From positions 32,001-96,000 of the forward strand of contig BTVY01000012.1 in NCBI GenBank assembly GCA_045863335.1: a stretch of 64,000 nucleotides of DNA, written 5' to 3'. Source of the stretch: Candidatus Hydrogenedentota bacterium. GTDB taxonomy: Bacteria > Hydrogenedentota > Hydrogenedentia > Hydrogenedentales > SLHB01. The position numbers and the translations under genes are program-made. The notes beneath the pieces are model-generated. The model searched no databases. It saw only the letters and a list, made by a program, of their open reading frames with translations, and was not told where the DNA came from. Positions 1 to 64,000 of the stretch are shown piece by piece. Within the stretch, counting starts at the first letter, position 1. Each line of letters opens with the position of its first letter.

Positions 1-258
1 CCCGACGATGACCAGACACAGCACATGATGGCCGAGCACGGTGGCGCGGGCGACGTCTTGAAAGACTCCGCCCAGTACGCCGGTAAACATGGCGCGCTCT
101 TCGCCTTCCGCGATGGCGAAATAGATGACCATCAACAGCGTAAGATTGGGCGTGACGTCCATGACGCTGATGGCTTTAAGCCAGGTGGTTTCGATCAGGG
201 CCGCGGCGGTCACGGCCACTGCCCAAAAGAGGTTTCGCCGTATCAACCCGTGACTCAT
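1..258 (-). CDS. mreD: Rod shape-determining protein MreD (partial, runs off the window)
   Basis: Manual translation from ATG 258, which overlaps the mreC stop: MSHGLIRRNLFWAVAVTAAALIETTWL...VTPNLTLLMVIYFAI...GVLGGVFQDV. Hydrophobic, and follows mreB-mreC. Confidence 0.85.
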   Translation of the reverse strand, partial: MSHGLIRRNLFWAVAVTAAALIETTWLKAISVMDVTPNLTLLMVIYFAIAEGEERAMFTGVLGGVFQDVARATVLGHHVLCLVIVG

Positions 259-1277
259 GGCGCGTACCGTTCCTGCACCGACCGGGTGTCCGGCATGGCG
301 AAAGGTTCCGATTTGGAATTGGAGGCGGTTTTCTTGCGCGCATCTTCATCTTCCGGCGCGGGGATCTCCACGCCCGCATTCGCGCCGGGCGGGGTAGCGC
401 CCGTCAGCTCGGCGAGTGTCGGCTGCGCGCGGCGGACCAGGAAGAGTTCGTCCACGCTATAGGGATCGGCATAGGGCTCGATGAAGGCGACCTGGAACAG
501 CGACCCGCCTTTCTCGACCTCGATGATCTTTCCGATTGGGTATTCGCTGGGGAAGATGCCGCTGCCGCTGGTGATGACTTCATCTCCGGGGCGCACGATG
601 TGTTGGGTGTCGATATATTCCATTTTGCAGATATGACTGTAGTCGCTGCCGCTGCCGTGAACGGTGGCGCGCACCCGTTTGTCGCGCGAAACCATGGCGC
701 CGATCTTGCAATAGTCGCTGTGCAGGGTGGCCACGTAGGCAAGTGTAGGCTCCACCTTGATGACAATGCCTACGACGCCGTCCTTCGTCATAGCGCACAT
801 GGCCTCTTCGACGCCGTGAATGCTGCCCCGATTGATTACGAGCACGCCGGCGGTATTGGAAATGATCCCCGCGGCGAGGGGACTGTCGGAAACGGGCAAG
901 ACGGAGGCGGGCAATACGCCCAGGCGGTGTTGATCTTTCTCGAATTCCAGCATTTCCCTGAGGCGCTGGTTTTCGGCTTCCAGGGCGTCGCGGTCGGCAA
1001 TTCGCGGTACCAGCGAGGTGATTTCGTGGCGCAGGTTCTCGGCTTCCACGCGGGACGCGTTGTAGGCAACAACGAAGGAAGTGACGTATTCAACGCGATG
1101 CTGCACGGCGGACATGGCTTGCCAGAATGGAAACGCGACGACGGAAACGGCCTTGCTTACCGAGTTGGAAAGTACGTTCCCCTTGGTGCCGGACGCCAGC
1201 GACATGAGTGACAGCACGACCAGCACCACCAGGATTATCGTAGGCCGGTTTTCGCTTATGCGGCGTGAGAGCATCAC
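255..1277 (-). CDS. mreC: Rod shape-determining protein MreC
   Basis: N-terminal TM helix, coiled coil (LEAENQRLREML), INRGS..GV, GVVG, GDEVITSG and FPSEYPIG motifs; downstream of mreB. Confidence 0.95.
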   Translation of the reverse strand: MMLSRRISENRPTIILVVLVVLSLMSLASGTKGNVLSNSVSKAVSVVAFPFWQAMSAVQHRVEYVTSFVVAYNASRVEAENLRHEITSLVPRIADRDALEAENQRLREMLEFEKDQHRLGVLPASVLPVSDSPLAAGIISNTAGVLVINRGSIHGVEEAMCAMTKDGVVGIVIKVEPTLAYVATLHSDYCKIGAMVSRDKRVRATVHGSGSDYSHICKMEYIDTQHIVRPGDEVITSGSGIFPSEYPIGKIIEVEKGGSLFQVAFIEPYADPYSVDELFLVRRAQPTLAELTGATPPGANAGVEIPAPEDEDARKKTASNSKSEPFAMPDTRSVQERYAP

Positions 1278-1280
1278 GGA

Positions 1281-2390
<1,110 letters not shown>

Positions 2391-2408
2391 TCACAACAAG
2401 CCGCGGCG

Positions 2409-2437
2409 ATTATAGCAGAAGCGATCCGGAAATCCAA
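2409..2437 (-). promoter_or_regulatory. Sigma70-like promoter of mreBCD
   Basis: Minus strand TTGGAT-17 bp-TATAAT with extended -10 TG. Confidence 0.55.
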
Positions 2438-2661
2438 TAAGAATCTAAAACATCCCAAACCATACCACATATTGGGGTTGCGGCGTTTGCTCAACCGATG
2501 ACGTTTTGCACTGAATCACCTCCCGTCGATGTCACTCCCCAAGCGATTGCCTCAAGGTGCGGCCGCTGTGGTAGTCTCAATACGTCTGGTTGCAGGAAGG
2601 TTGCGGACCGGTCCGGTCCGCCAATTGCACGTTTTCAAACACGACGCAAGGAGCCCCGTAA

Positions 2662-3462
2662 ATGCTGTCCCAAGAGCAAATAGACTTCTTCAATGAGAAC
2701 GGATTTCTGCGTATCCCCCAGGTCTTTTCGCCGGCAGAAATGGACGATTTGGAATCGGAATTGGATTACCTCATGGACCACTGGGCGAGCACGGAGATGG
2801 GATGGTCGGGTCCTTGGCGGAAGGTGTACATGGATGCCGATACGGAGAAGAAGTCGAAGCTGACGTCGCTGCACGACCTTCATTTCTACTCCGAAGCCTG
2901 GATGCGGGCGGTAACGAACCCGCGAATGGCAGACGCGTTGTCGGCACTGATCGGGCCGAATGTGGAATTGCATCACACGACGCTCCATGCGAAACCGCCG
3001 GAGAGCGGGCACCCCTTCCCCATGCATCAGGACAACGCATTCTACGAGCATACCGATGGCCGGTATGTGGATGCGCTGGTGCATCTCGACGACACGTTTC
3101 ACGAGAACGGCGAGATTCGGTTCCTGGCGGGGTCGCACAAGAGCGGGTATTTACCGCACATCACGCAAACGCCGGACGGGGAGTCGTGTACGCCGCACTT
3201 GAACACGGACGAGTACAGGTTGGAGCAGACGGTTCCGGTGCCGGCGAAGCGGGGCGACGTGGTGGTGTTCAACATCTTCACGGTGCACGGCAGTTACATC
3301 AACACGACGAACAAAGTCCGCCGGATGGTGCGATGCGGCTATCGCGATCCAGAGAATAAACAAATCTCTGGGCAGAGCATGGGGCGTCCGAACATCATGG
3401 TCAAGGGCAGGCGCGCGCGCACGACGGAAACCGAGCCGCTGACGAATGAGGCGGTGGTGTAA
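2662..3462 (+). CDS. Phytanoyl-CoA dioxygenase (PhyH) family Fe(II)/2OG oxygenase
   Basis: FFNENGFL N-terminus, HQD...HGS facial triad, downstream RR. Confidence 0.9.
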   Translation: MLSQEQIDFFNENGFLRIPQVFSPAEMDDLESELDYLMDHWASTEMGWSGPWRKVYMDADTEKKSKLTSLHDLHFYSEAWMRAVTNPRMADALSALIGPNVELHHTTLHAKPPESGHPFPMHQDNAFYEHTDGRYVDALVHLDDTFHENGEIRFLAGSHKSGYLPHITQTPDGESCTPHLNTDEYRLEQTVPVPAKRGDVVVFNIFTVHGSYINTTNKVRRMVRCGYRDPENKQISGQSMGRPNIMVKGRRARTTETEPLTNEAVV

Positions 3463-3553
3463 AGGCGTTTTACACCTCGCTGCATTGCGCATTTCACGGA
3501 TGCAGGCGTATAGTTGGCGTGGATATGGGTCGATTCCTCGGGGGAGTTCTGCC

Positions 3554-3877
3554 ATGGCCTTAATCGCTTGCCAGGAATGCGGCAAATCCGTAAGTGATCG
3601 CGCATTGAGTTGTCCGCATTGCGGATTCCCGCTCAAAGAAGATCCGGTGTTGAATTACGCCGAACGGCGCGTCCGCGTGGGATACTGGTTGGGGTGGATC
3701 TGGCTCGGGTTCGGGGTTATCTTCGCGCTAGGGTCCATCGTAAACTCCGATTTCATAGGGCTCGCGGCGGGATGTATAGTTATAGGCGCCTTGATTCTCG
3801 CGGCCAGTCTTATGCGCGAATACATGGTCCGCAAGAGTAAGGTAGGGCCGAACGGAACCGGACAGAGGTACCGCTAA
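3554..3877 (+). CDS. Zinc-ribbon domain membrane protein
   Basis: MALIACQECGKSVSDRALSCPHCGFP followed by two TM helices; GGGGAG RBS. Confidence 0.8.
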   Translation: MALIACQECGKSVSDRALSCPHCGFPLKEDPVLNYAERRVRVGYWLGWIWLGFGVIFALGSIVNSDFIGLAAGCIVIGALILAASLMREYMVRKSKVGPNGTGQRYR

Positions 3878-3884
3878 CGCCGGC

Positions 3885-5474
3885 CTATTCCTGCACTCTC
3901 GAATGCGCGAGCGCTTCCAACTCTGGTGACAACTTCCCGCCCAAGTCGGCCGCGCGTTTCGCGGCTGCCGAGGCCGCTTCGATATCGCCTTTTCCGAGAT
4001 GCAGCTCCGCAAGGGCTTCGTAGGGTTCCGAGTCGTCGGACAACAGAAGTGCCGCACGCTGATACGATTCGATGGCGCGATCAATGTCACCCGCGTCGCG
4101 GAGGATTGCGCCGAAGTCGAGCCACACGGCCGGATTGGCGCGGTCGATTTGAGCGGCCCGGGATATCGCCGCGAAGGCTTGTTGGCGATTGCCCTGGGCG
4201 TTGAAGACGCGCGCCAGGCCGGCGTAGGCCAAGGCGCTGTCCGGCTGCAAACGAATCGCCCATTCGAAGGACTGCCGCGCGGCATCGAAGTTTTCCATCT
4301 TCTCGTAGACAATGCCCATGTTGATGTAGGCGTCGACGTATTGCGGGTTCAATTGGAGGGCCTTTTGATACGCGGCGAGGGCGCCTTCCAGATCGCCGGA
4401 ATCTTCGAGGGGGAACGCGAGACGCGCGTAGCCGTCGGGATCGTTGGGGACTAACTCGGTGTACTTGCGGTAGAGCGTGATGGATTCGTTGAACCGGTCC
4501 ATCTCATAGAGAATCTGCGCGAGGTTATAGACCGTCTTGGCGTCGTCGGGGCAGAGGTCCAATGCGTTGCGGTACGCCTTCGCCGCGGCGTCGCGATCGC
4601 CGGTCGCGTAGCGCGCGCTGCCCAAACCGCCGAGGGCTTCGCGGTACGTGGGGTCGGCTTTCACCGCCTTCTCGAAGTTGGCGTTGGCGGCTTCGAGGTT
4701 TCCCGCGTTCAGGTCCAGGAAGCCGAGTCCGCTTAGGGCTTCGGCACTCCGCGGGTCGAACTCCAGCGCCATGGAATAGTAGCTGCGGGCGAGGTCCAGA
4801 TTTCCGCGATGCTGGATGGCGAGAGCGGTCTGGGTGAGCACCACGGCGACGGTCTGCTTCTTGTCCAGGGCGCGGTAGTCTTCGGGACGGACGCAGGGGA
4901 ACGGCAAATAGGTTGCGAGGTAGTCCTTGCTTCCGTGAACTTCGCCCTTGTCGGTGGTCTCTATGTACAGCGGCGGCGAGCTGTCGTGTTCGACAAAGAC
5001 GTGCCCGCGTCCGGCGACCATGCGCAAAGAAATGCCGAGCCGTTCGCCGAGGGTGACGTAGAGAACAGTCAAACCGAAGCAGTTCCACTGCTGTTGATCG
5101 AGGACTTCGTTGAATCCCACAAAGACATCCGGAGCAACCACCTCGCTACGACCGAATCCCCAATCGAGATAGATCACGGCGGCCATCATGCGCAACCGGG
5201 ATTTGGGATCGGTGCGGGATGCGAGGCGCGCTTCTAATTCGTTGGCGAGGCCGTCGAGTTTGCTTTCGTAGCGATCGACGCGGACGGCGGGGTTGACGCC
5301 TTTGGCGATAATCAGGGCGGCTTCGGCGAGATCGATTTCGGCTTCGGGAAGTCTGGCCAACTCGGATAATTCGGCGAAGGTTGGCGGCGCAGAACCGCTG
5401 GGCGCTTGGGCAAGAAGCGGCGCTGAGAGCGACAGGAGAATCGTTGCGTATCGGAGGAGCGGGGGAATTCTCAC
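3885..5474 (-). CDS. Secreted SirB1/transglutaminase-like domain protein with C-terminal TPR array
   Basis: Signal peptide; WNCFGLTVLY...GHVFV...YIET; about 9 TPR-like units; GTG start after GAGGGA. Confidence 0.8.
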   Translation of the reverse strand: MRIPPLLRYATILLSLSAPLLAQAPSGSAPPTFAELSELARLPEAEIDLAEAALIIAKGVNPAVRVDRYESKLDGLANELEARLASRTDPKSRLRMMAAVIYLDWGFGRSEVVAPDVFVGFNEVLDQQQWNCFGLTVLYVTLGERLGISLRMVAGRGHVFVEHDSSPPLYIETTDKGEVHGSKDYLATYLPFPCVRPEDYRALDKKQTVAVVLTQTALAIQHRGNLDLARSYYSMALEFDPRSAEALSGLGFLDLNAGNLEAANANFEKAVKADPTYREALGGLGSARYATGDRDAAAKAYRNALDLCPDDAKTVYNLAQILYEMDRFNESITLYRKYTELVPNDPDGYARLAFPLEDSGDLEGALAAYQKALQLNPQYVDAYINMGIVYEKMENFDAARQSFEWAIRLQPDSALAYAGLARVFNAQGNRQQAFAAISRAAQIDRANPAVWLDFGAILRDAGDIDRAIESYQRAALLLSDDSEPYEALAELHLGKGDIEAASAAAKRAADLGGKLSPELEALAHSRVQE

Positions 5475-5490
5475 TTGATGTCCCTCTTGT

Positions 5491-5530
5491 CTACACGGAC
5501 CTACACGGACAGGCACGGACACACGCGGAC
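5491..5530. repeat. 10-nt tandem repeat ending CGGAC, 4 units
   Basis: ctacacggac ctacacggac aggcacggac acacgcggac. Confidence 0.8.
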
Positions 5531-5705
5531 GCGAGGCTGCGTTTGTTTTGGCAAGGCCGATCGCGCTATGCTTCCGTCGGTGCCGGGAGGCGCCTTATCC
5601 GCGAAAGATGGTATCACTCCCAAGACGTTCAAACGAATTCGTGAGAGAATTTCCTTTGTGGACAGTGCGGATCGCGTCCACGATACAGACAAAGGAATCG
5701 ATCTC

Positions 5706-6245
5706 ATGGCCCGTCCTATCCCATCCCTCGAAGAATGCAAACGCGACGCATCTCTGCTGCTCAAAGACCTGAAGTCGGAGCGAGCCGACGTGGCGAAGAA
5801 TGCCGCCGAACGTTTCCGGAGGATCGCTCCGTTCCGCGAGCAGACCGAAGACGAAATTCTCGCGAATTGCGATGCGATTCAGCGCAAACATGCCCTTGCC
5901 GTCGTCGCCCGCGAGCACGGTTACGCGGCGTGGAAGAACTTGAAGGACGCCGCCGATGTGCTGTGGTGTCCGCCGGGTTCGAGCGCGTTCTGGCACAACT
6001 GGTGCAAGTCGCACGAGGAAGCGCGGTCTTACCTCGAAGCGAACGGCGGGTATTTGCTCACGGCCCACGGCAAGTGGTTCATTGCGGAACGCGGATACAT
6101 CGAGCATCTCGGGCTGGACCCCGAGGATCCACGCTGGGAAGCGATCGGGTTCGACATGCATGAACCGAAAGATGCCGCAGCGCGCGACGGACTGATCGCC
6201 GATCGCAAGGCCGCGCGCGATCGCGCAGCCAATACATCGCGGTAG
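5706..6245 (+). CDS. Hypothetical protein
   Basis: ATG after AAAGGA; MARPIPSLEECKRDASLLLK...WCKSHEEAR...GGYLL; host-like codon usage. Confidence 0.7.
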   Translation: MARPIPSLEECKRDASLLLKDLKSERADVAKNAAERFRRIAPFREQTEDEILANCDAIQRKHALAVVAREHGYAAWKNLKDAADVLWCPPGSSAFWHNWCKSHEEARSYLEANGGYLLTAHGKWFIAERGYIEHLGLDPEDPRWEAIGFDMHEPKDAAARDGLIADRKAARDRAANTSR

Positions 6246-6257
6246 ACGACCCGACAT

Positions 6258-6329
6258 GTAGCGCAGGCGTCCCCGCCTGCAATTCTTGGAAGTTAATGGG
6301 AAGAATGCAGGCGAGGACGCCTGCGCTAC
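6258..6329. repeat. GTAG-type REP doublet (REPIN-like) between convergent genes
   Basis: gtagcgcaggcgtccccgcctgca ... tgcaggcgaggacgcctgcgctac. Confidence 0.85.
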
Positions 6330-6367
6330 GTTATGCGGTTTGGAAACTGCCAAATCGTCCGGCGATA

Positions 6368-7441
6368 CTAGCCTGACGTCCAGACCTCCTGTAAGAACCG
6401 TATCACATTCCCATGAAAGATGGCCTCGATATCTTCTGCGCCGTATCCGCGTGCGGTGAGCAAATCCTGGTACTTGGCCAGGTCGGCGATGGTGTTGAGG
6501 TCGGCGGGGCATTGTTCGCGGCCGAAGCCGCCGTCGAGGTCGGAGCCGATACAAACGTGGTTGGCGTTGCCGGCGAGTTGGCAGATGTGGTCGATATGAT
6601 CGACGACGTGCTCCATTCTGAGCCCGGCTTCTTCGGGCAGGGTCTTGTGCTTAATCCAGCCGGGGATCACCATCCATGCGTCGAGGACCGCGCCGATGAC
6701 CGCGCCGCGCTCGATGAGCAGGCGGATCTGGTCGTCGGAGAATTGGCGTTCGCCGGGGACGACGGTGCGGCAGTTGGAATGGCTGGCCCAGACTGGGCCG
6801 TGGAAATGGTCCATGGCTTCCCAGAAACTGTCGTCGCAGAGATGAGTGGCGTCCAGGATCACATTCAGGCGCGCCATTTCGTCGAGGAGTTCCCGTCCGC
6901 GCGGGCCGAGTCCGCCGGTGGCTTCGGTGCCTTGGGCGTAGGTGCCGGGTCCGTAGTGGGCGGGTCCGACGGCGCGGACGCCTTGGGTATAGAAGCCTTC
7001 GAGATGGGCGGGCGTGATGATGGCGTCGGCGCATTCCATGCTCAAGACGTAGCCGATGGGGGCGTTCGCCGACGGATCGCCTTTCCATAACGCCGCATGA
7101 CGCTCCAGTCCGGCTACGTCGACAATGGCGGTCATCTCCCCCGCTTCTTCCATGGCGCGGTACCATGCGAGCTGCCATTGCGTCATGGCCCAGGCCTGTT
7201 CCGGACTGTTCGAGCCGGGCAGCGGGTTGCCGGGTTTCACGTAGCGCGCGATGAGCGTGGCCACGCAAAGCCCCACGCCGCCGCGGCGCATCTCCGGCAG
7301 GCACACGACGCCATTGCCGCGGTCCGGATAGTCCGTGAGATCGCGTTCGCGTTCGCGGATCTCTTCGATAGACCGGGTGAGATCGCGGTTCCAAAGCGTC
7401 GCGTTCATGGCGAGATCGAGATGGATGTCGAAGAGGAGCAT
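6368..7441 (-). CDS. Membrane dipeptidase (peptidase M19)
   Basis: DIHLD, LSMECAD, LDATH, ASHSN and IGSDLDG motifs. Confidence 0.92.
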   Translation of the reverse strand: MLLFDIHLDLAMNATLWNRDLTRSIEEIRERERDLTDYPDRGNGVVCLPEMRRGGVGLCVATLIARYVKPGNPLPGSNSPEQAWAMTQWQLAWYRAMEEAGEMTAIVDVAGLERHAALWKGDPSANAPIGYVLSMECADAIITPAHLEGFYTQGVRAVGPAHYGPGTYAQGTEATGGLGPRGRELLDEMARLNVILDATHLCDDSFWEAMDHFHGPVWASHSNCRTVVPGERQFSDDQIRLLIERGAVIGAVLDAWMVIPGWIKHKTLPEEAGLRMEHVVDHIDHICQLAGNANHVCIGSDLDGGFGREQCPADLNTIADLAKYQDLLTARGYGAEDIEAIFHGNVIRFLQEVWTSG

Positions 7442-7473
7442 GCGGCGATTCCTGGTTCGGGGCAGACACAGTA

Positions 7474-7511
7474 ATCGGACGGATCAGACCGATGGGCCCG
7501 ATCCGTCCGAT
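7474..7511. repeat. Palindrome with a perfect 12-bp stem downstream of pepF
   Basis: atcggacggatc ... gatccgtccgat. Confidence 0.7.
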
Positions 7512-7516
7512 CGGGG

Positions 7517-9322
7517 TTATACCAATTCTTCCAATTCGTCGACGAGCGTGGCGAACCGTTTCATGGCGGTGGCCACGGGTTCCGGTTGTTCCATATCGAC
7601 GCCCGCGTCGCGGAGCAATTCCAGGGGGAACTTCGAGCCGCCGCTTCCCAGGAAGTTGAGGTAGCGGTCGCGATCCTGTTTGCCGCCGTTGAGCACTTTC
7701 TGCGATAAGGCGATGGCCGCCGATATGCCGGTCGCGTACTTGTATACGTAGAAGGCGTGGTAGAAATGGGGAATCCGCAGGCCTTCCAGCGACAACTCCT
7801 CGTCGATCGCGAAGTCGGGTCCGAAATACAGCTTCAACAGTTTCAGATATTCCTCGCGCAGTCGCTCGAGAGTGAGCGGTTCGCCGACCTCGGCGATGGC
7901 GTGGATGACTTTCTCGAATTCCGCGAACATGGTCTGGCGCACGAGGGTGCCGCGGATCTCATCGATCTCCTTGTTGATAAGAAAGGCGCGCATCTTCTTG
8001 TCCTTCGCCTTGGACAGTAGATGCCGGTTCAAGAGTTGCTCGTTGAACGTCGACGCCACTTCGGCCACGAAAATCGTGTAGTCGTAGTATTGGAAGGGCT
8101 GATTGCGGGCGCTGTAGTACGTGTGCATCGAGTGGCCCGCTTCATGGGCGAGCGTAAACATGCTGTCGATGACGTCTTCGCGGTAGTTCATGAGGATGTA
8201 GGGCGGTCCGGCGAATCCACCCGCTGAGAAGGCGCCACTACGCTTGTTTTTGTTCTCATAGCGGTCCACCCATCGGCCGTTCAACAGGCCTTTCTCGAGC
8301 GTCCGGCAGTACTCCGATCCGAGCGGTTCGAGGGCTTCGCAAATGGTTTTGACCGCTTTGTCGTAGGGATTCTTCGTGCGCTTCATTTCCACGATGGGCA
8401 CGTAGGTATCGTAGGTGTGAAGGTCTTTGAGTTTGAGCGCCTTCCGCCGGACTTCATGGTACCGGTAGACCGTCTTGATGTTCTTGTGCACGGCCTTGAT
8501 GAGGCTGTCGTATACGGCGATGGGCACGTTGTCGTGAAAGAGCGACCCTTCCAGCGCGGACGGATAGTTGCGCACGCGGGACTGGTAGATATCCTGCTGA
8601 ACCGACGCGCTGAGCGTCGCCGCGACGGTGTTCGCGTGGGACTGGTATTGCTCGTAAAACTGGTGAAAGGCCGCCTTGCGGACTTCGCGCTTGGGCGACT
8701 CCAACAGGCTGCGGAAGGAACTCTGGGTCAGTTCTACCTTGCGGCCGCGCTCGTCCTTCACGGTGCCGAACTTGAGGTCGGCGTCGTTGAGCTGCCCGAA
8801 GACCCGGCCCGCCGTGCCGGCCACTTCGCCCTGCATGGCAAGGAGCCGCTCTTCCTTCTCGGACAAAATGTAGGGCCGGTAGCGCAAGAGCTTCTCCAAG
8901 GCGTACCGGAATTCTTTCAGCTTGGGATCTTTAAGGTACTTGTCGATCGTCTTTTTCGGAATCGCCTGGATCTCGGGGGCGATGAAGCTGGCCGCTTCGC
9001 TCGCGCGGGTCGCGACAAAGGTGTATTGCTGAATCATGCCTTGGTAGGTGCTGTTGGACACGTCTTCCGAGGCCTTGAGGAACGCGTACGAGCCCAGACG
9101 CTCGGCGAGCTTGTTGAACTCCACATCGAACTTATAACAGTCCAGCAACACCTTTGCGGAGGTGCCGAGCTTGCCGCGGAACTTCTCGAAGCGGGAAATC
9201 TGCTTCTCGAAATCTTTGAGCGCGGCCTGCCACGCCTTGTCGTCTTTGAAGAGATGCCGGAGGTCCCAGGTATCCGCAACCTTTACTTCTTTGCGCAAAG
9301 GGATCTTCTTCGTCGTTGCCAT
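7517..9322 (-). CDS. pepF: Oligoendopeptidase F (M3B)
   Basis: TWDL, KRSGAFS, TLAHEAGHSMH, FVAEVAS and IPHFY..FYVYKYA motifs. Confidence 0.97.
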   Translation of the reverse strand: MATTKKIPLRKEVKVADTWDLRHLFKDDKAWQAALKDFEKQISRFEKFRGKLGTSAKVLLDCYKFDVEFNKLAERLGSYAFLKASEDVSNSTYQGMIQQYTFVATRASEAASFIAPEIQAIPKKTIDKYLKDPKLKEFRYALEKLLRYRPYILSEKEERLLAMQGEVAGTAGRVFGQLNDADLKFGTVKDERGRKVELTQSSFRSLLESPKREVRKAAFHQFYEQYQSHANTVAATLSASVQQDIYQSRVRNYPSALEGSLFHDNVPIAVYDSLIKAVHKNIKTVYRYHEVRRKALKLKDLHTYDTYVPIVEMKRTKNPYDKAVKTICEALEPLGSEYCRTLEKGLLNGRWVDRYENKNKRSGAFSAGGFAGPPYILMNYREDVIDSMFTLAHEAGHSMHTYYSARNQPFQYYDYTIFVAEVASTFNEQLLNRHLLSKAKDKKMRAFLINKEIDEIRGTLVRQTMFAEFEKVIHAIAEVGEPLTLERLREEYLKLLKLYFGPDFAIDEELSLEGLRIPHFYHAFYVYKYATGISAAIALSQKVLNGGKQDRDRYLNFLGSGGSKFPLELLRDAGVDMEQPEPVATAMKRFATLVDELEELV

Positions 9323-9370
9323 GAAGGTACCTTTCTATAACGTTTCACGCCATGCAGAAGCGGCAGTATA

Positions 9371-10786
9371 TCAGGGAATCTCCGGTTCCAGCACGTGCAC
9401 GCCGAAACCGCGAATAGACAGGGTCAGCGTTCCGTGTTGCACGATGGTTTCTTGTTGTGTGAGCGGGTCGCGGTAGCTTGTGCCTTCCAGCGCGTCGAGT
9501 CCGTGGAGGGTGTAGACCAGCGGATCGCTCCACTCGTTCACGACCAGCAGATGGACCTTGTCACCGGACTGCTTGGGCAACACGCGGACGCCGCGATCGA
9601 CGGACCCCCAGGTCTCCGCCAAGGTGACGTCGATATCGAGATCGGCATCGGGCGCGGACAGGACGGGCTGTTGCGCGCTGAGTTCCGCGACGAGCGTGAG
9701 CAAGTCCGTCCAGAATCCGGAGTCTTTCTCAATGTACGCGGTGCCCCAATAGAGAATGCCGCGAGCGCCGTTGACGATGGCGTCGTAGGCCATGAACCGG
9801 GATTCCTCAAATGTGGGCCGGCGCAGCTCATCGCGTTTGGCCTGGTCATCCGTTTCGTCGGATATATCTGGCCACCCGAACCCTTGCAGGACCATCCAGA
9901 CCGGTTTGCCGGGCGCGGCCTCCTGCATGCGCTGCGTGTACGCGCCGACGCAGGAGAGCGACTTGTCGGCGAGGTCGGAGTGTCCGTTGTGGCGGCTTCG
10001 GGGAACCGGATAGATGTCGCACCCGACCGCGTCCGCGGCCCGATTGAACTCGGCGAGCTGCGCAATGCTGTTTCGCGGCGCATGGTTCATCCAGATAGGC
10101 CGTTCCGGGTCGATGGACTTGAGCACTCGGTACCCCTGCAACATCCCCGCGGCCATTTGTTCCGCGCGCTCGGGCGCGTTGGAGAGATTGAGGTCGGGAT
10201 TCGGCGGCGTTTTGTCGAGGCGACGCCAGATTTCGTCAGCGAGTTCCTCACCAACGCGAGGCTCCCCGCGTTCGAACGCGGCGTTCGCTTGATCGCGCAT
10301 GTCGCGCAACTCCGCCGCAAGGTCGGCGTTGTCCAGTTGGCTGATGAGGGCGTTCTGTTCGCGCGGCTCGTCACGGCGACGCCATAGCGTCGCGCCATAC
10401 CACACGTTCCACAACGCTTCGTCGGGGACCTCCCAAACCGCGAGCGCCGGGTGATGCGAGAAACCCGCGACCATTCGTTTCAACGCGGCTTCGCGCGATT
10501 CGGAATCGACGCTGAGATCGATGGATGCGCCGGTGTTGATCCACGCGTACATCTTCTTCGCCCACAACCGGTCGAGAGCGGCTTCGTCCGCGCTGGCGTG
10601 GATGAGATTGAAACCGGCCGCGGCCACCTGGTCCAGATTCTCATCCGGTGGATTCTCGTAAAGCCCGAGGACAAAGACGCGCTGTCCGTCGACCACCAGC
10701 ATTCCGTCTTCGGCAATTGCGGAGTCGGCGGCCCAGGCGCCTCCGGGGATTAGAAGTCCAGCGAGCACAAGGATGATATGTTTCAT
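9371..10786 (-). CDS. Secreted putative glycoside hydrolase (TIM-barrel, unclassified)
   Basis: Signal peptide; W.VPDE, GCDIYP, KPVWMVLQGF and AIVNGARGILYW motifs. Confidence 0.65.
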   Translation of the reverse strand: MKHIILVLAGLLIPGGAWAADSAIAEDGMLVVDGQRVFVLGLYENPPDENLDQVAAAGFNLIHASADEAALDRLWAKKMYAWINTGASIDLSVDSESREAALKRMVAGFSHHPALAVWEVPDEALWNVWYGATLWRRRDEPREQNALISQLDNADLAAELRDMRDQANAAFERGEPRVGEELADEIWRRLDKTPPNPDLNLSNAPERAEQMAAGMLQGYRVLKSIDPERPIWMNHAPRNSIAQLAEFNRAADAVGCDIYPVPRSRHNGHSDLADKSLSCVGAYTQRMQEAAPGKPVWMVLQGFGWPDISDETDDQAKRDELRRPTFEESRFMAYDAIVNGARGILYWGTAYIEKDSGFWTDLLTLVAELSAQQPVLSAPDADLDIDVTLAETWGSVDRGVRVLPKQSGDKVHLLVVNEWSDPLVYTLHGLDALEGTSYRDPLTQQETIVQHGTLTLSIRGFGVHVLEPEIP

Positions 10787-10927
10787 TGTCAATACTCCCG
10801 GTGTTACTTCCCACGATCGCTTCATCGTAGATCATGCAGAGGGGAAGGGCAAGGCGCCGTTCGGTTTTGCGCGGCCCAGCGAAAGGACTATAATCGAACG
10901 GACACGGGCAAGAATGGGGGTTCAGAC

Positions 10928-11743
10928 ATGCTTCCAGGAATCAATCAGTGGGGATTTCCTAACGACCTTCCCACGACGGAGGCCATCACGCTGGCCAAAC
11001 AGATCGGGTTTTCGGCGTTCGAAGTCTGTGTGGGCGACGAGGGGCCGACTTCCTTGGATCTTAGCGAAAAGGAGGCCACGGCCATCCGGCGGCACGCGGA
11101 ATCGCTCGGCATCGCGCTATGCAGCGTGGCCAACGGGATGGGTTGGAAATACCACCTCACGTCGCCGGACGCCGCGAATCGGGAAAAGGCGAAGGAGACT
11201 ATCGCGCAGACGTTGCAGGTTGCTTCCTGGTTGGGCGCCGATGCGGTGTTGGTCGTTCCGGGCGTGTGCGACGATGCGACGCGATACGACATCGGGATTG
11301 AGAATGCGTTGAAGAGTGTTCGCGAACTGGCTGACGCCGCGGAGAAGCTGAAGGTCTCCATCGCTATTGAGAACGTGTGGAACAAGTTTCTGTTGAGTCC
11401 GGACGAAATGCGGGATTTTATCGATCAGTGTGAAAGCAAGTACGTGGGCGCGTATTTCGATACCGGCAACATCATGCTGTACGGACTTCCGGAGCAGTGG
11501 ATTGAGATCCTCGGCAATCGCATTCGCGCTGTCCATTTGAAGGATTTCCGCTGCGCCGTGGGCAATCTCGACGGTTTCGTCATGTTGATGGAAGGCGATG
11601 TGAATTGGCCCGCCGTAATGAGTGCGTTGCGGGGAATCGATTACGATCGCGCATTGACGGCGGAGTATTGGCCGTACAAACACTCGTTGGAGGCGACGTT
11701 GCGGCAGGTGTTGGCAGGACAACAGGCGATTCTGGCATTGTAG
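10928..11743 (+). CDS. Sugar phosphate isomerase/epimerase (xylose isomerase-like TIM barrel)
   Basis: IAIENVWN, FDTGN, VHLKD and TAE metal-ligand motifs. Confidence 0.92.
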   Translation: MLPGINQWGFPNDLPTTEAITLAKQIGFSAFEVCVGDEGPTSLDLSEKEATAIRRHAESLGIALCSVANGMGWKYHLTSPDAANREKAKETIAQTLQVASWLGADAVLVVPGVCDDATRYDIGIENALKSVRELADAAEKLKVSIAIENVWNKFLLSPDEMRDFIDQCESKYVGAYFDTGNIMLYGLPEQWIEILGNRIRAVHLKDFRCAVGNLDGFVMLMEGDVNWPAVMSALRGIDYDRALTAEYWPYKHSLEATLRQVLAGQQAILAL

Positions 11744-11827
11744 ACATTTCTATTCCTATCGCCATTGGGGTGCAAATGCAGTTCGGAATCCATTCGATGG
11801 ATTCCGGTTTTCGGGAGGAGTCGTCGT

Positions 11828-12808
11828 ATGAACGTAGCGTTAATCGGTTGCAGCGGCATGGGCGTGCACCATGCCGGGCATGCGACCAAGGCAGGTTTCA
11901 AGATTGTGGTTTGCGGCGATGCCATCAAGGGACGGGCGGAGGAACTGGCAAAAGAGTATGGCGCGGAGGCGACGACGGATTGTTTGTCTCTGTGCAAGCG
12001 GGACGATGTGGATGTGGTTGCGGTCCTGACGCCGACGCCATTCCATACGGAGTACGTGGTGGCCGCGGCAGAGGCCGGCAAGGACATCTTCTGCGAGAAA
12101 CCCTTTGGCCGGACGCTGGAGCAATGCAATATCGGTATCGCCGCGGCGGAGAAGGCCGGCGTCAAGTTGTTCGTCGGTCACGTGGTCCGCTATTTCCAGG
12201 AGTTCGAGACAATCAAGGCCCAGATCGATGCCGGCAAAGTCGGCAAGGTGGGATTCGTTCGCACGTACCGGGGCGGCATTTGTCCGGTGGGCGCGGGGAA
12301 CTGGTTCCGCGACTGGGACATGAGCGGCGGCGTGACGATGGACACCATCATCCACGACTTCGACTGGATCCGGTACGTGTTCGGCGATCCGGCGCAGGTG
12401 TTCAGTCAGAATTTGAAGGAACAGTTTGACAAGGCCATCGACTACGCCATGGTCACGTTCCGGATGAAGAGCGGAATCATCGTCAACACGATCGGCACCT
12501 GGGCGCATCCCGGAGGTTTTCGGGTGAAAGTGGAAGTGTGCGGCGACAACGGCATGCTGCAGTTCGACAGCAGCGAAGCGCCGTTGTCCGTGATGATGCG
12601 GGAGACGGCGTCCGGCATGCCAGGCATGATTGTGCCGGGCAGCCCGGTGGGTGTCAGCCCCTACGAACTGGAATGGCACGACTTCAAGAACTGGCTTGAT
12701 GGGAAAGGCCAGCCGCGCGTCACGCCGCAGGACGGCGTCTGGGCCGTGCGCATGGCGCTCGCGGCGTTGGAATCGGCGGACACGGGCAAACCCGTCGCGT
12801 TCAATTAG
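11828..12808 (+). CDS. Gfo/Idh/MocA family oxidoreductase
   Basis: IGCSGMG, FCEKP and DTIIHDFD motifs. Confidence 0.95.
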   Translation: MNVALIGCSGMGVHHAGHATKAGFKIVVCGDAIKGRAEELAKEYGAEATTDCLSLCKRDDVDVVAVLTPTPFHTEYVVAAAEAGKDIFCEKPFGRTLEQCNIGIAAAEKAGVKLFVGHVVRYFQEFETIKAQIDAGKVGKVGFVRTYRGGICPVGAGNWFRDWDMSGGVTMDTIIHDFDWIRYVFGDPAQVFSQNLKEQFDKAIDYAMVTFRMKSGIIVNTIGTWAHPGGFRVKVEVCGDNGMLQFDSSEAPLSVMMRETASGMPGMIVPGSPVGVSPYELEWHDFKNWLDGKGQPRVTPQDGVWAVRMALAALESADTGKPVAFN

Positions 12809-12860
12809 ACGCGGGACTCGTTGCCGGCGGGTCGGGCCAAATCATGCGGAGGTTGGAACG

Positions 12861-13223
12861 ATGCAAATCCTTACCTACGTAATCGGCGGCGCAGCTGTAG
12901 TGCTTTTTGTTTGGATGTTGCGGCTGGCGTCGAAGGAGAATCTCATCCTCGCGCTGCTCGTGGGCGCGCTATGCACGATGTGCATCGGCTTCTATCCCGC
13001 GCTGCAGTTGTCCGGTTTCGGCGAGACCATTGCGGAAACTGTGCAAGGAGAAGAAGGGGTTGAAGTGGTCGCCGCGTCACCGGTGAGGAAGCCCCTATCC
13101 GTTGTCCTGTGGTTGATTCTGTTCGCGGTTCCGGGGCCGTTTCTGGCGGTGGCCGCGCAAGTGATCTTTCGATCGATCAAACGCGTCCGCTCGGCGGACG
13201 TTGATACGGGCAACACGCCCTGA
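12861..13223 (+). CDS. Small hypothetical membrane protein (3 TM)
   Basis: ATG after GGAGG; three hydrophobic segments; lies within the operon. Confidence 0.65.
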   Translation: MQILTYVIGGAAVVLFVWMLRLASKENLILALLVGALCTMCIGFYPALQLSGFGETIAETVQGEEGVEVVAASPVRKPLSVVLWLILFAVPGPFLAVAAQVIFRSIKRVRSADVDTGNTP

Positions 13224-13236
13224 AGGAGATGAAGTA

Positions 13237-14217
13237 ATGGCGAAGTTGGGGATCATGAGTTTCGCACACATGCATGCGTACAGCTACGCGGCAGCGATAA
13301 ACGAACTAGCGGAAGCGGAACTCTTCGCAATTTGGGACGATGATGCGGCCCGCGGCAAGGCGGCGGCGGATCAGTTCAAAGCGCCGTTCATGGCGAATAT
13401 GGATGCCTTCCTCGCCTCGGGTCTTGACGGGGTCATCATCTGTTCGGAAAACGTCAAGCACCGCGCCATGGTGGAAGCCGCTGCGAAAGCGGGCAAATGG
13501 ATTCTCTGTGAAAAGCCGCTTGCGACTACCATCGAAGACGCGCAGGCCATGATCGAAGTATGCAAGAAAGCGGGGGTCGGCCTGGGCACGGCGTTTCCGT
13601 GCCGGTACGTGGCGCCGCTCATGGCCGCCAAAGAAGACCTGGACAGCGGCCGGTTCGGGACCATCTATGCGGCCGCGTGCACCAACAACGGAAGCTTCCC
13701 CGGCGGGTGGTTCGCCGACGAGAAGCTTTCCGGCGGCGGCGCCACGATGGATCACACGGTCCACGTCGTAGACCTGTTGCGGTGGATGTTCGGGAAGGAA
13801 GTCACCAAGGTCTATTGCGAGAATGGTAACCTGATTCGCGAAGGCATCGGCACGGACGATGTCGGCAGCCTCCACTTCGAAATGGAAGGGGGCATCAAGG
13901 TATCCCACATCGCGAGTTGGAACCGCGCCAAGAGTTTCCCGACCTGGGGCGATGTGACCATGGAAATCATCGCCGAGAACGGCGTGCTCAATGTGGATGC
14001 TTTCAATCAGAAGGTAGACGTGTACAACGATACCGCCATGAAAGCCGAGTGGGTCTGCTGGGGCGACAATGCGGACCTGGGCCTGGTGCGCGACTTTGCG
14101 GCCGCCTGCGACGAAAAGCGCGATCCCGCCATCACGGGCTACGACGGCCTCAAGGCCGTGGAAGTCACCGTGGCCGCATATAAATCCGCCAAGTCGGGGG
14201 AAATGGTCTCCGTCTAG
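13237..14217 (+). CDS. Gfo/Idh/MocA family oxidoreductase
   Basis: SFAHMH, LCEKP and DHTVHVVD motifs. Confidence 0.95.
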   Translation: MAKLGIMSFAHMHAYSYAAAINELAEAELFAIWDDDAARGKAAADQFKAPFMANMDAFLASGLDGVIICSENVKHRAMVEAAAKAGKWILCEKPLATTIEDAQAMIEVCKKAGVGLGTAFPCRYVAPLMAAKEDLDSGRFGTIYAAACTNNGSFPGGWFADEKLSGGGATMDHTVHVVDLLRWMFGKEVTKVYCENGNLIREGIGTDDVGSLHFEMEGGIKVSHIASWNRAKSFPTWGDVTMEIIAENGVLNVDAFNQKVDVYNDTAMKAEWVCWGDNADLGLVRDFAAACDEKRDPAITGYDGLKAVEVTVAAYKSAKSGEMVSV

Positions 14218-14223
14218 AAACGA

Positions 14224-14325
14224 TTAGCCGCGAGAGAACGCAAAGAGCGCAAAAGAAGAGGAGGTAATTGCGGCTTCGCGACCTCCTCTCTTTTTTTCGC
14301 GTTCTTTGCGTTCTTTCGCGGCTAA
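14224..14325. repeat. ~100-nt imperfect hairpin with 9-nt GAACGCAAA units, downstream of GxxExxY
   Basis: ttagccgcgagagaacgcaaagagcgcaaaagaagaggaggt ... acctcctctctttttttcgcgttctttgcgttctttcgcggctaa. Confidence 0.9.
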
Positions 14326-14333
14326 ATTTCTTG

Positions 14334-14726
14334 CTAATCGAGTGGGGACTCGGTGGAACTCATGACGTATTTCTTGATCTGGAATTTGTAGCTACCGAAG
14401 TTGGTCAGCAGCCCGTGTTCGATCCTCGATGATTTGAGATAGCCCAGCAGTTGTGCGACGTGCTCGTCAGTGAGTTGTTTGCAGGCTTTGAGTTCGATGA
14501 TCAGCCGATCTTCCACAACGAGATCGGCAAAATACTCCCCCAGAACTGTTCCATCTTCATCAAATACGGTCAGAGGATGTTGCTGCCTTACGGTAAGACC
14601 TGCCTTCCGCAAGCGATGAAAGAGAGCATTCTCGTAGATCTTCTCGAGGTGTCCATTGCCATGATAGACATGAATCGCAAACGAAGTCTCACGGACAATA
14701 TCGCATAGCTCGTTGATGGTCTTCAT
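14334..14726 (-). CDS. GxxExxY protein (PD-(D/E)XK nuclease fold)
   Basis: GHLEKIY signature, YFADLVV..IIELK, AQLLGYL; AGGAGG RBS; 130 aa. Confidence 0.95.
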   Translation of the reverse strand: MKTINELCDIVRETSFAIHVYHGNGHLEKIYENALFHRLRKAGLTVRQQHPLTVFDEDGTVLGEYFADLVVEDRLIIELKACKQLTDEHVAQLLGYLKSSRIEHGLLTNFGSYKFQIKKYVMSSTESPLD

Positions 14727-14763
14727 TCGTCTCCCCTCCTGTACTTGTCCTACATTCCTTCCA

Positions 14764-14866
14764 TTAGCCGCGAAAGAACGCAAAGAACACAAAAGAGGAG
14801 GAGGCGTACTGACACGATCTTCTCTTCTCTTGCGTCTTTTGCGTCTTTTGCGTTCTTTCGCGGCCA
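14764..14866. repeat. ~100-nt imperfect hairpin of the same family, upstream of GxxExxY
   Basis: ttagccgcgaaagaacgcaaagaacacaaaag ... cttttgcgtcttttgcgttctttcgcggcca. Confidence 0.9.
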
Positions 14867-14873
14867 TTAATCG

Positions 14874-15710
14874 TTACGGCCATTCTTCGCGGCGGAAATG
14901 TTCGACGTAGCGGTCGCCGTCTTTCATGAGGCCCAGCGCCCATTGGCGGATGCCTTCGTAGGTCTCGTCGGACATGTCGGGCGTGTATTTGCTGAGGGAT
15001 GGTTCAAACTGGCTCACGTGGGCGGCGCTGGCTTTGACCTTCTTCTCAACGATATCCGTGATGTCCACCGTGTAGTTGGGCTCTTCCGTGTAGTAGTAGA
15101 AAGCAAGCGGAACGTGGTACGGCTTGAGTCCTTCGTCCAACAGATGCTGCGGATAATAGAGGTGCCACTCGCTGGCGATGAAGGCGTCCTTCGTGATGAA
15201 CGCGGCCATGCGGTGGTCGGTCTTGTGCCAGCGTTCGTGCGAGGTGCCGGGGTCGATGGTGAACACGGCGTCGGGCCGGTACTTCTTCATGAGCCGGCAG
15301 GCTTCGCCCCGGAGCACACGCGGGTCGGCGTATTCGAGGTCGCCATCTTCGTAGCCGAGCCAAATGATGTTCTCTTTGGGTATGCCGAGGATCTCACAGG
15401 CCGTTTCTTCTTCGGCGCGGCGGATTCTGGCTAAGCGTTCGCGGGTCATGTCCAGGTCGAGCGACCCCTTGTTGTCGTTCGTGTAGATGACCACGATGAC
15501 CTTGTTACCGTTCACCGCCAATATGGACATGATGCCGCCGCACAAGAAAGTGTCGTCGTCAGGATGGGGTGTGAAGACGAGGACCGTTTTCCCGGTCCAG
15601 GTCTCGATGCGACCTTCGGGTACGGCGGGATCTTCCTGCGCAGCGGCGATCGGAAGACCTGCAAGGCAGACGCAAACCAGGAGAATCGTGAAACTGGAAA
15701 GTCTCATCAT
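14874..15710 (-). CDS. Secreted PIG-L/LmbE family deacetylase
   Basis: Signal peptide; PHPDD, RRAEE, HKTDH and HVSQ motifs. Confidence 0.93.
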   Translation of the reverse strand: MMRLSSFTILLVCVCLAGLPIAAAQEDPAVPEGRIETWTGKTVLVFTPHPDDDTFLCGGIMSILAVNGNKVIVVIYTNDNKGSLDLDMTRERLARIRRAEEETACEILGIPKENIIWLGYEDGDLEYADPRVLRGEACRLMKKYRPDAVFTIDPGTSHERWHKTDHRMAAFITKDAFIASEWHLYYPQHLLDEGLKPYHVPLAFYYYTEEPNYTVDITDIVEKKVKASAAHVSQFEPSLSKYTPDMSDETYEGIRQWALGLMKDGDRYVEHFRREEWP

Positions 15711-15939
15711 GGGGCACTCCTTTCTCATTGGACGCAAGAACGTTATGTAATCCGCGCCTCCGGTCACGCGATGCCGATCTGAGGCTCGGACCGGCGCCAG
15801 TCAACCTCTAAAAAGGCCTGACCGTTATCTTGTAACATGGCTGGCAGGGGGCGATATACTTAGAAGAGCGGTTTTTGTGCCGCGCTGTGACAGGCTGTGT
15901 CGTTCGTGTGAAGATTCGCATGGAAGAAGGAGTCGGATT

Positions 15940-17628
15940 GTGGGCATCCTGAAAAGCGCTCTGCTTTACGCAACAATCTGTCTGGCCGGTTTCGCTCTGG
16001 TTGGATGCGATTTGGACGGCGAAGGACTTAAGTGGGGTACGGCCGTTGCAGGCGATGACACTCCGGACTTCCCGGACGATGGTGGTGATGGCGGCGAAGA
16101 CCCGGGCGATGGCGGCGGTGGCAACGGGGGTGGCGGTGGAGGCGGCGGAGGCGGCACCGTAGATCGCCGCTTTGAAGGCACATGGATTGCCGCATTTGGC
16201 GACGACCTTCCCCAAGGCGCCGGGCGCAGACAACATGCGCTGCGATTGGTCTTGAACCAGACGAACGCGTCCATCACGGGCAACGGGAACGTGTTCCGGT
16301 TCTTCAACCAAGGTTCGAGTGCGTTCGACGCACAGCCATTCACGGTGCAAGTAACGGGCACGGCCAACGGCGATGACGCGGTGCTCACGCTGAGCGCCGG
16401 GAATCAATTCAACAACAATCCCAATCTGTGGCTGCGTTTGGCGGGTAGCCGCTTGGTGGCGCTGTACGCGGAACGAAATCCAAACCTCACGCTGGACCGC
16501 TCCGGGCATCTGGTCTTCCACCGCGTAGGGACCACGGACATCGATCAAACCTGGGCGGCGGCGTTCAGCGATGACTTTGGCGCGGGTGGTGCCTTCGCCG
16601 CGCGGGACCGCACCGCCAGCATGACCCTTGCCGCCGCGGGAGATGGCGCGCTGAGCGGGCTCGGCGCGTATGTGGAGCAGCGGCCCGGAGACGTGGTGCA
16701 GGTATTGGATTTCGACGTGATTCAGGGATTCCTCAGCGGCACGCAGACGGAACTGCGATTCGGCAACTTCAATCCGGCATCCGGCGAAGCGGACTGGTTC
16801 GGCTATCACAGCGGTAGTGTCATCGTGGCGGCCTATGGACAGTTCAACAACTCCAACCAACTGGCCCGATTCGGCCACGCCACCTGGTACGACGCGGGGG
16901 ACCCGGAACCCGCGGATTTTGAACGGCAATGGGTCACTTCGTTCAGCGATGCGCGCGGCGCGGGCAATTTCGTTGCGGACTATTTGATGGTCATGTCCGG
17001 GGTGTCGGTAAGCGGTAACGCCGTGACCGGCACGGTCCGCGTGCTGGACGAGTCCGAGCCGTCCCCGGCATTTGCAAGCTATACCATCGAGAACGGGATT
17101 ATCGTCGGCAACGAGCTGGTCATGGACGCCGTTCGTTCGGGCCGGCGGTTCTCGTGGAACCTGCGCCTGGCGGGCCCGGTCCTCGTGGGCTCGTACCAGC
17201 AGTTCAACAGCAACGACCAGTTTGTCAGCAGCGGGGTCGCGGAATGGAGGTTCGGCCCGACGAACAGCCTGAGCGGCACCTACGCGGCGTCCTACTTCGA
17301 CGGTTCCACGACCAGCGGTTCGGAGAACCGCGCGAGCCAGCTTGCGATCATCACGATTGGCAACGTCGCCAACGACGGCACCTTCACGGGTACCGGGTCG
17401 GTGCGCCTCGCCGGAGAGCAGAACCGGCGACAGTTCGCCATCACCGGTATCGTCGGCAGCGACAACCGCATCGAGATCGCCTGGAGCGGCGCAGACCTCT
17501 TCGGCGACACCGTGTGGAATCTCCGCAAGGCAGGGACGTACCTGTTCGGGACGTATACGAATTTCGCATCGAACAATCAGACCGTTGAGTTTCAAGGCAG
17601 CGCCACGTTCCTACGCGGCAGCTCGTAA
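15940..17628 (+). CDS. Lipoprotein with Gly/Asp linker and four tandem beta-rich domains
   Basis: Lipobox LVGC, poly-Gly linker, four repeats starting GTWIAAFGD / QTWAAAFSD / RQWVTSFSD / GTYAASYFD. Confidence 0.8.
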   Translation: MGILKSALLYATICLAGFALVGCDLDGEGLKWGTAVAGDDTPDFPDDGGDGGEDPGDGGGGNGGGGGGGGGGTVDRRFEGTWIAAFGDDLPQGAGRRQHALRLVLNQTNASITGNGNVFRFFNQGSSAFDAQPFTVQVTGTANGDDAVLTLSAGNQFNNNPNLWLRLAGSRLVALYAERNPNLTLDRSGHLVFHRVGTTDIDQTWAAAFSDDFGAGGAFAARDRTASMTLAAAGDGALSGLGAYVEQRPGDVVQVLDFDVIQGFLSGTQTELRFGNFNPASGEADWFGYHSGSVIVAAYGQFNNSNQLARFGHATWYDAGDPEPADFERQWVTSFSDARGAGNFVADYLMVMSGVSVSGNAVTGTVRVLDESEPSPAFASYTIENGIIVGNELVMDAVRSGRRFSWNLRLAGPVLVGSYQQFNSNDQFVSSGVAEWRFGPTNSLSGTYAASYFDGSTTSGSENRASQLAIITIGNVANDGTFTGTGSVRLAGEQNRRQFAITGIVGSDNRIEIAWSGADLFGDTVWNLRKAGTYLFGTYTNFASNNQTVEFQGSATFLRGSS

Positions 17629-17636
17629 GGATTCTG

Positions 17637-17681
17637 TCCATCGGATCGGACCGATTCGACTAATCAGTCGGATCCGTCTGA
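17637..17681. repeat. Degenerate 9-nt tandem repeat, 5 units
   Basis: tccatcgga tcggaccga ttcgactaa tcagtcgga tccgtctga. Confidence 0.6.
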
Positions 17682-17757
17682 CTGCTCCGGCGATGGTGCC
17701 GCGAAGCCTGTATCCTGGAGATAAATCCAGCCACTGCTCCAAAAAGGAAGTGCCCGA

Positions 17758-18585
17758 TTGTTCGATGATTTCATTCTTCCTGGCACACCGCCGGTCTTGT
17801 TCTGGACGTTCGTCGCTGTAGCCATCCTGATCCAGGGGATCAGCAAATCGGGGTTCGCGGGTGGCGCGGGCGTTTTGTCGCTGCCGCTCATGATGCTGGT
17901 GATGCCCGTGCAGAAAGTGGCGGCCATGCTGCTGCCGCTCCTGATCCTCTGCGACATGAACGCCATCTACCATCACCGGAACAACAAGGACTGGCGCGTC
18001 ATACGATCCATCTACATCCCCTGCATCGCCGGCATTCTGCTGGGCGCCGTCGTGTGGTGGTACATCGGACAAGGCGACGTCCAAGCCTACGCGCCGTATC
18101 TCAAGAAGTTCGTCGGCGCCATCGCAATCGTGTTTGTCCTGTACATCGTCGTTCGCGAAGCCGCCATGGAATGGGTCAGCCGGTACCGGCCCGGTCCGAA
18201 AGCCGCCATCGCCGCCGGAGTCTCCGCGGGGTTTTGTTCCACCATCGCCCACGCGGCGGGTCCCATTGTCGGGTTGTATATCTTCGCCCATGGACTGGGA
18301 AAATCATTGTTCGTGGGGACCGTGGCGTGGACCTTCACGCTCATCAACTTAACGAAGCTGCCCTTCTATTTTGCCGTAGGTCTGATCCAGCCCGATGTGC
18401 TGGCGTTGGATCTCGTGCTCGTACCGCTGATTCCGATCGGATCGTATCTGGGCAAGTGGATGCATCACCGCGTGCCGGAAACGCTCTTCAACCGAACCAT
18501 CGCGATATTGACGGTGCTGGCGGCGCTCCAATTGCTGTTCAATCTCGACGTGATTGGGGTGGTTCTGCAAACCATAACCCCATAG
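17758..18585 (+). CDS. Sulfite exporter TauE/SafE family protein
   Basis: GISKSGFAGG and STIAHAAGP motifs; about 8 TM helices. Confidence 0.9.
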   Translation: MFDDFILPGTPPVLFWTFVAVAILIQGISKSGFAGGAGVLSLPLMMLVMPVQKVAAMLLPLLILCDMNAIYHHRNNKDWRVIRSIYIPCIAGILLGAVVWWYIGQGDVQAYAPYLKKFVGAIAIVFVLYIVVREAAMEWVSRYRPGPKAAIAAGVSAGFCSTIAHAAGPIVGLYIFAHGLGKSLFVGTVAWTFTLINLTKLPFYFAVGLIQPDVLALDLVLVPLIPIGSYLGKWMHHRVPETLFNRTIAILTVLAALQLLFNLDVIGVVLQTITP

Positions 18586-18778
18586 AGGCCAGTGGTGAAT
18601 GTGGTCACTACAGGCCGATTTCATAATACGCATTAATCTCGAATTAATATACTTTTGCACCTATCGCGACTAGCCAAACACCGGATTTGCGGGGTACAAT
18701 CCTCTTGTTAGCGAGACCGGGGATCGCTATCTCTGTTGGATTGGGTAAACACATCTGGGGGACGAAGGAGGCAGATCC

Positions 18779-19672
18779 ATGCTCGGGTTCCAATCACGGT
18801 TCAAGATTCTATCGTTAATCTGTTTTGTCGCGCTGGTCCTGGCAATCGGTAGCGGGTGCCCCAGAACCGTTCCGACGGGTAAGGCCAAAGTGACGACCGC
18901 CTTTACGGCAGACTCAGGGTCATTCAAGAATGCCCTTGTCAAGGCGTTGAGCACGGAGAAAGCCGTTGTTGCCATTGACGATGTTTATAGCTTGACGGTT
19001 ACTATCGACGAAATCGCCCTGGACCATGACAACGATGATGCCGAAGAAGAAGAGGGAGACGACGACAAGGCAAACAAGGCGAAGGTCGTCGTATTCACCG
19101 GCCCGCTGGACGTCAATCTTCTCGACTTGACGGCGGTATCCGAGGCGCTGTCGACGGCGGAAGTACCAGCCGGAACGTACACGAAGATACGGCTGGCGAT
19201 AAGCAATCCGCGCTTGGTGTTGAATTCGGATCCCAACACCGAAATCACGAACATTAAACTCACGGCGAACGGACATCTGTTCATCAATCAAACGTTCACC
19301 TTGCAGGACGGGGAGCAGAGTCTTCTTCTGCTCGACTTCGGCGGAATCCATCTCGTGCAGAACGGGAATGGCCGGTATGTGCTGACCCCGCAGTTACAGG
19401 CCGACCTGACGCAAATGTCTGCCGATGTAATGGCCAGCGGTGAGATCGCCAATCTGGACATGGACGCGGACCTGTTCACGTTGCTGTTGATGGACGGCGA
19501 ATTGGAGGTTGACTACAGCACGGCCGCAATCTTCCTGGAAACGGATACCGACACGGCGACAGGCACCGAAGCCGATCTTGCGGACGGCCTCATGGTCGAA
19601 GTGACGGGGCTGTTGCAGGTGGACGGATCCGTCGTGGCGAGTTCGGTCCGGATACTGCCGGCCGCTCCGTAA
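18779..19672 (+). CDS. DUF4382-type lipoprotein with C-terminal DUF5666-like OB domain
   Basis: Lipobox GSGC; VNLLDL, VPAGTYTKIRL, LLDF; C-terminal DLADGLMVEVTG. Confidence 0.75.
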   Translation: MLGFQSRFKILSLICFVALVLAIGSGCPRTVPTGKAKVTTAFTADSGSFKNALVKALSTEKAVVAIDDVYSLTVTIDEIALDHDNDDAEEEEGDDDKANKAKVVVFTGPLDVNLLDLTAVSEALSTAEVPAGTYTKIRLAISNPRLVLNSDPNTEITNIKLTANGHLFINQTFTLQDGEQSLLLLDFGGIHLVQNGNGRYVLTPQLQADLTQMSADVMASGEIANLDMDADLFTLLLMDGELEVDYSTAAIFLETDTDTATGTEADLADGLMVEVTGLLQVDGSVVASSVRILPAAP

Positions 19673-19841
19673 CACGAACCAGAATCCCGACTCCTTTTGC
19701 GGGGAGTAGCCCTTGCGGCTGCTCCCCGTTTTCATTTTCCGCGAACAGGAGGCGACACGTTCACTTGTATTGCTACGTTGACGGCGGATCGGAGAGTTGC
19801 CATCATATGCGGCGTACGCCAATCAGTAACAGGGGCCAGTC

Positions 19842-21617
19842 ATGACCGCAATACTCATCCTGTCGGCAACAATGTTCGCGGCGCCGTCCGAAATCGTCTA
19901 TTTCGATATGCAGCAGTGTCTGGCGGAACTGCCGGACGATTCGGTGCTGCGGTACGACGCAGTGAAACTGGTCGCGTCGCTGCAAGGGCTCGTCAACCGC
20001 GAGGAACCGCGCCTCGTCATCCGCTTTCTGGCCGGGCCAGGCCCCGAGGGCGCGATCAACATCGACGACTATTGGCTCGCCCGGATGCAGAAAGGCTGGT
20101 TGAAGGAACTTCCGGTTCGGCGCATGGCGTCGCTCGACGACCTGCTCGCCCACTTCGAAGCGGACCTGCGGGGCGTCGTCGTGTGGGATCCGAGAGTCGT
20201 CGCGACGGCCAATGTGGCGGCGACGATTTGCGGCGTGGAAGGTTGGTTGCCGGTCCGCGCGGACTCGGCCCTGTACGCGCGCATCGTGGATGGCGGACCG
20301 CATTCGCCGGTGAAGATGTCGCTCGTCGATACGTTCGACGGGGCGCGAAGCGGGAGCGCCAAGTGCGACGCGTATCTCTGGGCGAAGGAGGAGTATCTGG
20401 ACAAGGGCCGCTGCAATCCCGAGTTGATGGCCTACTACATCGACGCCTATTCGCAACAACCGGACAAGCCGGGATTTCATTACCACGATCTGCACAACGC
20501 GACGCTTGCGAACCACGACTACTACATCGCGAACCGTGCGTTCTTTTTCGATCTGGGCCCCTGGGCCGACGAGGTCCCCGTCGACGATCCTGGCCAACCG
20601 CTTGGAACGGATCATGCCACGTTGCTTGCGCTGCTCCGTTCCCAGTACGGGCAGAACCAGGGAAAGGCTTTTACGACGGTCGGCGGTTTCGTGCCGTGGA
20701 ACCTGAAGTACACGAACCACGGCCCCGCCGGGGGCACGCATGAACCGGTGCCCACGGAATGGGAGTACGCGGCCATCCTGTCGGCGCACAACGCCATCAT
20801 GGACGCGGATGCGCTCGGTCTTTCGTGTATGACGAATGCGTCCGCTTACATGCACTACCCGTTGAACCGGCGCTACAAGCAGAATATTCGTCCTGAGCCG
20901 CAGCCATTGGAGAAGAAGACCTACGTGCTCGTGTACATGGGTGATTACGATTCGGCGGCGTGGCTATCGACGCATATTCCGTCCGTATGGGACGACTCCG
21001 TGCGCGGGGAGTTCCCCATCGCGTGGGCCTTCAATCCGAATCTCGCCGCGCGCGCGCCCTACGTATTCGACTATATCTACGCGACGAAATCGGCCAACGA
21101 TTGGTTCATCGCGGGCGATTCGGGCGCGGGATACCTCAATCCCAATCTCCTCACCGGCGACCGGCTCGGCAGCGGCTTGCCGGACGCGCTCGATCTGTGG
21201 GTGAAGCACAACCGCGCGTGGTATCAGCGGTTCGATTATTCCATTACCGGATTCGTCATCAACGGCTTCCACGGCGACATGCCGCTACGCGTCCAAGAAG
21301 CCTACGCACAATTCTCACCCGACGGGGTAGGTATGCAATTGGGGTTCGTGAAGCCCCTCGTGAACGGGACGCCCTTCGTCCGCCACGTGAGCGACATTTA
21401 CCCCAAGCGCGACAACCTCGCGGCGACGGCGGCCGAGATGGCCCGATTCGCGAAGCCGGAGAAGCCGCAGTTCCTCATCTACCGCATGATCCTGCAACGT
21501 CCGGAGACCCTCAAAGGCGTATACGATCACCTTCGCCGCGACTTTCCGGGCGAAAACTGGGAGATCTGCGACCCCTACACGTTCTTCGACCTGTACAAAC
21601 GATCGCTCCAGAACTGA
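19842..21617 (+). CDS. GxGYxYP family putative glycoside hydrolase
   Basis: SLQGLVNR, YMGDYD and SGAGYLNP motifs. Confidence 0.85.
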   Translation: MTAILILSATMFAAPSEIVYFDMQQCLAELPDDSVLRYDAVKLVASLQGLVNREEPRLVIRFLAGPGPEGAINIDDYWLARMQKGWLKELPVRRMASLDDLLAHFEADLRGVVVWDPRVVATANVAATICGVEGWLPVRADSALYARIVDGGPHSPVKMSLVDTFDGARSGSAKCDAYLWAKEEYLDKGRCNPELMAYYIDAYSQQPDKPGFHYHDLHNATLANHDYYIANRAFFFDLGPWADEVPVDDPGQPLGTDHATLLALLRSQYGQNQGKAFTTVGGFVPWNLKYTNHGPAGGTHEPVPTEWEYAAILSAHNAIMDADALGLSCMTNASAYMHYPLNRRYKQNIRPEPQPLEKKTYVLVYMGDYDSAAWLSTHIPSVWDDSVRGEFPIAWAFNPNLAARAPYVFDYIYATKSANDWFIAGDSGAGYLNPNLLTGDRLGSGLPDALDLWVKHNRAWYQRFDYSITGFVINGFHGDMPLRVQEAYAQFSPDGVGMQLGFVKPLVNGTPFVRHVSDIYPKRDNLAATAAEMARFAKPEKPQFLIYRMILQRPETLKGVYDHLRRDFPGENWEICDPYTFFDLYKRSLQN

Positions 21618-21838
21618 GCGGCGGAGGCCGGTGCCTGGAAATTGGGGCTGAGTCTGCCGGTTCCAGCATCGAGACGAGGTCAGCCGCAACGGCGAACGTG
21701 ATCTGAGAACCGGTATCGATTTCAAATCTGAGATCTCAGACTGGGAAAATGCGATACCAAGGCGTGTAGCCAGCGGGCGAAGGCTCGTTCGTTGCGAAGA
21801 ATTCTCCGGTCGACTCCACTGCAAAGGAAAGAAAAACA

Positions 21839-21917
21839 TTAGCCACAAAAGAACACATAGGACGCGAAAAGGAAAGAACAAGTTACTCTTGCGTTCTATG
21901 CGTTCTTTTGTGGCCAA
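21839..21917. repeat. Orphan copy of the GxxExxY-associated hairpin
   Basis: ttagccacaaaagaacacataggacgcg ... cttgcgttctatgcgttcttttgtggccaa. Confidence 0.85.
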
Positions 21918-22104
21918 AACACAGATGCAATAGGCATTGTAGATGAATATTTCCAATTCACTACGCGAAACTTGCAGGTTCCCATAGAAACCTGTATCCA
22001 AGAGGCGGGCCCGAGCGGCGGAGGCCAGTCGCGGGGCGTTCCGTTTTGTGCTAAGCTTTGGTGTGCGCTGGTTCCGGGATTTCTTCAACTGTCAGGAGTG
22101 TGCC

Positions 22105-23046
22105 ATGCCGTTATTCCGCCGTTCTTTCGTACTTGCCGTCCTTGCCTTCCTGTTCGTCGGGATTCTCCACGCACAGGAGAAGCACACGCTTCGCCTCAAT
22201 CTCGAACCGGGCCAGGAATTCCAACAGCGAATGGCGATGACTCAGACCATCGATCAGGTGATGAACGGCATTACGATTACGATGAACCAGGACATGACCC
22301 TCGACTACGCGTACAAGGTTACGGATCGGGACGCTGATGACGTGGCCACCGTCGAATGCACGTACCAACGCATCGCATCCAAGGTGAGCACGCAGGGGAT
22401 GGCGGTGTCGTACGATTCCGCGAATACAGACACGCCCGTTTCCGCGGAATTCCGGCCCATGGCCGCCATGGTGGGCAAATCGTTCACCATGCGGATCAGT
22501 CCACTGGGAACGGTCGAATCCACCGAAGGCTTATCGGAAATCCTGGACGCGGTCGTGGCGGAGATGTCGATGGAAGGCCCCGCGCGCGAGCAGGTCATCG
22601 CCAATATGAAGAACCAGTTCGGTGAAGAGGCCATGAAGGACTTGATCGAACAGGCAATGGCCATTTACCCGTCCGAACCGGTCGCGGTTGGCGACACGTG
22701 GAAGAAGACGCTGGACATTCGCCAAGTGGTTCCTATGCAGTTGGACAACACGTGGGTCCTGAAGGAAGTCAATAATGACACAGCAACCCTTGAAGTCACC
22801 TCGCTAATCGCCCCTCCCGGTGACGACACGAAGGTCGACATGATGGGGATGGAACTTGATGTGCGGCTCGAAGGCGCGCAAAGCGGCACCTCTACCATCG
22901 ATCGAAAGACCGGGTGGGTCGTTTCGAGTACCGTGAATCAGAATGTCGACGGCGAGATGGTCTTCCCGGCTGAAGCGGGGGCGCCGACAGGCATGACGAT
23001 TCCTATTGGGATTCGCAGCACGGTCGAATTGGGACCGGTGGAATAG
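22105..23046 (+). CDS. Secreted DUF6263-like protein
   Basis: Signal peptide; YDS, GKSF.M.ISP.G, YP..PVAVGDTW and IDRKTGW motifs. Confidence 0.75.
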   Translation: MPLFRRSFVLAVLAFLFVGILHAQEKHTLRLNLEPGQEFQQRMAMTQTIDQVMNGITITMNQDMTLDYAYKVTDRDADDVATVECTYQRIASKVSTQGMAVSYDSANTDTPVSAEFRPMAAMVGKSFTMRISPLGTVESTEGLSEILDAVVAEMSMEGPAREQVIANMKNQFGEEAMKDLIEQAMAIYPSEPVAVGDTWKKTLDIRQVVPMQLDNTWVLKEVNNDTATLEVTSLIAPPGDDTKVDMMGMELDVRLEGAQSGTSTIDRKTGWVVSSTVNQNVDGEMVFPAEAGAPTGMTIPIGIRSTVELGPVE

Positions 23047-23118
23047 CCTTCGGGTCTCTACGCCACCGGCGGAATCAGTCGTCTGCCACTCCCGCCCCGT
23101 TGGAAAGGAAGACGTACC

Positions 23119-25641
23119 ATGACTCCTCTCCTGATTGTTGCTGCGTGTTGCCTGGTGCAAGCGCCCGATCCCGCCTGGATCGACCTGGCTGCGGATTGGC
23201 GATTCAAACCGGATCCGGAGCATGTGGGGCTGCGCGACGGGTGGCTCAGCGTTTCCTATGACGACAGCGAATGGACTGCGCTCGACGCCGGGACCCGTTG
23301 GGAGGACCAAGGATTCCCGGAGTTGGACGGCTTCGCCTGGTACCGGCGCTGGGTAGACGTGCCGGCGTTGTGGGGCGGCGCAAAGGCCTGGCTTACCCTC
23401 GGCGCGGTAAACGACGCGTGCACGGTCTACTGTAACGGCGTGCGCATTAATTCTTACGGCGACGAGTCCGGACGGTCGGTGGCGAACACGCCCATCATTG
23501 CCGAGCTAAGCGCGCACCTGAAGCCGGGCGAGGCCAACCTGATCGCCATCGAGTGCCTGGATTGGGGCGGCAGCGGCGGCCTCTGGCAGTTGCCGTGCGC
23601 CATCACGACGGACCCGAACCGGTTGCCGGCCGATTCCGCGATCGCGTGCGTCAGCCAGTACGACGCGAAGCGCATCATCACTACGGTGGACCTGTCGGGA
23701 CTTGGCAACGACCGTCCCGATACCACGCTGCGCCTGGGGGTATTCAAAGGCGATAAGGATAGCCCCGCGGCCGAGACGTCGCTCGTGCTTCCGGCCGATG
23801 CGTTCGCAGCGACTGCCGTGTTCGACCTGAAGAGCCCCGACGCGGGCGATGTGTTTCACGTGCGGCTCCTGGCGGCCGAACCCGGCGACTCGGCTTTGGC
23901 AGGGTTGCCCATCGACCGAGCCGTGCCCTGGCCGGAAGCGCCCGGGTGGCCAGGCGACTATGCCGATCTTCCCGTGCGGAACAATTTTGTGACGGAGCTG
24001 CTGCGCGTGGAACTCGACGAAGCCGGTGGCGCGGATTATTCCATCCTCAATCCACGGAACGGGTGGATCTTCATCTCGGCGCAAACCGAACTCGAACAAG
24101 GGCCGCAAGTGGTCATCGACGGCGAGAACAATCCGGTGCAGTGGCGGCGCAACCCTGAGACCGGCGCATTCGAGGCGATGCGGTACCAGTCGGAAGGCAA
24201 GCACAATATTGCCGTGGCGGCGAATGCGAAAGGCACGTTCGAGGTGCTCACGGTGCCTGAGTTGATGTACTGCTACTACCCCGCGACGCCGCATATCGCG
24301 CCGTACGGGCCATACGATTGGGCCTACGTGTCGCGTCATGTGCTGCCGCACGTCAATACCATCGTGACGGCGGGACCCGAACAGGAAGCCTTCGACCAAT
24401 GGCGGAGCGAGGGCCGGGCCTGGATCAGCAACGCGTCGTTGCCGGGTCTGGCGAGCGCCCAAGCGCCGACGGTGGATCAGGTGTACGAAGCGTGGCGCGC
24501 TAATCCGGGAGTCACTCAGGAAGGGTACTCGGGGATGATCGTGGACGAGTTCCTCTTCGCGGGCGACGACTATTACGCGGCGTGGACAGGAGCGCTGGAG
24601 CGTCTCGCGCACGACCCCGCGTTCGAACACCGCAAGTTCTACGCGTGGTGCGGCGACCTGTACGAGTATCCGTCGAGCGCCACGTTCCAGCAGCAGATCG
24701 CGGAACTGGGGCACCGGTTCGCCTGGGAGAAGTACTTGCCCGAAGCGCGTACGCCGGAAGCGGCCGCGTCCGAGATCGCGCGCAACTTTCAGCAGGACTT
24801 GTCCGTCTGGCAAGCATCCATGCCGGACGTGGCGCAGCGGACGATCATGACGTTGGGATACCTCTGTGCGCCGCCGGAGAGTCTGAACCGTGACCCCGCA
24901 GTCGATTACCACGTGTTCATGGACATGCAGTTTCACCATCTCGCCACGGAGCCGGCCTTGTGGGGCCTTTACGGCATCATGGAATACTCGGCAAGTTATG
25001 CGGACGAGGAATCGCTGCGCTGGGCGCACCAGTTGTTCCGGCACTATTGCATCGAGGGGAACAGGGAACGGTTGACCAGCGATCCGTATGTGCTGCCGCA
25101 CATCGAGAATCCAGACTTCCTGTACGGGTTGCAGGGATGGGACGTCGTCGCGGCGGCAGACGGTTCGATTGACACCGGCGTCATGGAGGGCTTCAGTTGG
25201 CTTCAGGGCCGGTATCCGCGCGTCGGAATCGGCGATCAGTACGCGCGCATGACTCGATCGGGGGAACGTCCGAACCGGATCAGCCAGACGATCCGGGCGC
25301 TCGAACCGGGACGGCTCTATTCGGTGAAAGCGATCGCGGCGGACTTGAACGACCTTGGCAAAGAGCAGAGCGTGGCGTTGCGAATCCAAGTTGCGGAAGC
25401 GGAGCCGGTGCCGGAGTTCTGCTTCGTGTACGCGTACCCCAGCAACTATGCGCATACGTTTGGCGATTTCAACCGGGAGCACCCAGCGTGGTTCACGTTC
25501 CAGCGGTATGTATTTCGCGCCACCAGCGAAACAGCAACGCTGCACGTTCTCGACTGGGTGGCGGAAGATACGCCGGGCGGCGATACGGGACAGGAAATCG
25601 GGTTCAACTTTATCGAGGTACAACCATTCCGCGAGCCGTAG
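23119..25641 (+). CDS. Secreted multidomain carbohydrate-active protein with an N-terminal GH2-type sugar-binding domain
   Basis: WRFKPD, WEDQGF..LDGFAWYRR, LGAVND..TVYCNG, GGSGGLW; C-terminal CBM-like NPDF..GL.GW. Confidence 0.7.
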   Translation: MTPLLIVAACCLVQAPDPAWIDLAADWRFKPDPEHVGLRDGWLSVSYDDSEWTALDAGTRWEDQGFPELDGFAWYRRWVDVPALWGGAKAWLTLGAVNDACTVYCNGVRINSYGDESGRSVANTPIIAELSAHLKPGEANLIAIECLDWGGSGGLWQLPCAITTDPNRLPADSAIACVSQYDAKRIITTVDLSGLGNDRPDTTLRLGVFKGDKDSPAAETSLVLPADAFAATAVFDLKSPDAGDVFHVRLLAAEPGDSALAGLPIDRAVPWPEAPGWPGDYADLPVRNNFVTELLRVELDEAGGADYSILNPRNGWIFISAQTELEQGPQVVIDGENNPVQWRRNPETGAFEAMRYQSEGKHNIAVAANAKGTFEVLTVPELMYCYYPATPHIAPYGPYDWAYVSRHVLPHVNTIVTAGPEQEAFDQWRSEGRAWISNASLPGLASAQAPTVDQVYEAWRANPGVTQEGYSGMIVDEFLFAGDDYYAAWTGALERLAHDPAFEHRKFYAWCGDLYEYPSSATFQQQIAELGHRFAWEKYLPEARTPEAAASEIARNFQQDLSVWQASMPDVAQRTIMTLGYLCAPPESLNRDPAVDYHVFMDMQFHHLATEPALWGLYGIMEYSASYADEESLRWAHQLFRHYCIEGNRERLTSDPYVLPHIENPDFLYGLQGWDVVAAADGSIDTGVMEGFSWLQGRYPRVGIGDQYARMTRSGERPNRISQTIRALEPGRLYSVKAIAADLNDLGKEQSVALRIQVAEAEPVPEFCFVYAYPSNYAHTFGDFNREHPAWFTFQRYVFRATSETATLHVLDWVAEDTPGGDTGQEIGFNFIEVQPFREP

Positions 25642-25691
25642 TAAAGATCACAGGTGAGGGCACCTGTGTCTTTCTTGGTTGCGGTCGAGGC

Positions 25692-26261
25692 CTACGGCGA
25701 TGTGCAGGAGGCCGTGCCAATCAATCTCACCAACTCCTCAACCGCCATGGCCCGGTCCAGGTCGGCATCGTAGATTGCAGAAACCTTCTTGCGCGCGGCG
25801 CCCACGTCTCCGCTGCCCTTCCCACGGGAGATGAGTTCCCGGCACAAGTCCGGCATGGGACCCCAGTTGCCGCATTCCACAAACTGGTCGCTGAGGAAGA
25901 CAAACTTCGGGATGGCTTCACCGCCGTTGGTCAGGAATCGGACGAACACGTCGGGATGCTGCTCGCGGGTGATGAAGCGTAGCTTCACGTTTGGACCGGC
26001 CTCGGCGAGCCGCTGCAGTACGGGCACGTGACGCACCACGTCGCCGCACCAGTCCTCCGCGATGGCGATGATATGCACCGGCCTCGGTACCGCTGCGAGA
26101 AAGGCTTCCACGTGCGGTTCGAGGGCAAGTTGCTTTCGCGCTTCCTCCATCTTGCGCGCGTGACTTCGATCTTCGGCTCCGGCCAGCCATGCGGCATAGT
26201 CTTTGCCCGAATGGAATACGGATTTCCAGTTGATTGTCGGAAGAACCGGCGGACGCGGCAT
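25692..26261 (-). CDS. Thioredoxin-like protein (WCGD type)
   Basis: AEDWCGD, LTNGG.AIP and WGP motifs. Confidence 0.88.
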   Translation of the reverse strand: MPRPPVLPTINWKSVFHSGKDYAAWLAGAEDRSHARKMEEARKQLALEPHVEAFLAAVPRPVHIIAIAEDWCGDVVRHVPVLQRLAEAGPNVKLRFITREQHPDVFVRFLTNGGEAIPKFVFLSDQFVECGNWGPMPDLCRELISRGKGSGDVGAARKKVSAIYDADLDRAMAVEELVRLIGTASCTSP

Positions 26262-26368
26262 TGCGATCTTCTCCTGATTGATACGATTCGGGTATACCCA
26301 TGAAACGGCAGGAAAGGCCGGAATATTTCACCGGGAAGGCAAGGCGCAGTTGCCCGTGGGAATGCGCG

Positions 26369-28210
26369 TCAGAAGATCTTCTCGATGTATACCGAGTCGT
26401 TGCCTTCGAACCGGGCGTTGGCGGCCGCCTCGGTTCCAAGTCGAACTACGCCGTCTTCGCCGATTCCCGTGATACGGAGATGCACCGAACGCAACCCGCC
26501 GAACCACCAGCGGCGGTCGCAGACGTAGATCAGATCCCCCACTTCCGCGTGCATTGCATCCAGCGCGGATTGCGGCAGCACGGCCGCTTCCTCATCGGTC
26601 ATCGTGTCATCGATGATGACCCGAAGGTGCGGGCGGCGCCCGGCCTTGAGATTAAGTTCGCCACCTTTGTACGAGCGCATGGCGTCAAGTTGAGTACCTG
26701 TCGTCAGCCCGACAATCGACTCCGCCGCGCGCGCCTTCGTGAACCACGTCACAACGATGCCGATTCCCGTGCAGATGACCATTCCGTACAGGGCGCGCAT
26801 GAAATTGTAGCTGTTTGGTCCCATGCCGAAGGCGAAGGGTTGAATGAGCAGCGCGTCAAGCTTAGGCACGAAACTCAAGAAGACCGCGATCAGCCCCGCC
26901 ACCATGGTCGCCACGGCGGCGGCGGGGGTATATCGCTTCCAGAGAACGCCCAGCAGGATGGCAATGACAATAGGCGGAGTCACGGCAGCCGTGAACATGG
27001 CGTGGGCGTTGTAAATGCTCTTCGACATCATGAACACGGGAACGAGCGCGATGCCGAGCAGACAGGTGGTCACGCTGCTGAACCGCGCCACGATCAGATA
27101 GTGGCGATCTTCCGCGTTGCGGTGCACGTAGGGACGATAGATATCGTTCACGAAGATCGCGCTGACTGCCGTAATCAAGGTATCCGCCGTGCTCATGAGC
27201 GCGGCCGTCAACGCCGCGAGCACGAAACCGAAAACGCCCGGCGCGCAGAGAAAGTGAGCCGCGTCAATGAAGGCGTCCTTGTCCTCGGTCACGAGTTCGC
27301 CGTTTTCGACAAGGGCCCGGGCAACCCATCCGCCGCTGCTGACGGTGATGGCCGCGAGGGGTGCGAGGACGAGGATCCAGAACACGGCCATCTTGCGCGC
27401 GTCCGCGACGGTTCGGATGGAAAGAAAGCGCATGATCATGCCTTGGTTCATCAACACGAAGGCGCCCGTATTGGCGAGACCGTCTTGCGCAAAGAGCCCG
27501 ACAAAGCTGAAATCGTCGGGCCGGTTGAACTCGGAAAAGGCGAAGCGGTGCGACTGGGGCAGCAGCGCCCAGAAATCGCCGAAGCCGCCCACGTGGTAGA
27601 CACCCACGAAGAACAGTCCCAGCCCGGCCACAAGGAGGATCATCCCCTGGGCAAGGTCCGTCATGATGACGGAGGTCTGGCCGCCGGCAAACATGTACAG
27701 CATGACGGCGAAGCCCGCCGCCACGGCGCCCATCATGACAGGCCAGCCAAGGAGGGTGTTCAGGGCCTGTCCAAGCGTGTAGAGATTTACGCCCACGTAG
27801 CCGACGAGATAGAGCAGGATCAGACCGGTGGCGGCCATGCGCGCGCCGGTACCGAAACGCCGCTCGAAATATTCGGGCACCGATTGAATGCGCCCGAAGT
27901 AGATAATGGGGAGCCAGACAAGAAGGAGGATGGGAATCCAGAACCAGTCGTTGAGATAGGTCTGCGTGCTTCCGATGCCGTACTTGAAGCCGACCTGGCT
28001 GTACTTGATGAAGCTGTAGCTGCCGACGGTCGTCGCGATGCCGGAGAACGCGATCAACCACCACGCAAACCGTTGGCCGCCGAAGAAGAAGTCCTTGGTG
28101 CTGCGGGTGTATTTGCCAAACCAGAGCCCGAAGCCGACCACGCACACGAAATAGGCAATGATGACGACGTAATCGAGGGGTTCGCCCTTGAGGTTTTGGG
28201 TATCGATCAT
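26369..28210 (-). CDS. Sodium:solute symporter with a C-terminal soluble extension
   Basis: DFFFGG, SVPEYFERRFG, GGQTSVIMTD and AALMSTAD motifs; ATG overlaps the upstream stop. Confidence 0.93.
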   Translation of the reverse strand: MIDTQNLKGEPLDYVVIIAYFVCVVGFGLWFGKYTRSTKDFFFGGQRFAWWLIAFSGIATTVGSYSFIKYSQVGFKYGIGSTQTYLNDWFWIPILLLVWLPIIYFGRIQSVPEYFERRFGTGARMAATGLILLYLVGYVGVNLYTLGQALNTLLGWPVMMGAVAAGFAVMLYMFAGGQTSVIMTDLAQGMILLVAGLGLFFVGVYHVGGFGDFWALLPQSHRFAFSEFNRPDDFSFVGLFAQDGLANTGAFVLMNQGMIMRFLSIRTVADARKMAVFWILVLAPLAAITVSSGGWVARALVENGELVTEDKDAFIDAAHFLCAPGVFGFVLAALTAALMSTADTLITAVSAIFVNDIYRPYVHRNAEDRHYLIVARFSSVTTCLLGIALVPVFMMSKSIYNAHAMFTAAVTPPIVIAILLGVLWKRYTPAAAVATMVAGLIAVFLSFVPKLDALLIQPFAFGMGPNSYNFMRALYGMVICTGIGIVVTWFTKARAAESIVGLTTGTQLDAMRSYKGGELNLKAGRRPHLRVIIDDTMTDEEAAVLPQSALDAMHAEVGDLIYVCDRRWWFGGLRSVHLRITGIGEDGVVRLGTEAAANARFEGNDSVYIEKIF

Positions 28211-28434
28211 GGCGCGACCGCCTCGGCCGGCAGGTAGGGCAGCCAAAAGGTAAAGGCGCAGTAAAAAATCAGCAACCCAACAAAGCCGCCCACGATCGTC
28301 CATACGATCCGCTGGTCGCGCGGGTCCTTGAGGTTGATGTACCCGCTGCTGACCCCGCACCACACGCCGATCGCGCAGAGCACGGCGCCAACGCCGAACT
28401 CAACGAGAATCGGCAAAATTCGTTCCATACCCAT
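28207..28434 (-). CDS. Small 2-TM protein coupled to the symporter
   Basis: MGMERILPILVEFGVGAVLCAIGVW...WLPYLP; ATGA overlap with the symporter start. Confidence 0.7.
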   Translation of the reverse strand: MGMERILPILVEFGVGAVLCAIGVWCGVSSGYINLKDPRDQRIVWTIVGGFVGLLIFYCAFTFWLPYLPAEAVAP

Positions 28435-28581
28435 GATTTGCCCGGCCCCTTTACGTGATAAAAGAACACGTCGTGGGATAATAGCGGCTGTATCCCGGTT
28501 GCGCAACCCTTGTTGCTGTAGTCCCGCCGTGAACCTTGTGTACAATGGTTCATTCCGAAGTGAGCAAGGGAGTATCTCCGC

Positions 28582-31278
28582 ATGATTCGTGTATGTGCCG
28601 TACTGTGGATCGCCGGGCAAGTCGCGCTGGGCGCCGCGGTCGAAGAAGAAGTCGAAGTGCAGGGCAACTATTCCACGTTCCGCATCGCGCCGGGCCCGGG
28701 CGCTGGCGTGGAATGGTTCGGGTCGCCGGTATCCAACGTGAACCACGCGGGCGGCGAAGGGCTGCTGCTGGAAGGATTCGGCGTCGGTAATTTTTACGTG
28801 CCGAACCGCCGGCTTAACGAGAACCTCGAGATCGTGGATACCGCCGGCGGCGAGCCGGTTATTCGCTACAGCTACGAATGCGACGGCCCCAACATCCGCG
28901 GGCTCCACGTGACCCGCACGATGGAGCCTCAACCCGACGAAGCGTCTATTCGCGTAACCTGGAAGGTGGAGAACAAGGGCGACGAAGACCAATGGGTGTC
29001 GCCCTGGGTGCGAAACGAGGTCCGGCCCGGCGGTTCCACCGAAGTGCGGGACCGCATGGAACTGGCCACGTGGGAAGGCATCGTCAACGTCGAGCGGAGC
29101 GGCTATCACGTGGCGTCGCGAAATTGGGTCGCGGCCACCGATCCCGCGTCCAAGGAAACGCTCTACGCGGTGTTCGACGCGGACCAGACTCATTCCTTTC
29201 TAGTGAATCGCGACGAACAGGTCCCCTTCGGGGCCTTCCAGACCGCTTTCGTGCCGCGCCTGATGAAGGTCGGCGACGCGTGGGAGACCACGTACCGCGT
29301 AAATGTTGTGCGCGGACTCACCCATGTGAATTTCGCCACGGATGAGCTGGCGGCGCAGGTGGACTACGAGGCCGGCGAATTGAGTGTGTTGCTGGCGGCG
29401 GTGAAGCCCATGCCGGGGCTCCAGATCGAAACCAGCATTCTCGCGGCCAACGGCAAAGTCTGGCGGTTGCCGGAGAAAAAGTTCGACATCGACCCTAACA
29501 CCGTCATCCGGTGCACCTACGAGTGGCAAGCCCCGGGCAACGGATCCTACGAGTTGCTGGCGCGGGTCACGCGGGGCGGCGAGGCCGTCGCTCTCGGCAG
29601 CGATACGGGATCGCCCCACGGCGGCATCGACACCCAGTTTGTCGTGGGCGATATGGAAGCCGACGATTTCGAACCGTGGACCGATGCGCCGTTCGCGCTC
29701 GAACGGGGATCGCGCACCTTGCCGCGGCAGTTCGCGGTGCCCGGCGACACGGCCATCTGGTTTGAGAGTTCGCTGGAGAAGATCTTCCCGGAAGACGTTC
29801 CGCAGCGGACGGGCGACTACAAGGCCATCGCCAGCCTGTCGCTGGCGGCGAACGAAAGCGAATCATTCCAGGTCGTGCTGCGCCCTCCTGACGGAATGGA
29901 TCTCCGGAATGTGAACTTGCGCGCCGTGGACCTCGTAAACGCCGCCGCGGGTTCGCGCATCGCGTCATCGCAGATCAGCCTGCATACGGTGGCGTACTAT
30001 CCGGTGCGTATTCCGACGCATTTCGAAGGACCCACCGGCGTCTGGCCCGATGCCTTGCCCGAATTGGAGCCATTCACCGCACAAGGCGGCCAATGCAGCC
30101 CGATCTGGATCACCGTCCATGCGCCCGCAGGCACGCCGCCCGGCGCCTATGAAGGGTACCTCGAACTCACGGCAAATGGCCGCGACCCGGTCGAATTGGG
30201 ATTGCGGGTCAACGTGTACAACTTCGAATTGCCGCGCACGCCGCACCTCAAGACAGACTTCGGATTCTGGATCGATGGCGCGGATAGCCTGTGCCGCCGC
30301 ATGGGGTACTCTGGCAGCGCGGAACAGTTGTTGGACGCCTATCTCGAAAACGGATTGCGCCACAAGGTGACGCTGCGCGAATTGGCCCAGTTCCCGTCGG
30401 AGAGCGCGGATTACAAGGCCAGCCTCGCGATGTTCGAACCGAAGATCAGGGAGCTGATCGACGGCGGCGCGAGCACGCTATCGGTGCCGGCGTCGCTGTT
30501 CGAGTTCCCGGAGCAGCTCGCGGTGGCGAACGAGTTTGTAGAAAAGGCGAATCTTCGCGATCGCGTGTTCTGCCAGATCGCGAATGAGCCGGAACGCCCG
30601 GCTTGGCCGAGGCTGTTCGAAACCATGACGCAATGGCGGGAGATCGCGCCCAACATCCCGCTTATGCTGACGACCTACGGCTCGCAGCCCTTCTTCCACG
30701 AAGCGGCGGACGTCTGGGCCATCCACTCCCCCATCATGGATACGGTGAACAACAAGACCATCCTGGATCGGATCGCCGCCGGCAACGCCGTGTGGTGGTA
30801 CGTGAACCATACGCCGCCACGGCCCTACGCCAATTTCTTCATCGACTTCGCCGCCATGGAACACCGCGTGTTCTTCTGGCAGACCTGGGCCCTGGGCATG
30901 AAGGGCGTTCACTACTGGAACGCGAACTACAGCGAGCCCGGCGTGAATCCGTGGGTCAACCAGCTCGACATCACGCCCACCAACGGCGACGGATTCCTCC
31001 TCTATCCCGGACCGAAGGGCCCGGTTAGTTCGATTCGCTGGGAAGTCATCCGCGACGGGATCGAGGACTACGACTACCTCGTGCTATTTCGCGAACGCAT
31101 GAAGCAGCTCGAAGAAAAAGGCGGACACGCCGCCCTCCTGGAACAAGCCGCGGAAGTCTACAACCTGAAGGAACTCGTCCCCGACCTCGTCACCTTCACC
31201 CGCGACCCCAACGTCCTCATCAGCAAACGGGAAGCCCTGGCAAAGATGATCGTGGCCATGGACGAAGCCCTGCGGTGA
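28582..31278 (+). CDS. Secreted DUF4091/GH123-like glycoside hydrolase domain protein
   Basis: NESESFQ, WPDAL, PIWITV, WWY, GDGFLLYP and SIRWEVIRDGIEDYDY motifs. Confidence 0.85.
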   Translation: MIRVCAVLWIAGQVALGAAVEEEVEVQGNYSTFRIAPGPGAGVEWFGSPVSNVNHAGGEGLLLEGFGVGNFYVPNRRLNENLEIVDTAGGEPVIRYSYECDGPNIRGLHVTRTMEPQPDEASIRVTWKVENKGDEDQWVSPWVRNEVRPGGSTEVRDRMELATWEGIVNVERSGYHVASRNWVAATDPASKETLYAVFDADQTHSFLVNRDEQVPFGAFQTAFVPRLMKVGDAWETTYRVNVVRGLTHVNFATDELAAQVDYEAGELSVLLAAVKPMPGLQIETSILAANGKVWRLPEKKFDIDPNTVIRCTYEWQAPGNGSYELLARVTRGGEAVALGSDTGSPHGGIDTQFVVGDMEADDFEPWTDAPFALERGSRTLPRQFAVPGDTAIWFESSLEKIFPEDVPQRTGDYKAIASLSLAANESESFQVVLRPPDGMDLRNVNLRAVDLVNAAAGSRIASSQISLHTVAYYPVRIPTHFEGPTGVWPDALPELEPFTAQGGQCSPIWITVHAPAGTPPGAYEGYLELTANGRDPVELGLRVNVYNFELPRTPHLKTDFGFWIDGADSLCRRMGYSGSAEQLLDAYLENGLRHKVTLRELAQFPSESADYKASLAMFEPKIRELIDGGASTLSVPASLFEFPEQLAVANEFVEKANLRDRVFCQIANEPERPAWPRLFETMTQWREIAPNIPLMLTTYGSQPFFHEAADVWAIHSPIMDTVNNKTILDRIAAGNAVWWYVNHTPPRPYANFFIDFAAMEHRVFFWQTWALGMKGVHYWNANYSEPGVNPWVNQLDITPTNGDGFLLYPGPKGPVSSIRWEVIRDGIEDYDYLVLFRERMKQLEEKGGHAALLEQAAEVYNLKELVPDLVTFTRDPNVLISKREALAKMIVAMDEALR

Positions 31279-31283
31279 AAAAT

Positions 31284-31359
31284 AGGGACAGGCACCATTT
31301 TCCTTCTCTGCGATCGAACATTTTCTCAGCGACCGAGTAGGAAAATGGTGCCTGTCCCT
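31284..31359. repeat. Perfect 21-bp inverted repeat
   Basis: agggacaggcaccattttcct ... aggaaaatggtgcctgtccct. Confidence 0.9.
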
Positions 31360-31426
31360 TTCTGTCCCGTTACCTGCGATCTTGACGTCCTCATCAGCAA
31401 ACAGCAAGCCCTAAAGATCGTTGCAC

Positions 31427-31568
31427 GTAGGAGGGCGGGTTTTCTTACCCGCCGCATTCGCAAGAAAGCACGAGGATCGGCTCTCAACGCGATCGCAATG
31501 CAAGAATCGGGAATTTGGCTTCGAGGGGCAAGCCTCAGCGCGGCGGGTAGGAAAACCCGCCCTCCTAT
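31427..31568. repeat. GTAG-type REP doublet, second family
   Basis: gtaggagggcgggttttcttacccgccgc ... gcggcgggtaggaaaacccgccctcctat. Confidence 0.85.
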
Positions 31569-32729
31569 TTATGCAGGCGTGATCCGCCCGAGCACGACGG
31601 GCTCTTGCGCGCCGGTGGCGTGGGGGACGTTGGAGGCTTTTCCGCAGAAGAGTTCGTTGCCGAGGATGGCGGCGCTGACGGCGTCGATGGCGTCGTGGGG
31701 CAGGCCGTACTCGTCGCTGGTGCGCACGGTGACGTCGCCCAGGCCGCTTTTGACCCGTTGCACGAGGGCCTTGTTGTTCACGCCGCCGCCGCTGAGGATG
31801 AGGCGGGAGATCTTGTACTGGGGTTTCACGAAGCGGTTGTAGGCGCGGACGATGCAGTAGCTGACCGCCGAGGTCACTGTGGCGACGAGGTCTTCCATGG
31901 AGTGATCTTTGCGCCCGGCGAGCGCGTCGCGCAGGTAGACTTCAGGGCCAAACTCGTCGCGCCCGGTGGTCTTCGGGGGAACTTTCGCGAAGTAAGGGTG
32001 GTCGAGCAGGAACTCGAGGAACTCGTCGATCACCACGCCTTTGGCGGCGGCTTCGCCATCATCGTCGATTTCCTGGTTGCCGCTGGTGATATGCCGAATG
32101 GCGCCGTCGATGACGATGGTGCCCGGGCCCGCGTCGAACGCGACCAGTTCGTCGAAGCTCGGCGGGATGACGGAGAGTGTGCTGATGCCGCCGAGGTGGA
32201 GGCGCGCCATGATGCGGTCCTCGCGGGCGAACAACACGAAATCGGAATAGGTGGAGATAGGACCGCCCTGTCCGCCGGCCGCCATGTCACGGGCGCGGAA
32301 ATCCGAGGCTACGGGCAAACCGGTTCGTTCCGCAATAACGGCCGACTCGCCGACCTGAAAGGTGCCGGTGGCCTGGTCATACCCACGGGGCGGATAGTGG
32401 GCCACGGTAAATCCGGTGGAAGCGACGAAATCGACCTCGCACATCTCGGACTGCGCGAGGCGGACCATTTCCTGGGCGGCGTCCGCGAGGAACTCGCCGA
32501 GTTCGAAGTTGAGCAGGCAGACTTCGCGCACGTCCTTCTTGGCCACGATCAGGCGCGTGCGCAAACCCGAGGAATAGGGGAAATGGCGCGTCTTCATGAG
32601 CTTCATGTGGAGGCCCGGTCCGCTCCCCTTGATGCGGACCAGTGCGGCGTCTACCCCGCGGGCAGAACTGCCGCAGGTCAAACCTATGGCGAATCGCGTC
32701 GCCTTCTTGGAGATTGCCTGGAAAAGCAT
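31569..32729 (-). CDS. anmK: Anhydro-N-acetylmuramic acid kinase-like protein (divergent)
   Basis: DFRARDMAAGGQG, FDAGPG, PPKTTGR and SGGG..N; several canonical motifs altered. Confidence 0.8.
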   Translation of the reverse strand: MLFQAISKKATRFAIGLTCGSSARGVDAALVRIKGSGPGLHMKLMKTRHFPYSSGLRTRLIVAKKDVREVCLLNFELGEFLADAAQEMVRLAQSEMCEVDFVASTGFTVAHYPPRGYDQATGTFQVGESAVIAERTGLPVASDFRARDMAAGGQGGPISTYSDFVLFAREDRIMARLHLGGISTLSVIPPSFDELVAFDAGPGTIVIDGAIRHITSGNQEIDDDGEAAAKGVVIDEFLEFLLDHPYFAKVPPKTTGRDEFGPEVYLRDALAGRKDHSMEDLVATVTSAVSYCIVRAYNRFVKPQYKISRLILSGGGVNNKALVQRVKSGLGDVTVRTSDEYGLPHDAIDAVSAAILGNELFCGKASNVPHATGAQEPVVLGRITPA

Positions 32730-32762
32730 CGTCTACCTTTACTTACGTCCGCGGGCCGGCAC

Positions 32763-34415
32763 TCACTTCACGGTTTCCAACAGTGCATTGCCAAAGTAGT
32801 GGAGCAGAATGTCCCCGTACCCCGCACCGGCAAGCGCCATGCCCCGCGCGCCATGCTGACACAATCCTACCCCATGGCCACGTCCGCCGCCAACAAAGGT
32901 GAACGCGGTTGATCCGTCAGCCCTTATTAATACCATGGCGCTGGGCAAACCGCCAAACGCTTGGCGGATAGGGAGTTCCTTGCGAATGGTCACACTGCCG
33001 GAGGAGCCGGTGACGGTGACGGACTTGAGCCGGCCACTCACGCCCCGCTCGCCGGGGGTGATGGAGCGCACCGTGCCGACCTTGTAGCGCTGGTTAACGA
33101 GCCGCGTCACCTCGGCCACGGTGAGCCGCCGGGACCAGCGGAACCCCGCGTCGCCGCTGCAGTAGGCGTTCGGCTGTTGTTGCAGCCATTTCCCCAGATT
33201 GGCGGACGGCGTGGAGGTTGGAACCGTTCCCTTCGGAAAGTCAGCCGCGCCGCGCAGGCTCATGTCCGGTGGCGAAGACCAGACGGCATCGTTGTCCTCA
33301 GACCAACCGCCGCAGTTGGAGCTGAACACGGCCGGGATGGTGCGGACGCCATCCGTCAGGACTTGGCCGCGTGTCGCGACGACGGCGGCATCGGTGGCGG
33401 GGTGCCGGCCGCTGAATCCGCCGTAGACCCGGTCGCCCTCGCTGTTCGTGAAATTAAACCCGTTAAGAATATGCTTGAGCGCGAGGTGCCCCAGGACGTC
33501 GCTTCGAGCAGCGATGGCCTGGGCTTTCAACGCTTCGGACGGCCACAGGGCGGGCATTTCCGCGGGTAGCACCCCGGCGAGGTAGTCTTCCACCGGGAGC
33601 GTTTCGAAGACGCTCAACGCGGAATCGGACTCGACCGCCAGGCTGATTTCTCCGGTGTAAGACGCACCGGACCGGTCGCCGGGGTGGCTGACGCGAATCG
33701 GGGCCGTCGAGGTCAACCGGAAGGGTACGGGCCAATTCATGGTGTGGCCATCGGGTGATTTGGCCGTGACGGTTCCGCTGCCCGGCAGAATGGTCTCGGG
33801 CCGGACCCAGGACCACTGGTTGTCCTGTTCCAGTTCCTTCTTGAAGGCGTTGGCCTGGGCTTCGGTTTCAAAACGGTGCAGGGAAATCCAATACTCCCGG
33901 CCGTCGAGGATGTGGCCGGACGCGGTCCGGTAACGCGACCCCATGAGGATGGGTTCCACGGGATAGCCTTGTGCGCGCCATCCCTCCACATAGGCATTCA
34001 TCACGTCCGCTTCATGGGGTTTGAAGGTTTTGACGAAATTGTGGAAATGCTGGCGCGGCGGAGTGGCCTGGGTCAGGGTGAGCGACCACGACGCGCCCGG
34101 GAGATCGAGCGCCCCCCCATCATGTTCGAGGCGTATTGCGCTGGTGCTTTGAATGTCTACCGACCGCGCGCCGTGAAAGAGCCGAATCGTGACAGGCGGA
34201 TTCGCCTCGGTGACAGTGTCCTCGGGTTTCGACTCAGGCGCCGGGGCCGGAGCGGACGCCGGTTGCGGCGCGGGTGCGGGTGCAGGCGCTGCTACAGGCC
34301 ACGGCGCTGGCGGCGGCTCGGGTGAGCGGCAACCGGTCCATGTCGCGCCAATCACTAGAACCAAGAACGCAAGACTCGCACGCCACAAGCCGTGCCCCGT
34401 TAGGGGCGAAATCAC
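32763..34415 (-). CDS. SpoIID/LytB domain lipoprotein (lytic transglycosylase)
   Basis: EDYLAGVLPAEM, EALKAQAIAARS, SSNCGG, GRGHGVGLCQ.GA; lipobox WTGC; Pro/Ala linker. Start position uncertain. Confidence 0.9.
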   Translation of the reverse strand: MISPLTGHGLWRASLAFLVLVIGATWTGCRSPEPPPAPWPVAAPAPAPAPQPASAPAPAPESKPEDTVTEANPPVTIRLFHGARSVDIQSTSAIRLEHDGGALDLPGASWSLTLTQATPPRQHFHNFVKTFKPHEADVMNAYVEGWRAQGYPVEPILMGSRYRTASGHILDGREYWISLHRFETEAQANAFKKELEQDNQWSWVRPETILPGSGTVTAKSPDGHTMNWPVPFRLTSTAPIRVSHPGDRSGASYTGEISLAVESDSALSVFETLPVEDYLAGVLPAEMPALWPSEALKAQAIAARSDVLGHLALKHILNGFNFTNSEGDRVYGGFSGRHPATDAAVVATRGQVLTDGVRTIPAVFSSNCGGWSEDNDAVWSSPPDMSLRGAADFPKGTVPTSTPSANLGKWLQQQPNAYCSGDAGFRWSRRLTVAEVTRLVNQRYKVGTVRSITPGERGVSGRLKSVTVTGSSGSVTIRKELPIRQAFGGLPSAMVLIRADGSTAFTFVGGGRGHGVGLCQHGARGMALAGAGYGDILLHYFGNALLETVK

Positions 34416-34616
34416 GCCGCGGACGTGACCCAGGGCATCGCCCTGGGAACGGGAACGCAAGAAATGAATCGCCCTGAAAGGGCGAAACACGGACCTTGCA
34501 GTGGTCGCGTTCTCCGATTTCGATTGGATGTTGCGCTCCTTCAGAGCTTGAACATGGAGAGTACGTTCGTATCCCAGGGCGTTGCCCTGGGCTATCCTAT
34601 TGTGGCCTTTCAGGCC
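34394..34616. repeat. Composite palindromic (BIME-like) element
   Basis: gccccgttaggggc, cccagggcatcgccctggg, gccctgaaagggc, gctccttcagagc, cccagggcgttgccctggg, ggcctttcaggcc. Confidence 0.8.
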
Positions 34617-34681
34617 AATTTTTGGGATGGTCGGACGAAGCCGGGTTGCATGAACGGCGACGTCGAGTAGGGTTCGAAGAA

Positions 34682-34703
34682 GCAGGCGGGACGCCTGCGC
34701 TAC
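34682..34703 (-). repeat. Single GTAG REP of the 6258 family
   Basis: gcaggcgggacgcctgcgctac. Confidence 0.8.
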
Positions 34704-34731
34704 ATGGCTGGTGACATTGGTGCTCGGGGAG

Positions 34732-36594
34732 TCAATCACGTTCCAATGCGGCACGCAGGTTTCCTTTCGATTCGGTTAGTTGCGCCTCGGCTTGGTCGCG
34801 GGGGACGCCACGGCGTTTCATGAGGACGGCCACGCGTATGTCGTCGCCCGCGACGCGCAACTGGGTGTCCGCCTCGGACTCGGGCAAGCCGGTCAACGCA
34901 GCGACGATGCGCGTGGCGCGTTTGCGCAGTTTCGCGTTCATGGGTTTGACGCCCACCATGTATCCCTCGAAGATGCGACCGGAAAGAGCCATGGCGCCGG
35001 TGGAGATCATGTTGAGCACGAGCTTCGTGGCGGTGCCGGCCTTGAGGCGCGTCGACCCGGGCAGGACTTCCGGCCCGGTGTCCAACGCAATGGTCCAGTC
35101 GGCAATGCTGTGCGCAGAGGGATTGCAGCATAGCAGGCACGTGTATGCGCCGTGCCGCTTCGCTTCCGCGAGGCCCGCGTGCACGTACGGAGTGGTGCCC
35201 GAGGCGGCGATTCCGACGACCACGTCATGCTCGCATAGCTTCGGTTGTAATGCGCCCAGATCGGCGACGGCCGCGGCCTCGTCGTCTTCGACGCCTTCGC
35301 CGCTGGAGCGGAGCGCCGCGTCGCCGCCCGCGATGATGCCGACGACCTGTCCAGGGTCCACTCCGAAGGTGGGCGGGCATTCCGACGCGTCCAGTACACC
35401 AAGCCTTCCGCTCGTTCCCGCGCCAAGGTAGATAAGCCGTCCACCGGCTGCGAACGCGTCAGCAACGCGCTGCACCATATGAGCGATCGGTGCGCGGGCG
35501 GCGCGCGTGGCGTCGACGGCTTCCTGGTCAGCGTCGCACATGCGCGCAACGATGGCGTCGGCGGTGAGGGTGTCGAGGAATCGCTCGTGTTGCGTTGCGG
35601 ATTCCGTTCGGGAGAGGACCACTTCCGTCGCGACGGATCCGGCGCGAGCTTCGGAAACGAACAGCGAGCGACTGGGGTCGGCAATCAGACGCAAACTCGC
35701 CGCGGTTCCATCAAACCGCGTTCGCTCAAACGTAGAAGGCAAAGCAGGGTTGCCATGACAATTCTTAACCATCGACTGAGCACGGTCGACGAGTTCGGGA
35801 AGCGCGTCGACCACGCCCCCGTGAATGTACATAGGGGCAGCATTCGTCAGTCCGGTTTCAAGTGCCGCGTTGGCAGCGAGTGCGAACAATTCGGTTAGGG
35901 CGTCAACGACACATCCCTCCGCCGCGCTATCCGAATCGTGATACAGAGCAATCACCGCCGGTGCCAGCGACGCGACGTCCTGCTTCGTCGCGGAACGCGA
36001 CCAGACGATCAACTCGGAAAAGGTGCGCAGTCCCGCAGCTTCCGGTAGCGCGTCCACCAACTTGGTGGGTCCGCATTGACCGTCTAGGGACGCGGCGGCG
36101 GCGCGCAAGGCGCGGACTGCAATGTCGTAGGCGCTGCCCACGTCGCCGAAAAGCGCGCCACGGCCGCCGAAGATGCGGGGCTGGCCTCCGGCAGTCTTTG
36201 CGATGACGCTGGAGCCCGTGCCCGCAATGACGACCATGCCCTCGCCGTCGCCGATGTTGGCGTGCAGCATGGTGTCCACATCGCTGGCGACCACGGCGCG
36301 TCGCACACCCAGCGACTGGACCAGTCCATTCGCGATGGCATTACGCAGCATCTCATTCCGCGCGCCGGAGATCCCGGCAGCGACTTCGCAGGTTGACGCG
36401 TCCCGCGCACCGAGCAGTTCCCGGCCGAGTTGGATCAGCATGCGAAGTGACTGTGGAACTCCCAACTCAACCGGGTTGGACGGACCGCCCGTTCGTTCTG
36501 CAATCGCGTTGCCTTCCGCGTCATAGAGTGCGGCGCGTGTGGCCGTGCCGCCGCCATCAAACGCAAGGTAGATTGTGTCGTGAGGATCTGTCAT
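34732..36594 (-). CDS. murQ: Fusion of a BadF/BadG-type amino-sugar kinase (MurK/NagK-like) and MurNAc-6-P etherase MurQ
   Basis: N-terminal FDGGGT, IAGTGS; C-terminal GAGTSGRLG.LDASECPPTF, EGVED, SGTTPYV, GSTRLKAGTA. Confidence 0.93.
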   Translation of the reverse strand: MTDPHDTIYLAFDGGGTATRAALYDAEGNAIAERTGGPSNPVELGVPQSLRMLIQLGRELLGARDASTCEVAAGISGARNEMLRNAIANGLVQSLGVRRAVVASDVDTMLHANIGDGEGMVVIAGTGSSVIAKTAGGQPRIFGGRGALFGDVGSAYDIAVRALRAAAASLDGQCGPTKLVDALPEAAGLRTFSELIVWSRSATKQDVASLAPAVIALYHDSDSAAEGCVVDALTELFALAANAALETGLTNAAPMYIHGGVVDALPELVDRAQSMVKNCHGNPALPSTFERTRFDGTAASLRLIADPSRSLFVSEARAGSVATEVVLSRTESATQHERFLDTLTADAIVARMCDADQEAVDATRAARAPIAHMVQRVADAFAAGGRLIYLGAGTSGRLGVLDASECPPTFGVDPGQVVGIIAGGDAALRSSGEGVEDDEAAAVADLGALQPKLCEHDVVVGIAASGTTPYVHAGLAEAKRHGAYTCLLCCNPSAHSIADWTIALDTGPEVLPGSTRLKAGTATKLVLNMISTGAMALSGRIFEGYMVGVKPMNAKLRKRATRIVAALTGLPESEADTQLRVAGDDIRVAVLMKRRGVPRDQAEAQLTESKGNLRAALERD

Positions 36595-37883
36595 GAGACT
36601 CGCGCTGCCTGCGCATACTTCTCCACGATCCCGACACGGATCGTGCCGTTCTCGCAGATGTCCTTGTAGAGATAGGCGCTTGGGTTGGGCGTCCGCGCGA
36701 GGGTCTCGCGATCGACGTGGACCAATCCGTACCGCGCGGCATATCCGTCGATCCATTCAAAGCCATCCAACATGGAGCGATGAAAATAGCCGCGCACATG
36801 GATACCTTGCGCGAGGGCTTCCTGCACGATCGCCAGATGATTCACGAGGTATGCGCACCGCGCGGCGTCATCCGTTGTATCGAGGCCATTTCCGGTTATG
36901 TAAATGGGCTTTCCGTATTCGGAAATCGTTTTGAGCACTTCCCGCAGCCCCTCCGGGTCCGTTTCATACCGGGGGGGTCGTATCGGACTTCCCGTTGGAT
37001 CGGTTAATGCCCGAAAGAACTGTCGCGGTTTCCCGGCGCGAAAGCAGACGCGCTCTTTTCCGTAATACGAAACCGCGATAAAATCCGCGCCCCCCCCCAG
37101 ACGTCGCGCACCACCGAGCGGAAACGGGGCCTCGTCCCGAATCATCGCCGCGGGAAACAGGTCGTTGGCCCGGCGCATTTCACGGCGCGCCGCCCTCAGG
37201 TCCCAGGCGCTCTCTTCGTTTACCGGCACGCAATTGCGCGCGCGGATGGAAAGGCCCACTGCGGCCTCCGGCTGAAGGCGTTGGATGATGGCGTAGCTCT
37301 CCGCTTGGGCGTGCATCAGCGCGTTCAACGCAGTGAATATAGACCAAATGCCGCGCCGCCCCGGAGGCCATTGTCCTTCGAGCCACGCCATGGTGGCGAG
37401 GTGTTCCGGTTCCAGCAACGGAATCCAATGCGCGCAGTATTCGGAAAGGGCCTCGACGACGCGCTGCACAAAAGCGCCGAAGGTGCGCGCTGCGTCGCGC
37501 TGCAACCATCCTCCCCGATCGGCAAACCAGGCCGGCAACGTCACATGATTGAGCGCGCAGATGGGCGTCATGCCGCGCCGCCGCAGGGCCTCCGCGACGT
37601 GTGCGTAATGAACGAGCGCCTCGGGATCGAAATGGTCGGGTTCGGGCTGGACCCGGCTCCACTCGATCGAAAACAGATGCGCGTTGTGACCCAGTTTGCG
37701 CGCGAGTTCGAAATCCGATTCGTAGTGTTCGAAATGCTCCGAGGCGCGACTCGACGTGCGACGGTCGGCGATGCGGCCGGGACGCTGTTCCCAGCGCCAC
37801 CAATCGGCATTAAAGTTGCCCCCTTCCACTTTGTACGCGGACGTAGTGGCTCCCCAGAGAAAGTCTTTCGGAAAGGCGTTCAC
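36591..37883 (-). CDS. Glycoside hydrolase family 1-fold protein lacking the catalytic nucleophile
   Basis: FPKDFLWG, FSIEWSR, FEW..GY..RYGL scaffold; ITENG reads ITGNG; GTG start after GGGGAG. Confidence 0.9.
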   Translation of the reverse strand: MNAFPKDFLWGATTSAYKVEGGNFNADWWRWEQRPGRIADRRTSSRASEHFEHYESDFELARKLGHNAHLFSIEWSRVQPEPDHFDPEALVHYAHVAEALRRRGMTPICALNHVTLPAWFADRGGWLQRDAARTFGAFVQRVVEALSEYCAHWIPLLEPEHLATMAWLEGQWPPGRRGIWSIFTALNALMHAQAESYAIIQRLQPEAAVGLSIRARNCVPVNEESAWDLRAARREMRRANDLFPAAMIRDEAPFPLGGARRLGGGADFIAVSYYGKERVCFRAGKPRQFFRALTDPTGSPIRPPRYETDPEGLREVLKTISEYGKPIYITGNGLDTTDDAARCAYLVNHLAIVQEALAQGIHVRGYFHRSMLDGFEWIDGYAARYGLVHVDRETLARTPNPSAYLYKDICENGTIRVGIVEKYAQAARVS

Positions 37884-37988
37884 ACGGTACTCCCCACCGC
37901 GTCTCATGTCTGATGTCCGCCAGCCAGCAGCGGGGTGACAACGGTGCGCCCCAATGGTAGCATGGCCGTCTCGCATGGAGAAAACGGA

Positions 37989-38936
37989 ATGACAACCAAC
38001 GAGGTGGCCGTACTGATGGCCTTGCTCCGGATACCCGGCGCAGGAACGGTGTCCGCGCGACGCGCCGTGGCCTTGGCGGCGCACCTCGGCGTTCCGCTCG
38101 ATGCGCTTCCACTCATTCCCACACGGCAACTGTTGGAGCAGTTCCCGACGAGTCAGACCGATCAATTGGCGTCTTTCCTTCCGCAATGTACCGGGGAAGC
38201 CTGCGACCATGAGGTGAGGTTCCTGGATCGTATACTCCGGTCGGGAGCCCAAGTCATCACCTGCGCGGACGGTGACTATCCCGATTCACTCGCTCGCGAC
38301 TTGGGGAATCGGGCGCCCGCCCTGCTTTTCCTGGCAGGCGATCGGGAACTGCTCGAAGCGCCTTCGGCCGCGGTCGTTGGCGCGCGGGAAGTCAGCCGGC
38401 GCGGTGCGATGCTGGCAGGCGAAACCGCAGCCGTCTTCGCGGGCGCCGGCATCAACGTGGTGAGCGGCGGCGCGACGGGGGTCGATTCGGCGGCCCATGC
38501 GACGGCGCTGGCGCATGGCGGTACGACGGTCGTCGTATTGCCGCAGGGTCTGTTACCCTTCCGCGGTTCGCGCGAGTTGCTGCAAGCGGTGGAGGACGGC
38601 CGTGCGGCGATTCTGAGCGAGTTCTTGCCCGACATGACGTGGCAAACCCACGCCGCGGTAACGCGCAACGCGACGATCAGCGCGCTGTCGAACTTGGTCT
38701 GCGTCATCGAACCCAAGAAGCAGGGCGGCAGCGTGCGGACCGCTCGGCTGGCCATCGAGCATGGGAAACGCGTGCTCGTCTATTGCGACGCGCAGCACCT
38801 GGATCTGGGTACCACGTTGACCCGTTCGGGCGCGGTGTCACTACTCGATGCCGAGGGCCAGTTCAACCCGGAATACCTGCTTCAGCAGTGGAATTCAGCC
38901 CCCGCTCAATCCGCGGGACAGACGGAACTCTTTTAA
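37989..38936 (+). CDS. dprA: DNA-processing protein DprA/Smf
   Basis: DYP..L, AVVGAR, VVSGGA.GVD.AAH, SEF.P, RN and GGS..TA motifs. Confidence 0.88.
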   Translation: MTTNEVAVLMALLRIPGAGTVSARRAVALAAHLGVPLDALPLIPTRQLLEQFPTSQTDQLASFLPQCTGEACDHEVRFLDRILRSGAQVITCADGDYPDSLARDLGNRAPALLFLAGDRELLEAPSAAVVGAREVSRRGAMLAGETAAVFAGAGINVVSGGATGVDSAAHATALAHGGTTVVVLPQGLLPFRGSRELLQAVEDGRAAILSEFLPDMTWQTHAAVTRNATISALSNLVCVIEPKKQGGSVRTARLAIEHGKRVLVYCDAQHLDLGTTLTRSGAVSLLDAEGQFNPEYLLQQWNSAPAQSAGQTELF

Positions 38937-39034
38937 GGACGGCGGCCATCGCGATTCGCCGGATTTGTGATAATCTGTGCGTGTCTGAGTTCGCGAAATC
39001 TGCAAGGCAATCACTCTAATTAGGAGAACCGCCC

Positions 39035-39925
39035 ATGGCGACAGAAGCTGTACCCTACCGGTCTATCCACGAAATGGCGGGGACGACCTTCGCGCCGCTC
39101 AAATCCCCGGCGGACGCGGAGCGGTTCAAACTCAGCGAGGCGCAAGTGACGGAGTTCCGCGAACGTGGTTTCGTCAAGGGTCCCCGTGTGTTGGACGACC
39201 GGCAAATCGAGGTCTTGCGCGAAGGCCTGGAACGCATCCGCACCGGCGAGAACGAACGGCTGGGCGAACTGTATGAAGTCGATGAAGCGTGGAAGAGCGC
39301 ACCCGAACAGAACGTCTTCCATTTCCTCGGCGCGTGGCGCATCGATGAGGCGTTCCACGACATCCTGTTCCACCCGGCCATCGCGATTCCGGTGGGCCAA
39401 TTGCTCGATACGCCGCGCGTGCGGTTCTGGCACGACCAGGTCTTCTACAAACCGGCGCGGCATCCGGGCGTGGTCGCTTGGCACCAGGATTACTCGTACT
39501 GGACCCGCAGCGTGCCTGCGCGGCACCTGACGGTGTGGATCGGACTCGACGATTCGACGCTGGCCAACGGCTGCATCCACTTCGTGCCCGGCAGTCACAA
39601 GTGGCCGCTGTTGCCGAAACTGCAACTCCTCGAAAACATGGATGCTATCCGCGACATACTCACGCCGGAACAACTCGAAGAGTTCAAACCCGAACCCTTG
39701 GAGCTGAAGGCCGGCGAATGCTCCTTCCACGACTGCATGACGCTCCACGGGTCCTACGGCAACAACTCCGACATCCCCCGGCGCGGGGTCGTCCTCAATT
39801 TTATGCATCCCGAAACGAAGAGCGCCGACGGCACGAAACCGTTGCTGGTGCATACTCCCGTGATCCCGGAAGGGGAAATCATCGAGGGAGAGGACTTTCC
39901 GATCGTGTATGGGGAAGACTGCTGA
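39035..39925 (+). CDS. PhyH family Fe(II)/2OG dioxygenase
   Basis: WHQD, NGC...VPGSH, HGS..N and RR motifs. Confidence 0.92.
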   Translation: MATEAVPYRSIHEMAGTTFAPLKSPADAERFKLSEAQVTEFRERGFVKGPRVLDDRQIEVLREGLERIRTGENERLGELYEVDEAWKSAPEQNVFHFLGAWRIDEAFHDILFHPAIAIPVGQLLDTPRVRFWHDQVFYKPARHPGVVAWHQDYSYWTRSVPARHLTVWIGLDDSTLANGCIHFVPGSHKWPLLPKLQLLENMDAIRDILTPEQLEEFKPEPLELKAGECSFHDCMTLHGSYGNNSDIPRRGVVLNFMHPETKSADGTKPLLVHTPVIPEGEIIEGEDFPIVYGEDC

Positions 39926-40008
39926 AGAACGTCTCAGGTTCGCGCATGAACGTTCGTCGAGGGCAAACATGTTAGAATCTTAGGAGGAACTCGGTAAGCG
40001 GAGGCGAA

Positions 40009-40232
40009 ATGATGAACGTGAGAGCAGAGAACATCCCCGAGATTCGAGCCATGACTGTCCCAGAGAAACTCGTTCTCGTGGAAGAACTTTGGAATAGCAT
40101 CTCGGCGCAGGAATCCGAGGTTCCGGTACCCAAAGTCACATAGACGAATTGGTTCGGAGGCGCGAGGATCTCGACCCAGGAAGTTTGCTTTCTCTCGACG
40201 AGCTTCGCGCGCGAATCGACCGCAGGAAATGA
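40009..40232 (+). pseudogene. Frameshifted addiction-module antitoxin (TIGR02574-like)
   Basis: ...MTVPEKLVLVEELWNSI...VPVP stops at 40143; the -1 frame continues SHIDELVRRREDL...LSLDELRARIDRRK* to 40232. Confidence 0.75.
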
Positions 40233-40333
40233 GAGATCCCCTGAATCATCTCAGGAGTCCGAAATCGGGCGAATCCAGAATGAACTAGACGTAAATGAGA
40301 TACTTCCAAGCGGATTCAAGGGTATAATTAAGG

Positions 40334-40564
40334 ATGGACCAACTTACACGAATTACCTTCAACCCGGAAGTGATGGGGGGAAAGCCCTGCATTCGGGGGC
40401 TCCGAGTCACTGTAGGAACTGTGGTAGGGCTTGTCGCTTCGGGCCACTCTTCCGAAGAAATTCTCAGGCTTTACCCGTACCTTGAAGCGGAAGACATCAA
40501 AGAAGCGCTGTCTTACGCGGCATGGAGATCGGAAGAGGTCGAAGTACCAGTCAACCGCCAATGA
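40334..40564 (+). CDS. DUF433 antitoxin
   Basis: RITFNPEVMGGKPCIRGLRVTV...YPYLE.EDI..AL.YAA. Confidence 0.95.
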   Translation: MDQLTRITFNPEVMGGKPCIRGLRVTVGTVVGLVASGHSSEEILRLYPYLEAEDIKEALSYAAWRSEEVEVPVNRQ

Positions 40565-40935
40565 AGCTCGTGGTCGACATGAATCTCTCACCCGGCTGGA
40601 TACCCATTCTCGAACATGAAGGGTGGCCGGCCGTGCATTGGTCTGACGTCGGCGCTCACAATGCCACCGATCGGAGAATTCTGGAGTGGGCACAAGACAA
40701 CGAACATTGCATCTTGACGCATGATCTGGATTTCGGGGCAATCTTGGCCGCGGGAGGTTACAGGAGCCCAAGCGTCGTTCAGATCAGAACACAGAACTTG
40801 GCTCCCGATGCACTTGCAAACCTGATGCTCGACGTGCTCCGGCAGTACGAATCGGAAATCGAAAGCGGCGCATTACTCGTTGTAGACGAGTCCGCATTGC
40901 GGGTGCGCCTCCTCCCATTGAGGGGCAACACGTAA
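40561..40935 (+). CDS. DUF5615 PIN-like toxin
   Basis: MKLVVDMNLSP, ATD..I and LTHDLDFG motifs; ATGA overlap with DUF433. Confidence 0.93.
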   Translation: MKLVVDMNLSPGWIPILEHEGWPAVHWSDVGAHNATDRRILEWAQDNEHCILTHDLDFGAILAAGGYRSPSVVQIRTQNLAPDALANLMLDVLRQYESEIESGALLVVDESALRVRLLPLRGNT

Positions 40936-41019
40936 TTCACTTGCGCGACGTCTCTCGTGCCCGTAGCTCCTGAATGAAACCCTTGATTAGCCGCCTCTTT
41001 CTGTATTCAATTGTCTCCC

Positions 41020-42996
41020 ATGCACGAACCTCATGCACTCATGCACGTTGTGGCCCTGTTTGGCACGGCCGTGGTTGCGGCCTGGCTGTTTCGGGTCGTG
41101 CGCGCGCCGTCGATCATCGGCTATCTCGTCACCGGGATTGTGATTGGCCCCTCCGGGCTGACACTCATCCCGGAGGAGGAAGTCGCCGGCCTGGCTGAGA
41201 TGGGGCTGGTGCTCCTCCTGTTTACCATCGGGTTGGAACTCTCGCCCAAACCCCTCCTGCGGATGGGCAGGAGCCTGCTCATCGCGGCGGGACTGCAAAT
41301 CGGGGGGACCGCGGCGCTTGCCGCCGGCATTACGAAGGTCCTGACACCTTACGACGTCGTGCCATCGTTGGTGATTGGGTTTGCCGTGGCGCTCAGCAGT
41401 ACGGCGATCGTCCTGAAGCAACTTAGCGACCGCGGCGAAACCGGCACCGGCACCGGCATGATCACGACGGGAACGCTGCTCCTTCAAGACGTTATCGTAA
41501 TCGCCATCATGCTGTTCCTGCCACTCCTGGCTCCCTCGGGGGACGGCGGGTGGCAAGGAGCGGCAATCCGTGGCGGCGTCGGGTTGATTGGCCTTGGGCT
41601 GGCTGCCGTGTTCGGGCGCCACTTGCTTTCCTGGTTTCTGGAGAACATCGTACGCACCGGCGGACGAGAATTGGTTGCCCTGTTCGCGGTTCTAATGGCC
41701 TGCGGCGGCGCCTGGCTCGCGGCCCTGGCGGGATGGTCCCCGGCGCTGGGCGCCTGTGTGGCGGGGTTGCTTCTCGCCGAACTGGACGTCCGGCATCAGC
41801 TCGTGGCCGACATCATGCCCTTCCGCGATGTATTCAATGCGCTCTTCTTCGTAGCGCTCGGCATGAAGGTCAATCTGGGTTTGCCGGTCGAGCACCTGAT
41901 CTGGATCGGCGTGGCCATCGGCGTGATTGTGGTTGGCAAATCCATCCTCACGGCAATGGCCATCCGTATCGCCGGTTGGCCGCTCCGGCCTTCCCTCCAT
42001 GCCGGAATTGGACTTTACACGGTAAGTGAATTTGGCTATGTGCTCGGCATGGAAGCCGCAAAACTGGGCATCATTCCCGCGCAAGTGTTGGGCGCGTTCA
42101 TCGTCTGCGCCGTGGGGACAATGCTCATCGGCGCGGGAATGGTGCCGCTGGCGGGCCCGCTATCCCTGCGAGCAACCCGACGGTTTGGGTCCCCTGACGG
42201 GCCGGGCGCCGCGCTCCCGGGCGAGTCCGGTACCCACCATGTCATTATCGTGGGCTACGGCATCAACGGCCAGAACCTGGCGCGCGTTCTGAGATCGACG
42301 CACATTCATCACACGGTGATCGAAATGAACCCGCAGCTCGTCGCGGCGGCCCAGGAGACGGGCGCCGAGGTGATTGTGGGCGATGCCGAGCGCAAGTCCA
42401 TTCTCGAGCATGCGGGCATCGCTCACGCCCACACACTCGTGGTGGCGATCAACGACCCCGGGTCGACGCAACGCATCGTGTCCGTGGCGCGCAATTTACG
42501 GGCCGATCTGTTTATTCTGGCCCGTACCCGCTTTGTTTCGGAACTGGATGCCTTGTATCAGCTCGGCGCAGACCGCGTGATTCCAGAGGACTTTGAAACG
42601 TCTATCGAGATCGCGGCCCACGTGCTCAAGGAAATGGACATCCCCGACAATATCGTCGAAGCGCAGATCGCCGCCGTTCGCGCGGGCCGCTACGGCATGC
42701 TCCGTGGCAAACCCACGGACCGCGCCGCCCACGAGGAATTGATGCAGGTTCTCCAAGCCACGGTCACTCGCACGCACTACGTGACTGCCGATAGTCATGC
42801 CGTTGGCAAGACAATAGCCGAACTGAACTTGCGCGCTGTGACCGGAGCCTCCATCATTGCCGCCGTCCGCAATGGCACCCCCCTCACCAACCCGGCTCCG
42901 GACTACGTCATGCAGGCAGGAGACGTACTGGTCCTCGTAGGGGCCCACGTCCAGTTGGAAGGCGCGAAGTCGCTGCTCCAAGAGCGCGAAGCGTAG
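41020..42996 (+). CDS. CPA2 (KefB/KefC-like) cation:proton antiporter with TrkA-N and TrkA-C domains
   Basis: LLFTIGLE, LSSTAIV, LLQD, PFRD, IVGYG and GKTIAEL motifs. Confidence 0.93.
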   Translation: MHEPHALMHVVALFGTAVVAAWLFRVVRAPSIIGYLVTGIVIGPSGLTLIPEEEVAGLAEMGLVLLLFTIGLELSPKPLLRMGRSLLIAAGLQIGGTAALAAGITKVLTPYDVVPSLVIGFAVALSSTAIVLKQLSDRGETGTGTGMITTGTLLLQDVIVIAIMLFLPLLAPSGDGGWQGAAIRGGVGLIGLGLAAVFGRHLLSWFLENIVRTGGRELVALFAVLMACGGAWLAALAGWSPALGACVAGLLLAELDVRHQLVADIMPFRDVFNALFFVALGMKVNLGLPVEHLIWIGVAIGVIVVGKSILTAMAIRIAGWPLRPSLHAGIGLYTVSEFGYVLGMEAAKLGIIPAQVLGAFIVCAVGTMLIGAGMVPLAGPLSLRATRRFGSPDGPGAALPGESGTHHVIIVGYGINGQNLARVLRSTHIHHTVIEMNPQLVAAAQETGAEVIVGDAERKSILEHAGIAHAHTLVVAINDPGSTQRIVSVARNLRADLFILARTRFVSELDALYQLGADRVIPEDFETSIEIAAHVLKEMDIPDNIVEAQIAAVRAGRYGMLRGKPTDRAAHEELMQVLQATVTRTHYVTADSHAVGKTIAELNLRAVTGASIIAAVRNGTPLTNPAPDYVMQAGDVLVLVGAHVQLEGAKSLLQEREA

Positions 42997-43092
42997 ACCC
43001 CGCACCGCCTCCCCAACTCCCAAGGGGCAATCCGCGTTCCAAGTTTGCTATGCTGGGGCCGGTGCGATATCGACTGTTGAGGAGCACGCCCG

Positions 43093-44235
43093 ATGGCGCA
43101 ACAGACCTACGATGTAATCGTGCTTGGGCTCGGAGGCATGGGAAGCGCCGCCTTGTATCGCCTGGCCGAGTTGGGCGCGCGCGTCTGCGGGATTGAGCGG
43201 CATGGCATTGCCCACGATCGCGGAAGTTCCCATGGCAACGCGCGGATGTTTCGAAAGGCCTATTTCGAACACCCCTCGTACATGCCGCTTCTCGAGCGCG
43301 CCCACGCCCAATGGCTGAATCTGGAAGAGGCGTCCGGTAAAGATCTCTTCGTTCCGAGCGGGCTTATTCTCTCCGGCGTTCCCGAGTCGCCGCTGATTCG
43401 AGGACTCGATGCCTGCTATGCTGCGCACGAACTTCCGCACCGCAAAATGAGCGCGGAGGAAGCAACACGGGAGTTCCCGCAGTTTGCGTTGCCCGCGGAA
43501 CATGTCGTGTACCACGATCCCGAAGCCGGATACCTCCTGCCGGAAACGTGCATCGAGCAGCATGTCGCGCTGGCGCAACAGCAGGGCGCAGACCTTCTCA
43601 TCCATGAAGATGCGATCGCGTGGCGATCCGATGGCGCGAGCGTTACGGTAACGACGAACCAGCGCGAGATCACCGCGTCCACTCTCGTGTTGACGGTAGG
43701 TCCGTGGGCGGCATCCACGCTGGGCGAATTGGGCGTGTCCTTTACGGTGCTTCGCAAGGTTCAGTTGTGGTACGCGCGGAACGATATGTCGGCTTATCGC
43801 ACCGGGACGATGCCGTGCTTCTACGTGGATACCGACTATGGCGGGTTCTACGGTTTTCCGGCTTTTTCAGAACTGGGTATCAAAATCGCCGAGCACACTG
43901 GGGGCGATCCGGTGGACGACCCGGATCGACTGAACCGGGGACTCGACCCCGAAGACGAGACGAAAGTCCGGCGACTACTGGGAGAGACATTTCCCAACAT
44001 AGACCTGCACCGCACCCAATTCAGCGTATGCATGTATTCGATGACGGCGGATCACCACTTTATCGTGGATAAGCATCCGCGCCACGAAAACGTCATTATT
44101 GCTGCCGGATTCTCGGGCCATGGATTCAAATTCGCTCCGGTGATTGGCGAGGTGCTCGCCGATCTTGCGGTCGACGGAACCACGATGCATCCCGTGGATC
44201 TGTTTAGACTCGACCGATTCGCGCACGTGTTCTGA
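43093..44235 (+). CDS. solA: N-methyl-L-tryptophan/sarcosine oxidase family flavoprotein
   Basis: GLGGMG, GSSHG..R..R.AY, CMY (covalent FAD Cys) and GFSGHGFKF motifs. Confidence 0.9.
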   Translation: MAQQTYDVIVLGLGGMGSAALYRLAELGARVCGIERHGIAHDRGSSHGNARMFRKAYFEHPSYMPLLERAHAQWLNLEEASGKDLFVPSGLILSGVPESPLIRGLDACYAAHELPHRKMSAEEATREFPQFALPAEHVVYHDPEAGYLLPETCIEQHVALAQQQGADLLIHEDAIAWRSDGASVTVTTNQREITASTLVLTVGPWAASTLGELGVSFTVLRKVQLWYARNDMSAYRTGTMPCFYVDTDYGGFYGFPAFSELGIKIAEHTGGDPVDDPDRLNRGLDPEDETKVRRLLGETFPNIDLHRTQFSVCMYSMTADHHFIVDKHPRHENVIIAAGFSGHGFKFAPVIGEVLADLAVDGTTMHPVDLFRLDRFAHVF

Positions 44236-44310
44236 GCGTTCTGGCTCCGAACGCCGAAAAGGCAAACGCGTCGAATCCCCCAGGCGTGCAACAAAATTGG
44301 AGGAAACGCT

Positions 44311-45192
44311 ATGCCCGACAGTGTAATCACGGATGAACAAGTGCGGTTCTTTCGCGAGAACGGCTACTTCATACTGCGAAGCGTCGTCCACGGCGAAGAG
44401 TTTTCCCGGCTGCGCAAGGCCATGGATCGCCTGACGGAGTACGGCAAGCTCGGCGTCCTGGGCGAACCGGACTTTCTCTACGAACCCGGCCCGCGCTCGG
44501 GCACGCGCGTGCTGCGACGGATCGAGTACATCCTGGACAAGACCGACGAAGCGAAGGTGCTGATGGGCCACCCCTTTATTCTGCGGTCCGTAGAGAAACT
44601 GGCGGGGAAAGATTTCATCCCCACGTGGGATTCCCTGGTTACGAAGCTTCCCAAGGAAGGCATCGAGGTCCCGTGGCATCGGGACGCGGACATGAAGTAC
44701 ATGGGCGACACGCCCATCTTCAGTGTGGATTTTTACCTGGACGCCGCCGACGAAGATACGTGCCTATGGGTTCTGCCGGGAAGCCACCGCTGGAGCACGG
44801 CGGATGCGGAACGGGCCGTCGAACGTCCGGGATTTGAAACGAAGGGCGCCAAGCCCATGCTGATGCAACCCGGCGACGTGTTGTTCCACAACATTTTCCT
44901 GTTGCACGGGTCCAAGGAAAACATTTCGAACAAGACGCGGCGTGTAGTGTACTTCGAGTTCCGGACGGCTCACATCGAAGCGGAAAAGGGTCCGCACACC
45001 CCCGAGTACATACCGCTCAAACAACAGATACTCATGGATTGCATCGAGCGGCGGAAGGCCGCGCCGTATGTTTCGAAAGACGAAACGCCGTACACGTATG
45101 CGCCAAGTGCGCCGTGGACCGTGGAACCGGCGGCGGAGCCATTGTCATCGCACCGAGTGCCTCACGAGGATTACTGGCGCGAAGCGAAGTAG
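44311..45192 (+). CDS. PhyH family Fe(II)/2OG dioxygenase
   Basis: WHRD, PGSH and HGS..N...RR motifs. Confidence 0.9.
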   Translation: MPDSVITDEQVRFFRENGYFILRSVVHGEEFSRLRKAMDRLTEYGKLGVLGEPDFLYEPGPRSGTRVLRRIEYILDKTDEAKVLMGHPFILRSVEKLAGKDFIPTWDSLVTKLPKEGIEVPWHRDADMKYMGDTPIFSVDFYLDAADEDTCLWVLPGSHRWSTADAERAVERPGFETKGAKPMLMQPGDVLFHNIFLLHGSKENISNKTRRVVYFEFRTAHIEAEKGPHTPEYIPLKQQILMDCIERRKAAPYVSKDETPYTYAPSAPWTVEPAAEPLSSHRVPHEDYWREAK

Positions 45193-45195
45193 CGG

Positions 45196-45624
45196 CTACG
45201 CCGGCTGCGGCAGGATGTACAGCATGACGTAGATCAAGACGCCGGTGATCGACACGTACATCCACACCGGCCATACCCAGCGCGTGATTCGGGTGTGCGT
45301 GTCGAACTTGCCTTGCGCCGCGAAATACACGGCGGCCAGAATGAAGGGCGTCATCAGCGCCGCGAGCGGCGTGTGGCTCAGCAGGATGGCGAAGTAGATC
45401 GCCCGCATGGCGCCCTGTCCCTGATAGCGCGTGATGCCGACGGCGGTGTAGTGATAATAGAGGTAGCAGACCAGAAACGCGGCCGACGCGACGAGTGCGG
45501 CAATCATGATCTTCTTGTGCCGCTCCCGGTCGCCCGACTTGATCGCGCGCCAACCCAGGAACAAGAGTACTGCCGCGACGCCGTTGAGCGACGCGTTGAT
45601 GGTGGGAAGCAAGGGAAGACTCAT
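45196..45624 (-). CDS. DUF420 membrane protein
   Basis: LPTINASLN, HKK.M, ILLSH and W.YVS.TG motifs. Confidence 0.92.
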   Translation of the reverse strand: MSLPLLPTINASLNGVAAVLLFLGWRAIKSGDRERHKKIMIAALVASAAFLVCYLYYHYTAVGITRYQGQGAMRAIYFAILLSHTPLAALMTPFILAAVYFAAQGKFDTHTRITRWVWPVWMYVSITGVLIYVMLYILPQPA

Positions 45625-46250
45625 CAGCCCTCGCCCCGGAGCAGCCGGTCGATGTCCTCGCCGAGCCGGTGGGCGTCCGCCTCGTCCATGCCGTCGTAAT
45701 ACCCGCGAATATGGCCTTTCGCATCGATGAGCACGAAGCGCTGGCTATGACCCATGGGCGTCTCCGGCACGCCGACCTTGAACCCCTCTTCGCTGGCCAT
45801 GCGATTGATCTCCTCGATGGGTCCCGTCAGAAAGTGCCACCTCGAGCTATCGATCTCGTGTGTCTTCGCGTACTCGGCAAGAACTGCCGGCGTATCGGTA
45901 TCGGGATCCGTCGAGAAGGAAACGAACTTTACACGGTCGTCGCCCGCGTACTTGTCGTGGAGGATCTTCATGTTCTTCGTCATGACCGGACACGCGCCCT
46001 GGCAGGAGGTCAGGAAGAGATCGGCCACCCAGATCTTCCCGGCAAGCTGGCTGCCCCTGAATTCGGAACCCGTCGAATCGGTGAGCGTGAAATCCGGAAC
46101 GGCCCCCACGTCGTAGAGCGAGTCGGGCTCGATTTGCACTTCCGGGGCGGCCTTTACCGCGGTTGACCGTTGAAGGAGGATGGGCGCAACGCTCAGGGCC
46201 ACGAGGATGAGAGCAAGGACAACGATGAGGGCGATTCTTCGCGAATGCAT
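45624..46250 (-). CDS. SCO family copper chaperone
   Basis: CQGACP, DPDTD, WHFLTG and HSQRFVL motifs. Confidence 0.93.
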   Translation of the reverse strand: MHSRRIALIVVLALILVALSVAPILLQRSTAVKAAPEVQIEPDSLYDVGAVPDFTLTDSTGSEFRGSQLAGKIWVADLFLTSCQGACPVMTKNMKILHDKYAGDDRVKFVSFSTDPDTDTPAVLAEYAKTHEIDSSRWHFLTGPIEEINRMASEEGFKVGVPETPMGHSQRFVLIDAKGHIRGYYDGMDEADAHRLGEDIDRLLRGEG

Positions 46251-46308
46251 GATACGGTTCCCGGTACTGCTTAAAACACCATATTCGATGCCGCCTCCGA
46301 AGACGGCG

Positions 46309-47202
46309 TTACAAACTGAAGTCTATCACGATCAACATCAACAAGAGCGGAAGGTACAGCACGGACGTCTTCAACACCCGTCGCGCATCGGTCACGGACC
46401 CGCTGCGGACCAGCGGAAAACAAGACGCCAGCATGTAAAGGCCCAGCAGGACCGCCCCGACAAGGTAGAAGTAACCGGAGAGGCCAATGAACGTCGGCAA
46501 CAACGATACGGGGATCAGCACCACCGCGAACCCCACGATCTGCCGGAAGGTGCGTTTACCGGCGGGGTCATCCACCGGCAACATCTTGAACCCGCCCTTG
46601 CGGTAGTCGTCTTTGAAAATCCACGCGATGGAGTAGAAGTGCGGCTGTTGCCACACGAACAGGATCAGAAACAAAACCCATGCGCCCGCTTCGACTTGCC
46701 CCGTCGCGGCTGTCCAACCGCCCATGGGCGGCAGCGCGCCCGGCACCGCGCCGATGAGCGTGTTCAACCAGGACACCCGCTTCATGGGGGTATAAACCAG
46801 CACGTACAGGAACGCGGTGAGCAGCGCTAGAAACGCGGTAATCAGGTTGACCTTCCACATGAGCAGCATCACGCCGCCCAACACGAGGTACTCCCCCATC
46901 AACAGTGCGTGATTCGCCGGGACCGCGCCGGACGGGATGGGCCGGTTTCGCGTGCGATCCATGCGCGCGTCAATGTCGCGCTCGAGGAAATGATTCAGCG
47001 CGCCGGACCCGCCGGAGACCATGGCCACGCCGATGAGCGTGTAGATGAGTCCCTGGAACGAGTCCCATCCATGAAACCCGATGCCGCCCATGAAATACCC
47101 CAAAGTGGCGGTAACCAACACCAACGACGTAATACGCGGTTTGGTGAGGTCCAGATAGGCCCCATAAGGGACAGCACGAAGTCGAACAGCTACTGCGGAC
47201 AC
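46309..47202 (-). CDS. cyoE: Heme o synthase (protoheme IX farnesyltransferase)
   Basis: LTKPRI, DARMDRT.NRP, YTPMKR, GA.PP..GW and WQ.PHF motifs. Confidence 0.96.
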   Translation of the reverse strand: MSAVAVRLRAVPYGAYLDLTKPRITSLVLVTATLGYFMGGIGFHGWDSFQGLIYTLIGVAMVSGGSGALNHFLERDIDARMDRTRNRPIPSGAVPANHALLMGEYLVLGGVMLLMWKVNLITAFLALLTAFLYVLVYTPMKRVSWLNTLIGAVPGALPPMGGWTAATGQVEAGAWVLFLILFVWQQPHFYSIAWIFKDDYRKGGFKMLPVDDPAGKRTFRQIVGFAVVLIPVSLLPTFIGLSGYFYLVGAVLLGLYMLASCFPLVRSGSVTDARRVLKTSVLYLPLLLMLIVIDFSL

Positions 47203-47418
47203 GGGGAAACGTACCTCGTCTCGTTGAACGTACAGCCAATCACGGTAGAATCCGGCCCACCAGGACAGACCGGAAGCAAGGAGTATAGCGAAAACCCGCT
47301 TCGAAATTCGACAAACCCTTGGTCAGGCAGGAAAACACCGCCGAGTCGCGAACTATTTCACGATATGTGGTCTATTTTTGAGCGTAGATTCTGCAGCCCC
47401 GGTGCCGGTGAAAACCGG

Positions 47419-48204
47419 TCAGGGACGTGGCATGGGGACCCGTTCGCCCTTCTGGACGCGCTTTAATTGGTCCAGTAAGTCCCCCGCGTTTTCCCGGATG
47501 GACCGATTGAAACCGGATTTAGTGTCTACGTGTGACTTGGAGACGTCACGGAGCGCGTCGATGGCTTGATCCAGCGGAGGGTACATGAAAAGGGCCACCA
47601 GTGCGCACTGACACAAAGATTCGCGGGGTCCACCCACGTAGCCCGCGTCTGGTTCGGCGTCGACTCCGACGAAGGCGCGCGACGTTGCCTTCTTGACAAG
47701 TTCTATGTTCCTATCATTGCCCGAGAGAGCCAAATATCCAATCGCCGGCGCCACGGAATTCATGGCTTCGTCGGGAAGATCTGCGGCGGATTCGATTAAG
47801 CCACGAGCGAGTGTTTCAACGCGGACATCCTGCACACCCTTCCATGCAACGGACAAGGCGACCTGTACGACTGGCCAATTGGGTGGATCCTGCGCATACG
47901 CATCGAAAAGCGTCGTGACTATATAGGCTTCTTCATCTGGAGGACGTGGTGATTTGTGCCACGCCGCCATCGCTTGGCGCCTAACCGCGTCCGGTACAGT
48001 GAAGTCTCCCAAGTATATTGCATCATGTTCGTTCGTCGTTTCCTCGTTGAGCGCGAATAGCCTCGGATCGCTCTCCTTCAGCAACATGACTTCCGGCGTG
48101 AATTTTTGGTCGTATTGTGGGGGCGGGGTCTCGCAGTATGCCCATGCACCAATGAATATCGATGCGGCCACATAATTTAACAATTGTCGGGATCGCATTT
48201 GCAT
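47419..48204 (-). CDS. Hypothetical exported helical protein
   Basis: 261-aa ORF with a hydrophobic N-terminus and atypical codon usage. Confidence 0.6.
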   Translation of the reverse strand: MQMRSRQLLNYVAASIFIGAWAYCETPPPQYDQKFTPEVMLLKESDPRLFALNEETTNEHDAIYLGDFTVPDAVRRQAMAAWHKSPRPPDEEAYIVTTLFDAYAQDPPNWPVVQVALSVAWKGVQDVRVETLARGLIESAADLPDEAMNSVAPAIGYLALSGNDRNIELVKKATSRAFVGVDAEPDAGYVGGPRESLCQCALVALFMYPPLDQAIDALRDVSKSHVDTKSGFNRSIRENAGDLLDQLKRVQKGERVPMPRP

Positions 48205-48317
48205 GGCAAGTCCCCGTTGCGCTTTGCCCGATCCAAGCGAATGTCACACGGCGCTCGAGCTTCCAGTGGTCGTCGTTCCCATTTAATCCTGTGGCGATGG
48301 CTTGAGTTCCAAAGTAA

Positions 48318-48429
48318 TCGCGCGGTCGGCGACCGCGCGAGACTTTGTAGAGAGTCTACTGGCGTGGAGCAGCGTAATTCCTTCCCGTTCCTGGGGTTCT
48401 CTGGAATGCCGCGCTCGGCGAGCGCGGCA
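48318..48429. repeat. Pair of related GC hairpins (REP-like) downstream of the htpG remnant
   Basis: tcgcgcggtc-ggc-gaccgcgcga and tgccgcgctc-ggc-gagcgcggca. Confidence 0.65.
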
Positions 48430-48465
48430 GCACGAACGACAAACAAATCACACAACAGAAGATGG

Positions 48466-48558
48466 CTATCCCGCATGGACCATCAGGTTGGCCACGAGTT
48501 TGGCGAACTCGCCCGGGTTGGGAGGCTGATTACCTTCGGCGAGAGCCGCCTGGCCGTA
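48466..48558 (-). pseudogene. htpG: Displaced 3' end of htpG (30 codons plus stop)
   Basis: Translates YGQAALAEGNQPPNPGEFAKLVANLMVHAG*, versus YGQAALAEGNQPPNPGQFAKLVADLMVQVK* at 54403-54495. Confidence 0.92.
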
Positions 48559-48592
48559 AGTTAATACAAGAAAATGAATTACGCACAGACAC

Positions 48593-51556
48593 TTATAATT
48601 CCCCATCTTCATCGTGTGCCATAGAATCCATTATCTCGTTCGACAGGTCGAAGTCGACGATGGTTTCATAGCCTGCGCGCAGTTCCGCTTGATAACTCAG
48701 GTGTCTTCGTTGCGCCCTCAAGAATAACGTGACATCCACTATCCCCTCGGGCAGACCTTCGATTGCATATTCGCCGGATTCTGGTACTTCCACGGTTAGT
48801 CCATCACCATCGGGAAAACTGGCATACACGGAACAATTTTCCGGAGTGGAACCATTGACCAGTACCGTGCCGCTGACAACGGCTTCCGGCGCCAAGTTTA
48901 TCTGCACCTCGGATCGCTCGGACGGAGGGAAAAAAACGCGCGACGGCGCCCATCCCGCTGCGACAACCGTAAGCTCCACCGTCGTGTCTGTAGGCAGGAC
49001 AGAGGACTCGATCTCGAAGACACCATCCTGGGTACTCACGGCCGCCGCGCCGCTGGATGGAAATGGCATCCGGTGTGCTCCAACGTACACCTTTGCTCCG
49101 GATACGGGTCGTCCGTCGTTTCCCAGGATTTTTCCTCGCAGTGGCGGTCCAGAAGGGTCAAGGGACACAATCACCCCTTCTTTAGATTCACCGTCATGAA
49201 CCGCGCCCAGTTTGACGACGGTCTGTGCGAATCCTGAAGCGCGAACGCCAAGTTGAATAAATCCCGGAGCCACAGTCATAACGAATGCCCCGTTCGGGTC
49301 CGATATCAACTGTGCTTCCGTTTCAAACGCTTGCCCTATATCTGCAACTCCACGTACAGCACACATACGAAATGCAGTAACCGGACTTCCCGTGCCGGAA
49401 TCTATCACACGGCCTGAGACCGTTGCGGGGCGTGGCAGAATGAAATCGACGCCTTCCGAACCTGCCGGAACGGTCCGGCTTTGGGAGCGGGCAAAGATCG
49501 CCGCACCCACCCCGCGTCGACTGGGGCTCGCTTCCACGGTGTAGTCTCCTGCGGGAAGCCCCCATAATTCATAGGAACCGTCTATTTCAGAACTATCTGA
49601 AACGGGAGTTCGCCGTCCGTCGACCTCGGTACGAATCGTCGCGCCCCGGACCGGGCCGCCGTCCTCGTATAACACATGCCCCCGAATGCTCAGTAAAGAA
49701 TCGTCCAACACGATTCGCAGCCCCGCCAGGTGCTCGCCAGAACCCAGGGTTATCTGCATTGCACTGGCGGTAGACCCCCAGTCACCCTGCAAAGTCCCTT
49801 TCCCGCCCACCTTCAGGTCATGCACGCCCTCGCAGAGCCCGGCAATAGTGAATGCGCCCTCCATATCCGTAAAGGTAAGAGCTTCACCGAGTAACCACGG
49901 CACGTCACCTAATGGCTCCAGCATTACCCCTACCCGCGCGGGCCGATTGAACGAGTCGACGACCCTACCGGAAACCGCACAGTTCCGCGCGACATCAAGT
50001 GTCACGGTGACGTCCTCTTCACCGGGAGAATACGGACCATGGGGTGTGCTCGCGCGGTCCGTCGTCCAAGCCACAAGGGTGACGCTTTCGCCGGTCCCGC
50101 ATCCGTACAGGTCGAAATGCCCCTCAGAATCGCAGGCCGTTTCAAAGGTTCTTGCCGTCACCTTGGCGAAGGGCGCCGGTTCCCCGGTAGGAAGGACTAC
50201 GGTACCCGAGAGCGCAAGACCAAGTTCGGGCAAGGTGAAGTCCACGCCCTCGACGGCCTGGCCTGGATTCACCCTTATCAAGCGACTTGGCCCCAGTATC
50301 GTCCACCCCAGCATGGCGTACGGATGGGGCGGGTTCATGGATATTGCATACAAGGCCGGCGCCAATCCACGCACTTCGTAGCTTCCATCCGGTGCCGCGC
50401 TCACGGCTAATCGCCCGGGGACTGTATGCGTGGGCTCGACAGGCCCCGCCCCGATGGTTGCCCCTGCAACGCCCTCACCCGTGCCCGATACGAAAACGCG
50501 ACCACGCACCACGCCACCTTCGTCAAGTCGCAGTTCCACATCGGTCACATCTTGCGAGTCAAACACCTGAAACGTGCTGTCCGTATTGACAACTATGAGG
50601 CGCAGATCGCCGGACGCCAGCATATAGGTTCCTTCCGGCAATGCCTCGAAAGCGAACTTCCCCGCATCGTCAGCGAGTGTCTCTTCCTGCTGCGTCCCAC
50701 TGACCTCTTTCGCCACGACTTTGACACCGGGAACGGGTGCGCCATCCGAGGCATGAACACAGCGACCCGAAAGCGAACCGCCTCGCAATATTGTAATTGT
50801 CACCCCGGCCGTACCAACGTCGATCGGTTCAGTCATCCGAGTCGCAAATCCCGAGGCAGAAACGCGCAAGCGCCACGCATAAGGTAGCAAGGAAGTAAGG
50901 GTGAATTGACCGTCGGTGCCAGTATCGCAAGCAAAACTCCGTTCCACGGCTGGAGGAACCGGCCAATCATTATGGACCGCAGGAGCCACATAGGCGCCGG
51001 AAATCGAGCTGCCGCTCGCGTCAACGACCGTGCCGCTTATCGAACCACCTTCGCGGAGAACCAGCATCACGACGCCAGACGCGACACCGGACTTCACCAG
51101 GACACTTTCCCAGGCGATTGCCGCATCCTTCTGCGCCACAACTACGTAAGCGCCATCCGATACCGTTCGAAAGACAAACCGGCCCGTTTCATCGCTGTGT
51201 TCGATCGGCGGCGCATCGCCGGTTTCCGGCCAGACTCCCGCCAAAATTCCATGCACGGAAGGATACAGTTGGACTTGGGAGTCGGGCACCGGCTCGCCGT
51301 ACGGGTCCAGCACCCAACCGGGAACGACGCCACCAGCCCGGCTCACTGCGCTGGCCGTGGAGGGCGCAGTTGCGCGCGTGGGCACAGCGGCTTTTCTGGG
51401 GATGGGCCGCGATTGCTCGCGAACTGGCACTCTCGGCTTGGATACTTCGTCGCGGTTATTCTTTACCGGCCAGTGGCCGCTCTGGAAAAGAGCCAACACG
51501 ATTGCGAGGATGCACAAGACAAGGCACCACGCCACCACCCACCATCTACTCCGCAT
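48593..51556 (-). CDS. Membrane-anchored protein with multiple carboxypeptidase regulatory-like (transthyretin-like) repeats
   Basis: N-terminal TM helix; about 9 repeats of SG.V.D..G.P..GA.V ... DG.F....L..G.Y. Confidence 0.85.
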   Translation of the reverse strand: MRSRWWVVAWCLVLCILAIVLALFQSGHWPVKNNRDEVSKPRVPVREQSRPIPRKAAVPTRATAPSTASAVSRAGGVVPGWVLDPYGEPVPDSQVQLYPSVHGILAGVWPETGDAPPIEHSDETGRFVFRTVSDGAYVVVAQKDAAIAWESVLVKSGVASGVVMLVLREGGSISGTVVDASGSSISGAYVAPAVHNDWPVPPAVERSFACDTGTDGQFTLTSLLPYAWRLRVSASGFATRMTEPIDVGTAGVTITILRGGSLSGRCVHASDGAPVPGVKVVAKEVSGTQQEETLADDAGKFAFEALPEGTYMLASGDLRLIVVNTDSTFQVFDSQDVTDVELRLDEGGVVRGRVFVSGTGEGVAGATIGAGPVEPTHTVPGRLAVSAAPDGSYEVRGLAPALYAISMNPPHPYAMLGWTILGPSRLIRVNPGQAVEGVDFTLPELGLALSGTVVLPTGEPAPFAKVTARTFETACDSEGHFDLYGCGTGESVTLVAWTTDRASTPHGPYSPGEEDVTVTLDVARNCAVSGRVVDSFNRPARVGVMLEPLGDVPWLLGEALTFTDMEGAFTIAGLCEGVHDLKVGGKGTLQGDWGSTASAMQITLGSGEHLAGLRIVLDDSLLSIRGHVLYEDGGPVRGATIRTEVDGRRTPVSDSSEIDGSYELWGLPAGDYTVEASPSRRGVGAAIFARSQSRTVPAGSEGVDFILPRPATVSGRVIDSGTGSPVTAFRMCAVRGVADIGQAFETEAQLISDPNGAFVMTVAPGFIQLGVRASGFAQTVVKLGAVHDGESKEGVIVSLDPSGPPLRGKILGNDGRPVSGAKVYVGAHRMPFPSSGAAAVSTQDGVFEIESSVLPTDTTVELTVVAAGWAPSRVFFPPSERSEVQINLAPEAVVSGTVLVNGSTPENCSVYASFPDGDGLTVEVPESGEYAIEGLPEGIVDVTLFLRAQRRHLSYQAELRAGYETIVDFDLSNEIMDSMAHDEDGEL

Positions 51557-51659
51557 TTCATCAATCTCCTGGACGGCGAGCAAACTCTGGACACAAGCGG
51601 TACGTCCGACTCAGAAATGAATCGCACCAGAAGCATTGGGCATTGGTGCTTGCGCGGTG

Positions 51660-52682
51660 CTATTTCACAAACGCGTATGCCTCGACGCGCACCTCTGCTT
51701 CGGCCCCGGGTACTTCAGATAAGATCCTGAATACACCCCGCTGTGCCCCAGTGCGCCCGGGCTCCGCTCTCGCCAAGACACGCAACCGGGCAGCGTCTGA
51801 CAGCCGTTCCAACTCCGACGCGAAGATCGTCGCCTCCGGATCGATCACCCTCATACCGGACAAGTCATACCCATACGGTGATGTGACTTCTATAATGTCA
51901 CTACGTCGATCACCTTCCGGCAGAACACCCAGGAAGATGCGTGACTTGGAGACCTCAAATGGGTACTGGACATAGGCGCTCAGCGCAATTTGCTTTACCG
52001 GCACTTCGGAATCATTGGTCGTTACCCACAGATTTTCCGCGACCAAACCATACGCGGTGGATTCCCGCAGTTGAATCGTGAATTCTTGCGCGCCCGCGCT
52101 GCCCCCAATTTCTCCGTAATCCACCTGGAATGCAGTCAAATGACTTACCTTCAGAATCTCAAGGACAGGTTGGCCCGGAAATCCCTCCATCGTGAAACGA
52201 TGGACACGACCTTCGCCTCTTGGAACCGTGCCGAAATCGATGCGTGACGGATGCTCCTCCTTAACAACCCCAGTGATACGAAACAAACGCGGCTCCCTCT
52301 CATTGACCCATCGAACGCGAATCAATTCGTTAACGCGGCCGCTTCGTCCGCTGAGGTGAAGCCGAACCGGAAACGGCAAGACACCTTTCGGCTCGATGAC
52401 TTCCCCTCGAATGTCTTGCGTTGCCGTGCAGCCGCAACTCGTTCCTACTTCTGCTACCTCGACGCTTAGGTCGGTGGGATTTCGAAGGAGGAATGAATGG
52501 TGTATTACCGCGTTGGCGCGTGCAATTCCAAAGTCATACAACTCTTCTTGCGCGGACTGCGAATACGTATTGCCAGATCTCCCCATCGTAATAAGTAGGG
52601 TGCAAAGAGCGGCGCCCCCTATCGCTACCAAGCCGAATAGCTCGTACGCACGATTCCTGGACATTCGTGGTCGCAAAAACAT
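51660..52682 (-). CDS. DUF1573 domain protein
   Basis: YDFG...HSF.LRN....V..V.TSCGCT...IEP; further Ig-like domains; N-terminal TM helix. Confidence 0.88.
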   Translation of the reverse strand: MFLRPRMSRNRAYELFGLVAIGGAALCTLLITMGRSGNTYSQSAQEELYDFGIARANAVIHHSFLLRNPTDLSVEVAEVGTSCGCTATQDIRGEVIEPKGVLPFPVRLHLSGRSGRVNELIRVRWVNEREPRLFRITGVVKEEHPSRIDFGTVPRGEGRVHRFTMEGFPGQPVLEILKVSHLTAFQVDYGEIGGSAGAQEFTIQLRESTAYGLVAENLWVTTNDSEVPVKQIALSAYVQYPFEVSKSRIFLGVLPEGDRRSDIIEVTSPYGYDLSGMRVIDPEATIFASELERLSDAARLRVLARAEPGRTGAQRGVFRILSEVPGAEAEVRVEAYAFVK

Positions 52683-52717
52683 GATTTGTCCCGTTTTGGA
52701 AAGGGGCGAGCTACGCC

Positions 52718-53206
52718 CTAGTTGGAACACGAGCCCAATCCGACCCAAGCCAGTTGCTCTACAAGACCGTAGTCAACCGCATTCATACACATATAAGTGT
52801 TCTCATCGGGAGAATCACAGTATTGACAGTCGGGGTGTGATTCCGGCGTTTCACACTCAATGTCGGGATTTTTCTTGCATTTATACTTTCTGGCGCAAAT
52901 GTACCAGTTCTCGGGGACCTCAGGATCTGCAAGTTCGTAACCTGAGTACCCTGGGTAAGGTCTTTCGAAGGGAAGAGGAACGTTCTGTACGTCTTGGTAC
53001 GCATGAATATACGTACAAGCATACCCCAGATCACAGTTCATGTTGCATGGTGGGATTGGTACCGGGCAAGGCGCCAGATTAATTTCATAGCAGGGAACCG
53101 CGGAAGCCGACTTAGCATCGAAGATCCCCTCCAACGCGGCGGCGAAGGTGAAGATGGCTAGCCACAAGAGAAGCGGTTTGATCCAATATTTGTTCAGGCA
53201 TCCCAT
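52718..53206 (-). CDS. Small secreted cysteine-rich protein
   Basis: GGAGG RBS, signal peptide ending ASA, 12 Cys in the mature part. Confidence 0.75.
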   Translation of the reverse strand: MGCLNKYWIKPLLLWLAIFTFAAALEGIFDAKSASAVPCYEINLAPCPVPIPPCNMNCDLGYACTYIHAYQDVQNVPLPFERPYPGYSGYELADPEVPENWYICARKYKCKKNPDIECETPESHPDCQYCDSPDENTYMCMNAVDYGLVEQLAWVGLGSCSN

Positions 53207-53275
53207 TATCCTACCCTCCATAAGTGTTACTTGATCTGTGCCTTTCCCCATATGCACTCACGTAGTGTATCAAAC

Positions 53276-54274
53276 CTATTCCGTATCTTTGATCCCGCCA
53301 GCGAATTCCGAGGGCACCAATTCGTTTCCGATCACCTCCAGAACATCGATCTGGCCAACTATATCCGTGCGGAAAAAAGGTACCGCTGTCCGGCGGGGCA
53401 AACTCCTCCATGTAAATAGTTCGTCGTCCAGATGCGGGTTTAATTGTACATCCTCTACGGTGTTGAGTGAATGGCCCTCCAGGATAGCAGCGCCGTCATC
53501 GTATCGGTAGTCGGATTGCTCCCACTTCAATGGAAACCACCGGCCCGGATCGACTTCGCGCGGGACAACCGTGTACTCGAAAGATATTCTTCCCTCCTCG
53601 TCGTAAACTTCGCCGTGCGTAACAAAATATCCTGCCAAGGGGGCCAACAGGATTGTGCAGATCTGATGGGTTTTGTGAAAGACTTTGATCTCGAAAAGCT
53701 CACGCTCGTCCTGCCTGTTTTCGATTTCGACCGTTACGTCGGCACCATTCAGCGCGGCATCATGAATCTGGGCAAGACTGTTGATACCATTCCCAAAGGC
53801 ATACAACCTGAAATCCCTTGGGTTGAACGAGTGTAAGGCTTCCCGAACGCGCTTGGATTTCAAATCAATAGCGGAGTGTTCATACATATACGCGGCGGCG
53901 CTGCGCTCATACCATTGAGCGAGGTACTGAGCGTTCAGTACTAGAATCCCATGTTCCTTGGTAATCTTCGGAGGATCCGAAACGCGTTCTTCAAAGGTCC
54001 GATCCCGCTCGATTCTTCGCCACTCTCCCTTCTCAAACTGCGTATGTTGAGTATTCCACTCTCGCGTGCCATCGGGTTCGTAGTACGTCCATATCTCGCG
54101 CATCTCGAAGGAAAGTGATCTCAAGGTGTCTTGGGCATTCTGCTGTTCTTTCACGAAGTTTCCCAGAAGTGCGGTCGCGTCTTCGCCAACAAATGTCTGG
54201 TCGCTCCATGCTGGCAGGCCACCTAAAGCGCAAAGGAGTATTGACAATCGAGAAAACCTTAAGAAGGGAATCAT
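53276..54274 (-). CDS. Secreted hypothetical protein, LolA-like beta-sheet fold suspected
   Basis: Signal peptide; beta-rich; WFP...VEDVQLNPHLDDELF. Confidence 0.65.
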   Translation of the reverse strand: MIPFLRFSRLSILLCALGGLPAWSDQTFVGEDATALLGNFVKEQQNAQDTLRSLSFEMREIWTYYEPDGTREWNTQHTQFEKGEWRRIERDRTFEERVSDPPKITKEHGILVLNAQYLAQWYERSAAAYMYEHSAIDLKSKRVREALHSFNPRDFRLYAFGNGINSLAQIHDAALNGADVTVEIENRQDERELFEIKVFHKTHQICTILLAPLAGYFVTHGEVYDEEGRISFEYTVVPREVDPGRWFPLKWEQSDYRYDDGAAILEGHSLNTVEDVQLNPHLDDELFTWRSLPRRTAVPFFRTDIVGQIDVLEVIGNELVPSEFAGGIKDTE

Positions 54275-54328
54275 GAGCCACTCCAACTCGATCCGGCCCC
54301 CACCATGGCTTCGTGATTGCTTGACCTC

Positions 54329-54357
54329 ATTGTACGCTGAACAGCATTATCTGTCAA
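54329..54357 (-). promoter_or_regulatory. Near-consensus sigma70 promoter driving the islet operon
   Basis: Minus strand TTGACA-gataatgctgttcagcg (17 bp)-TACAAT, about 55 nt upstream of ATG 54274. Confidence 0.75.
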
Positions 54358-54402
54358 TAGACTAAAGGGGACAGTAATGCTCCATAACAGTCATTCATTA
54401 TG

Positions 54403-56349
54403 TCACTTTACCTGCACCATCAGGTCCGCCACCAGCTTCGCGAACTGGCCGGGGTTCGGCGGCTGATTGCCTTCGGCCAAGGCTGCCTGACCGTAAAGCA
54501 ATTGGGCATAATCACTTAGGCGTGTATCCGTTGGATCGGCGGTGTAGATAGTCTTTAACTTCTTCAGAATCGGGTGGTTCGGGTTTAACTCCAAGATGCG
54601 CTTGGTCTTAGGAACGTCCTGGTTCGCCGCGCGCATGAGCTGTTCCAACTGGGGGCTCATGTCGAACTGGTCGCCGACGAGGCAGGCCGCCGAACTGGTC
54701 AGACGCTTGGACAGACGGACCTCTTTGACGTGCTCGTCGAGCTTTTGCTTGAGGCATTCCAGCAGAGACTTGTGTTCTTCCTGCTTGGTCTTGAGTTCTT
54801 CCTCGGCCTTCTTCCGCTCTTCCTCGCTCCCGAGTTCGACAGTCCCTTTGCCGACGGACTGGAAGCGTTTTCCGTCGAACTCGAACATGGACTGAGTCCA
54901 CAGCTCGTCGACGTTATCCGTGAGGATGAGCACCTCGTAGCCTTTGTCGCGGAATGCTTCGAGGTGCGGCGAGCTTTCGATGGCCGCGCGCGATTCGCCG
55001 GTCATGAAGTAAATGCATTCCTGGTCTTCCTTCATGCGGTCCTTGTAGGCGCGCAGGGTGGTCAACTCGGCAGAATCGTTCGTGGACGCGAACAACACAA
55101 GATCAAGGAGCGACTCGCGGTTTTCGTTGTCCTGGTAAAGCCCTTCCTTGAGCACCTGCCCGAACTCGTTCCAGAACGCGAGGTACTTGTCATTATCGGA
55201 TTCGCGGAGCTTCTTGAAGGAGTCCAGGAGTTTGTTGACGACCCCTTTGCGGATGCGCTGGATCTGGCGGTTCTGCTGGAGGATCTCGCGCGAAATATTC
55301 AACGAGAGATCTTCGGAATCGACGACGCCTTTCACGAAGCGCAGATACTCCGGCAACAACTCCTTGCAGTCGTCCATGATGAAGACGCGCTTCACGTAGA
55401 GCTGAATGCCCCGGCGGCCGTCGCGCATGTAGAGATCGAAGGGCGCGCGGGACGGGATGAAGAGGAGCATCTGGTATTCGAGCGTACCCTCAATCTTGGC
55501 GCGGATGGTTTCCAGCGGCGGCGTCCAGTCGTGGGAGACGTGTTTGTAAAACTCGTTGTATTCCTCTTCCGTAACTTCGTCCTTGTCGCGAAGCCAGATG
55601 GCCTTCATCGAATTCAAGGTTTCGATCTCGACAACCGTTTCCTCTTTCGCGCCTTCGATGGGTTTGCCCTCGTCATCGCGCGGGACGCGGGTTCGCGTAA
55701 TTTCCATCTTGATGGGATAGGCCACGAAATCGCTGTATTTCTTGACGATCTCGCGAATCTTCCATTCCTCGGTGTAGTCGTGGAGGCCGTCTTCGGAGTC
55801 CACGGACTTGAGGTGGAGGGTCACCGCGGTCCCGGCTTCCGGCACGTCGACTTCTTCAAGCGTATACGTCCCCTCGCCCGCGGATTCCCAGCGGACGCCC
55901 GCGGTTTCCCCGGCGTGGCGCGTGACCAGGGTGACCTTGTCGGCCACCATGAAGGACGAGTAGAACCCGACGCCGAACTGTCCGATCAGCTCCGGCGATT
56001 CGGCCTCCTTCGCCTGCTTCAGGACGGACATGAATTCGCGCGTGCCGGACTTCGCGATGGTGCCAATCAGGTCGATCACGTCCTGCCGCGTCATGCCGAT
56101 CCCCGTGTCGCGCACGGTCAAGGTCCGCGCTTCGGGATCGGGCTCGATTTCGATGTAGAGTTCCGTTCCCTCGGGCATGAGGTGCGGCTCGGTCAAGGAC
56201 TGAAACCGGCGACGGTCCAACGCGTCGGATGCGTTGGAGATGAGTTCCCGCAGGAAGATGTCCTTGTTCGAATAGATCGAGTGGACCATGAGATCCAGGA
56301 GTTGCCGGGCTTCCGCCTGAAACTCAAAGGTCTCTACTGTCGCGCTCAT
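54403..56349 (-). CDS. htpG: Molecular chaperone HtpG (Hsp90)
   Basis: FQAE, IFLRELISNASDA, DTGIGM, GTIAKSG, IGQFGVGFYS and LNISREILQ motifs. Confidence 0.99.
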   Translation of the reverse strand: MSATVETFEFQAEARQLLDLMVHSIYSNKDIFLRELISNASDALDRRRFQSLTEPHLMPEGTELYIEIEPDPEARTLTVRDTGIGMTRQDVIDLIGTIAKSGTREFMSVLKQAKEAESPELIGQFGVGFYSSFMVADKVTLVTRHAGETAGVRWESAGEGTYTLEEVDVPEAGTAVTLHLKSVDSEDGLHDYTEEWKIREIVKKYSDFVAYPIKMEITRTRVPRDDEGKPIEGAKEETVVEIETLNSMKAIWLRDKDEVTEEEYNEFYKHVSHDWTPPLETIRAKIEGTLEYQMLLFIPSRAPFDLYMRDGRRGIQLYVKRVFIMDDCKELLPEYLRFVKGVVDSEDLSLNISREILQQNRQIQRIRKGVVNKLLDSFKKLRESDNDKYLAFWNEFGQVLKEGLYQDNENRESLLDLVLFASTNDSAELTTLRAYKDRMKEDQECIYFMTGESRAAIESSPHLEAFRDKGYEVLILTDNVDELWTQSMFEFDGKRFQSVGKGTVELGSEEERKKAEEELKTKQEEHKSLLECLKQKLDEHVKEVRLSKRLTSSAACLVGDQFDMSPQLEQLMRAANQDVPKTKRILELNPNHPILKKLKTIYTADPTDTRLSDYAQLLYGQAALAEGNQPPNPGQFAKLVADLMVQVK

Positions 56350-56645
56350 GATTCGTATCCTCCGTTTCCTTAGACAGTTGGTATCGCGCACGCCCGAGAG
56401 CGATTTGCTGGTTGGATGGCGAGCGGCCGAATCGTCTGCCGTGCCCGATAGACAGGCCCAGACCGAGTTTCATCGACAGCCCGAAGGGCGCTATTTTAAT
56501 CAATATCCGCTCGTAAGGGAAGATACCGAGGCGCCGGCCAGGTCCGTCAACCTTTGGCGCCGGTAAGGCGTTGGCGCAACAGGGATCGCCGTGTGCCGCG
56601 AGCGCGTGGTATAGTGGTGCGATGCGCCCAAACGACAGGTCCAAC

Positions 56646-57500
56646 ATGCGAAACTTGATGGTATATCTTTTCGTCGCAGCCGCGATGGCGTTGATACTGC
56701 CCGGTTGCGGACAATCCGTGCAGCCCGCGGGCGAAGTCGCGCTTGCCGCGACCAAGGAAGCGCCGCAGCCCGCACCAGACGTTGCGACGCCGGAGGCCGC
56801 CGACCCCATCGAGTCGCTGAACGACAAACTCGAATCTCTCGGGGCGAAGGTCGTGGCGGACCCGACGGACGGTGCGGTGGAATCCGGACAGGACTACGAG
56901 TCGCTGGCAGCCGAGGTTTCTGAACTGCGCGCGGAGGTAAAGCGGTTGCAGGAAACCATCGACCTCACGATCTCCTATGTCGTGGGCGATCTGCAGGAAG
57001 AGAACCGCCGCCTTCGGGAAGAGATCGCCCGCGTCTATAGCGCAACGCCCGGCGCCGCCGACGGAAGCGGAGATATCGTGTATCTCAGTCCTGAGTCCAT
57101 GGCTCCACCGGACCCTGCTGCCGACGATTCGGCCCCGCAGCCCGCCGTCGATTTCGGCGACAAGGGTTATGCCATCGTCAAGGAATGGGGCCGTTCCCCG
57201 GAGGAAGTGTCTGCCCTCGGGAAGGGGATTCCCTCGCTCAAGGGGATGATCGGCGTGGTGCCAGCCAACCTGAGCGACGAGGGACTTTCCGAGATCGGCC
57301 GGGCCATTCACGCCGAGTTCGATGCCTACGACAACATGGTCATCGAAGTCTTCGACAACGAGACCGCCGCCAAGGCATACGCGGAGACCAACGTCCGCTC
57401 GGCGCAGCACAACGTGTTGAGCATTCAGAAGGACGGCGCGTCCGGACGCGATCATATTCTGCTGAACCGCAACGGAGTCTCCATCGCCGTGCCGCGCTAA
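56646..57500 (+). CDS. Hypothetical lipoprotein with coiled coil
   Basis: Lipobox LPGC; heptad segment LAAEVSELRAEVKRLQ; acidic linker. Confidence 0.7.
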   Translation: MRNLMVYLFVAAAMALILPGCGQSVQPAGEVALAATKEAPQPAPDVATPEAADPIESLNDKLESLGAKVVADPTDGAVESGQDYESLAAEVSELRAEVKRLQETIDLTISYVVGDLQEENRRLREEIARVYSATPGAADGSGDIVYLSPESMAPPDPAADDSAPQPAVDFGDKGYAIVKEWGRSPEEVSALGKGIPSLKGMIGVVPANLSDEGLSEIGRAIHAEFDAYDNMVIEVFDNETAAKAYAETNVRSAQHNVLSIQKDGASGRDHILLNRNGVSIAVPR

Positions 57501-57514
57501 GGTCACGCGGAGAA

Positions 57515-57544
57515 CACCCCCCTAATTCCCCCTTCAAAGGGGTG
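57515..57544. repeat. C-rich palindromic repeat unit
   Basis: cacccccctaattcccccttcaaaggggtg. Confidence 0.5.
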
Positions 57545-57622
57545 CAGTTCTGAAAATACCGGTCACGCACTCCGATAATAGCAATATAGTTGTAAGGATT
57601 TGGCCAATTTCTGTAGGCACAA

Positions 57623-57834
57623 TGGGTCGGGCTTTCAGCCCTATGGACAAAAGACGCTCCCTTTCCTGGGCCTGCGGCCCAGGCTGGTATTGAACGGGCC
57701 GTTGGCCCTCCAGAAAGTTTCCTTTTGACATGAGGGAAATGACGTTTGCGCCAACGGCGCGCTCTATACCAGCATGGGGCACCGCCCCATGAAAACGGGG
57801 ATCCCTGAATATGAAGGGCTGAAAGTCCGATCCA
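57623..57834. repeat. Composite palindromic element with the same architecture as 34394-34616
   Basis: tcgggctttcagccct, cctgggcctgcggcccagg, gggccgttggccc, gcgccaacggcgc, catggggcaccgccccatg, agggctgaaagtccga. Confidence 0.8.
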
Positions 57835-57938
57835 CGTTCCACCGATAGATGGGTCAGAAAACACCTTGACGCTGGGTGCATTTCGAACGGTGCTGCAAAA
57901 CATCACCCCTCTTGCGCGTGATTTCCAGGGGAATCACC

Positions 57939-58463
57939 CTACTCTTCTTCCAACGTGTAAATCTCGGGGAGGTTCCGGTAGCGCTCGTCGTGGTCGAGCC
58001 CGTACCCGACGACGAACCGGTCTTCGATCGTGATGCCGATGTACTGGGCGTCTACGGGCACCACGCGCCGCGACGGTTTATCCAGCAGCACACACAACTC
58101 CAGTGATGCGGGGTCGTGTTCGTTCAGGGTTTTCATGATCGCCGAAGTTGTACGACCGGTATCGAGGATATCCTCGATGACGAGCACCGACTTGCCCCGT
58201 AACGGTTGTTCCGGCAGCACGGGGAGCAGCACGTCGCCGAGGGAGTCGATTCCGTCGTAGCTTTTCGCGCGGATGTATTCGACCGCGAGCGGCAGGGAGA
58301 TTCGTCGCATCAGATCGGATGCGAATATCGTCCCCCCTTTTAACACGACCACCATGACGAGGGTGTCGCAGTTCCGGTAACGCTCGGAAATTTCCGCAGC
58401 GAGCCGTGTCACCGCAGCCTGGATTTGGGTCTCCGCAATAAGTGGCTCGCTACTCCGGCGCAT
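57939..58463 (-). CDS. hpt: Hypoxanthine phosphoribosyltransferase
   Basis: VLKG, SY, VIEDILDTG.T, LLDK and FVVGYGLD motifs. Confidence 0.97.
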   Translation of the reverse strand: MRRSSEPLIAETQIQAAVTRLAAEISERYRNCDTLVMVVVLKGGTIFASDLMRRISLPLAVEYIRAKSYDGIDSLGDVLLPVLPEQPLRGKSVLVIEDILDTGRTTSAIMKTLNEHDPASLELCVLLDKPSRRVVPVDAQYIGITIEDRFVVGYGLDHDERYRNLPEIYTLEEE

Positions 58464-59826
58464 TCAAAACCTCTACCTCCGTCAAACGTTCGGAGTGTTT
58501 TGTGACAGCGAACTCCGCTCCGATGGCATAGCCGACGACCCATGCGATGCGTCCCGCGCTCAACAGCAAGGGGATGCAGTCACGATCCATTGCGGGAACG
58601 CCCGCGTCCACGAAATAATCTTTCACCTTCTTGGTACCGCCGACGCCCATGGGCGAGAATCGGTCGCCCGGTCGGCGGAAGCGCGCCGTCACTTCGTTGC
58701 CCAGGGCCGCGGCGTCAAATACCTGGCGCGCGGGCGTACAGTACTGTGCCAAGGGTTCCTCGGGCATGCGCTCCAGAACGCGAACGCGAAAGACTGATCC
58801 AAAGGCCTTAGTCTCGCCGGGGCAGGCCAGCGCGATCTCGCGCTCGTCCGTTGCCGCATCGCCGCGCACGACATCCGTGCGGTCGCGCGCGTTTCGCAGC
58901 AAGACGCCACCGCCGAGATCAAAAGCACGGCCTACGGGGCCTTCCATCACAAAGGCCCGGGCCGCTTCGACCCGGTCGAAGGGACACTCCACGCCGAAAC
59001 GCCATGCAATTGCAACAATGGCCCGGCGCTGGCACGCGACCATGCCACGAGCGAAGGCGCCGCGGTTGATCCGCCCCGCTTCGAAACAGCGATTCAGGAA
59101 CTCCGCGGCGGCATCGTCCAGCAGTTCGTTCTCCGCACGCTGCACTTCCGCCAGCCGCGTGAGCGCATCGCTGAGCCGGGGGTTGTATTCCGAGGTCAGC
59201 GAAGGAATGAGTTCGTGGCGAATCCGGTTGCGCAGATACCGGGTATCGGTGTTGGAATGATCGATGCGATGCGCGATGCCGCGCGAGTCGAGAAAGGCGA
59301 CAATCTCGGCGCGGGTGCAGTCGATCAGCGGTCGAATGATTCGTGTCCTCCCGGACTTGCGCACCGGCGGAATTCCGGCGAGGCCTCCTGGCGACGTGCC
59401 CCGCAACACGCGCATGAGCACGGTCTCCGCTTGATCGTCGGCATGGTGGCCGGTCGCGATAAGGGCACATCCGGTTTCTTCAGCGACTTCAGACAGAAAT
59501 TGGTACCGCACCCGGCGCGCATACTCCTCGAAGGACAGAGGAGATGATTCCGCCTCCGCTTCGACGGCGCGGCTTTCCGCGTGGAGTCGCACATCCAAGT
59601 GCTCGCAAAGGTCCGCGACAAACTCCGCGTCCGCGGCGCTGGCGCCTTCGCGGGTCTGGTGATCGAGATGGGCCGCCTCCACAGTGTGGCCAAGTTCGCG
59701 GAGCACATGGAGCAGACAAACGGAATCCGCGCCTCCCGACACCGCTACGAGGATGCGGTCGCCGGGTTCCGCCATGCGGTGCGCCCGCATCGTTTCGCGC
59801 ACGCGTTCGAGGAGCGAGTCGGTCAC
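58450..59826 (-). CDS. tilS: tRNA(Ile)-lysidine synthetase
   Basis: AVSGGADS, R..RY, TGHHADDQAET, RPL, RNRIR and a TilS C-terminal domain. Confidence 0.97.
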   Translation of the reverse strand: MTDSLLERVRETMRAHRMAEPGDRILVAVSGGADSVCLLHVLRELGHTVEAAHLDHQTREGASAADAEFVADLCEHLDVRLHAESRAVEAEAESSPLSFEEYARRVRYQFLSEVAEETGCALIATGHHADDQAETVLMRVLRGTSPGGLAGIPPVRKSGRTRIIRPLIDCTRAEIVAFLDSRGIAHRIDHSNTDTRYLRNRIRHELIPSLTSEYNPRLSDALTRLAEVQRAENELLDDAAAEFLNRCFEAGRINRGAFARGMVACQRRAIVAIAWRFGVECPFDRVEAARAFVMEGPVGRAFDLGGGVLLRNARDRTDVVRGDAATDEREIALACPGETKAFGSVFRVRVLERMPEEPLAQYCTPARQVFDAAALGNEVTARFRRPGDRFSPMGVGGTKKVKDYFVDAGVPAMDRDCIPLLLSAGRIAWVVGYAIGAEFAVTKHSERLTEVEVLNAPE

Positions 59827-59847
59827 GGTTGTATCCCCCCGCGATGG

Positions 59848-60735
59848 CTATGGTGCGCCGGGGGCATTACGGAATCGTTCCTGAAGCTGCTTCCAGACCG
59901 CAAAGGATTGCCCGAGGTTCTGACGCGGATCGCCCGGGATCAAATAGCTCTGCAAGCCGACGGGTCCCTTGTAGCCCTGATCGAGGAAGGCCTTGAGCAC
60001 CGTGTAGTATTCGTCCATGTCCTCCTCCTCCAGGGGGCCGATGTCGTGGGGGCCTTCATCGCCATTGATGGACATGACGTACATCTTCGGCGTGAGCGCC
60101 TTGGCCACTTCTTCAATCGGCCGCTGGCGGTCGCCCAGCACCTTCCAGTGGTACAGGTTGAACGAGGTGCCGAAATTGGGCCGGTCGACTTTCTCCGCGA
60201 GACGGACGGTGTCTTCCGGCGTTTCCACCCACAAATTGATATGCGGGTACGGCGCAACCTTTACACCATACGGCGCGGCCATGTCGGCGATCTCCTGAAA
60301 GATGGGCACCGCCAACTCGTCGCCCGCGGGATCGGAGGGTTTGAATTGCTTGCTGTGCGTGTTGCACCAGAGGATTGTGCCGTGGTCTTTCAGCAAGGGC
60401 AACGCTTCTGCGAGGCCGGGGTTGTAGGGCTCTTCGCCCGGATCGATGCGCACGGCGAAATAGCTCGTGTAGAGCTTCAGCCCGTGCTTGTCCAGTACCG
60501 CGAGGGTTTCGGCGAGATTATCGAGTTCCCGATTGTCGAATCCGTCCAAGCCGATGTCCGCGAGGATCTGGACCTGCTCCGCGATGGACTCCGGCCCGTC
60601 GACCTCCATGCTGTTCTTGTAAGCGAAGAGCGGATTATCGAGCGCATCCGCGAACGTCGGTTCCGCCATGAATAGCACCCCCACCAGAACAAGGCATGCA
60701 CGTTTCAGCATTGGGCCTTTTGTGAGTCTGCTCAT
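59848..60735 (-). CDS. Exported sugar phosphate isomerase/epimerase-like TIM barrel
   Basis: APYPH, SFNLYHW, SING and GYKGPVGLQ motifs; signal-like N-terminus. Confidence 0.8.
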   Translation of the reverse strand: MSRLTKGPMLKRACLVLVGVLFMAEPTFADALDNPLFAYKNSMEVDGPESIAEQVQILADIGLDGFDNRELDNLAETLAVLDKHGLKLYTSYFAVRIDPGEEPYNPGLAEALPLLKDHGTILWCNTHSKQFKPSDPAGDELAVPIFQEIADMAAPYGVKVAPYPHINLWVETPEDTVRLAEKVDRPNFGTSFNLYHWKVLGDRQRPIEEVAKALTPKMYVMSINGDEGPHDIGPLEEEDMDEYYTVLKAFLDQGYKGPVGLQSYLIPGDPRQNLGQSFAVWKQLQERFRNAPGAP

Positions 60736-60876
60736 TTGTAATCCCTCGTTCATTCGGGCTATCACCAGATGGAGAATCGTGCGTGCCGTCCGGCGTATGA
60801 TGGCGCATACGCTTTTGCTCCAGAATCGAGCGTAGTCGAATGAATCCAAGCGTTCAAGCGAGAGGGAGAAGTTCAC

Positions 60877-62808
60877 ATGACCGTGATCCGGCACATCGTA
60901 CCATTCCTGTCAATCGCCGCCTGCGCGTTTGTCGCCCATGCTGACCTTCGGGTCACCGCCGTCGAGACGCCCGAAGGATGGACCGCGGTCGTACACGACG
61001 GAGAGCAGATCGTGTTTGATTCGGCGGAGAGCGCGACGCATCTCACCGCCACGATCGCGACGGAGGACGGTCCGGTTACCCGCGCAGTTTCGTTCGCCAC
61101 GTACTCCGAGCAGGACCACACGTTCTCCGACGGCGTAGTGCCCGATCTCAGCATCAAAGAAAGCTACCGTTTTCTCGCGCCGGGGCTCATCGAGCGCACC
61201 GTTACCGTGCAGGCACATGCCGACATGCGCTATTTCCTGGATTTCGGCTGGCGCGTGAACGTAAACGGCGACTTCCATTCCTTCACGGGAAAAGAGGAAG
61301 TGTCTGCCTCGTACAGTCCCGGGTGCTCCGGGCCCGAGTTCGGCGGCGGCTCCTTGCAGACCTTTCCCTTCCTCGGATGCCTTTTAGGAGACACGCTGTA
61401 CGGCATCATCGGCGATACGCCGGGTCATTGGGAGAATCGTTCGTTCATGGCCTTTGACCTCGAAAGGCGCGCGTTCTCTCTGGCAAACGGGGACGGATCG
61501 GCGAGCCGCGTGATTTCCATTCCTCGAGAATTGGATGCCACGACGGTCTACCGGGCCGAATTCGACGGCTGGCAGCACATTGAGGCCGGCGAGGTGCAGT
61601 CCTTTACCACCTGGATTCTTGCGTCGCCCGCCCAGTCGCACTACGACGTGCAACTGGCGGCCCATCTCGCACTCGCAAATGCGAAGGGATTCAACGCATC
61701 AGGTCTGGAAGCCATCCTTCGGAACACCTCGTATTTGCTCCTGCGCCGGAATTTGCTGCGGCCGGAAAGCGATTACATCTTCATATCCGGCGTGGGCTAC
61801 GGGTGGAAACAGTGGGTCACCGACGGGTTCTACATGAGCCGGGGTCTCAACGATCCCATGTACGACACGGCGGCCCAGGCGGCGGTCTTTTACGACCGCA
61901 TCAGTTACGAAGACAACGCGCAGTATTACCTCATCTGGTCGGCGCTGGCGAAACGGGCGGGCGGCGATATCGACATGCGCACCGTCGAACGCGCGTATCA
62001 CTTCATGCGGAACCATGAAGTCGACGGCCTTTTCTATCCGCCCCGCCTCAAACCCGATATCGACTGGATGAAAACCTACCATGACATGCTGCCTTACGAC
62101 GACGATGACGCGCCCTCTTCCAACCAGGGATTCCATTGCGGCGCGCTCATGGCGGCCCGGGAACTGGGCTTCCCCGTTACGGACGAAGACATCGAGAAAG
62201 CGAAGGCCGGATACCGCCGCATGTTCAACGCCGAAGGCGGCTACATGGCCACGAGCCTCAAGCAGCAGGACCACATCGGCCAGGATTCGCTGTACGGCGA
62301 AGTGCTCACGTACGCGGTGTTCGGCGAGAAACTGTTGCCGGACGACATCGTGAAGAAGCACATCGAGACGACGATGCGGATTCAGACGCCCTACGGCATG
62401 CGCGTGATTTCCGAGGCAAATGGAGACTTACTGCCCGACCACACGGGGGTCTACGTCTACGGTGGGTCCTGGTTCCTCAACGATGCTTGCGTCTACCTCG
62501 ACGGTCTCATTCACGGTATGGACCCGGACTGGATCGACGAAAAGCTGCTCTGGCGGCTCGAACGCGAGCTCGACGTCATGCCCGCGTTTCACGAATCCAT
62601 CAGTACGGTCGATGGCCATCCCCACGGCCATCACCTCTATTCCTGGAACTCGGGATTCTGGTGGCTGCGCCACGAAGTGCGTAAACACCTCGGTATGGAA
62701 GGAGCCGATCCACTGTCCGCCGCGCTGGACGAGAAACTCGGAATCGAGGCCGTGGATGGTATGCTGATGCTCGATCCGGCAATGTCGGGAAAGCGGCCGA
62801 ATTGGTAG
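60877..62808 (+). CDS. Secreted hypothetical protein, probable (alpha/alpha)6 glycosidase-like
   Basis: Signal peptide; beta-rich N-terminal half; W..DGF, Y.YGGSWFL.D and FHE motifs. Confidence 0.6.
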   Translation: MTVIRHIVPFLSIAACAFVAHADLRVTAVETPEGWTAVVHDGEQIVFDSAESATHLTATIATEDGPVTRAVSFATYSEQDHTFSDGVVPDLSIKESYRFLAPGLIERTVTVQAHADMRYFLDFGWRVNVNGDFHSFTGKEEVSASYSPGCSGPEFGGGSLQTFPFLGCLLGDTLYGIIGDTPGHWENRSFMAFDLERRAFSLANGDGSASRVISIPRELDATTVYRAEFDGWQHIEAGEVQSFTTWILASPAQSHYDVQLAAHLALANAKGFNASGLEAILRNTSYLLLRRNLLRPESDYIFISGVGYGWKQWVTDGFYMSRGLNDPMYDTAAQAAVFYDRISYEDNAQYYLIWSALAKRAGGDIDMRTVERAYHFMRNHEVDGLFYPPRLKPDIDWMKTYHDMLPYDDDDAPSSNQGFHCGALMAARELGFPVTDEDIEKAKAGYRRMFNAEGGYMATSLKQQDHIGQDSLYGEVLTYAVFGEKLLPDDIVKKHIETTMRIQTPYGMRVISEANGDLLPDHTGVYVYGGSWFLNDACVYLDGLIHGMDPDWIDEKLLWRLERELDVMPAFHESISTVDGHPHGHHLYSWNSGFWWLRHEVRKHLGMEGADPLSAALDEKLGIEAVDGMLMLDPAMSGKRPNW

Positions 62809-62835
62809 TTTCGGGTAAATCCCTTTTGGAGACAA

Positions 62836-63618
62836 ATGGTCATGACGTACAACCATCGAATACCGCTCCTCCTTGTTCTGGTCTCCTTCAGTCTCGTGGC
62901 ATCCATCGCGTCAGTGTCGGAAGACGCGCCCGAATACGTCGTGAAGCCGACGAGCACCGCACCCGAACTGGCCGGCCGCTGGGACAGTCCCGTGTGGGAG
63001 CAGGCGAATACGCTCGAAGTGACGCACTTCTTCCCCGCGGAACAGCACCCCGGCGTGAGCGATCACAAGCCTGAAACGAAGGCGCGGGTACTTTATGACG
63101 ACAAGGGGCTTTATATTCATTTTCTCGTCCACGACCAGTACGTGCGCTGCATCGAAACGGAGTACCACGGAAAGGTATGGGAAGACGCGGCCGTCGAGTT
63201 CTTCGTACAACCCAAGGCAGACCGCGGCTACTTCAATTTCGAGATCAACTGCGGCGGAACGATGCTGCTGTCGTACCACGAGAACCCCGACTACACCGGG
63301 CCCTCGCTGCGGGAAGGCGGAAGCGTGCCCTGGGAACTCGCGAAGGAAGTGACCATTTATCATTCCATGCCGGAAACCGTCGAACCGGAAATCACGGAAC
63401 CGGTGACGTGGCACATCGAGTTCCTCATTTCGTTCGCGCTCTTCGAGGAATACCTCGGACCCTTGGGCGAGTTGCCCGGCCAGGAATGGCGCGCCAACTT
63501 CTACAAGATCGCCACCAACAATTCCCACAACCACTACGGCGCCTGGTCGCCAATCCTCGAAGGCGCGAGTTTTCATGCGCCGCAGTTTTTCGGCGTATTG
63601 AAGTTCGGGGAAGAGTAG
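62836..63618 (+). CDS. Carbohydrate-binding family 9-like protein
   Basis: TKARVLYD...LYI.F, VWED.AVEFF, YFNFEIN, WRANFYK and FH.P..FG motifs. Confidence 0.88.
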   Translation: MVMTYNHRIPLLLVLVSFSLVASIASVSEDAPEYVVKPTSTAPELAGRWDSPVWEQANTLEVTHFFPAEQHPGVSDHKPETKARVLYDDKGLYIHFLVHDQYVRCIETEYHGKVWEDAAVEFFVQPKADRGYFNFEINCGGTMLLSYHENPDYTGPSLREGGSVPWELAKEVTIYHSMPETVEPEITEPVTWHIEFLISFALFEEYLGPLGELPGQEWRANFYKIATNNSHNHYGAWSPILEGASFHAPQFFGVLKFGEE

Positions 63619-63668
63619 AAACAAGCAGGTCCGCAGATGAGCAATTCTTTCGTCGCACCTCCGGGCGT

Positions 63669-64000
63669 TTACGACGCTTCGTCACCCACGTTCCGCACCA
63701 TATTGAAACGGCGGAAGAGGACGCCGTCGTAGTCGACTTCGTCCATACGATCCACGGTGAAGCCGTGACGTTCGAACACGGCTTTGGAGAGGAAACTCGC
63801 CTCCGTGTGGAACCGCCGGATGCCGCGCTTCTCGGCCTGGTTCATCACGTGCCGCAGCAGTTGCGAGGCGTACCCCATGCGATTGAATTCGGGGTGCACA
63901 TAGAGGGACGCAATATGCCCGTCGCCGTCGAAACCGCAAAACGCGACGGGGATATCTTCGACAGTCACCGCATACGTTTCCGGGCCGAAGACGAACTGCC
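63669..64000 (-). CDS. GNAT acetyltransferase (5' truncated by the window)
   Basis: LYVHP.F.RMGYAS.LL and EAS..S...FE..GF motifs; frame open to the window edge. Confidence 0.85.
   Translation of the reverse strand, partial: QFVFGPETYAVTVEDIPVAFCGFDGDGHIASLYVHPEFNRMGYASQLLRHVMNQAEKRGIRRFHTEASFLSKAVFERHGFTVDRMDEVDYDGVLFRRFNMVRNVGDEAS

Follow-up and report, generated by a model that had tools for sequence, protein, structure and literature searches.

We identified a four-gene operon, conserved across the candidate phylum Hydrogenedentota, that very probably acts as a unit recycling peptidoglycan amino sugars and that encodes a GH1-fold protein from which the catalytic nucleophile has been lost. 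Our best guess is that this protein is an active beta-N-acetylhexosaminidase using substrate-assisted catalysis, and we give the full statement, a recycling operon including this mechanism, a probability of about 0.4. No published description of such an operon was found. The operon and adjoining features lie in the window (the whole 64-kb stretch of DNA that was analyzed) as follows.

36591..37883, minus strand: GH1-fold gene, 430 aa (PF00232, 265 bits; TIGR03356, 265 against a cutoff of 478.5)
34732..36594, minus strand: kinase-MurQ fusion, one ORF of 620 aa (PF01869, 78.5 bits; NF003915; TIGR00274)
34416..34731: spacer of 316 nt with paired hairpins, between the kinase-MurQ and SpoIID genes
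32763..34415, minus strand: SpoIID/LytB-domain lipoprotein gene, 550 aa (TIGR02669, 158 bits, cutoff 83.3; PF08486, 75.5 bits)
31569..32729, minus strand: variant AnmK gene, anhydro-sugar kinase family, 386 aa (PF03702, 257 bits)
31542..31561: GC-rich hairpin where the AnmK and GH123-like genes converge (consensus scan)
28582..31278, plus strand: GH123-like gene, 898 aa (PF13320, 76.7 bits), adjacent and convergent to the operon

The four co-oriented genes and the ATGA coupling of the original prediction were confirmed at these coordinates; the ATGA at 36594-36591, in which the stop codon of the GH1-fold gene overlaps the kinase-MurQ ATG, was read in the DNA. An ATG at 37907 offers the GH1-fold gene an alternative start, and no signal peptide was seen in its start region and translation. 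In the fusion, the MurQ domain (about 34732-35620) scored 350.8 bits with NF003915 (cutoff 168) and 309 bits with TIGR00274 (cutoff 302), and the BadF/MurK-type sugar kinase domain lies at about 35635-36594; the closest solved relatives were MurQ 4s12 (234 bits) and the MurNAc/GlcNAc kinase 8zo3 (85.9 bits). MurQ was the best-conserved part, with the motif DASECPPTF intact in the window protein and all but invariant in relatives, and the motif GAGTSGRLGVLDASECPPTFG nearly invariant over 24 loci. Kinase and MurQ formed one ORF at 24 of the 25 loci with both, an arrangement suggesting that the kinase makes MurNAc-6-P, and the two domains occurred together in 120/120 homologues among the matches listed.

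The GTG at 34415 is the most likely start codon of the SpoIID gene; translation from there yields a signal peptide whose last residues, TWTGC, resemble a lipobox with its Cys. Next come a Pro/Ala-rich linker, an N-terminal domain whose match to SPOR fell below threshold (E=0.12), and a C-terminal SpoIID lytic-transglycosylase domain. Aligned to SpoIID 4rwr, the protein retains the Glu of the SEM motif, which reads AEM. This Glu and the intact MurQ motif agree with the original statement that MurQ and SpoIID keep their catalytic Glu. The spacer upstream of this gene contains two units of paired hairpins spaced about 144 nt apart, one of which matches Rfam RF01687 (Acido-Lenti-1) on the plus strand at 34573-34617 (37.6 bits; gathering score 37); it is uncertain whether the element is part of the operon. 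The hairpin at 31542..31561 is only a tentative bidirectional terminator, since an obvious T-run is missing on the minus strand.

In the route that we propose, the SpoIID-type lipoprotein would, judging from its family, cleave glycan strands outside the cytoplasm and leave 1,6-anhydro-MurNAc ends, and the fragments would be imported by a transporter encoded outside the operon. In the cytoplasm, the GH1-fold protein would then cleave the beta-1,4 bond in GlcNAc-(anh)MurNAc or MurNAc-GlcNAc. The variant AnmK would convert anhMurNAc to MurNAc-6-P, the kinase domain would phosphorylate free MurNAc or GlcNAc, and the fused MurQ domain would strip the lactyl ether to yield GlcNAc-6-P.

At 31 of the 33 variant GH1 loci with downstream DNA, the kinase gene directly followed the GH1-fold gene, whereas it was a neighbor at 0/45 canonical GH1 loci (Fisher p about 1e-19, shared ancestry not corrected for), in agreement with the prediction of a conserved cell-wall sugar salvage operon. 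Where enough downstream DNA was available, MurQ was present at 25/30 loci, SpoIID at 15/26, and AnmK at 20/26; clustering of the 367 ORFs of 35 loci revealed no other recurrent family in more than 13 loci. It is unlikely that this synteny is merely inherited, in which case the GH1-fold protein would act on or bind an unrelated beta-glycoside and the NagZ/NamZ steps would fall to the GH123-like protein, to NamZ-family proteins, or to a GH3 enzyme elsewhere in the genome. The variant loci belong almost entirely to one phylum, and DprA, which has no evident sugar link, was syntenic at 17/35 loci by tblastn, so adjacency kept in this phylum need not imply shared function. However, DprA is divergent in orientation, whereas the GH1-fold and kinase genes are co-oriented and at most loci overlap or lie no more than 27 nt apart. 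Their adjacency persists down to 37% GH1 identity although the outer flanks are not conserved, and nucleophile loss and the operon gene context match exactly (35 variant versus 45 canonical loci).

As predicted, NagZ (GH3) and NamZ are missing from the window, in which none of the 47 non-overlapping ORFs of at least 150 aa had a GH3 or NamZ Pfam match. The GH123-like gene, previously unmentioned, is a direct neighbor of the operon here and is found near it at 5/35 loci, and a beta-lactamase-NamZ fusion lies near it at 4/35. Both are candidates for the missing hexosaminidase steps; their presence favors inherited synteny and counts against substrate-assisted catalysis by the GH1-fold protein. 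The GH123-like protein, which has a signal-like N terminus, matches 8k2j (88 bits) and 8k2h (72 bits), solved beta-N-acetylgalactosaminidases/hexosaminidases, and may be a periplasmic beta-N-acetylhexosaminidase partner of the operon. In its catalytic Asp-Glu pair, Asn takes the place of Asp (ADEP aligns to ANEP); the GH123-like genes of loci L008 and L015 read GDEP.

We assigned the residues of the GH1-fold protein by alignment to the solved GH1 structure 1vff. ITENG reads ITGNG, with Gly331 in place of the nucleophile Glu; NEP reads LEP, with the acid/base Glu158 kept; and YRFSI reads HLFSI, with Arg replaced by Leu70. Further changes are Asn to Leu157, Asn to Ser272, and Asn to Gly374, while the O4/O3-binding pair Glu376-Trp377 is retained. 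Three residues touching the nucleophile or sugar O2 are gone (Arg, Asn, and Asn to Leu, Leu, and Ser). According to PMC6467970, Arg75, Asn282, and Tyr284 of TtbGly contact the nucleophile Glu338, and O2 is bound by Asn163 and Glu338; the equivalents of Arg75, Asn282, Tyr284, Glu338, and Asn163 in the GH1-fold protein are Leu70, Ser272, Tyr274, Gly331, and Leu157. A confident AF2 model (pLDDT 94.2) showed an intact barrel, with TM values of 0.87-0.90 against GH1 structures. The pocket geometry is taken from homology only.

In substrate-assisted catalysis, the 2-acetamido group would attack C1 with Glu158 as the acid/base, and the small or hydrophobic residues replacing the nucleophile and the O2 surroundings would give this group room. 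Andre-Miral et al. reportedly turned TtbGly into an N-acetylglucosaminidase in 2015, by N163A or N163D/E338G. The acetamido group is polarized by an Asp in GH18, GH20, GH84, and GH123; no conserved carboxylate for this role was evident in the GH1-fold protein, position 113 being a mere candidate.

There is a slim chance that the GH1-fold protein follows a different chemistry, as an inverting phosphorylase or a natural “glycosynthase-like” transferase, or with its catalytic center moved to residue 113 or to newly conserved residues. Phosphate or another external nucleophile would then fill the space of the lost Glu, with an alpha-sugar-1-phosphate as product or donor. Nucleophile-less GH1 mutants do use alpha-configured activated donors, as PMC9875253 documents for the E338G glycosynthase of TtbGly. 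Arg residues were newly gained and conserved in the variant clade (R30, R34, R230, R280, and R369), and Asp or Glu at position 113 was commoner in sequences lacking the acid at 158 (10/18 versus 18/101 others; Fisher p=0.0014, phylogeny not corrected for). Yet the Arg beside the nucleophile, Arg75 of TtbGly in PMC6467970, has become Leu, Cys, or Phe, with hydrophobic surroundings that would make a poor phosphate site, and the operon encodes no sugar-1-phosphate-using enzyme.

The nucleophile Glu was absent at 35/35 variant GH1 loci recovered, and a single tree branch (support 1.0) split variant from canonical GH1; its loss marks the clade and is no quirk of one strain. In the nucleophile column, 101 of 121 sequences had Gly and 14 had Ala, and the Arg column was hydrophobic (Leu 88, Cys 10, Phe 8). 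Small residues were conserved at positions 272, 331, and 374, few columns being more conserved than Gly/Ala331 and Gly374, and Glu376-Trp377 was 96-98% conserved. The pocket nevertheless has no single fixed new design and is highly variable within the clade: mean entropy over 12 pocket columns was 1.43, versus 0.03 in canonical relatives, for sets of equal tree depth (1.10 versus 1.09). Positions 18, 113, 157, 274, and 369 were no more conserved than the average column; at position 113, His, Glu, and Asp together made up about 85%. Such high variability of the former -1 subsite, compared with canonical relatives at the same depth, argues against the substrate-assisted mechanism.

This variability, where canonical relatives are invariant, together with the loss of the nucleophile and its entire support network, would also suit a non-catalytic GH1-fold protein that binds a cell-wall sugar via Glu376-Trp377 and has a role in sensing, in substrate presentation, or in regulating the kinase-MurQ protein, with the variant AnmK behaving likewise in some lineages. 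We regard this as possible but somewhat doubtful. Non-catalytic precedents are Klotho in GH1 and the chitinase-like lectins in GH18, and GKRP is a kinase regulator derived from MurQ. The acid/base Glu was missing at 11/34 related loci and in 8/34 representatives at 50% identity, and the subclade without it (L006, L008, L009, L012, L015, and L042) still showed a GH1 dN/dS of 0.09-0.19, so that there is a conserved function needing neither catalytic Glu; this, too, counts against substrate-assisted catalysis. In the same subclade the AnmK-like protein has a disrupted P-loop (TADSACLG) and GEG where GGG is expected, at a dN/dS of 0.04-0.05, and MurQ is absent at 4/5 loci with room for it. Translational coupling and near-constant adjacency to the kinase also fit such a non-catalytic protein, for which the new conserved R34, R230, and R280 could make a binding surface. 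On the other hand, the acid/base Glu was kept in 99/121 sequences, better conserved than three quarters of the columns, and the GH1-fold protein carries no attached DNA-binding or signaling domain. The conserved Gly/Ala331 and Gly374 fit a cavity that accommodates a group of the substrate, but a cavity of this kind would also be retained in a binding protein. To our knowledge, cytoplasmic non-catalytic glycosidase homologues are rare in bacterial catabolic operons.

The best NCBIfam equivalog of the variant AnmK was NF007148 (371.6, just below the cutoff of 387). In alignments to LGK 4zxz and AnmK 3cqy, GTSxDG reads GSSARG, with Arg24 in place of the second Mg-site Asp; Asn is also replaced by His178, and the Glu326 equivalent by Asp349, while FDTGPG retains its Asp and the general-base Asp199 is intact. 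The roles of Asp14, Asp182, and Glu326 in AnmK follow PMC10570956. Replacement of the Mg-site Asp by Arg and of Glu by Asp is coherent yet lineage-specific, not an operon-wide feature: the Arg signature was common to 28/120 homologues, and AnmK was canonical in 11/19 related operons.

That the GH1-fold and AnmK genes are decaying, functionless pseudogenes in the making is scarcely credible. Both have lost canonical catalytic residues, but both frames are intact, the GH1 model is confident, and the derived states are kept across clades (the AnmK Arg signature, and GH1 Gly/Ala in 115/121). Decay is contradicted by dN/dS: in comparison with L001 it was 0.089 (GH1-fold) and 0.017 (AnmK), and with L023, 0.16 and 0.08.

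The original interpretation is thus partly supported. Non-conserved gene order, strain-specific substitutions, and dN/dS near 1, which it had named as signs against it, were all contradicted. The coherent alteration of GH1 and AnmK held in being clade-wide and under purifying selection, but not as an operon-wide AnmK change or a uniform GH1 pocket. The analysis shows which genes these are, that their order is conserved, which residues are substituted, and that purifying selection acts on them, whereas we infer the substrate, mechanism, and activity of the GH1-fold protein and the activity of the variant AnmK. A “rewired” GH1 protein in this operon would mean either an unusual way of cutting cell-wall sugars or a non-enzymatic sugar-binding partner.

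The operon consists of four genes, all in the same orientation on the minus strand, in a region with a G+C content of 60-64%:

36591-37883, minus strand: gene 1, the GH1-fold protein (430 aa; PF00232, 265 bits)
34732-36594, minus strand: gene 2, kinase-MurQ, one 620-aa ORF whose ATG overlaps the gene 1 stop codon as ATGA
34416-34731: the 316-nt spacer between the kinase-MurQ and SpoIID genes
32763-34415, minus strand: gene 3, a SpoIID/LytB-domain protein with a GTG start (TIGR02669, 158 bits)
31569-32729, minus strand: gene 4, the AnmK-family protein (PF03702, 257 bits), 33 nt beyond gene 3

The N-terminal domain encoded by gene 2 is a BadF/BcrA-family ATPase (PF01869, 78.5 bits), and its best solved relative is the MurNAc/GlcNAc kinase 8zo3 (85.9 bits). 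It carries the motifs of a MurK/NagK-type kinase, namely, FDGGGT (phosphate-1), SDVD (catalytic Asp), and AGTGSS (phosphate-2), which are conserved in 30 loci, and scored 70 against the NagK_SO3507 model, for which the cutoff is 370. The MurQ domain reaches equivalog level (NF003915, 350.8 bits with a cutoff of 168; TIGR00274, 309 bits with a cutoff of 302), matches the solved structure 4s12 with 234 bits, and conserves the SIS-domain motif DASECPPTF, the Glu of which we take to be catalytic. The gene 3 product has a signal peptide that ends in TWTGC, followed by a linker rich in Pro and Ala, with the SpoIID domain at its C terminus. Its TIGR02669 score lies above the SpoIID/LytB cutoff of 83.3, and it falls below the sporulation equivalog TIGR02870 (98 versus 234.75). 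The Glu of its AEM motif, presumably the catalytic one, aligns with that of the SEM motif of the solved 4rwr. The kinase, MurQ, and SpoIID domains all retain their family motifs, and the original prediction that MurQ and SpoIID keep their catalytic Glu proved correct. In the databases, the fusion is named only “MurNAc-6-P etherase,” and the GH1 proteins are named “beta-glucosidase / family 1 glycosylhydrolase.”

Consensus scans for promoters and terminators were uninformative (one promoter-like site versus 1.4 expected). Two units, spaced approximately 144 nt, lie in the 316-nt spacer; each comprises a CCCAGGGC...GCCCTGGG hairpin plus a small second one. One of the units matches Acido-Lenti-1, an orphan Rfam family, with 37.6 bits (gathering score, 37). 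This match, at 34573-34617 on the plus strand and antisense to the operon, is the sole Rfam match in the 64-kb window. We also noted a match to the SPOR domain below the threshold (E=0.12; 13.2 bits with a cutoff of 21) at residues 173-207 of 550 in the SpoIID protein (window 33800-33900 region), which, if real, would fit binding to denuded glycan strands.

The presence of mreB and mreC genes at window positions 255-2366 indicates that the organism builds a peptidoglycan wall. We put the probability that the operon recycles peptidoglycan amino sugars at roughly 85%. The SpoIID-type transglycosylase lipoprotein would generate fragments ending in anhydro-MurNAc, the AnmK-family and MurK-type kinases would produce MurNAc-6-P, and the fused MurQ would convert MurNAc-6-P to GlcNAc-6-P. 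That a sugar kinase is fused to MurQ suggests free MurNAc as an intermediate, and this calls for an exo-acting hexosaminidase or muramidase. Neither the GH1 protein nor any of the 47 large window ORFs matched GH3 NagZ or NamZ (PF00933, PF07075/PF20732), in agreement with the earlier claim that both are missing from the window. Judging from its gene context, the GH1 protein may work like NagZ or NamZ. Specifically, it may be a cytoplasmic beta-N-acetylhexosaminidase that operates by substrate-assisted catalysis, a tentative assignment that we place somewhat short of even odds.

Membership of the GH1 family was supported by homology (PF00232; 243.9 bits against the solved GH1 structure 1vff) and by the (beta/alpha)8 fold. 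The AF2 model shows, with high confidence, an intact barrel (pLDDT 94.2, pTM 0.93), a Foldseek search of the PDB with this model returned only GH1 structures as neighbors (TM 0.87-0.90), and an ESM Atlas look-up led to GH1 clusters only. The protein lies below the GH1 beta-glucosidase equivalog TIGR03356 (265.2 bits versus a cutoff of 478.5). When aligned with 1vff, NEP reads LEP, ITENG reads ITGNG, and YRFSIEWSR reads HLFSIEWSR; the acid/base Glu is thus kept, the Asn of NEP is lost, and the nucleophile Glu of the I/VTENG motif is absent.

According to QM/MM work on TtbGly, the beta-glycosidase of Thermus thermophilus, Glu164 is the acid/base and Glu338 is the nucleophile, which is contacted by Arg75, Asn282, and Tyr284; O2 is bound by Asn163, O3 is bound by Gln18, His119, and Trp393, and O4 is bound by Glu392, itself held by Asn390 (PMC6467970). 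The pocket of the window protein is formed by Lys18, Leu70, His113, Leu157, Glu158, Ser272, Tyr274, Gly331, Gly374, Glu376, and Trp377. Compared with the TtbGly roles, all residues that touch the nucleophile or O2 are lost, while the acid/base and the far end of the pocket remain. Substrate-assisted beta-N-acetylhexosaminidases (GH18/20/84/85/123) have no enzyme nucleophile and combine a general acid/base with a residue that polarizes the 2-acetamido group. In the window protein, the nucleophile is absent and Glu158 is present. No conserved carboxylate that could polarize the 2-acetamido group was identified in the alignment of 121 sequences (the best 120 homologues and the query), in which position 113 is His in 73, Glu in 17, and Asp in 11.

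The pocket geometry, judged by homology, favors hexosaminidase activity, as the side facing C2 is larger and hydrophobic, as an acetamido group needs. The engineering of TtbGly points in the same direction: Andre-Miral et al. (Glycobiology, 2015) reportedly obtained an N-acetylglucosaminidase with N163A and with N163D/E338G. The same two positions, the Asn of NEP and the nucleophile Glu, are changed naturally in the window protein; however, the natural proteins have Leu, Tyr, or Phe and not Asp at the Asn position, and Arg75 and Asn282 are lost as well. To our knowledge, a switch from a nucleophile to substrate assistance within GH1 is known from protein engineering only. An E338G glycosynthase of the T. 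thermophilus beta-glycosidase is also documented in PMC9875253.

Two further ideas were considered and disfavored. A phosphorylase is disfavored because the Arg beside the nucleophile is lost, and a 6-phospho-sugar in subsite -1 is disfavored because Glu376 is kept; 6-phospho-glycosidases replace the Glu at the equivalent position.

We found that the loss of the nucleophile is a property of a whole clade. A profile search over 1.84 billion cluster representatives yielded 3242 proteins at E<=1e-30, the best 150 of which were inspected. Among these 150, 138 were single-domain proteins, 40 of them without Glu at the nucleophile column: all 30 single-domain matches in ranks 1 to 36 lacked it, and from rank 38 onward nearly all had an invariant canonical signature. 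Across the 121 aligned sequences, the nucleophile column is Gly in 101, Ala in 14, and Glu in 2, and the acid/base column is Glu in 99. At 50% identity, the nucleophile-less subfamily comprises about 35 clusters. A 697-aa protein (P0006) on a 104,617-nt public contig, in which the C-terminal ~345 residues of the GH1 protein are joined to a kinase domain, was not accepted as a natural fusion, since the first ~77 GH1 residues are missing and the tail looks out of frame, so that it may be an assembly or frameshift artifact.

A search of genome contigs identified 80 loci, 35 variant (GH1 without the nucleophile Glu) and 45 canonical (GH1 with the normal signature). The nucleophile Glu is present in 0 of the 35 variant loci, and the acid/base Glu is kept in 21 of 34 and replaced in 11. 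By the depositors' own labels on the MAG contigs, variant loci belong mostly to Candidatus Hydrogenedentota, with some Nitrospir-, Bathyarchaeia, or Rhodothermaeota MAGs. The canonical loci carry the signature QRHNENYENWDNFEW and come from Chloroflexota, Patescibacteria, Eisenbacteria, Dormiibacterota, and others; two end before the nucleophile site, and one, L051, has Ala there. This gene (L051:3781-5049, from an Anaerolineales MAG) encodes an otherwise canonical GH1 (QRHNENY-A-NWDNFEW) and has no murQ-type neighbors.

In a FastTree phylogeny of 112 variant and 45 canonical sequences, the two groups were divided by one branch (length 0.61, support 1.0). The canonical relatives keep all 12 pocket positions almost perfectly, with a mean column entropy of 0.03 versus 1.43 in the variant clade, at tree depths of 1.09 and 1.10, respectively. 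Within the variant clade, positions 18, 113, 157, 274, and 369 are conserved no better than average columns; among pocket positions, only Gly331, Gly374, Glu376, and Trp377 belong to the best-conserved sixth of columns, and Glu158 and Leu70 lie in the best quarter. The clade has also gained conserved residues that are absent from canonical relatives (Arg34, Trp227, Arg230, Arg280, His389, and Asn400). Retention of the acid/base in most members, including the window protein, speaks for catalysis by acetamido assistance, but the high pocket entropy and the replacement of the acid/base Glu in the 11 loci count against a simple new NagZ. Some other chemistry seems quite unlikely to us.

We then determined the neighbors of the GH1 genes by tblastn of the window proteins against the loci; the resulting counts are not phylogenetically independent. 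Immediately 3' of the GH1 gene, the kinase gene is present in 31 of the 33 variant loci with downstream DNA (the exceptions are L028 and L054; L029 and L030 reach the contig edge and were left out), compared with 0 of the 45 canonical loci. Among variant loci with enough room, MurQ was present in 25/30, SpoIID in 15/26, and AnmK in 20/26, and no canonical locus had these operon neighbors (Fisher p ~1e-19, without correction for shared ancestry). Kinase and MurQ form a single ORF in 24 of 25 loci, and both domains occur in all 120 best homologues of the fusion. When the 367 ORFs of the 35 variant loci were clustered, the only recurrent families beyond the operon genes were DprA, a GH123-like protein, and a beta-lactamase-NamZ fusion; no transporter or amidase recurred near the operon. 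Gene order is kept down to 37% GH1 identity while the flanks change, which indicates that the operon is held together by selection. A GH1 function unrelated to the operon, with synteny that was merely inherited, would fit the shared ancestry of the loci; given the changing flanks, we regard it as rather unlikely.

Coding sequences were also under constraint. Relative to L001, the closest public contig (91-99% amino acid identity), dN/dS was 0.089 for the GH1 gene, 0.164 for kinase-MurQ, 0.027 for the SpoIID domain, and 0.017 for the AnmK-family gene; the values relative to the related locus L023 were 0.16, 0.22, 0.11, and 0.08, respectively. These ratios, far from 1, upheld the view that the active sites are coherently altered and have not undergone strain-specific decay. 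Gene decay would account for lost catalytic residues, but with such ratios it is very improbable.

Several features flank the operon. A divergent dprA gene adjoins the GH1 gene upstream in the window (37935-38936, plus strand) and in 17 of 35 loci (tblastn), with a very short intergenic gap and no evident functional link. The beta-lactamase-NamZ fusion, a protein of approximately 750 aa with a beta-lactamase-fold domain (218 bits), NamZ_N (215), and NamZ_C (139 bits), is found in 4 of 35 loci, just past dprA and upstream of the operon:

L011:6514-8769, beta-lactamase-NamZ fusion
L013:5883-8135, beta-lactamase-NamZ fusion
L017:4335-6590, beta-lactamase-NamZ fusion
L029:3-2366, beta-lactamase-NamZ fusion

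On the other side, a GH123-like gene (28582-31278, plus strand) adjoins the operon, and such a gene is present in 5 loci. Its ANEP motif aligns with the catalytic ADEP of solved beta-N-acetylhexosaminidases, which implies that the acetamido-polarizing Asp is Asn in the window and L001 proteins; those of L008 and L015 read GDEP. This is the third sugar enzyme with an altered carboxylate in the window's lineage. Elsewhere, the window encodes three PhyH-family (phytanoyl-CoA dioxygenase-like) paralogues (2662-3462, 39035-39925, and 44311-45192, all on the plus strand), several GFO/IDH/MocA oxidoreductases and a PIG-L deacetylase (14874-15767) in the same stretch, a GxGYxYP putative glycosidase (19842-21617), and a GH2-like protein (23119-25641).

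One subclade of variant loci (L006, L008, L009, L012, L015, and L042; partly L018) lacks both catalytic Glu residues, with Thr or Asn at the acid/base site and Glu or Asp at position 113. The kinase of this subclade is a separate protein, and four of the five loci with room (L006, L008, L015, and L042) have no MurQ. In L008, L012, and L015, the nucleotide-binding motifs of the AnmK-like protein are disrupted (P-loop TADSACLG, GEG). Nevertheless, dN/dS is 0.09-0.19 for GH1 and 0.04-0.05 for the AnmK-like genes, and this purifying selection points to a conserved GH1 function that requires neither catalytic Glu, which counts against a hexosaminidase. A pseudoenzyme, serving as a noncatalytic sugar-binding partner of kinase-MurQ, would explain both this subclade and the pocket variability better; we rate it as a close rival, possible and on the unlikely side. 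The noncatalytic GH1 homologues of the Klotho family similarly retain the fold and miss one catalytic Glu. The Klotho family consists of eukaryotic extracellular co-receptors, whereas the present protein is bacterial and, by sequence, cytoplasmic and belongs to a catabolic operon.

The AnmK-family protein (386 aa) is altered as well. According to PMC10570956, Asp14 of Pseudomonas aeruginosa AnmK (Asp26 in levoglucosan kinase) coordinates a second Mg ion together with the alpha- and beta-phosphates, Glu326 partners the catalytic Mg, and the general base is Asp182. In the window protein, GTSxDG reads GSSARG, NIGG reads HLGG, and FDTGPGN reads FDAGPGT, and Glu326 aligns with Asp349. It shares with canonical AnmK and levoglucosan kinase the family, the fold signature motifs, and the general-base Asp (AFDAGPG), but differs in HLGG, in FDAGPGT, and in both metal ligands, the second-Mg Asp being Arg24 and the Glu326 equivalent being Asp. 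PF03702 places the protein in the family, and the best equivalog score falls narrowly below the cutoff (NF007148, 371.6 versus 387). Solved structures favor levoglucosan kinase over AnmK (209 versus 149 bits); specificity for another anhydro-sugar was rejected, as the NCBIfam AnmK models score far higher (372 bits) and we read this preference as an effect of which structures have been solved.

Among 120 AnmK homologues, 73 have the canonical Asp/Asn/Asp/Glu set. In 28, Arg occupies the Asp14 site, almost always accompanied by His and Asp at the two partner sites; this signature defines a clade. The canonical residues are found in 11 of the 19 AnmK genes linked to the operon but not in the other 8. 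Thus, the changes in AnmK are genuine and coherent but restricted to a lineage; those in GH1 date back as far as the association with the operon. The original prediction of coherent alteration at both active sites was thus borne out, with the AnmK change confined to a lineage, and the proposed co-occurrence with murQ applied to the nucleophile-less GH1 but was not general for the AnmK variant. The simplest reading of the motifs is that the protein remains an active kinase whose Arg24 would bind phosphate in place of the second Mg ion; a nonkinase role is possible. The L023 copy (L023:4383-5537, 82% identical) reads AFVAGPGT, and this Asp-to-Val change at the general base could be a sequencing error or a real loss of catalysis.

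The logic of the pathway is that of the known E. coli-type route and of MurK-MurQ systems; its components differ. The E. coli/Pseudomonas route (AmpG, NagZ of GH3, AmpD, AnmK, and MurQ), with its sequence from anhMurNAc to MurNAc-6-P to GlcNAc-6-P as outlined in PMC13691567, shares with the operon the AnmK-family and MurQ steps and a lytic transglycosylase that gives anhydro-MurNAc ends. In contrast to that route, GH3 NagZ, AmpG, and AmpD are missing both from the window and from the genes that recur near the operon, a SpoIID/LytB-type protein represents the lytic transglycosylase, the first position belongs to a nucleophile-less protein of the GH1 fold, and the MurK-type kinase is fused to MurQ. 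A BadF-family MurNAc/GlcNAc kinase alongside MurQ is also found in the murT-murK-murQ system of Tannerella forsythia (PMC5790795, PMC10465942) and as MurK in Clostridium acetobutylicum. Unlike these systems, the operon encodes kinase and etherase as one polypeptide (24/25 loci) and, compared with T. forsythia, has no MurT-type transporter. We take the two genes to be separate in both of those species. In Bacillus subtilis, the murQ-murR-murP-amiE-nagZ-namZ cluster couples the exo-GlcNAcase NagZ and the exo-muramidase NamZ (GH171) to MurQ (PMC8054146). Four of the 35 related loci likewise have NamZ-family domains in the vicinity of the operon, but the GH1 protein is homologous to neither NagZ nor NamZ and is cytoplasmic by sequence. 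B. subtilis NagZ and NamZ act extracellularly.

In the published literature, with subscription journals little covered, we found no account of a GH1 protein in cell wall recycling, of a nucleophile-less bacterial GH1, of cell wall recycling in Hydrogenedentes, or of the present operon. The full combination of a natural GH1 that swapped its nucleophile for substrate-assisted catalysis, a phylum-wide cytoplasmic substitute for NagZ/NamZ, and a co-evolving AnmK with Arg in place of the second Mg is, in our estimate, doubtful. Textbook knowledge of peptidoglycan recycling rests on few model organisms, and the operon brings three unusual features from a deep-branching uncultured phylum: the fusion of kinase and etherase, a transglycosylase of the SpoIID type, and a large, uncharacterized GH1 subfamily that lacks the nucleophile and is strictly tied to murQ. 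If the GH1 protein is active, it would be a natural case of a retaining glycosidase family adopting substrate-assisted catalysis, a new enzyme family for the NagZ/NamZ step, and a natural template for glycosynthase or transglycosidase engineering. An inactive GH1 protein would be a rare example in bacteria of a cytoplasmic pseudo-glycosidase maintained by strong selection and would suggest a role in sensing sugars or in controlling the cell wall salvage kinase. Either outcome would correct the database labels “beta-glucosidase” and “MurNAc-6-P etherase.”

Follow-up and report, generated by a model that had tools for sequence, protein, structure and literature searches.

A GH1 lineage without its nucleophile glutamate in a peptidoglycan-recycling operon of Candidatus Hydrogenedentota: a possible substrate-assisted hexosaminidase

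What does a glycosidase of family GH1 do once its catalytic nucleophile is gone? GH1 is the textbook double-displacement family, and the stretch of DNA analyzed here (the window, 64,000 nucleotides from a Candidatus Hydrogenedentota bacterium, GCA_045863335.1, BTVY01000012.1:32001-96000) carries a GH1-fold gene with a glycine codon where the nucleophile glutamate is expected. The Hydrogenedentota are, to our knowledge, a phylum known almost only from metagenomes. The gene, its two catalytic positions, and its neighbors are listed below in window coordinates.

36591..37907, minus strand: GH1-fold gene without the nucleophile Glu (Pfam PF00232, AF2 model, Foldseek)
36891..36893, minus strand: GGA codon for Gly331 at the GH1 nucleophile position, ITGNG for ITENG (alignment, homologues)
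37410..37412, minus strand: GAA codon for Glu158, the acid/base Glu, which is kept, with LEP instead of NEP (alignment)
34732..36594, minus strand: MurK-like sugar kinase of the BadF/BadG type, fused to MurQ, the MurNAc-6-phosphate etherase (PDB match, MurQ models)
32763..34754, minus strand: protein with a SpoIID/LytB domain and a lipoprotein-like signal, ..LVIGATWTGC (profile matches)
31569..32729, minus strand: AnmK, anhydro-MurNAc kinase (profile matches)
37935..38936, plus strand: dprA, divergently oriented, which marks the operon's conserved left edge

The initial annotation had described an intact GH1 scaffold of 430 aa with GGA as its nucleophile codon, and this description holds. The reading frame of the GH1-like protein (P0001, 430 aa) is open and intact from GTG 37883 to TGA 36593-36591 on the minus strand, GGA stands at 36893-36891, and residues 2-412 align to positions 3-450 of the 453 in the Pfam profile Glyco_hydro_1 (PF00232), which is its whole length, with 264.9 bits (cut-off, 22.6; E = 1.3e-78). 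From ATG 37907 the protein would have 438 aa, and this is the likely true start because P0002, a 91%-identical orthologue, also has 438 aa; the longer form gains 8 residues and is otherwise unaltered. PF00232 is the sole Pfam match of P0001, which is not a GH3 protein: only GH1 models match it, and the GH3 model for NagZ (NCBIfam NF003740) does not. The NCBIfam equivalog for GH1 beta-glucosidase (TIGR03356) gives 265.2 bits, below its cut-off of 478.5. The AF2 model has a pLDDT of 91.3 and a pTM of 0.92, and a Foldseek search with it returned only GH1 structures among the matches listed, the best being 1vff (TM 0.85/0.86). P0001 is a member of GH1 by sequence and by (beta/alpha)8 fold. It is presumably cytoplasmic, because it has neither a signal peptide nor a hydrophobic segment.

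The structure 1vff, that of the Pyrococcus horikoshii beta-glycosidase BGPh, served as the reference for residue alignment. It is the best match of P0001 both by sequence (E = 3.9e-71) and by structure (TM 0.85), and the two proteins have in common the GH1 (beta/alpha)8 fold, the DWW.WEQ subfamily hallmark, the acid/base Glu, Tyr273, Glu376, and Trp377. Aligned segments (P0001/1vff) include YITGNG/YITENG, LLEP/FNEP, HLFS/YRFS, SAYKVEG/SSHQIEG, VSYY/VNYY, and HRSMLDGFEW/YWSFMDNYEW. Every substitution listed in the initial annotation is present, as each is seen in this alignment. They cluster on the O2/C1 side of the pocket and run toward smaller or apolar residues.

One reading, that of an ordinary beta-glucosidase gene which was missequenced or is decaying into a pseudogene, would explain the missing Glu and nothing further, and we consider it virtually excluded. 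The nucleophile column lacks Glu in 118 of the 120 homologues listed, and the 91%-identical orthologue in locus L002 has the same GGA codon, so the earlier view that no sequencing error is involved is upheld, and the question whether orthologues carry ITENG is answered in the negative. In addition, dN/dS between the P0001 gene and the L002 orthologue is 0.089, the frame is intact, the structural model is confident, and the sequence belongs to a clade. The gene is under purifying selection.

In the tree, a classical group (45 sequences with Glu, plus L046) is split with a support of 1.0 from 145 nucleophile-less sequences. The tree was rooted on the classical group; midpoint rooting had put the root within the diverse nucleophile-less clade. 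Rooted in this way, it points to a single loss of the nucleophile Glu that was then retained. All 45 classical sister sequences have Q18, R70, H113, N157, E331, W369, and N374, and 44 of them have N272. BGPh has the same eight residues, unlike the clade, in which all eight are lost or relaxed.

Column counts were made for the 146 sequences of the non-Glu group; they mix database proteins with locus ORFs and are not independent, because duplicates and related sequences are included. At the nucleophile column there are 120 Gly, 19 Ala, and 7 other residues, with Glu in 0/146. The acid/base column 158 has Glu in 114 sequences (78%) and in every early branch. The 32 sequences without it fall into three subclades (T 15, D 5, R 5, A 3, N 2, and others), one of which has E/D113 in 14/14 members and another E369 in 5/7. 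Glu376 is kept in 143 sequences and Trp377 in 141, with Tyr273 in 102 and Asn332 in 93. R34, W227, and R230 are specific to the clade and might line the +1 site. The other pocket columns are mixed: Q 53, A 36, S 16, P 12, and K 10 at position 18; H 86, E 26, and D 13 at position 113 (E/D together, 39/146); L 43, Y 33, R 16, and F 15 at position 157; and R 86 and Y 19 at position 369. Asn157 occurs in fewer than 4/146, a bound given by the absence of Asn from the eight commonest residues at that column. No second carboxylate or Asn conserved clade-wide that might orient a 2-acetamido group was found in the 146-sequence columns, where the candidates are E/D113, Asn332, and Tyr273 at the frequencies given above.

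Mean column entropy of the catalytic face (crudely defined) versus the rest of the protein was 1.65 versus 1.96 in the clade and 1.13 versus 1.59 in the classical group, which suggests that this face stands out less by its conservation in the clade than in the classical relatives. The old -1 subsite is relaxed in the clade and not rebuilt to a single new conserved pattern. The remodelled -1 subsite proposed in the initial annotation is right in that the classical residues have changed, but not in the sense of one new conserved arrangement. Its proposal that new Lys/Arg residues accommodate a lactyl or phosphate group cannot be extended to the family, with K18 in 10/146 and R369 in 86/146; lactyl or phosphate binding by K18 was rejected as a family trait, this residue being idiosyncratic.

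The gene neighborhood links this lineage to cell wall metabolism. The ATG of the kinase-MurQ gene overlaps the stop codon of the GH1-like gene (ATGA). The kinase domain has as its best PDB match 8zo3, a MurNAc/GlcNAc kinase (E = 7.5e-24), and the MurQ part scores above the cut-offs of the MurQ models. As the kinase domain is nearest to a kinase of MurNAc and GlcNAc, a glycosidase freeing these sugars would be the logical preceding step. The SpoIID/LytB gene probably has its true start downstream of 34754, and its product is presumed to be an exported glycan-cleaving enzyme; the AnmK of the operon is the more divergent of this genome's two copies. A complex prediction for P0001 and the kinase domain gave a score of 0.00, which is no answer and counts as evidence neither way.

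Across loci, the association is strict. Where a BadF/BadG kinase gene lies directly downstream of a GH1 gene, the nucleophile Glu is absent (31/31 loci), and in the locus DNA examined, 23 of these loci have MurQ, 15 have AnmK, and 13 have SpoIID. The kinase gene is usually fused to MurQ, often with SpoIID and AnmK next. In contrast, none of the 43 classical loci, those with the nucleophile Glu, has a kinase, MurQ, AnmK, or SpoIID neighbor. The nucleophile-less clade is linked to a peptidoglycan-recycling cluster, and the search suggested in the initial annotation, for a conserved ITGNG-type clade tied to murQ, has thus had a positive outcome in both tree and loci. A search for fused forms among longer proteins yielded just one GH1 of 849 aa besides lactase-type repeats from eukaryotes. 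P0007 (697 aa) was rejected as a true fusion: its 5'-truncated GH1 part reads through into the kinase, out of frame with MurQ. Our searches of the literature collection available returned no report of a natural bacterial GH1 lineage without the nucleophile, nor of a GH1 gene together with MurQ or AnmK.

It is also important to consider the genomes that do without the gene. About 75 of 135 phylum genomes have no clade-level match to the GH1-like protein, and in 20 of these, hand-picked and non-random, in which we inspected the AnmK region, the kinase-MurQ/AnmK cluster persists in 9; SpoIID separates kinase-MurQ from AnmK in 6 of these. Positional replacement was rejected, as nothing stands in place of the GH1-like gene in any of the 9 retained clusters. 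The gene directly adjoining kinase-murQ at the vacant site is dprA in 5 clusters and codes for an ABC transporter in 1; in the other 3, the ORFs tested had no Pfam match. Many relatives thus retain the operon but do without the GH1-like gene, which is dispensable there.

Other enzymes that could supply the same step were surveyed as well. None of the 135 phylum genomes reaches the 207-bit cut-off of the NagZ model NF003740 (best, 197 bits; this genome, 124.6), and a complementary distribution with NagZ-like GH3 proteins was rejected, near-cut-off GH3 proteins being found in genomes both with and without the GH1-like gene. This genome's two GH3 and two weak GH20 proteins have, by eye, N-terminal membrane anchors or signal-like sequences; GH84 and MupG are absent. 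Of the 135 genomes, 126 encode NamZ fused to a beta-lactamase-like domain, and this fusion adjoins the operon in loci L106, L090, and L098. Judged by gene content, the exo-muramidase role is already taken by the NamZ fusion, and a GlcNAc-ase would be the activity without a gene here.

From the fold, residue pattern, purifying selection, clade, and operon linkage observed, we infer a catalysis, substrate, and mechanism for P0001, though tentatively and with less than even confidence. The protein may be a cytoplasmic exo-beta-N-acetylhexosaminidase of peptidoglycan recycling, likeliest a GlcNAc-ase, which uses the acetamido group of its substrate as the nucleophile. The likeliest substrate would be imported GlcNAc-beta-1,4-(1,6-anhydro)MurNAc, the job of NagZ elsewhere; MurNAc-GlcNAc is less likely. 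The non-reducing sugar would be held in the old -1 pocket, where the retained Glu376 and Trp377 would contact O4 and O6, and its 2-acetamido group would fit the room made by E331G, R70L, N157L, N272S, and N374G. The acetamido oxygen would attack C1, with Glu158 protonating the leaving group, and the resulting oxazolinium intermediate would be opened by water that Glu158 activates. Gene order suggests that the GlcNAc and/or MurNAc released would pass to the neighboring MurK-like kinase, that AnhMurNAc would go to AnmK, and that MurQ would convert MurNAc-6-P to GlcNAc-6-P. The initial annotation had likewise proposed N-acetylated muropeptide sugars as ligands; the operon (MurK-like kinase-MurQ, SpoIID, AnmK) fits this part of its proposal, whereas the lactyl- or phosphate-binding Lys/Arg part fails.

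Known systems offer several parallels. P0001 has an acid/base carboxylate (Glu158) and no enzymic nucleophile (Gly331), as in the substrate-assisted class, although this combination is not universal in the clade. Families GH20, GH84, GH18, and GH85 have a (beta/alpha)8 barrel, an acid/base residue on strand 4, and no nucleophile on strand 7, which is how P0001 would work, but they have no sequence relationship to it. In GH20 and GH85, a conserved Asp/Glu or Asn adjoining the acid/base residue orients the acetamido group (PMC10570127); we identified no conserved counterpart in the clade. The E358G/S/A glycosynthases of Agrobacterium Abg have Glu replaced at the very position where the clade has its Gly or Ala, and the small residues Gly, Ser, and Ala are described as working there in engineered glycosynthases (PMC8819650). 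Such GH1 mutants are laboratory constructs acting on activated donors, whereas the clade is natural, old, and under purifying selection, has extra pocket changes, and sits in a metabolic operon. Andre-Miral et al. reportedly turned a GH1 beta-glycosidase into a trans-beta-N-acetylglucosaminidase "by mechanism engineering" in 2015, which is the same idea as proposed here, with the acetamido group as nucleophile. NagZ has an Asp nucleophile and, as a GH3 enzyme, belongs to an unrelated family with a mechanism other than that proposed for P0001. It cleaves GlcNAc-(anh)MurNAc at a step that precedes AnmK and MurQ (PMC8054146). The job and pathway position proposed for P0001 are the same, and P0001 would be its functional equivalent.

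In favor of the hexosaminidase, we counted the intact and selected barrel, the single and retained loss, the strict operon linkage, the keeping of Glu158, Glu376, and Trp377, the changes on the O2/C1 side, the NamZ fusion filling the muramidase role, the lack of a NagZ-level protein in any phylum genome, and the engineered precedent. Against it, we counted the relaxed -1 subsite (true hexosaminidase families keep their sugar-pocket residues), the 32 sequences without Glu158, the frequent occurrence of the operon without this gene, the lack of an acetamido-orienting residue among those identified, and the lack of a complementary GH3 distribution. Several of these points would suit a non-catalytic pseudo-glycosidase, a serious rival that we nonetheless regard as unlikely, in which the barrel binds a muropeptide sugar via Glu376/Trp377 and acts as a substrate-capturing or regulatory partner of kinase-MurQ. 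A binder could do without the nucleophile in all clade members and without the acid/base residue in some, most of its classical -1 contacts could drift, and its catalytic face could be conserved less sharply (on the crude definition used); likewise, many relatives dispense with the gene while keeping the operon, and strict adjacency to, and translational coupling with, the kinase gene would befit a partner protein. Klotho GH1 domains, for example, serve as binding modules. These and the plant myrosinases, which lack the acid/base residue and use ascorbate, have one catalytic Glu of the GH1 fold replaced, as P0001 has, but they are eukaryotic, with other residues lost and another biology. However, the replacement in the clade is not random, being Gly or Ala in nearly every case, and the acid/base Glu persists in most sequences and in all basal lineages. 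Where Glu158 has been lost, a carboxylate often arises elsewhere in the pocket, which a binder would not need, and the kinase neighbor is more simply explained by a free sugar as the product of a glycosidase.

Two other catalytic readings were weighed. An exo-beta-N-acetylmuramidase, with MurNAc at -1, the O2/O3 side taking the acetamido and 3-O-lactyl groups, and MurNAc passing to the fused MurK-MurQ, seems improbable. In GH1 enzymes, Gln18 and His113 make contacts to O3/O4; in the clade, few columns are as relaxed as these two, which often hold small residues, Arg369 is frequent, P0001 itself has Lys18, and the kinase-MurQ fusion suggests MurNAc as the kinase substrate. Yet the putative lactyl-binding basic residues are not conserved, and the activity would be redundant because the NamZ exo-muramidase fusion is already present, in L106 beside the same operon. 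Quite improbable, in our judgment, is a natural counterpart of the glycosynthases, in which the nucleophile would be something other than the acetamido group: phosphate, giving alpha-GlcNAc-1-P, or O6 of the sugar itself, whose 1,6-anhydro product would go to AnmK, or else the protein would open the 1,6-anhydro ring of anhMurNAc ahead of the kinase. The operon has its own divergent AnmK copy, the basic residues H69, R369, and K18 appear to line the vacated site in P0001, and GH1 variants with Gly, Ala, or Ser as nucleophile replacement take external anions and lack the normal hydrolysis route (PMC8819650). With phosphate as the nucleophile, alpha-GlcNAc-1-P would feed UDP-GlcNAc synthesis without ATP; with O6, a GH1 scaffold would act as a "lytic" glycosidase in the cytoplasm and serve the operon's private AnmK. 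However, the clade as a whole conserves none of these basic residues, a phosphorylase product would have no need of the sugar kinase to which the gene is strictly linked, and anhMurNAc is already handled by AnmK.

Taken together, GH1 is a known family, and what appears to be new here is a natural bacterial lineage of it that lacks the nucleophile, is under strong purifying selection, and belongs to a metabolic operon. If it is active as the hexosaminidase that we tentatively favor, it would be the first in GH1 and would represent a natural switch, within clan GH-A, from an enzymic nucleophile to neighboring-group catalysis, hitherto engineered only. If it is inactive, a bacterial pseudo-glycosidase would have been recruited as the muropeptide-binding partner of a kinase, which would also be unusual. 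An active enzyme would also supply Hydrogenedentota with the GlcNAc-ase that is missing from their peptidoglycan recycling.

P0001, the window's GH1-like protein, is by sequence and predicted fold a member of GH1, and it lacks the nucleophile Glu, the residue that defines the mechanism of classical GH1 enzymes. The Pfam Glyco_hydro_1 profile matches the protein from end to end (E 1.3e-78), and P0001 scores 265 bits against the beta-glucosidase equivalog model, below the cut-off of 478.5. An AlphaFold2 model built with 43 homologues as input was confident (pLDDT 91.3, pTM 0.92), and among the top Foldseek matches listed there were GH1 structures only, with the Pyrococcus horikoshii beta-glycosidase 1vff first (TM 0.85). 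The same entry is the nearest solved structure by sequence (E 3.9e-71). Aligned to it, the nucleophile motif reads YITGNG for YITENG, the Gly codon being GGA at 36893-36891. Further pairs are LLEP for FNEP, HLFS for YRFS, SAYKVEG for SSHQIEG, VSYY for VNYY, and HRSMLDGFEW for YWSFMDNYEW, so that every substitution listed in the initial annotation is visible here. The true start is probably ATG 37907, given the 438-aa length of the 91%-identical homologue P0002. Neither a signal peptide nor a hydrophobic segment was found in the sequence, and P0001 is thus presumably cytoplasmic.

The missing Glu had been argued not to be a sequencing error, and this is borne out by the homologues. Among the 120 top-scoring database homologues (all at E 2e-90 or better), 118 are without Glu in the nucleophile column, and the only classical ones are P0102 and P0115 (NEP, NYY, ITENG, DNFEW). 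The orthologue at locus L002 also carries GGA at this codon, and the two genes differ by a whole-gene dN of 0.047 and dS of 0.528 (dN/dS 0.089). An artefact or pseudogene is therefore excluded. A FastTree tree was built from 191 sequences, namely proteins of 380-520 aa from the database and the ORFs of 79 loci; rows were removed if they held X or >25% gaps, and duplicates between the two sources were kept. In it, one branch (support 1.0, length 0.56) separates 45 Glu-bearing sequences plus L046, a classical gene with Ala, from 145 nucleophile-less ones. A clade profile searched against 1.84 billion representatives (50% identity clusters) ranked the clade's own kind top; single-domain proteins made up 138 of the best 150 matches, 99 with Glu and 39 without, and the clade signature (P155 and DGFEW, read by eye) was present in ~36 of those 39.

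Where clade loci are named, their record labels are mostly "Candidatus Hydrogenedentota/Hydrogenedentes," with a few bins, the closest one included, labeled otherwise. By score, ~60 of 135 phylum genomes have a clade-level gene (56 at 387 bits or more and 4 with partial pieces); the next full-length matches reach at most 265 bits. Outside the clade, Ala or Ser replaces the nucleophile in sporadic classical-type proteins (L046, P0169, P0206, and P0232) whose NEP, NYY, and DNFEW are intact or partly so; L046 has no recycling-gene neighbors, and these four may be independent losses or errors. P0155 and P0165, from the representative library, keep the Glu and show clade-like HR for HW and D[GC]FEW; their acid/base residue is Asp or Ser, and P0155 also has SYY. 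They may be intermediates toward the clade. A literature search, largely of work outside subscription journals, returned no account of a nucleophile-less bacterial GH1 clade and no report of a GH1 gene within a MurQ/AnmK cluster.

On the minus strand of the window, the gene order is GH1-like, kinase-MurQ, SpoIID/LytB-domain protein (with a lipoprotein-like signal), and AnmK, with dprA divergent upstream. The GH1-like and kinase-MurQ genes share an ATGA overlap, and the nearest PDB entry to the kinase half is 8zo3, "N-acetylmuramic acid/N-acetylglucosamine kinase" (E 7.5e-24).

Genes of the operon and its downstream flank
37883-36591, minus strand: P0001, 430 aa, open frame by translation from GTG 37883 to TGA 36593-36591
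34732-36594, minus strand: MurK-like BadF/BadG kinase fused to MurQ, 620 aa, MurQ models above curated cut-offs
28582-31278, plus strand: GH123 catalytic-domain protein, 898 aa, convergent with the operon end; GH123 is annotated as beta-N-acetylgalactosaminidases using substrate-assisted catalysis
26300-28237, plus strand: 645-aa ORF, no Pfam match at E 0.001, overlapping an opposite-strand 664-aa ORF; either of the two may be the coding one

A conserved Glu-less GH1 clade linked to murQ, which the initial annotation proposed to look for, was found, since Glu loss and recycling neighbors are fully associated across the 80 loci surveyed (79 and the window's own). Where the kinase gene lies directly downstream (31 loci), Glu is always missing (G 25, A 3, Q 1, alignment gap 2), and all 43 Glu-bearing loci have none of four neighbors (kinase, MurQ, AnmK, and SpoIID). 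Six of the 80 fall in neither group: L027 and L028, where a contig end truncates the clade gene; L052, where SpoIID and AnmK come directly after a partial clade gene; L047 and L056, whose classical genes are interrupted in that region; and L046. Of the 31 linked loci, 23 have the kinase-MurQ fusion, and the kinase stands alone in one subclade (L003, L007-L009, L014, L021, and L034). Some relatives without the GH1-like gene retain the remaining operon with the slot left empty. The source genome has two AnmK genes, G000:C53:32476-33585 and the more divergent operon copy at window positions 31569-32729 (320.9 and 256.8 bits, respectively); many same-family genomes also have two copies, and in other families there is a single copy, frequently that of the operon.

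We compared the sugar pocket between 45 classical sister sequences and 146 without Glu, a set that includes the classical L046. Eight residues, which we take to be the known GH1 -1 subsite contacts, are invariant in the sister group and altered in the clade.

Residues among the 146 sequences at positions invariant in the sister group (P0001 numbering)
Q18: Q 53, A 36, S 16, P 12, K 10
R70: L 109
H113: H 86, E 26, D 13
N157: L 43, Y 33, R 16, F 15
N272: S 99, A 24
E331 (nucleophile): G 120, A 19
W369: R 86, Y 19
N374: G 136

Kept in the clade are E20, W119, D373, F375, E376 (143/146), W377 (141/146), Y273 (Y 102, F 22), and the acid/base E158 (114/146). The O4/O6 side of the pocket is thus kept. 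Smaller or apolar residues, for the most part, have opened the O2/C1 side; the O3 side is also opened, though less uniformly. Newly conserved clade-wide are R34, H50, P155, W227, R230, G275, H389, T398, N400, and G418. K18, on which the initial annotation partly built its interpretation, is confined to P0001 and a few others. Early branches all retain E158, which was secondarily lost in three subclades: one of 14 (T/N/A at 158), all 14 with E or D at 113; one of 7 (R/A/S at 158), five of them with E at 369; and one of 4 with no carboxylate at 113, 158, or 369. As there are just three such events, a "moving carboxylate" is a hint rather than a result.

AnmK is present in 133/135 genomes of the phylum and NamZ in 126/135, nearly always in a ~730- to 780-aa frame that, in four loci checked, is a beta-lactamase-like domain fused to NamZ. 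The source-genome copy (G000:C7:85875-88121, L083) joins a beta-lactamase/PBP4B-like domain to exo-muramidase NamZ, with no signal peptide seen; the fusion also occurs in L090, L098, L106, and L107, and often lies just past dprA, adjoining the recycling operon. The B. subtilis murQ operon also codes for AmiE, NagZ, and NamZ, enzymes that break down peptidoglycan one after another. Here, beta-N-acetylglucosaminidase is the activity left without an assigned gene. No phylum genome (0/135) reached the curated NagZ cut-off (best 197 bits against 207), a model that is narrow, as just 3/14 control genomes pass it. The source genome (99.4% complete) encodes two GH3 proteins, one with a signal peptide and one membrane anchored:

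G000:C39:36514-38625, minus strand: GH3 protein, membrane anchored, carrying three LysM repeats at its C terminus; NagZ signature region KRFPGLGSAAGDGY

The His-containing NagZ motif is missing from both. Two weak GH20-like proteins have signal-like N-termini, and no GH84 or MupG was found in this genome.

The initial annotation had proposed substrate-assisted cleavage of MurNAc/GlcNAc glycosides or muropeptide binding, which is partly supported; the clade and its murQ link stand as observed, and we infer catalysis, substrate, and mechanism from sequence and gene context. Our tentative reading is a cytoplasmic GlcNAc-ase. Several points count against it: the pocket has been relaxed instead of rebuilt, 32/146 sequences lack the acid/base Glu, no conserved acetamido-orienting residue was found among clade sequences, the gene occurs in just ~60/135 genomes and the operon is kept without it in relatives, and GH3 proteins near the NagZ cut-off occur in phylum genomes both with and without the GH1-like gene. 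These same points make a noncatalytic sugar-binding partner of the kinase a serious rival, although we consider it unlikely. The lesser rivals are both improbable: an exo-muramidase and, slightly less probable, an enzyme that acts as a phosphorylase, is lytic, or opens the anhydro ring. The genes at L106 run bla-NamZ, dprA on the opposite strand, GH1-like, kinase-MurQ, SpoIID, and AnmK; with NamZ and the GH1-like protein in one neighborhood, the exo-muramidase and the GH1-like protein should have different jobs.

For the GlcNAc-ase, retention would come from 2-acetamido participation with Glu158 as acid/base; without an enzymic nucleophile, we know of no other established way for such a substrate to be cleaved with retention. 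The cavity-forming substitutions are located where the 2-acetamido group would lie. Engineering has reportedly turned a GH1 beta-glycosidase into a trans-beta-N-acetylglucosaminidase. Among engineered GH1 glycosynthases, the best carry Gly or Ala at the nucleophile position (PMC8819650).

Under the GlcNAc-ase reading, SpoIID would release fragments outside the cell, the GH1-like protein would split imported GlcNAc-(anh)MurNAc, the kinase would phosphorylate GlcNAc and/or MurNAc, AnmK would convert anhMurNAc, and MurQ would produce GlcNAc-6-P. Such an enzyme would make the operon self-sufficient.

Follow-up and report, generated by a model that had tools for sequence, protein, structure and literature searches.

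The window, a stretch of 64,000 nucleotides, comes from the 137-kb contig BTVY01000012.1 of a Candidatus Hydrogenedentota bacterium (assembly GCA_045863335.1, genome label G000), and the genes of the locus lie on its minus strand. An intact htpG gene encoding 662 aa (54403..56391; Pfam HSP90, E 8.9e-144) ends in what we call tailB (54403..54495), its functional last 30 codons and a TGA stop, with the ending ...MVQVK*. Four co-directional genes follow, and a 34-nt AT-rich right-hand junction (48559..48592) then leads from the stop of the fourth to a second htpG end, tailA (48466..48558), which comprises 30 codons and a TAG stop and ends in ...MVHAG*. Directly behind tailA there is a 1.1-kb segment (47364..48464) with REP-like hairpins at 48398-48440 and 48318-48340 and an orphan gene for 261 aa (47419-48204, GC3 0.60). 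Beyond it lies cyoE, a UbiA-family prenyltransferase gene by Pfam (46309..47202), which directly follows htpG in congeners with an empty site.

Gene 1 of the cassette (53276..54286) encodes a 336-aa orphan with an N-terminal hydrophobic segment, and gene 2 (52718..53257) a small Cys-rich protein of 179 aa that is hydrophobic at its N-terminus and belongs to no known family. Gene 3 (51660..52748) encodes a 362-aa DUF1573 (Ig-like) protein (PF07610, E 3.2e-11), and gene 4 (48593..51583) a membrane-anchored protein of 996 aa with six CarboxypepD_reg repeats (PF13620, E 1e-58, 6 stretches). Gene 1 matched nothing in Pfam, NCBIfam, PADLOC or PHROGs and found only itself among 5.8 billion proteins; a paralogue, 22% identical, is present on contig C4. 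Its Atlas model resembles LolA/LolB-like TP_0789 and DUF4292 folds, which suggests a LolA-like protein. The cargo appears to consist of envelope or secreted proteins, a recurring yet uncharacterised envelope module. The first-pass annotation of this DNA had described the interval as atypical and as having its own promoter, and both descriptions held. GC3 is 0.54-0.605 in the four cassette genes (3rd-9th percentile of 4,017 ORFs) against 0.80 in htpG and cyoE (91st percentile), and the 116 nt that separate the htpG stop from gene 1 contain, as a consensus match, the sigma-70-like sequence TTGACA-17-TACAAT (54329..54357, minus strand, 11/12).

The minus-strand translations of the two htpG ends are YGQAALAEGNQPPNPGQFAKLVADLMVQVK for 54403-54495 and YGQAALAEGNQPPNPGEFAKLVANLMVHAG for 48466-48558. 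Our codon comparison gave the counts reported earlier for these 30 C-terminal codons (12 identical, 13 synonymous and 5 non-synonymous), and the stop codons, TGA and TAG, differ besides. Each 93 nt long and together 74% identical, the tails form direct repeats of the target-gene 3' end at both borders of the cassette, with a spacing of 5,937 nt and 5,844 nt of intervening DNA. They are the top direct repeat in a repeat scan, and a whole-genome protein search found tailA with E 1.1e-9, a match far beyond chance. Their homology begins abruptly at a Tyr codon, 30 codons before the stop. The 24 nucleotide differences are distributed 4, 3 and 17 over codon positions 1, 2 and 3, and a third-position excess of at least 17/24 has a binomial P of 1.9e-4. 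By our own count, the codon composition of tailB is htpG-like, unlike that of the low-GC3 cassette. TTACGG, followed by CAGGC, is common to both repeat starts, and the longest identical run anywhere between the tails is 8 nt, which makes it implausible that RecA recombined the two with each other in the ordinary way.

The genomes compared were metagenome bins and contigs. As the first-pass annotation had anticipated, relatives vary downstream of htpG and include an empty allele. The site is empty in G001, G002 and G004, where cyoE starts ~200-275 nt after htpG and the htpG tails end in MVHAN*, MVHAG* and MVHAE*, respectively, as tailA does; the same cassette is present in G003, another species of the genus. 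The ending of tailB was not seen in the congeners. Identity to the congeners is 76-82% for tailB and 78-83% for the htpG body; since tailB is thus no farther from the congeners than the rest of the gene, its foreign origin rests on the pattern of the block shared with G003 and on the unusual QVK* ending. Judging the native tail by distance was dropped, because identities over 93 nt are too close (tailA and tailB are each 81.7% identical to G004). In G005, the nearest relative lacking the shared block, cyoE and the tail were not found in an assembly that is 91% complete, and the htpG contig ends at residue 615. The end of that contig, which falls in a region variable in every pair, has 9/47 mismatches compared with ~7% elsewhere, no more than a hint that the divergence starts upstream of the repeat. 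Outside the genus cyoE does not follow htpG, which makes wider synteny uninformative on this site.

Comparison of the window with G003 revealed a near-identical block at 48545..55600, with 2 mismatches in the 7,000 nt from 48601 to 55600 and flanks that are 87-94% identical; elsewhere, the loci that we compared between these genomes show 89-96% identity. The block contains the cassette (99.97% identical), tailB and the last ~1.2 kb of htpG. Sliding identity places its left edge inside htpG at ~55600, where identity falls to 87-94%, as a homologous anchor with a crossover within the conserved upstream gene would leave it. On the other side, 7/93 positions of tailA differ between the two genomes, 7/7 of them synonymous, and all seven mismatches in the 48401-48600 bin lie inside tailA. 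The block therefore stops at tailA between diverged flanks, which indicates that this tail belongs to each recipient background and that the block moved. Taken together with the third-position bias and the tailA-like ends of the empty-site congeners, a block that holds tailB and the cassette and stops at tailA supports two claims made from the window alone: that the tails are two htpG alleles and not a fresh duplication, and that incoming DNA came with an htpG tail of its own, by which the resident tail was displaced. We conclude that a four-gene operon for envelope proteins was inserted directly behind htpG with a substitute gene end, and that the original 30-codon end was shifted 5.8 kb downstream.

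Both junctions are real. Contigs from independent studies of sludge and wastewater samples (runs X2, X3 and partly X5 and X6) cross them and join G003-type tail variants to the cassette. The cassette-tailA junction is crossed in X2 (record 5) and X3 (record 10), and the htpG-cassette junction is covered by X2 record 6 and by two X3 records (14 and 15) with a 21-nt overlap at the stop. Misassembly, which the first-pass annotation had named as a refuting outcome with long reads as the form of evidence, is thus contradicted by contigs that bridge both junctions in independent runs. In G003 and in runs X2 and X6, 37 nt take the place of the 47364..48464 segment (joint 47363->48465).

No recombinase was detected in the four cassette genes with Pfam, NCBIfam, PADLOC or PHROGs, nor in the 8 antisense ORFs of the cassette with Pfam. 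Across the genome, the PF00589 (6) and PF00239 (2) matches are confined to contigs other than this one of 137 kb, and the earlier statement that the inserted DNA encodes no recombinase therefore stands for either strand. A transposase family and terminal inverted repeats are likewise absent from the cassette, and the repeat is 93 nt long and diverged. As the non-coding ends amount to just 116 nt and 34 nt, there is no room for a decayed integrase or pseudogene.

On balance, we lean towards an import of the operon by anchoring in htpG homology and a short-homology join at the tail, with later spread between species. We infer that the source of the 5.8-kb operon was a Hydrogenedentota lineage that is related but has yet to be sampled, where it would stand directly behind the htpG of that lineage, and that no recombinase encoded by the element took part in its entry. 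At its left end, the arriving DNA would have paired with the resident htpG and undergone a homologous crossover. Its right end, which lacked homology, would have been attached through a short identity located at the Tyr codon that lies 30 codons ahead of the resident stop, using 14-15 identical bases at the tail start. Such a mechanism would resemble homology-facilitated illegitimate recombination (HFIR). The functional htpG would then end in donor tailB, and the resident tailA would be left as a dead remnant behind the cargo. A unit of the htpG 3' part, tailB, the cargo and the first tailA bases could subsequently move between related genomes with the remnant tail as right-hand homology, which would explain the near-identical 7-kb block in a second species. 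The model predicts, for the G000/G003 clade, a native htpG ending in ...EFAKLVANLMVHAG*, with the 37-nt spacer or REP directly after it and cyoE next. A search for the donor with the gene-1 locus gave just the G003 record in genome contigs and nothing in metagenome contigs; in the latter, a degenerate ...DLMVQVK* pattern hit 15 chance loci, 0 of which encode HtpG or cassette proteins. Genes for ComEC, DprA and ComM are present in the genome and support this model weakly, because controls show these families to be widespread.

It is possible, if rather doubtful, that the cassette is instead a site-specific element whose integrase has been lost, as in cis-mobilizable elements (CIMEs), or that is moved in trans by a recombinase with its gene elsewhere. 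Its attP would carry the substitute htpG end, as e14 does at icd, leaving tailB in attL and tailA in attR. TTACGG at both repeat starts could be the crossover core; with CAGGC and an identity of at most 8 nt, such a core would suffice for a serine recombinase but be marginal for one of the tyrosine type. The cassette-tailA junction is the same in G000 and G003, even though their tailA copies have 7 differences, from base 15 onward, a precision expected of a site-specific recombinase that counts against the htpG-homology model. The architecture also matches that of icd, e14 and icdC described in PMC13626634, where the functional gene continues into the element, at whose far end lies a displaced pseudogene of the C-terminus with mostly synonymous differences. 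True site-specific 3'-end hotspots do exist in this genome: comM is split beside a large serine recombinase, and its three 3' fragments all begin at residue ~380. Against such an element stand the absence of a recombinase from the cassette and the 137-kb contig, ends of 116 nt and 34 nt into which no pseudogene fits, and the lack of inverted repeats and of any shared core >8 nt. Moreover, the block continues past the supposed core for 1.2 kb into htpG, an extent not predicted by site-specific integration alone, and an independent event in another family, described below, broke htpG at a different codon. Contigs of 4 runs, a form of data that drops rare variants such as excised or circular cassettes, contained neither an excised-cassette joint nor a hybrid empty site.

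Far less probable is an origin of both tails in place, by a long target-site or tandem duplication at insertion and later divergence. The copies do share length, register and stop position, but they are only 74% identical, whereas the cassette between them is 99.97% identical across two species. A decaying copy should moreover vary equally at the three codon positions, and we saw 17/24 differences at third positions between the tails and 7/7 synonymous differences between the tailA copies of G000 and G003. The idea that tailA is the end of a second, degraded htpG paralogue, or a product of mis-assembled strain mixtures, draws on both genomes being metagenome bins and on the G003 contig being a mosaic of blocks with 100% and ~90% identity to the window, but it is hardly credible given the sharp end of homology at codon -30, 34 nt from the stop of the neighbouring gene, the congeners with a single htpG and an empty site, the independent contigs across both junctions, and a junction identity that, at 14-15 nt, is shorter than a k-mer assembly jump would need.

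In a survey of 135 genomes of the phylum, which covered elements that leave an htpG remnant, internal extra htpG tails occurred only in G000, G003 and G046, and no recombinase lies between the tails in any of them. Extra htpG fragments in G038, G052 and G064 proved to be contig-end truncations and not remnants. In G046, which belongs to a different family, a DUF433/DUF5615 toxin-antitoxin pair is located between htpG and a displaced tail of 230 nt. The tails are 88% identical, and 22/27 of their differences are at third positions (P 3.8e-7). The breakpoint is ~77 codons from the stop, against 30 in the window, and we regard G046 as a second, independent case. In this genome too, the identities to its congeners are too close to single out the native tail. 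The first-pass annotation had also made htpG an anchor for swappable cassettes, an idea that gains weak support from the comparison: G046 does carry other cargo at htpG, but within the genus, counted without G005, there is one cargo (G000, G003) or none (G001, G002, G004), and the G046 breakpoint differs.

Similar arrangements were found at other genes of the G000 genome. One consists of a PhoD-like gene, a pair named RelE/ParE-like from a reading of its translations and a 96-nt remnant, and another of an SDR gene with a 105-nt remnant; neither insert contains a recombinase. With small tail-flanked cassettes at other genes as well, htpG is not alone in having this feature. The PhoD locus exists in three states within the genus: empty (G003), with the cassette and no remnant (G004), and with cassette and remnant (G000). 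A resident 3' fragment is thus retained with variable breakpoints, as in HFIR-type events: 93 nt in G000 and G003, 230 nt in G046, and 96 and 105 nt at the other genes. Two further candidates were set aside. A 467-nt comM remnant 18 kb downstream, considered as a second integrase-free case, is part of a nested hotspot of the large serine recombinase, and an acrB-like 40-nt repeat flanks an IS200-like transposase and was left out of the tally.

More tentatively, the displaced tail may itself be a working part and more than a scar. There may then be a class of recombinase-free mobile cassettes for which the upstream gene and the remnant would serve as left and right homology arms, and which host recombination would carry into the empty sites of related species. 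A gene tail acting as a homology arm would explain why the block stops exactly at the start of tailA and why tail-flanked cassettes occur at several genes and in another family. If so, toxin-antitoxin pairs and small operons could enter naive empty sites of related species through host recombination.

Recognisable mobility genes are missing from most chromosomal hotspots of gene gain, and arguments about how DNA enters them are mainly statistical. Here, one genus preserves intermediate states, namely empty sites, a filled site with both the donor and the displaced ends, and a 7-kb block in two species whose flanks are 6-13% different. The locus is a specific case, open to testing, in which a housekeeping gene anchors the gain of cargo and no integrase takes part. 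It comes from a phylum that is uncultured and common in wastewater sludge, and it hints that toxin-antitoxin modules travel likewise.

The closest parallel in architecture is e14 (and phage 21) at icd of E. coli with its icdC pseudogene. As presented in PMC13626634, which cites Hill et al. 1989 for it, that insert supplies a substitute 3' end that keeps the housekeeping gene intact, and the resident end is kept at the far side with mostly synonymous differences. However, e14 carries an integrase gene and excises upon SOS induction, whereas the htpG cassette has no recombinase, phage gene or identifiable core, and its cargo is one compact operon. Streptococcal CIMEs at gene 3' ends differ in that they arise by decay of ICEs or IMEs and need a cognate element at the same site, and none was seen at htpG in the genomes examined.

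In the T6SS effector-immunity arrays of V. cholerae and in Rhs loci, incoming modules anchored in a conserved upstream gene are proposed to displace resident 3' parts (PMC5361080). The orphan 3' ends of these T6SS, Rhs and CDI loci share with htpG the upstream homology anchor, the resident 3' part pushed downstream and kept, and the lack of an integrase, and homology-facilitated illegitimate recombination is the route proposed there (PMC5361080). Those loci differ in their cargo of polymorphic toxins with immunity genes and in the selection that maintains the orphan. At htpG, a chaperone gene acts as anchor for cargo to which it bears no relation, and no function is obvious for the remnant. 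Recombinase-free integration in E. coli duplicated 109-950 bp of a homologous gene end (PMC3240628), and this experimental HFIR or single-crossover integration, for which one homologous arm suffices, compares with 93-230 nt in the natural cases. Those were laboratory events with identical arms, whereas the copies described here are 74-91% identical and the events are reconstructed from comparative data.

In the window, htpG (54403-56391) is followed on the minus strand by a cassette of four genes, gene 1 (336 aa, 53276-54286), gene 2 (179 aa, 52718-53257), gene 3 (362 aa, 51660-52748) and gene 4 (996 aa, 48593-51583), and then by tailA, a 93-nt fragment (48466-48558) that copies the last 30 codons and stop of htpG. 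Downstream, on the same strand, lie a 261-aa orphan gene (47419-48204), cyoE, SCO1 and DUF420. The functional htpG end, tailB (54403-54495), translates as ...PGQFAKLVADLMVQVK and tailA as ...PGEFAKLVANLMVHAG, each before its stop. Twelve codons match exactly; 13 further sense codons and the stop carry synonymous changes, and 5 codons carry non-synonymous ones. Of the 24 mismatched bases, 4 are at first, 3 at second and 17 at third codon positions (P = 1.9e-4). Homology of tailA begins abruptly at a Tyr codon, 34 nt past the gene 4 stop. The first-pass annotation had described this repeated tail correctly in all details, and its codon tally and stop position were reproduced.

A 49-codon ORF (MKMGNYK..., 48466-48612, minus strand) overlaps the end of gene 4 and continues into tailA; no ribosome-binding site was seen for it, and its translation, if any, would produce the HtpG C-terminal segment as a separate polypeptide. 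GC-rich palindromes of the REP type, each about 34 nt long and repeated dozens of times in all five congeners, occur at 48398-48440 and 48305-48352; behind tailA, one of them forms a terminator-like hairpin, and in G004 another lies behind htpG.

The source assembly comprises 6.75 Mb in 105 contigs, and the stretch occurs at least partly in thirteen studies. A search of four runs that do not come from the likely source sample found contigs bridging the junctions. Among independent sludge or wastewater runs, X2 record 5 (48484-53824) and X3 record 10 span the cassette-tailA junction, while X2 record 6 (53808-54985) and X3 records 14 and 15, which overlap each other by 21 nt at the htpG stop, cover the htpG-cassette junction. 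The htpG-cassette-tailA structure is real.

We compared the locus with those of five congeners (G001-G005). G001, G002 and G004 carry an empty site, in which htpG leads through about 200-275 nt to cyoE, their htpG genes ending in MVHAN, MVHAG and MVHAE, respectively, before the stop. G005, whose htpG contig stops at residue 615 and in which cyoE was not found, was left out of site scoring. In G004 (contig C23, 50840-52805, locus L034) frame shifts split htpG into four pieces and a TGA lies within it, reflecting either a pseudogene or assembly indel errors. G003 has the same cassette and tailA, with 37 nt in place of the 1.1-kb segment bearing the 261-aa gene; this allele, with its 37-nt spacer, also occurs in runs X2 and X6. 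A MITE-like repeat of about 250 nt (57679-57910), with many copies (75-81% identical) in the source genome, G003 and G005, is missing at the corresponding G003 spot (an alignment gap).

Over 48601-55600, spanning the cassette, tailB and 1.2 kb of htpG, only 2 of 7,000 positions differ between the window and G003, whereas identity outside this block (cyoE, the htpG 5' part and other flanks) is 87-94%. The bin 48401-48600 holds seven mismatches, every one inside tailA and all synonymous, which in a decaying fragment would have a chance near 6e-5 (a rough estimate, taking about a quarter of random changes as synonymous). Each species has therefore retained its own, formerly functional tail. The block of htpG 3' part, tailB and cassette, by contrast, was recently exchanged between species. 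Sequence distance over the 93-nt tails does not by itself demonstrate that tailB is foreign. The core claim of the earlier annotation, that incoming DNA with its own htpG tail displaced the resident one, holds.

The cargo is compositionally atypical, as had been claimed: GC3 is 0.54-0.605 (3rd-9th percentile) versus 0.80 for htpG and cyoE. Its reported promoter corresponds to an 11/12 sigma-70-like match in the 116-nt gap behind the htpG stop. Likewise, neither cassette strand encodes a recombinase or transposase, there are no terminal inverted repeats, and all PF00589 (six) and PF00239 (two) matches of the genome lie on other contigs. By Pfam, gene 3 encodes a DUF1573 protein, and gene 4 a membrane anchor followed by six CarboxypepD_reg repeats. 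Genes 1 and 2 had zero matches in Pfam, NCBIfam, PADLOC and PHROGs, and among 5.8 billion proteins gene 1 matched only itself; its Atlas model suggests, as a lead only, a fold resembling LolA/LolB-like TP_0789 and DUF4292. Because all four components recur together in a distant paralogous set (C4:158197-163848, 22-30% identical), we regard the cassette as one complete envelope module. A CRISPR-like array lies on contig C3 (about 75957-78500), its repeat, which translates as IVEGLQNGVKPQ / CRRAAKWGQAAT, recurring every 67 nt about 35 times.

A survey of 135 genomes of the phylum gave an htpG match in 77, and internal extra C-terminal fragments only in the source genome, G003 and G046, a member of another family; extra fragments in G038, G052 and G064 were rejected as remnants, all being contig ends. 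In G046 a DUF433/DUF5615 toxin-antitoxin pair separates htpG from a 230-nt displaced tail (88% identical, 22 of 27 differences at third positions), with the breakpoint about 77 codons before the htpG stop. Directly behind this tail lies a HicB/HicA pair on the opposite strand (locus L056, 9539-10015), so that the remnant is flanked by two toxin-antitoxin modules.

Scanning 4,806 ORFs of the source genome for tail repeats up to 25 kb downstream gave 110 raw matches, mostly tandem paralogues or repeats; inspection left two more recombinase-free cases. A PhoD-like gene (C39: 26285-29700, locus L064) is followed by a toxin-antitoxin pair, putatively RelE/ParE-like (named by reading translations, not by family scan), and a 96-nt copy of the gene end; here G003 is empty, G004 has the cassette without remnant, and the source genome has both. 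An SDR gene (C42: 25880-27262, locus L063) is followed by a 471-nt insert containing a small membrane ORF and a 105-nt, 91% identical gene-end copy. An acrB-like 40-nt repeat was rejected, with an IS200-like transposase between its repeats, as was comM, a nested large-serine-recombinase hotspot. On C4 (8820-11373, 40766-42328, 48569-50194, 68325-68807 and 81513-81995; loci L061, L062, L104 and L105) comM is split and adjoins a large serine recombinase, and within about 73 kb there are another complete comM, two additional 3' fragments and, between these, another serine recombinase; the three 3' fragments each begin at residue ~380, an arrangement that resembles site-specific insertions, either nested or in tandem. 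At C2: 152951-159287 (locus L065), a full-length FGGY sugar kinase gene (535 aa) has a 280-aa 5' fragment upstream of it (39/40 residues identical over the common stretch). Three unknown genes, encoded on the opposite strand, separate the two; the arrangement may mirror tail replacement at the 5' end.

Somewhat favored is a homology-anchored import behind htpG, in which incoming DNA would be anchored by homology within htpG, and a short identity within the resident tail would serve to join its other, non-homologous end. This route is supported because the crossover sits inside htpG, breakpoints vary, the tails are allelic, the compact cargo leaves no space for a lost integrase, and ComEC, DprA and ComM are present in the source genome; Ku was searched for and not found. 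The main rival, judged less likely, is site-specific integration in which the element supplies a new gene end and the recombinase has been lost or acts in trans. Replacement of a gene end is exemplified by e14 at icd (PMC13626634), and a lost or trans-acting recombinase by CIMEs (PMC5704250). The cassette-tailA junction, identical in two species, favors this rival; against it, the cassette encodes no recombinase, no shared core exceeds 8 nt, the near-identical block reaches 1.2 kb into htpG, and the G046 breakpoint differs.

The htpG insertion is real and well-bounded, and its otherwise moderate interest is heightened by the block common to two species and by the repeated finding of tail-flanked cassettes. 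It is a variant of already known 3'-end substitution and homology-anchored displacement. In E. coli experiments, integration without a recombinase can leave 109-950 bp of the homologous gene end duplicated (PMC3240628). The homology-anchored import route that fits the htpG cassette data has been proposed to explain how effector ends were displaced at Vibrio T6SS clusters and Rhs loci (PMC5361080).
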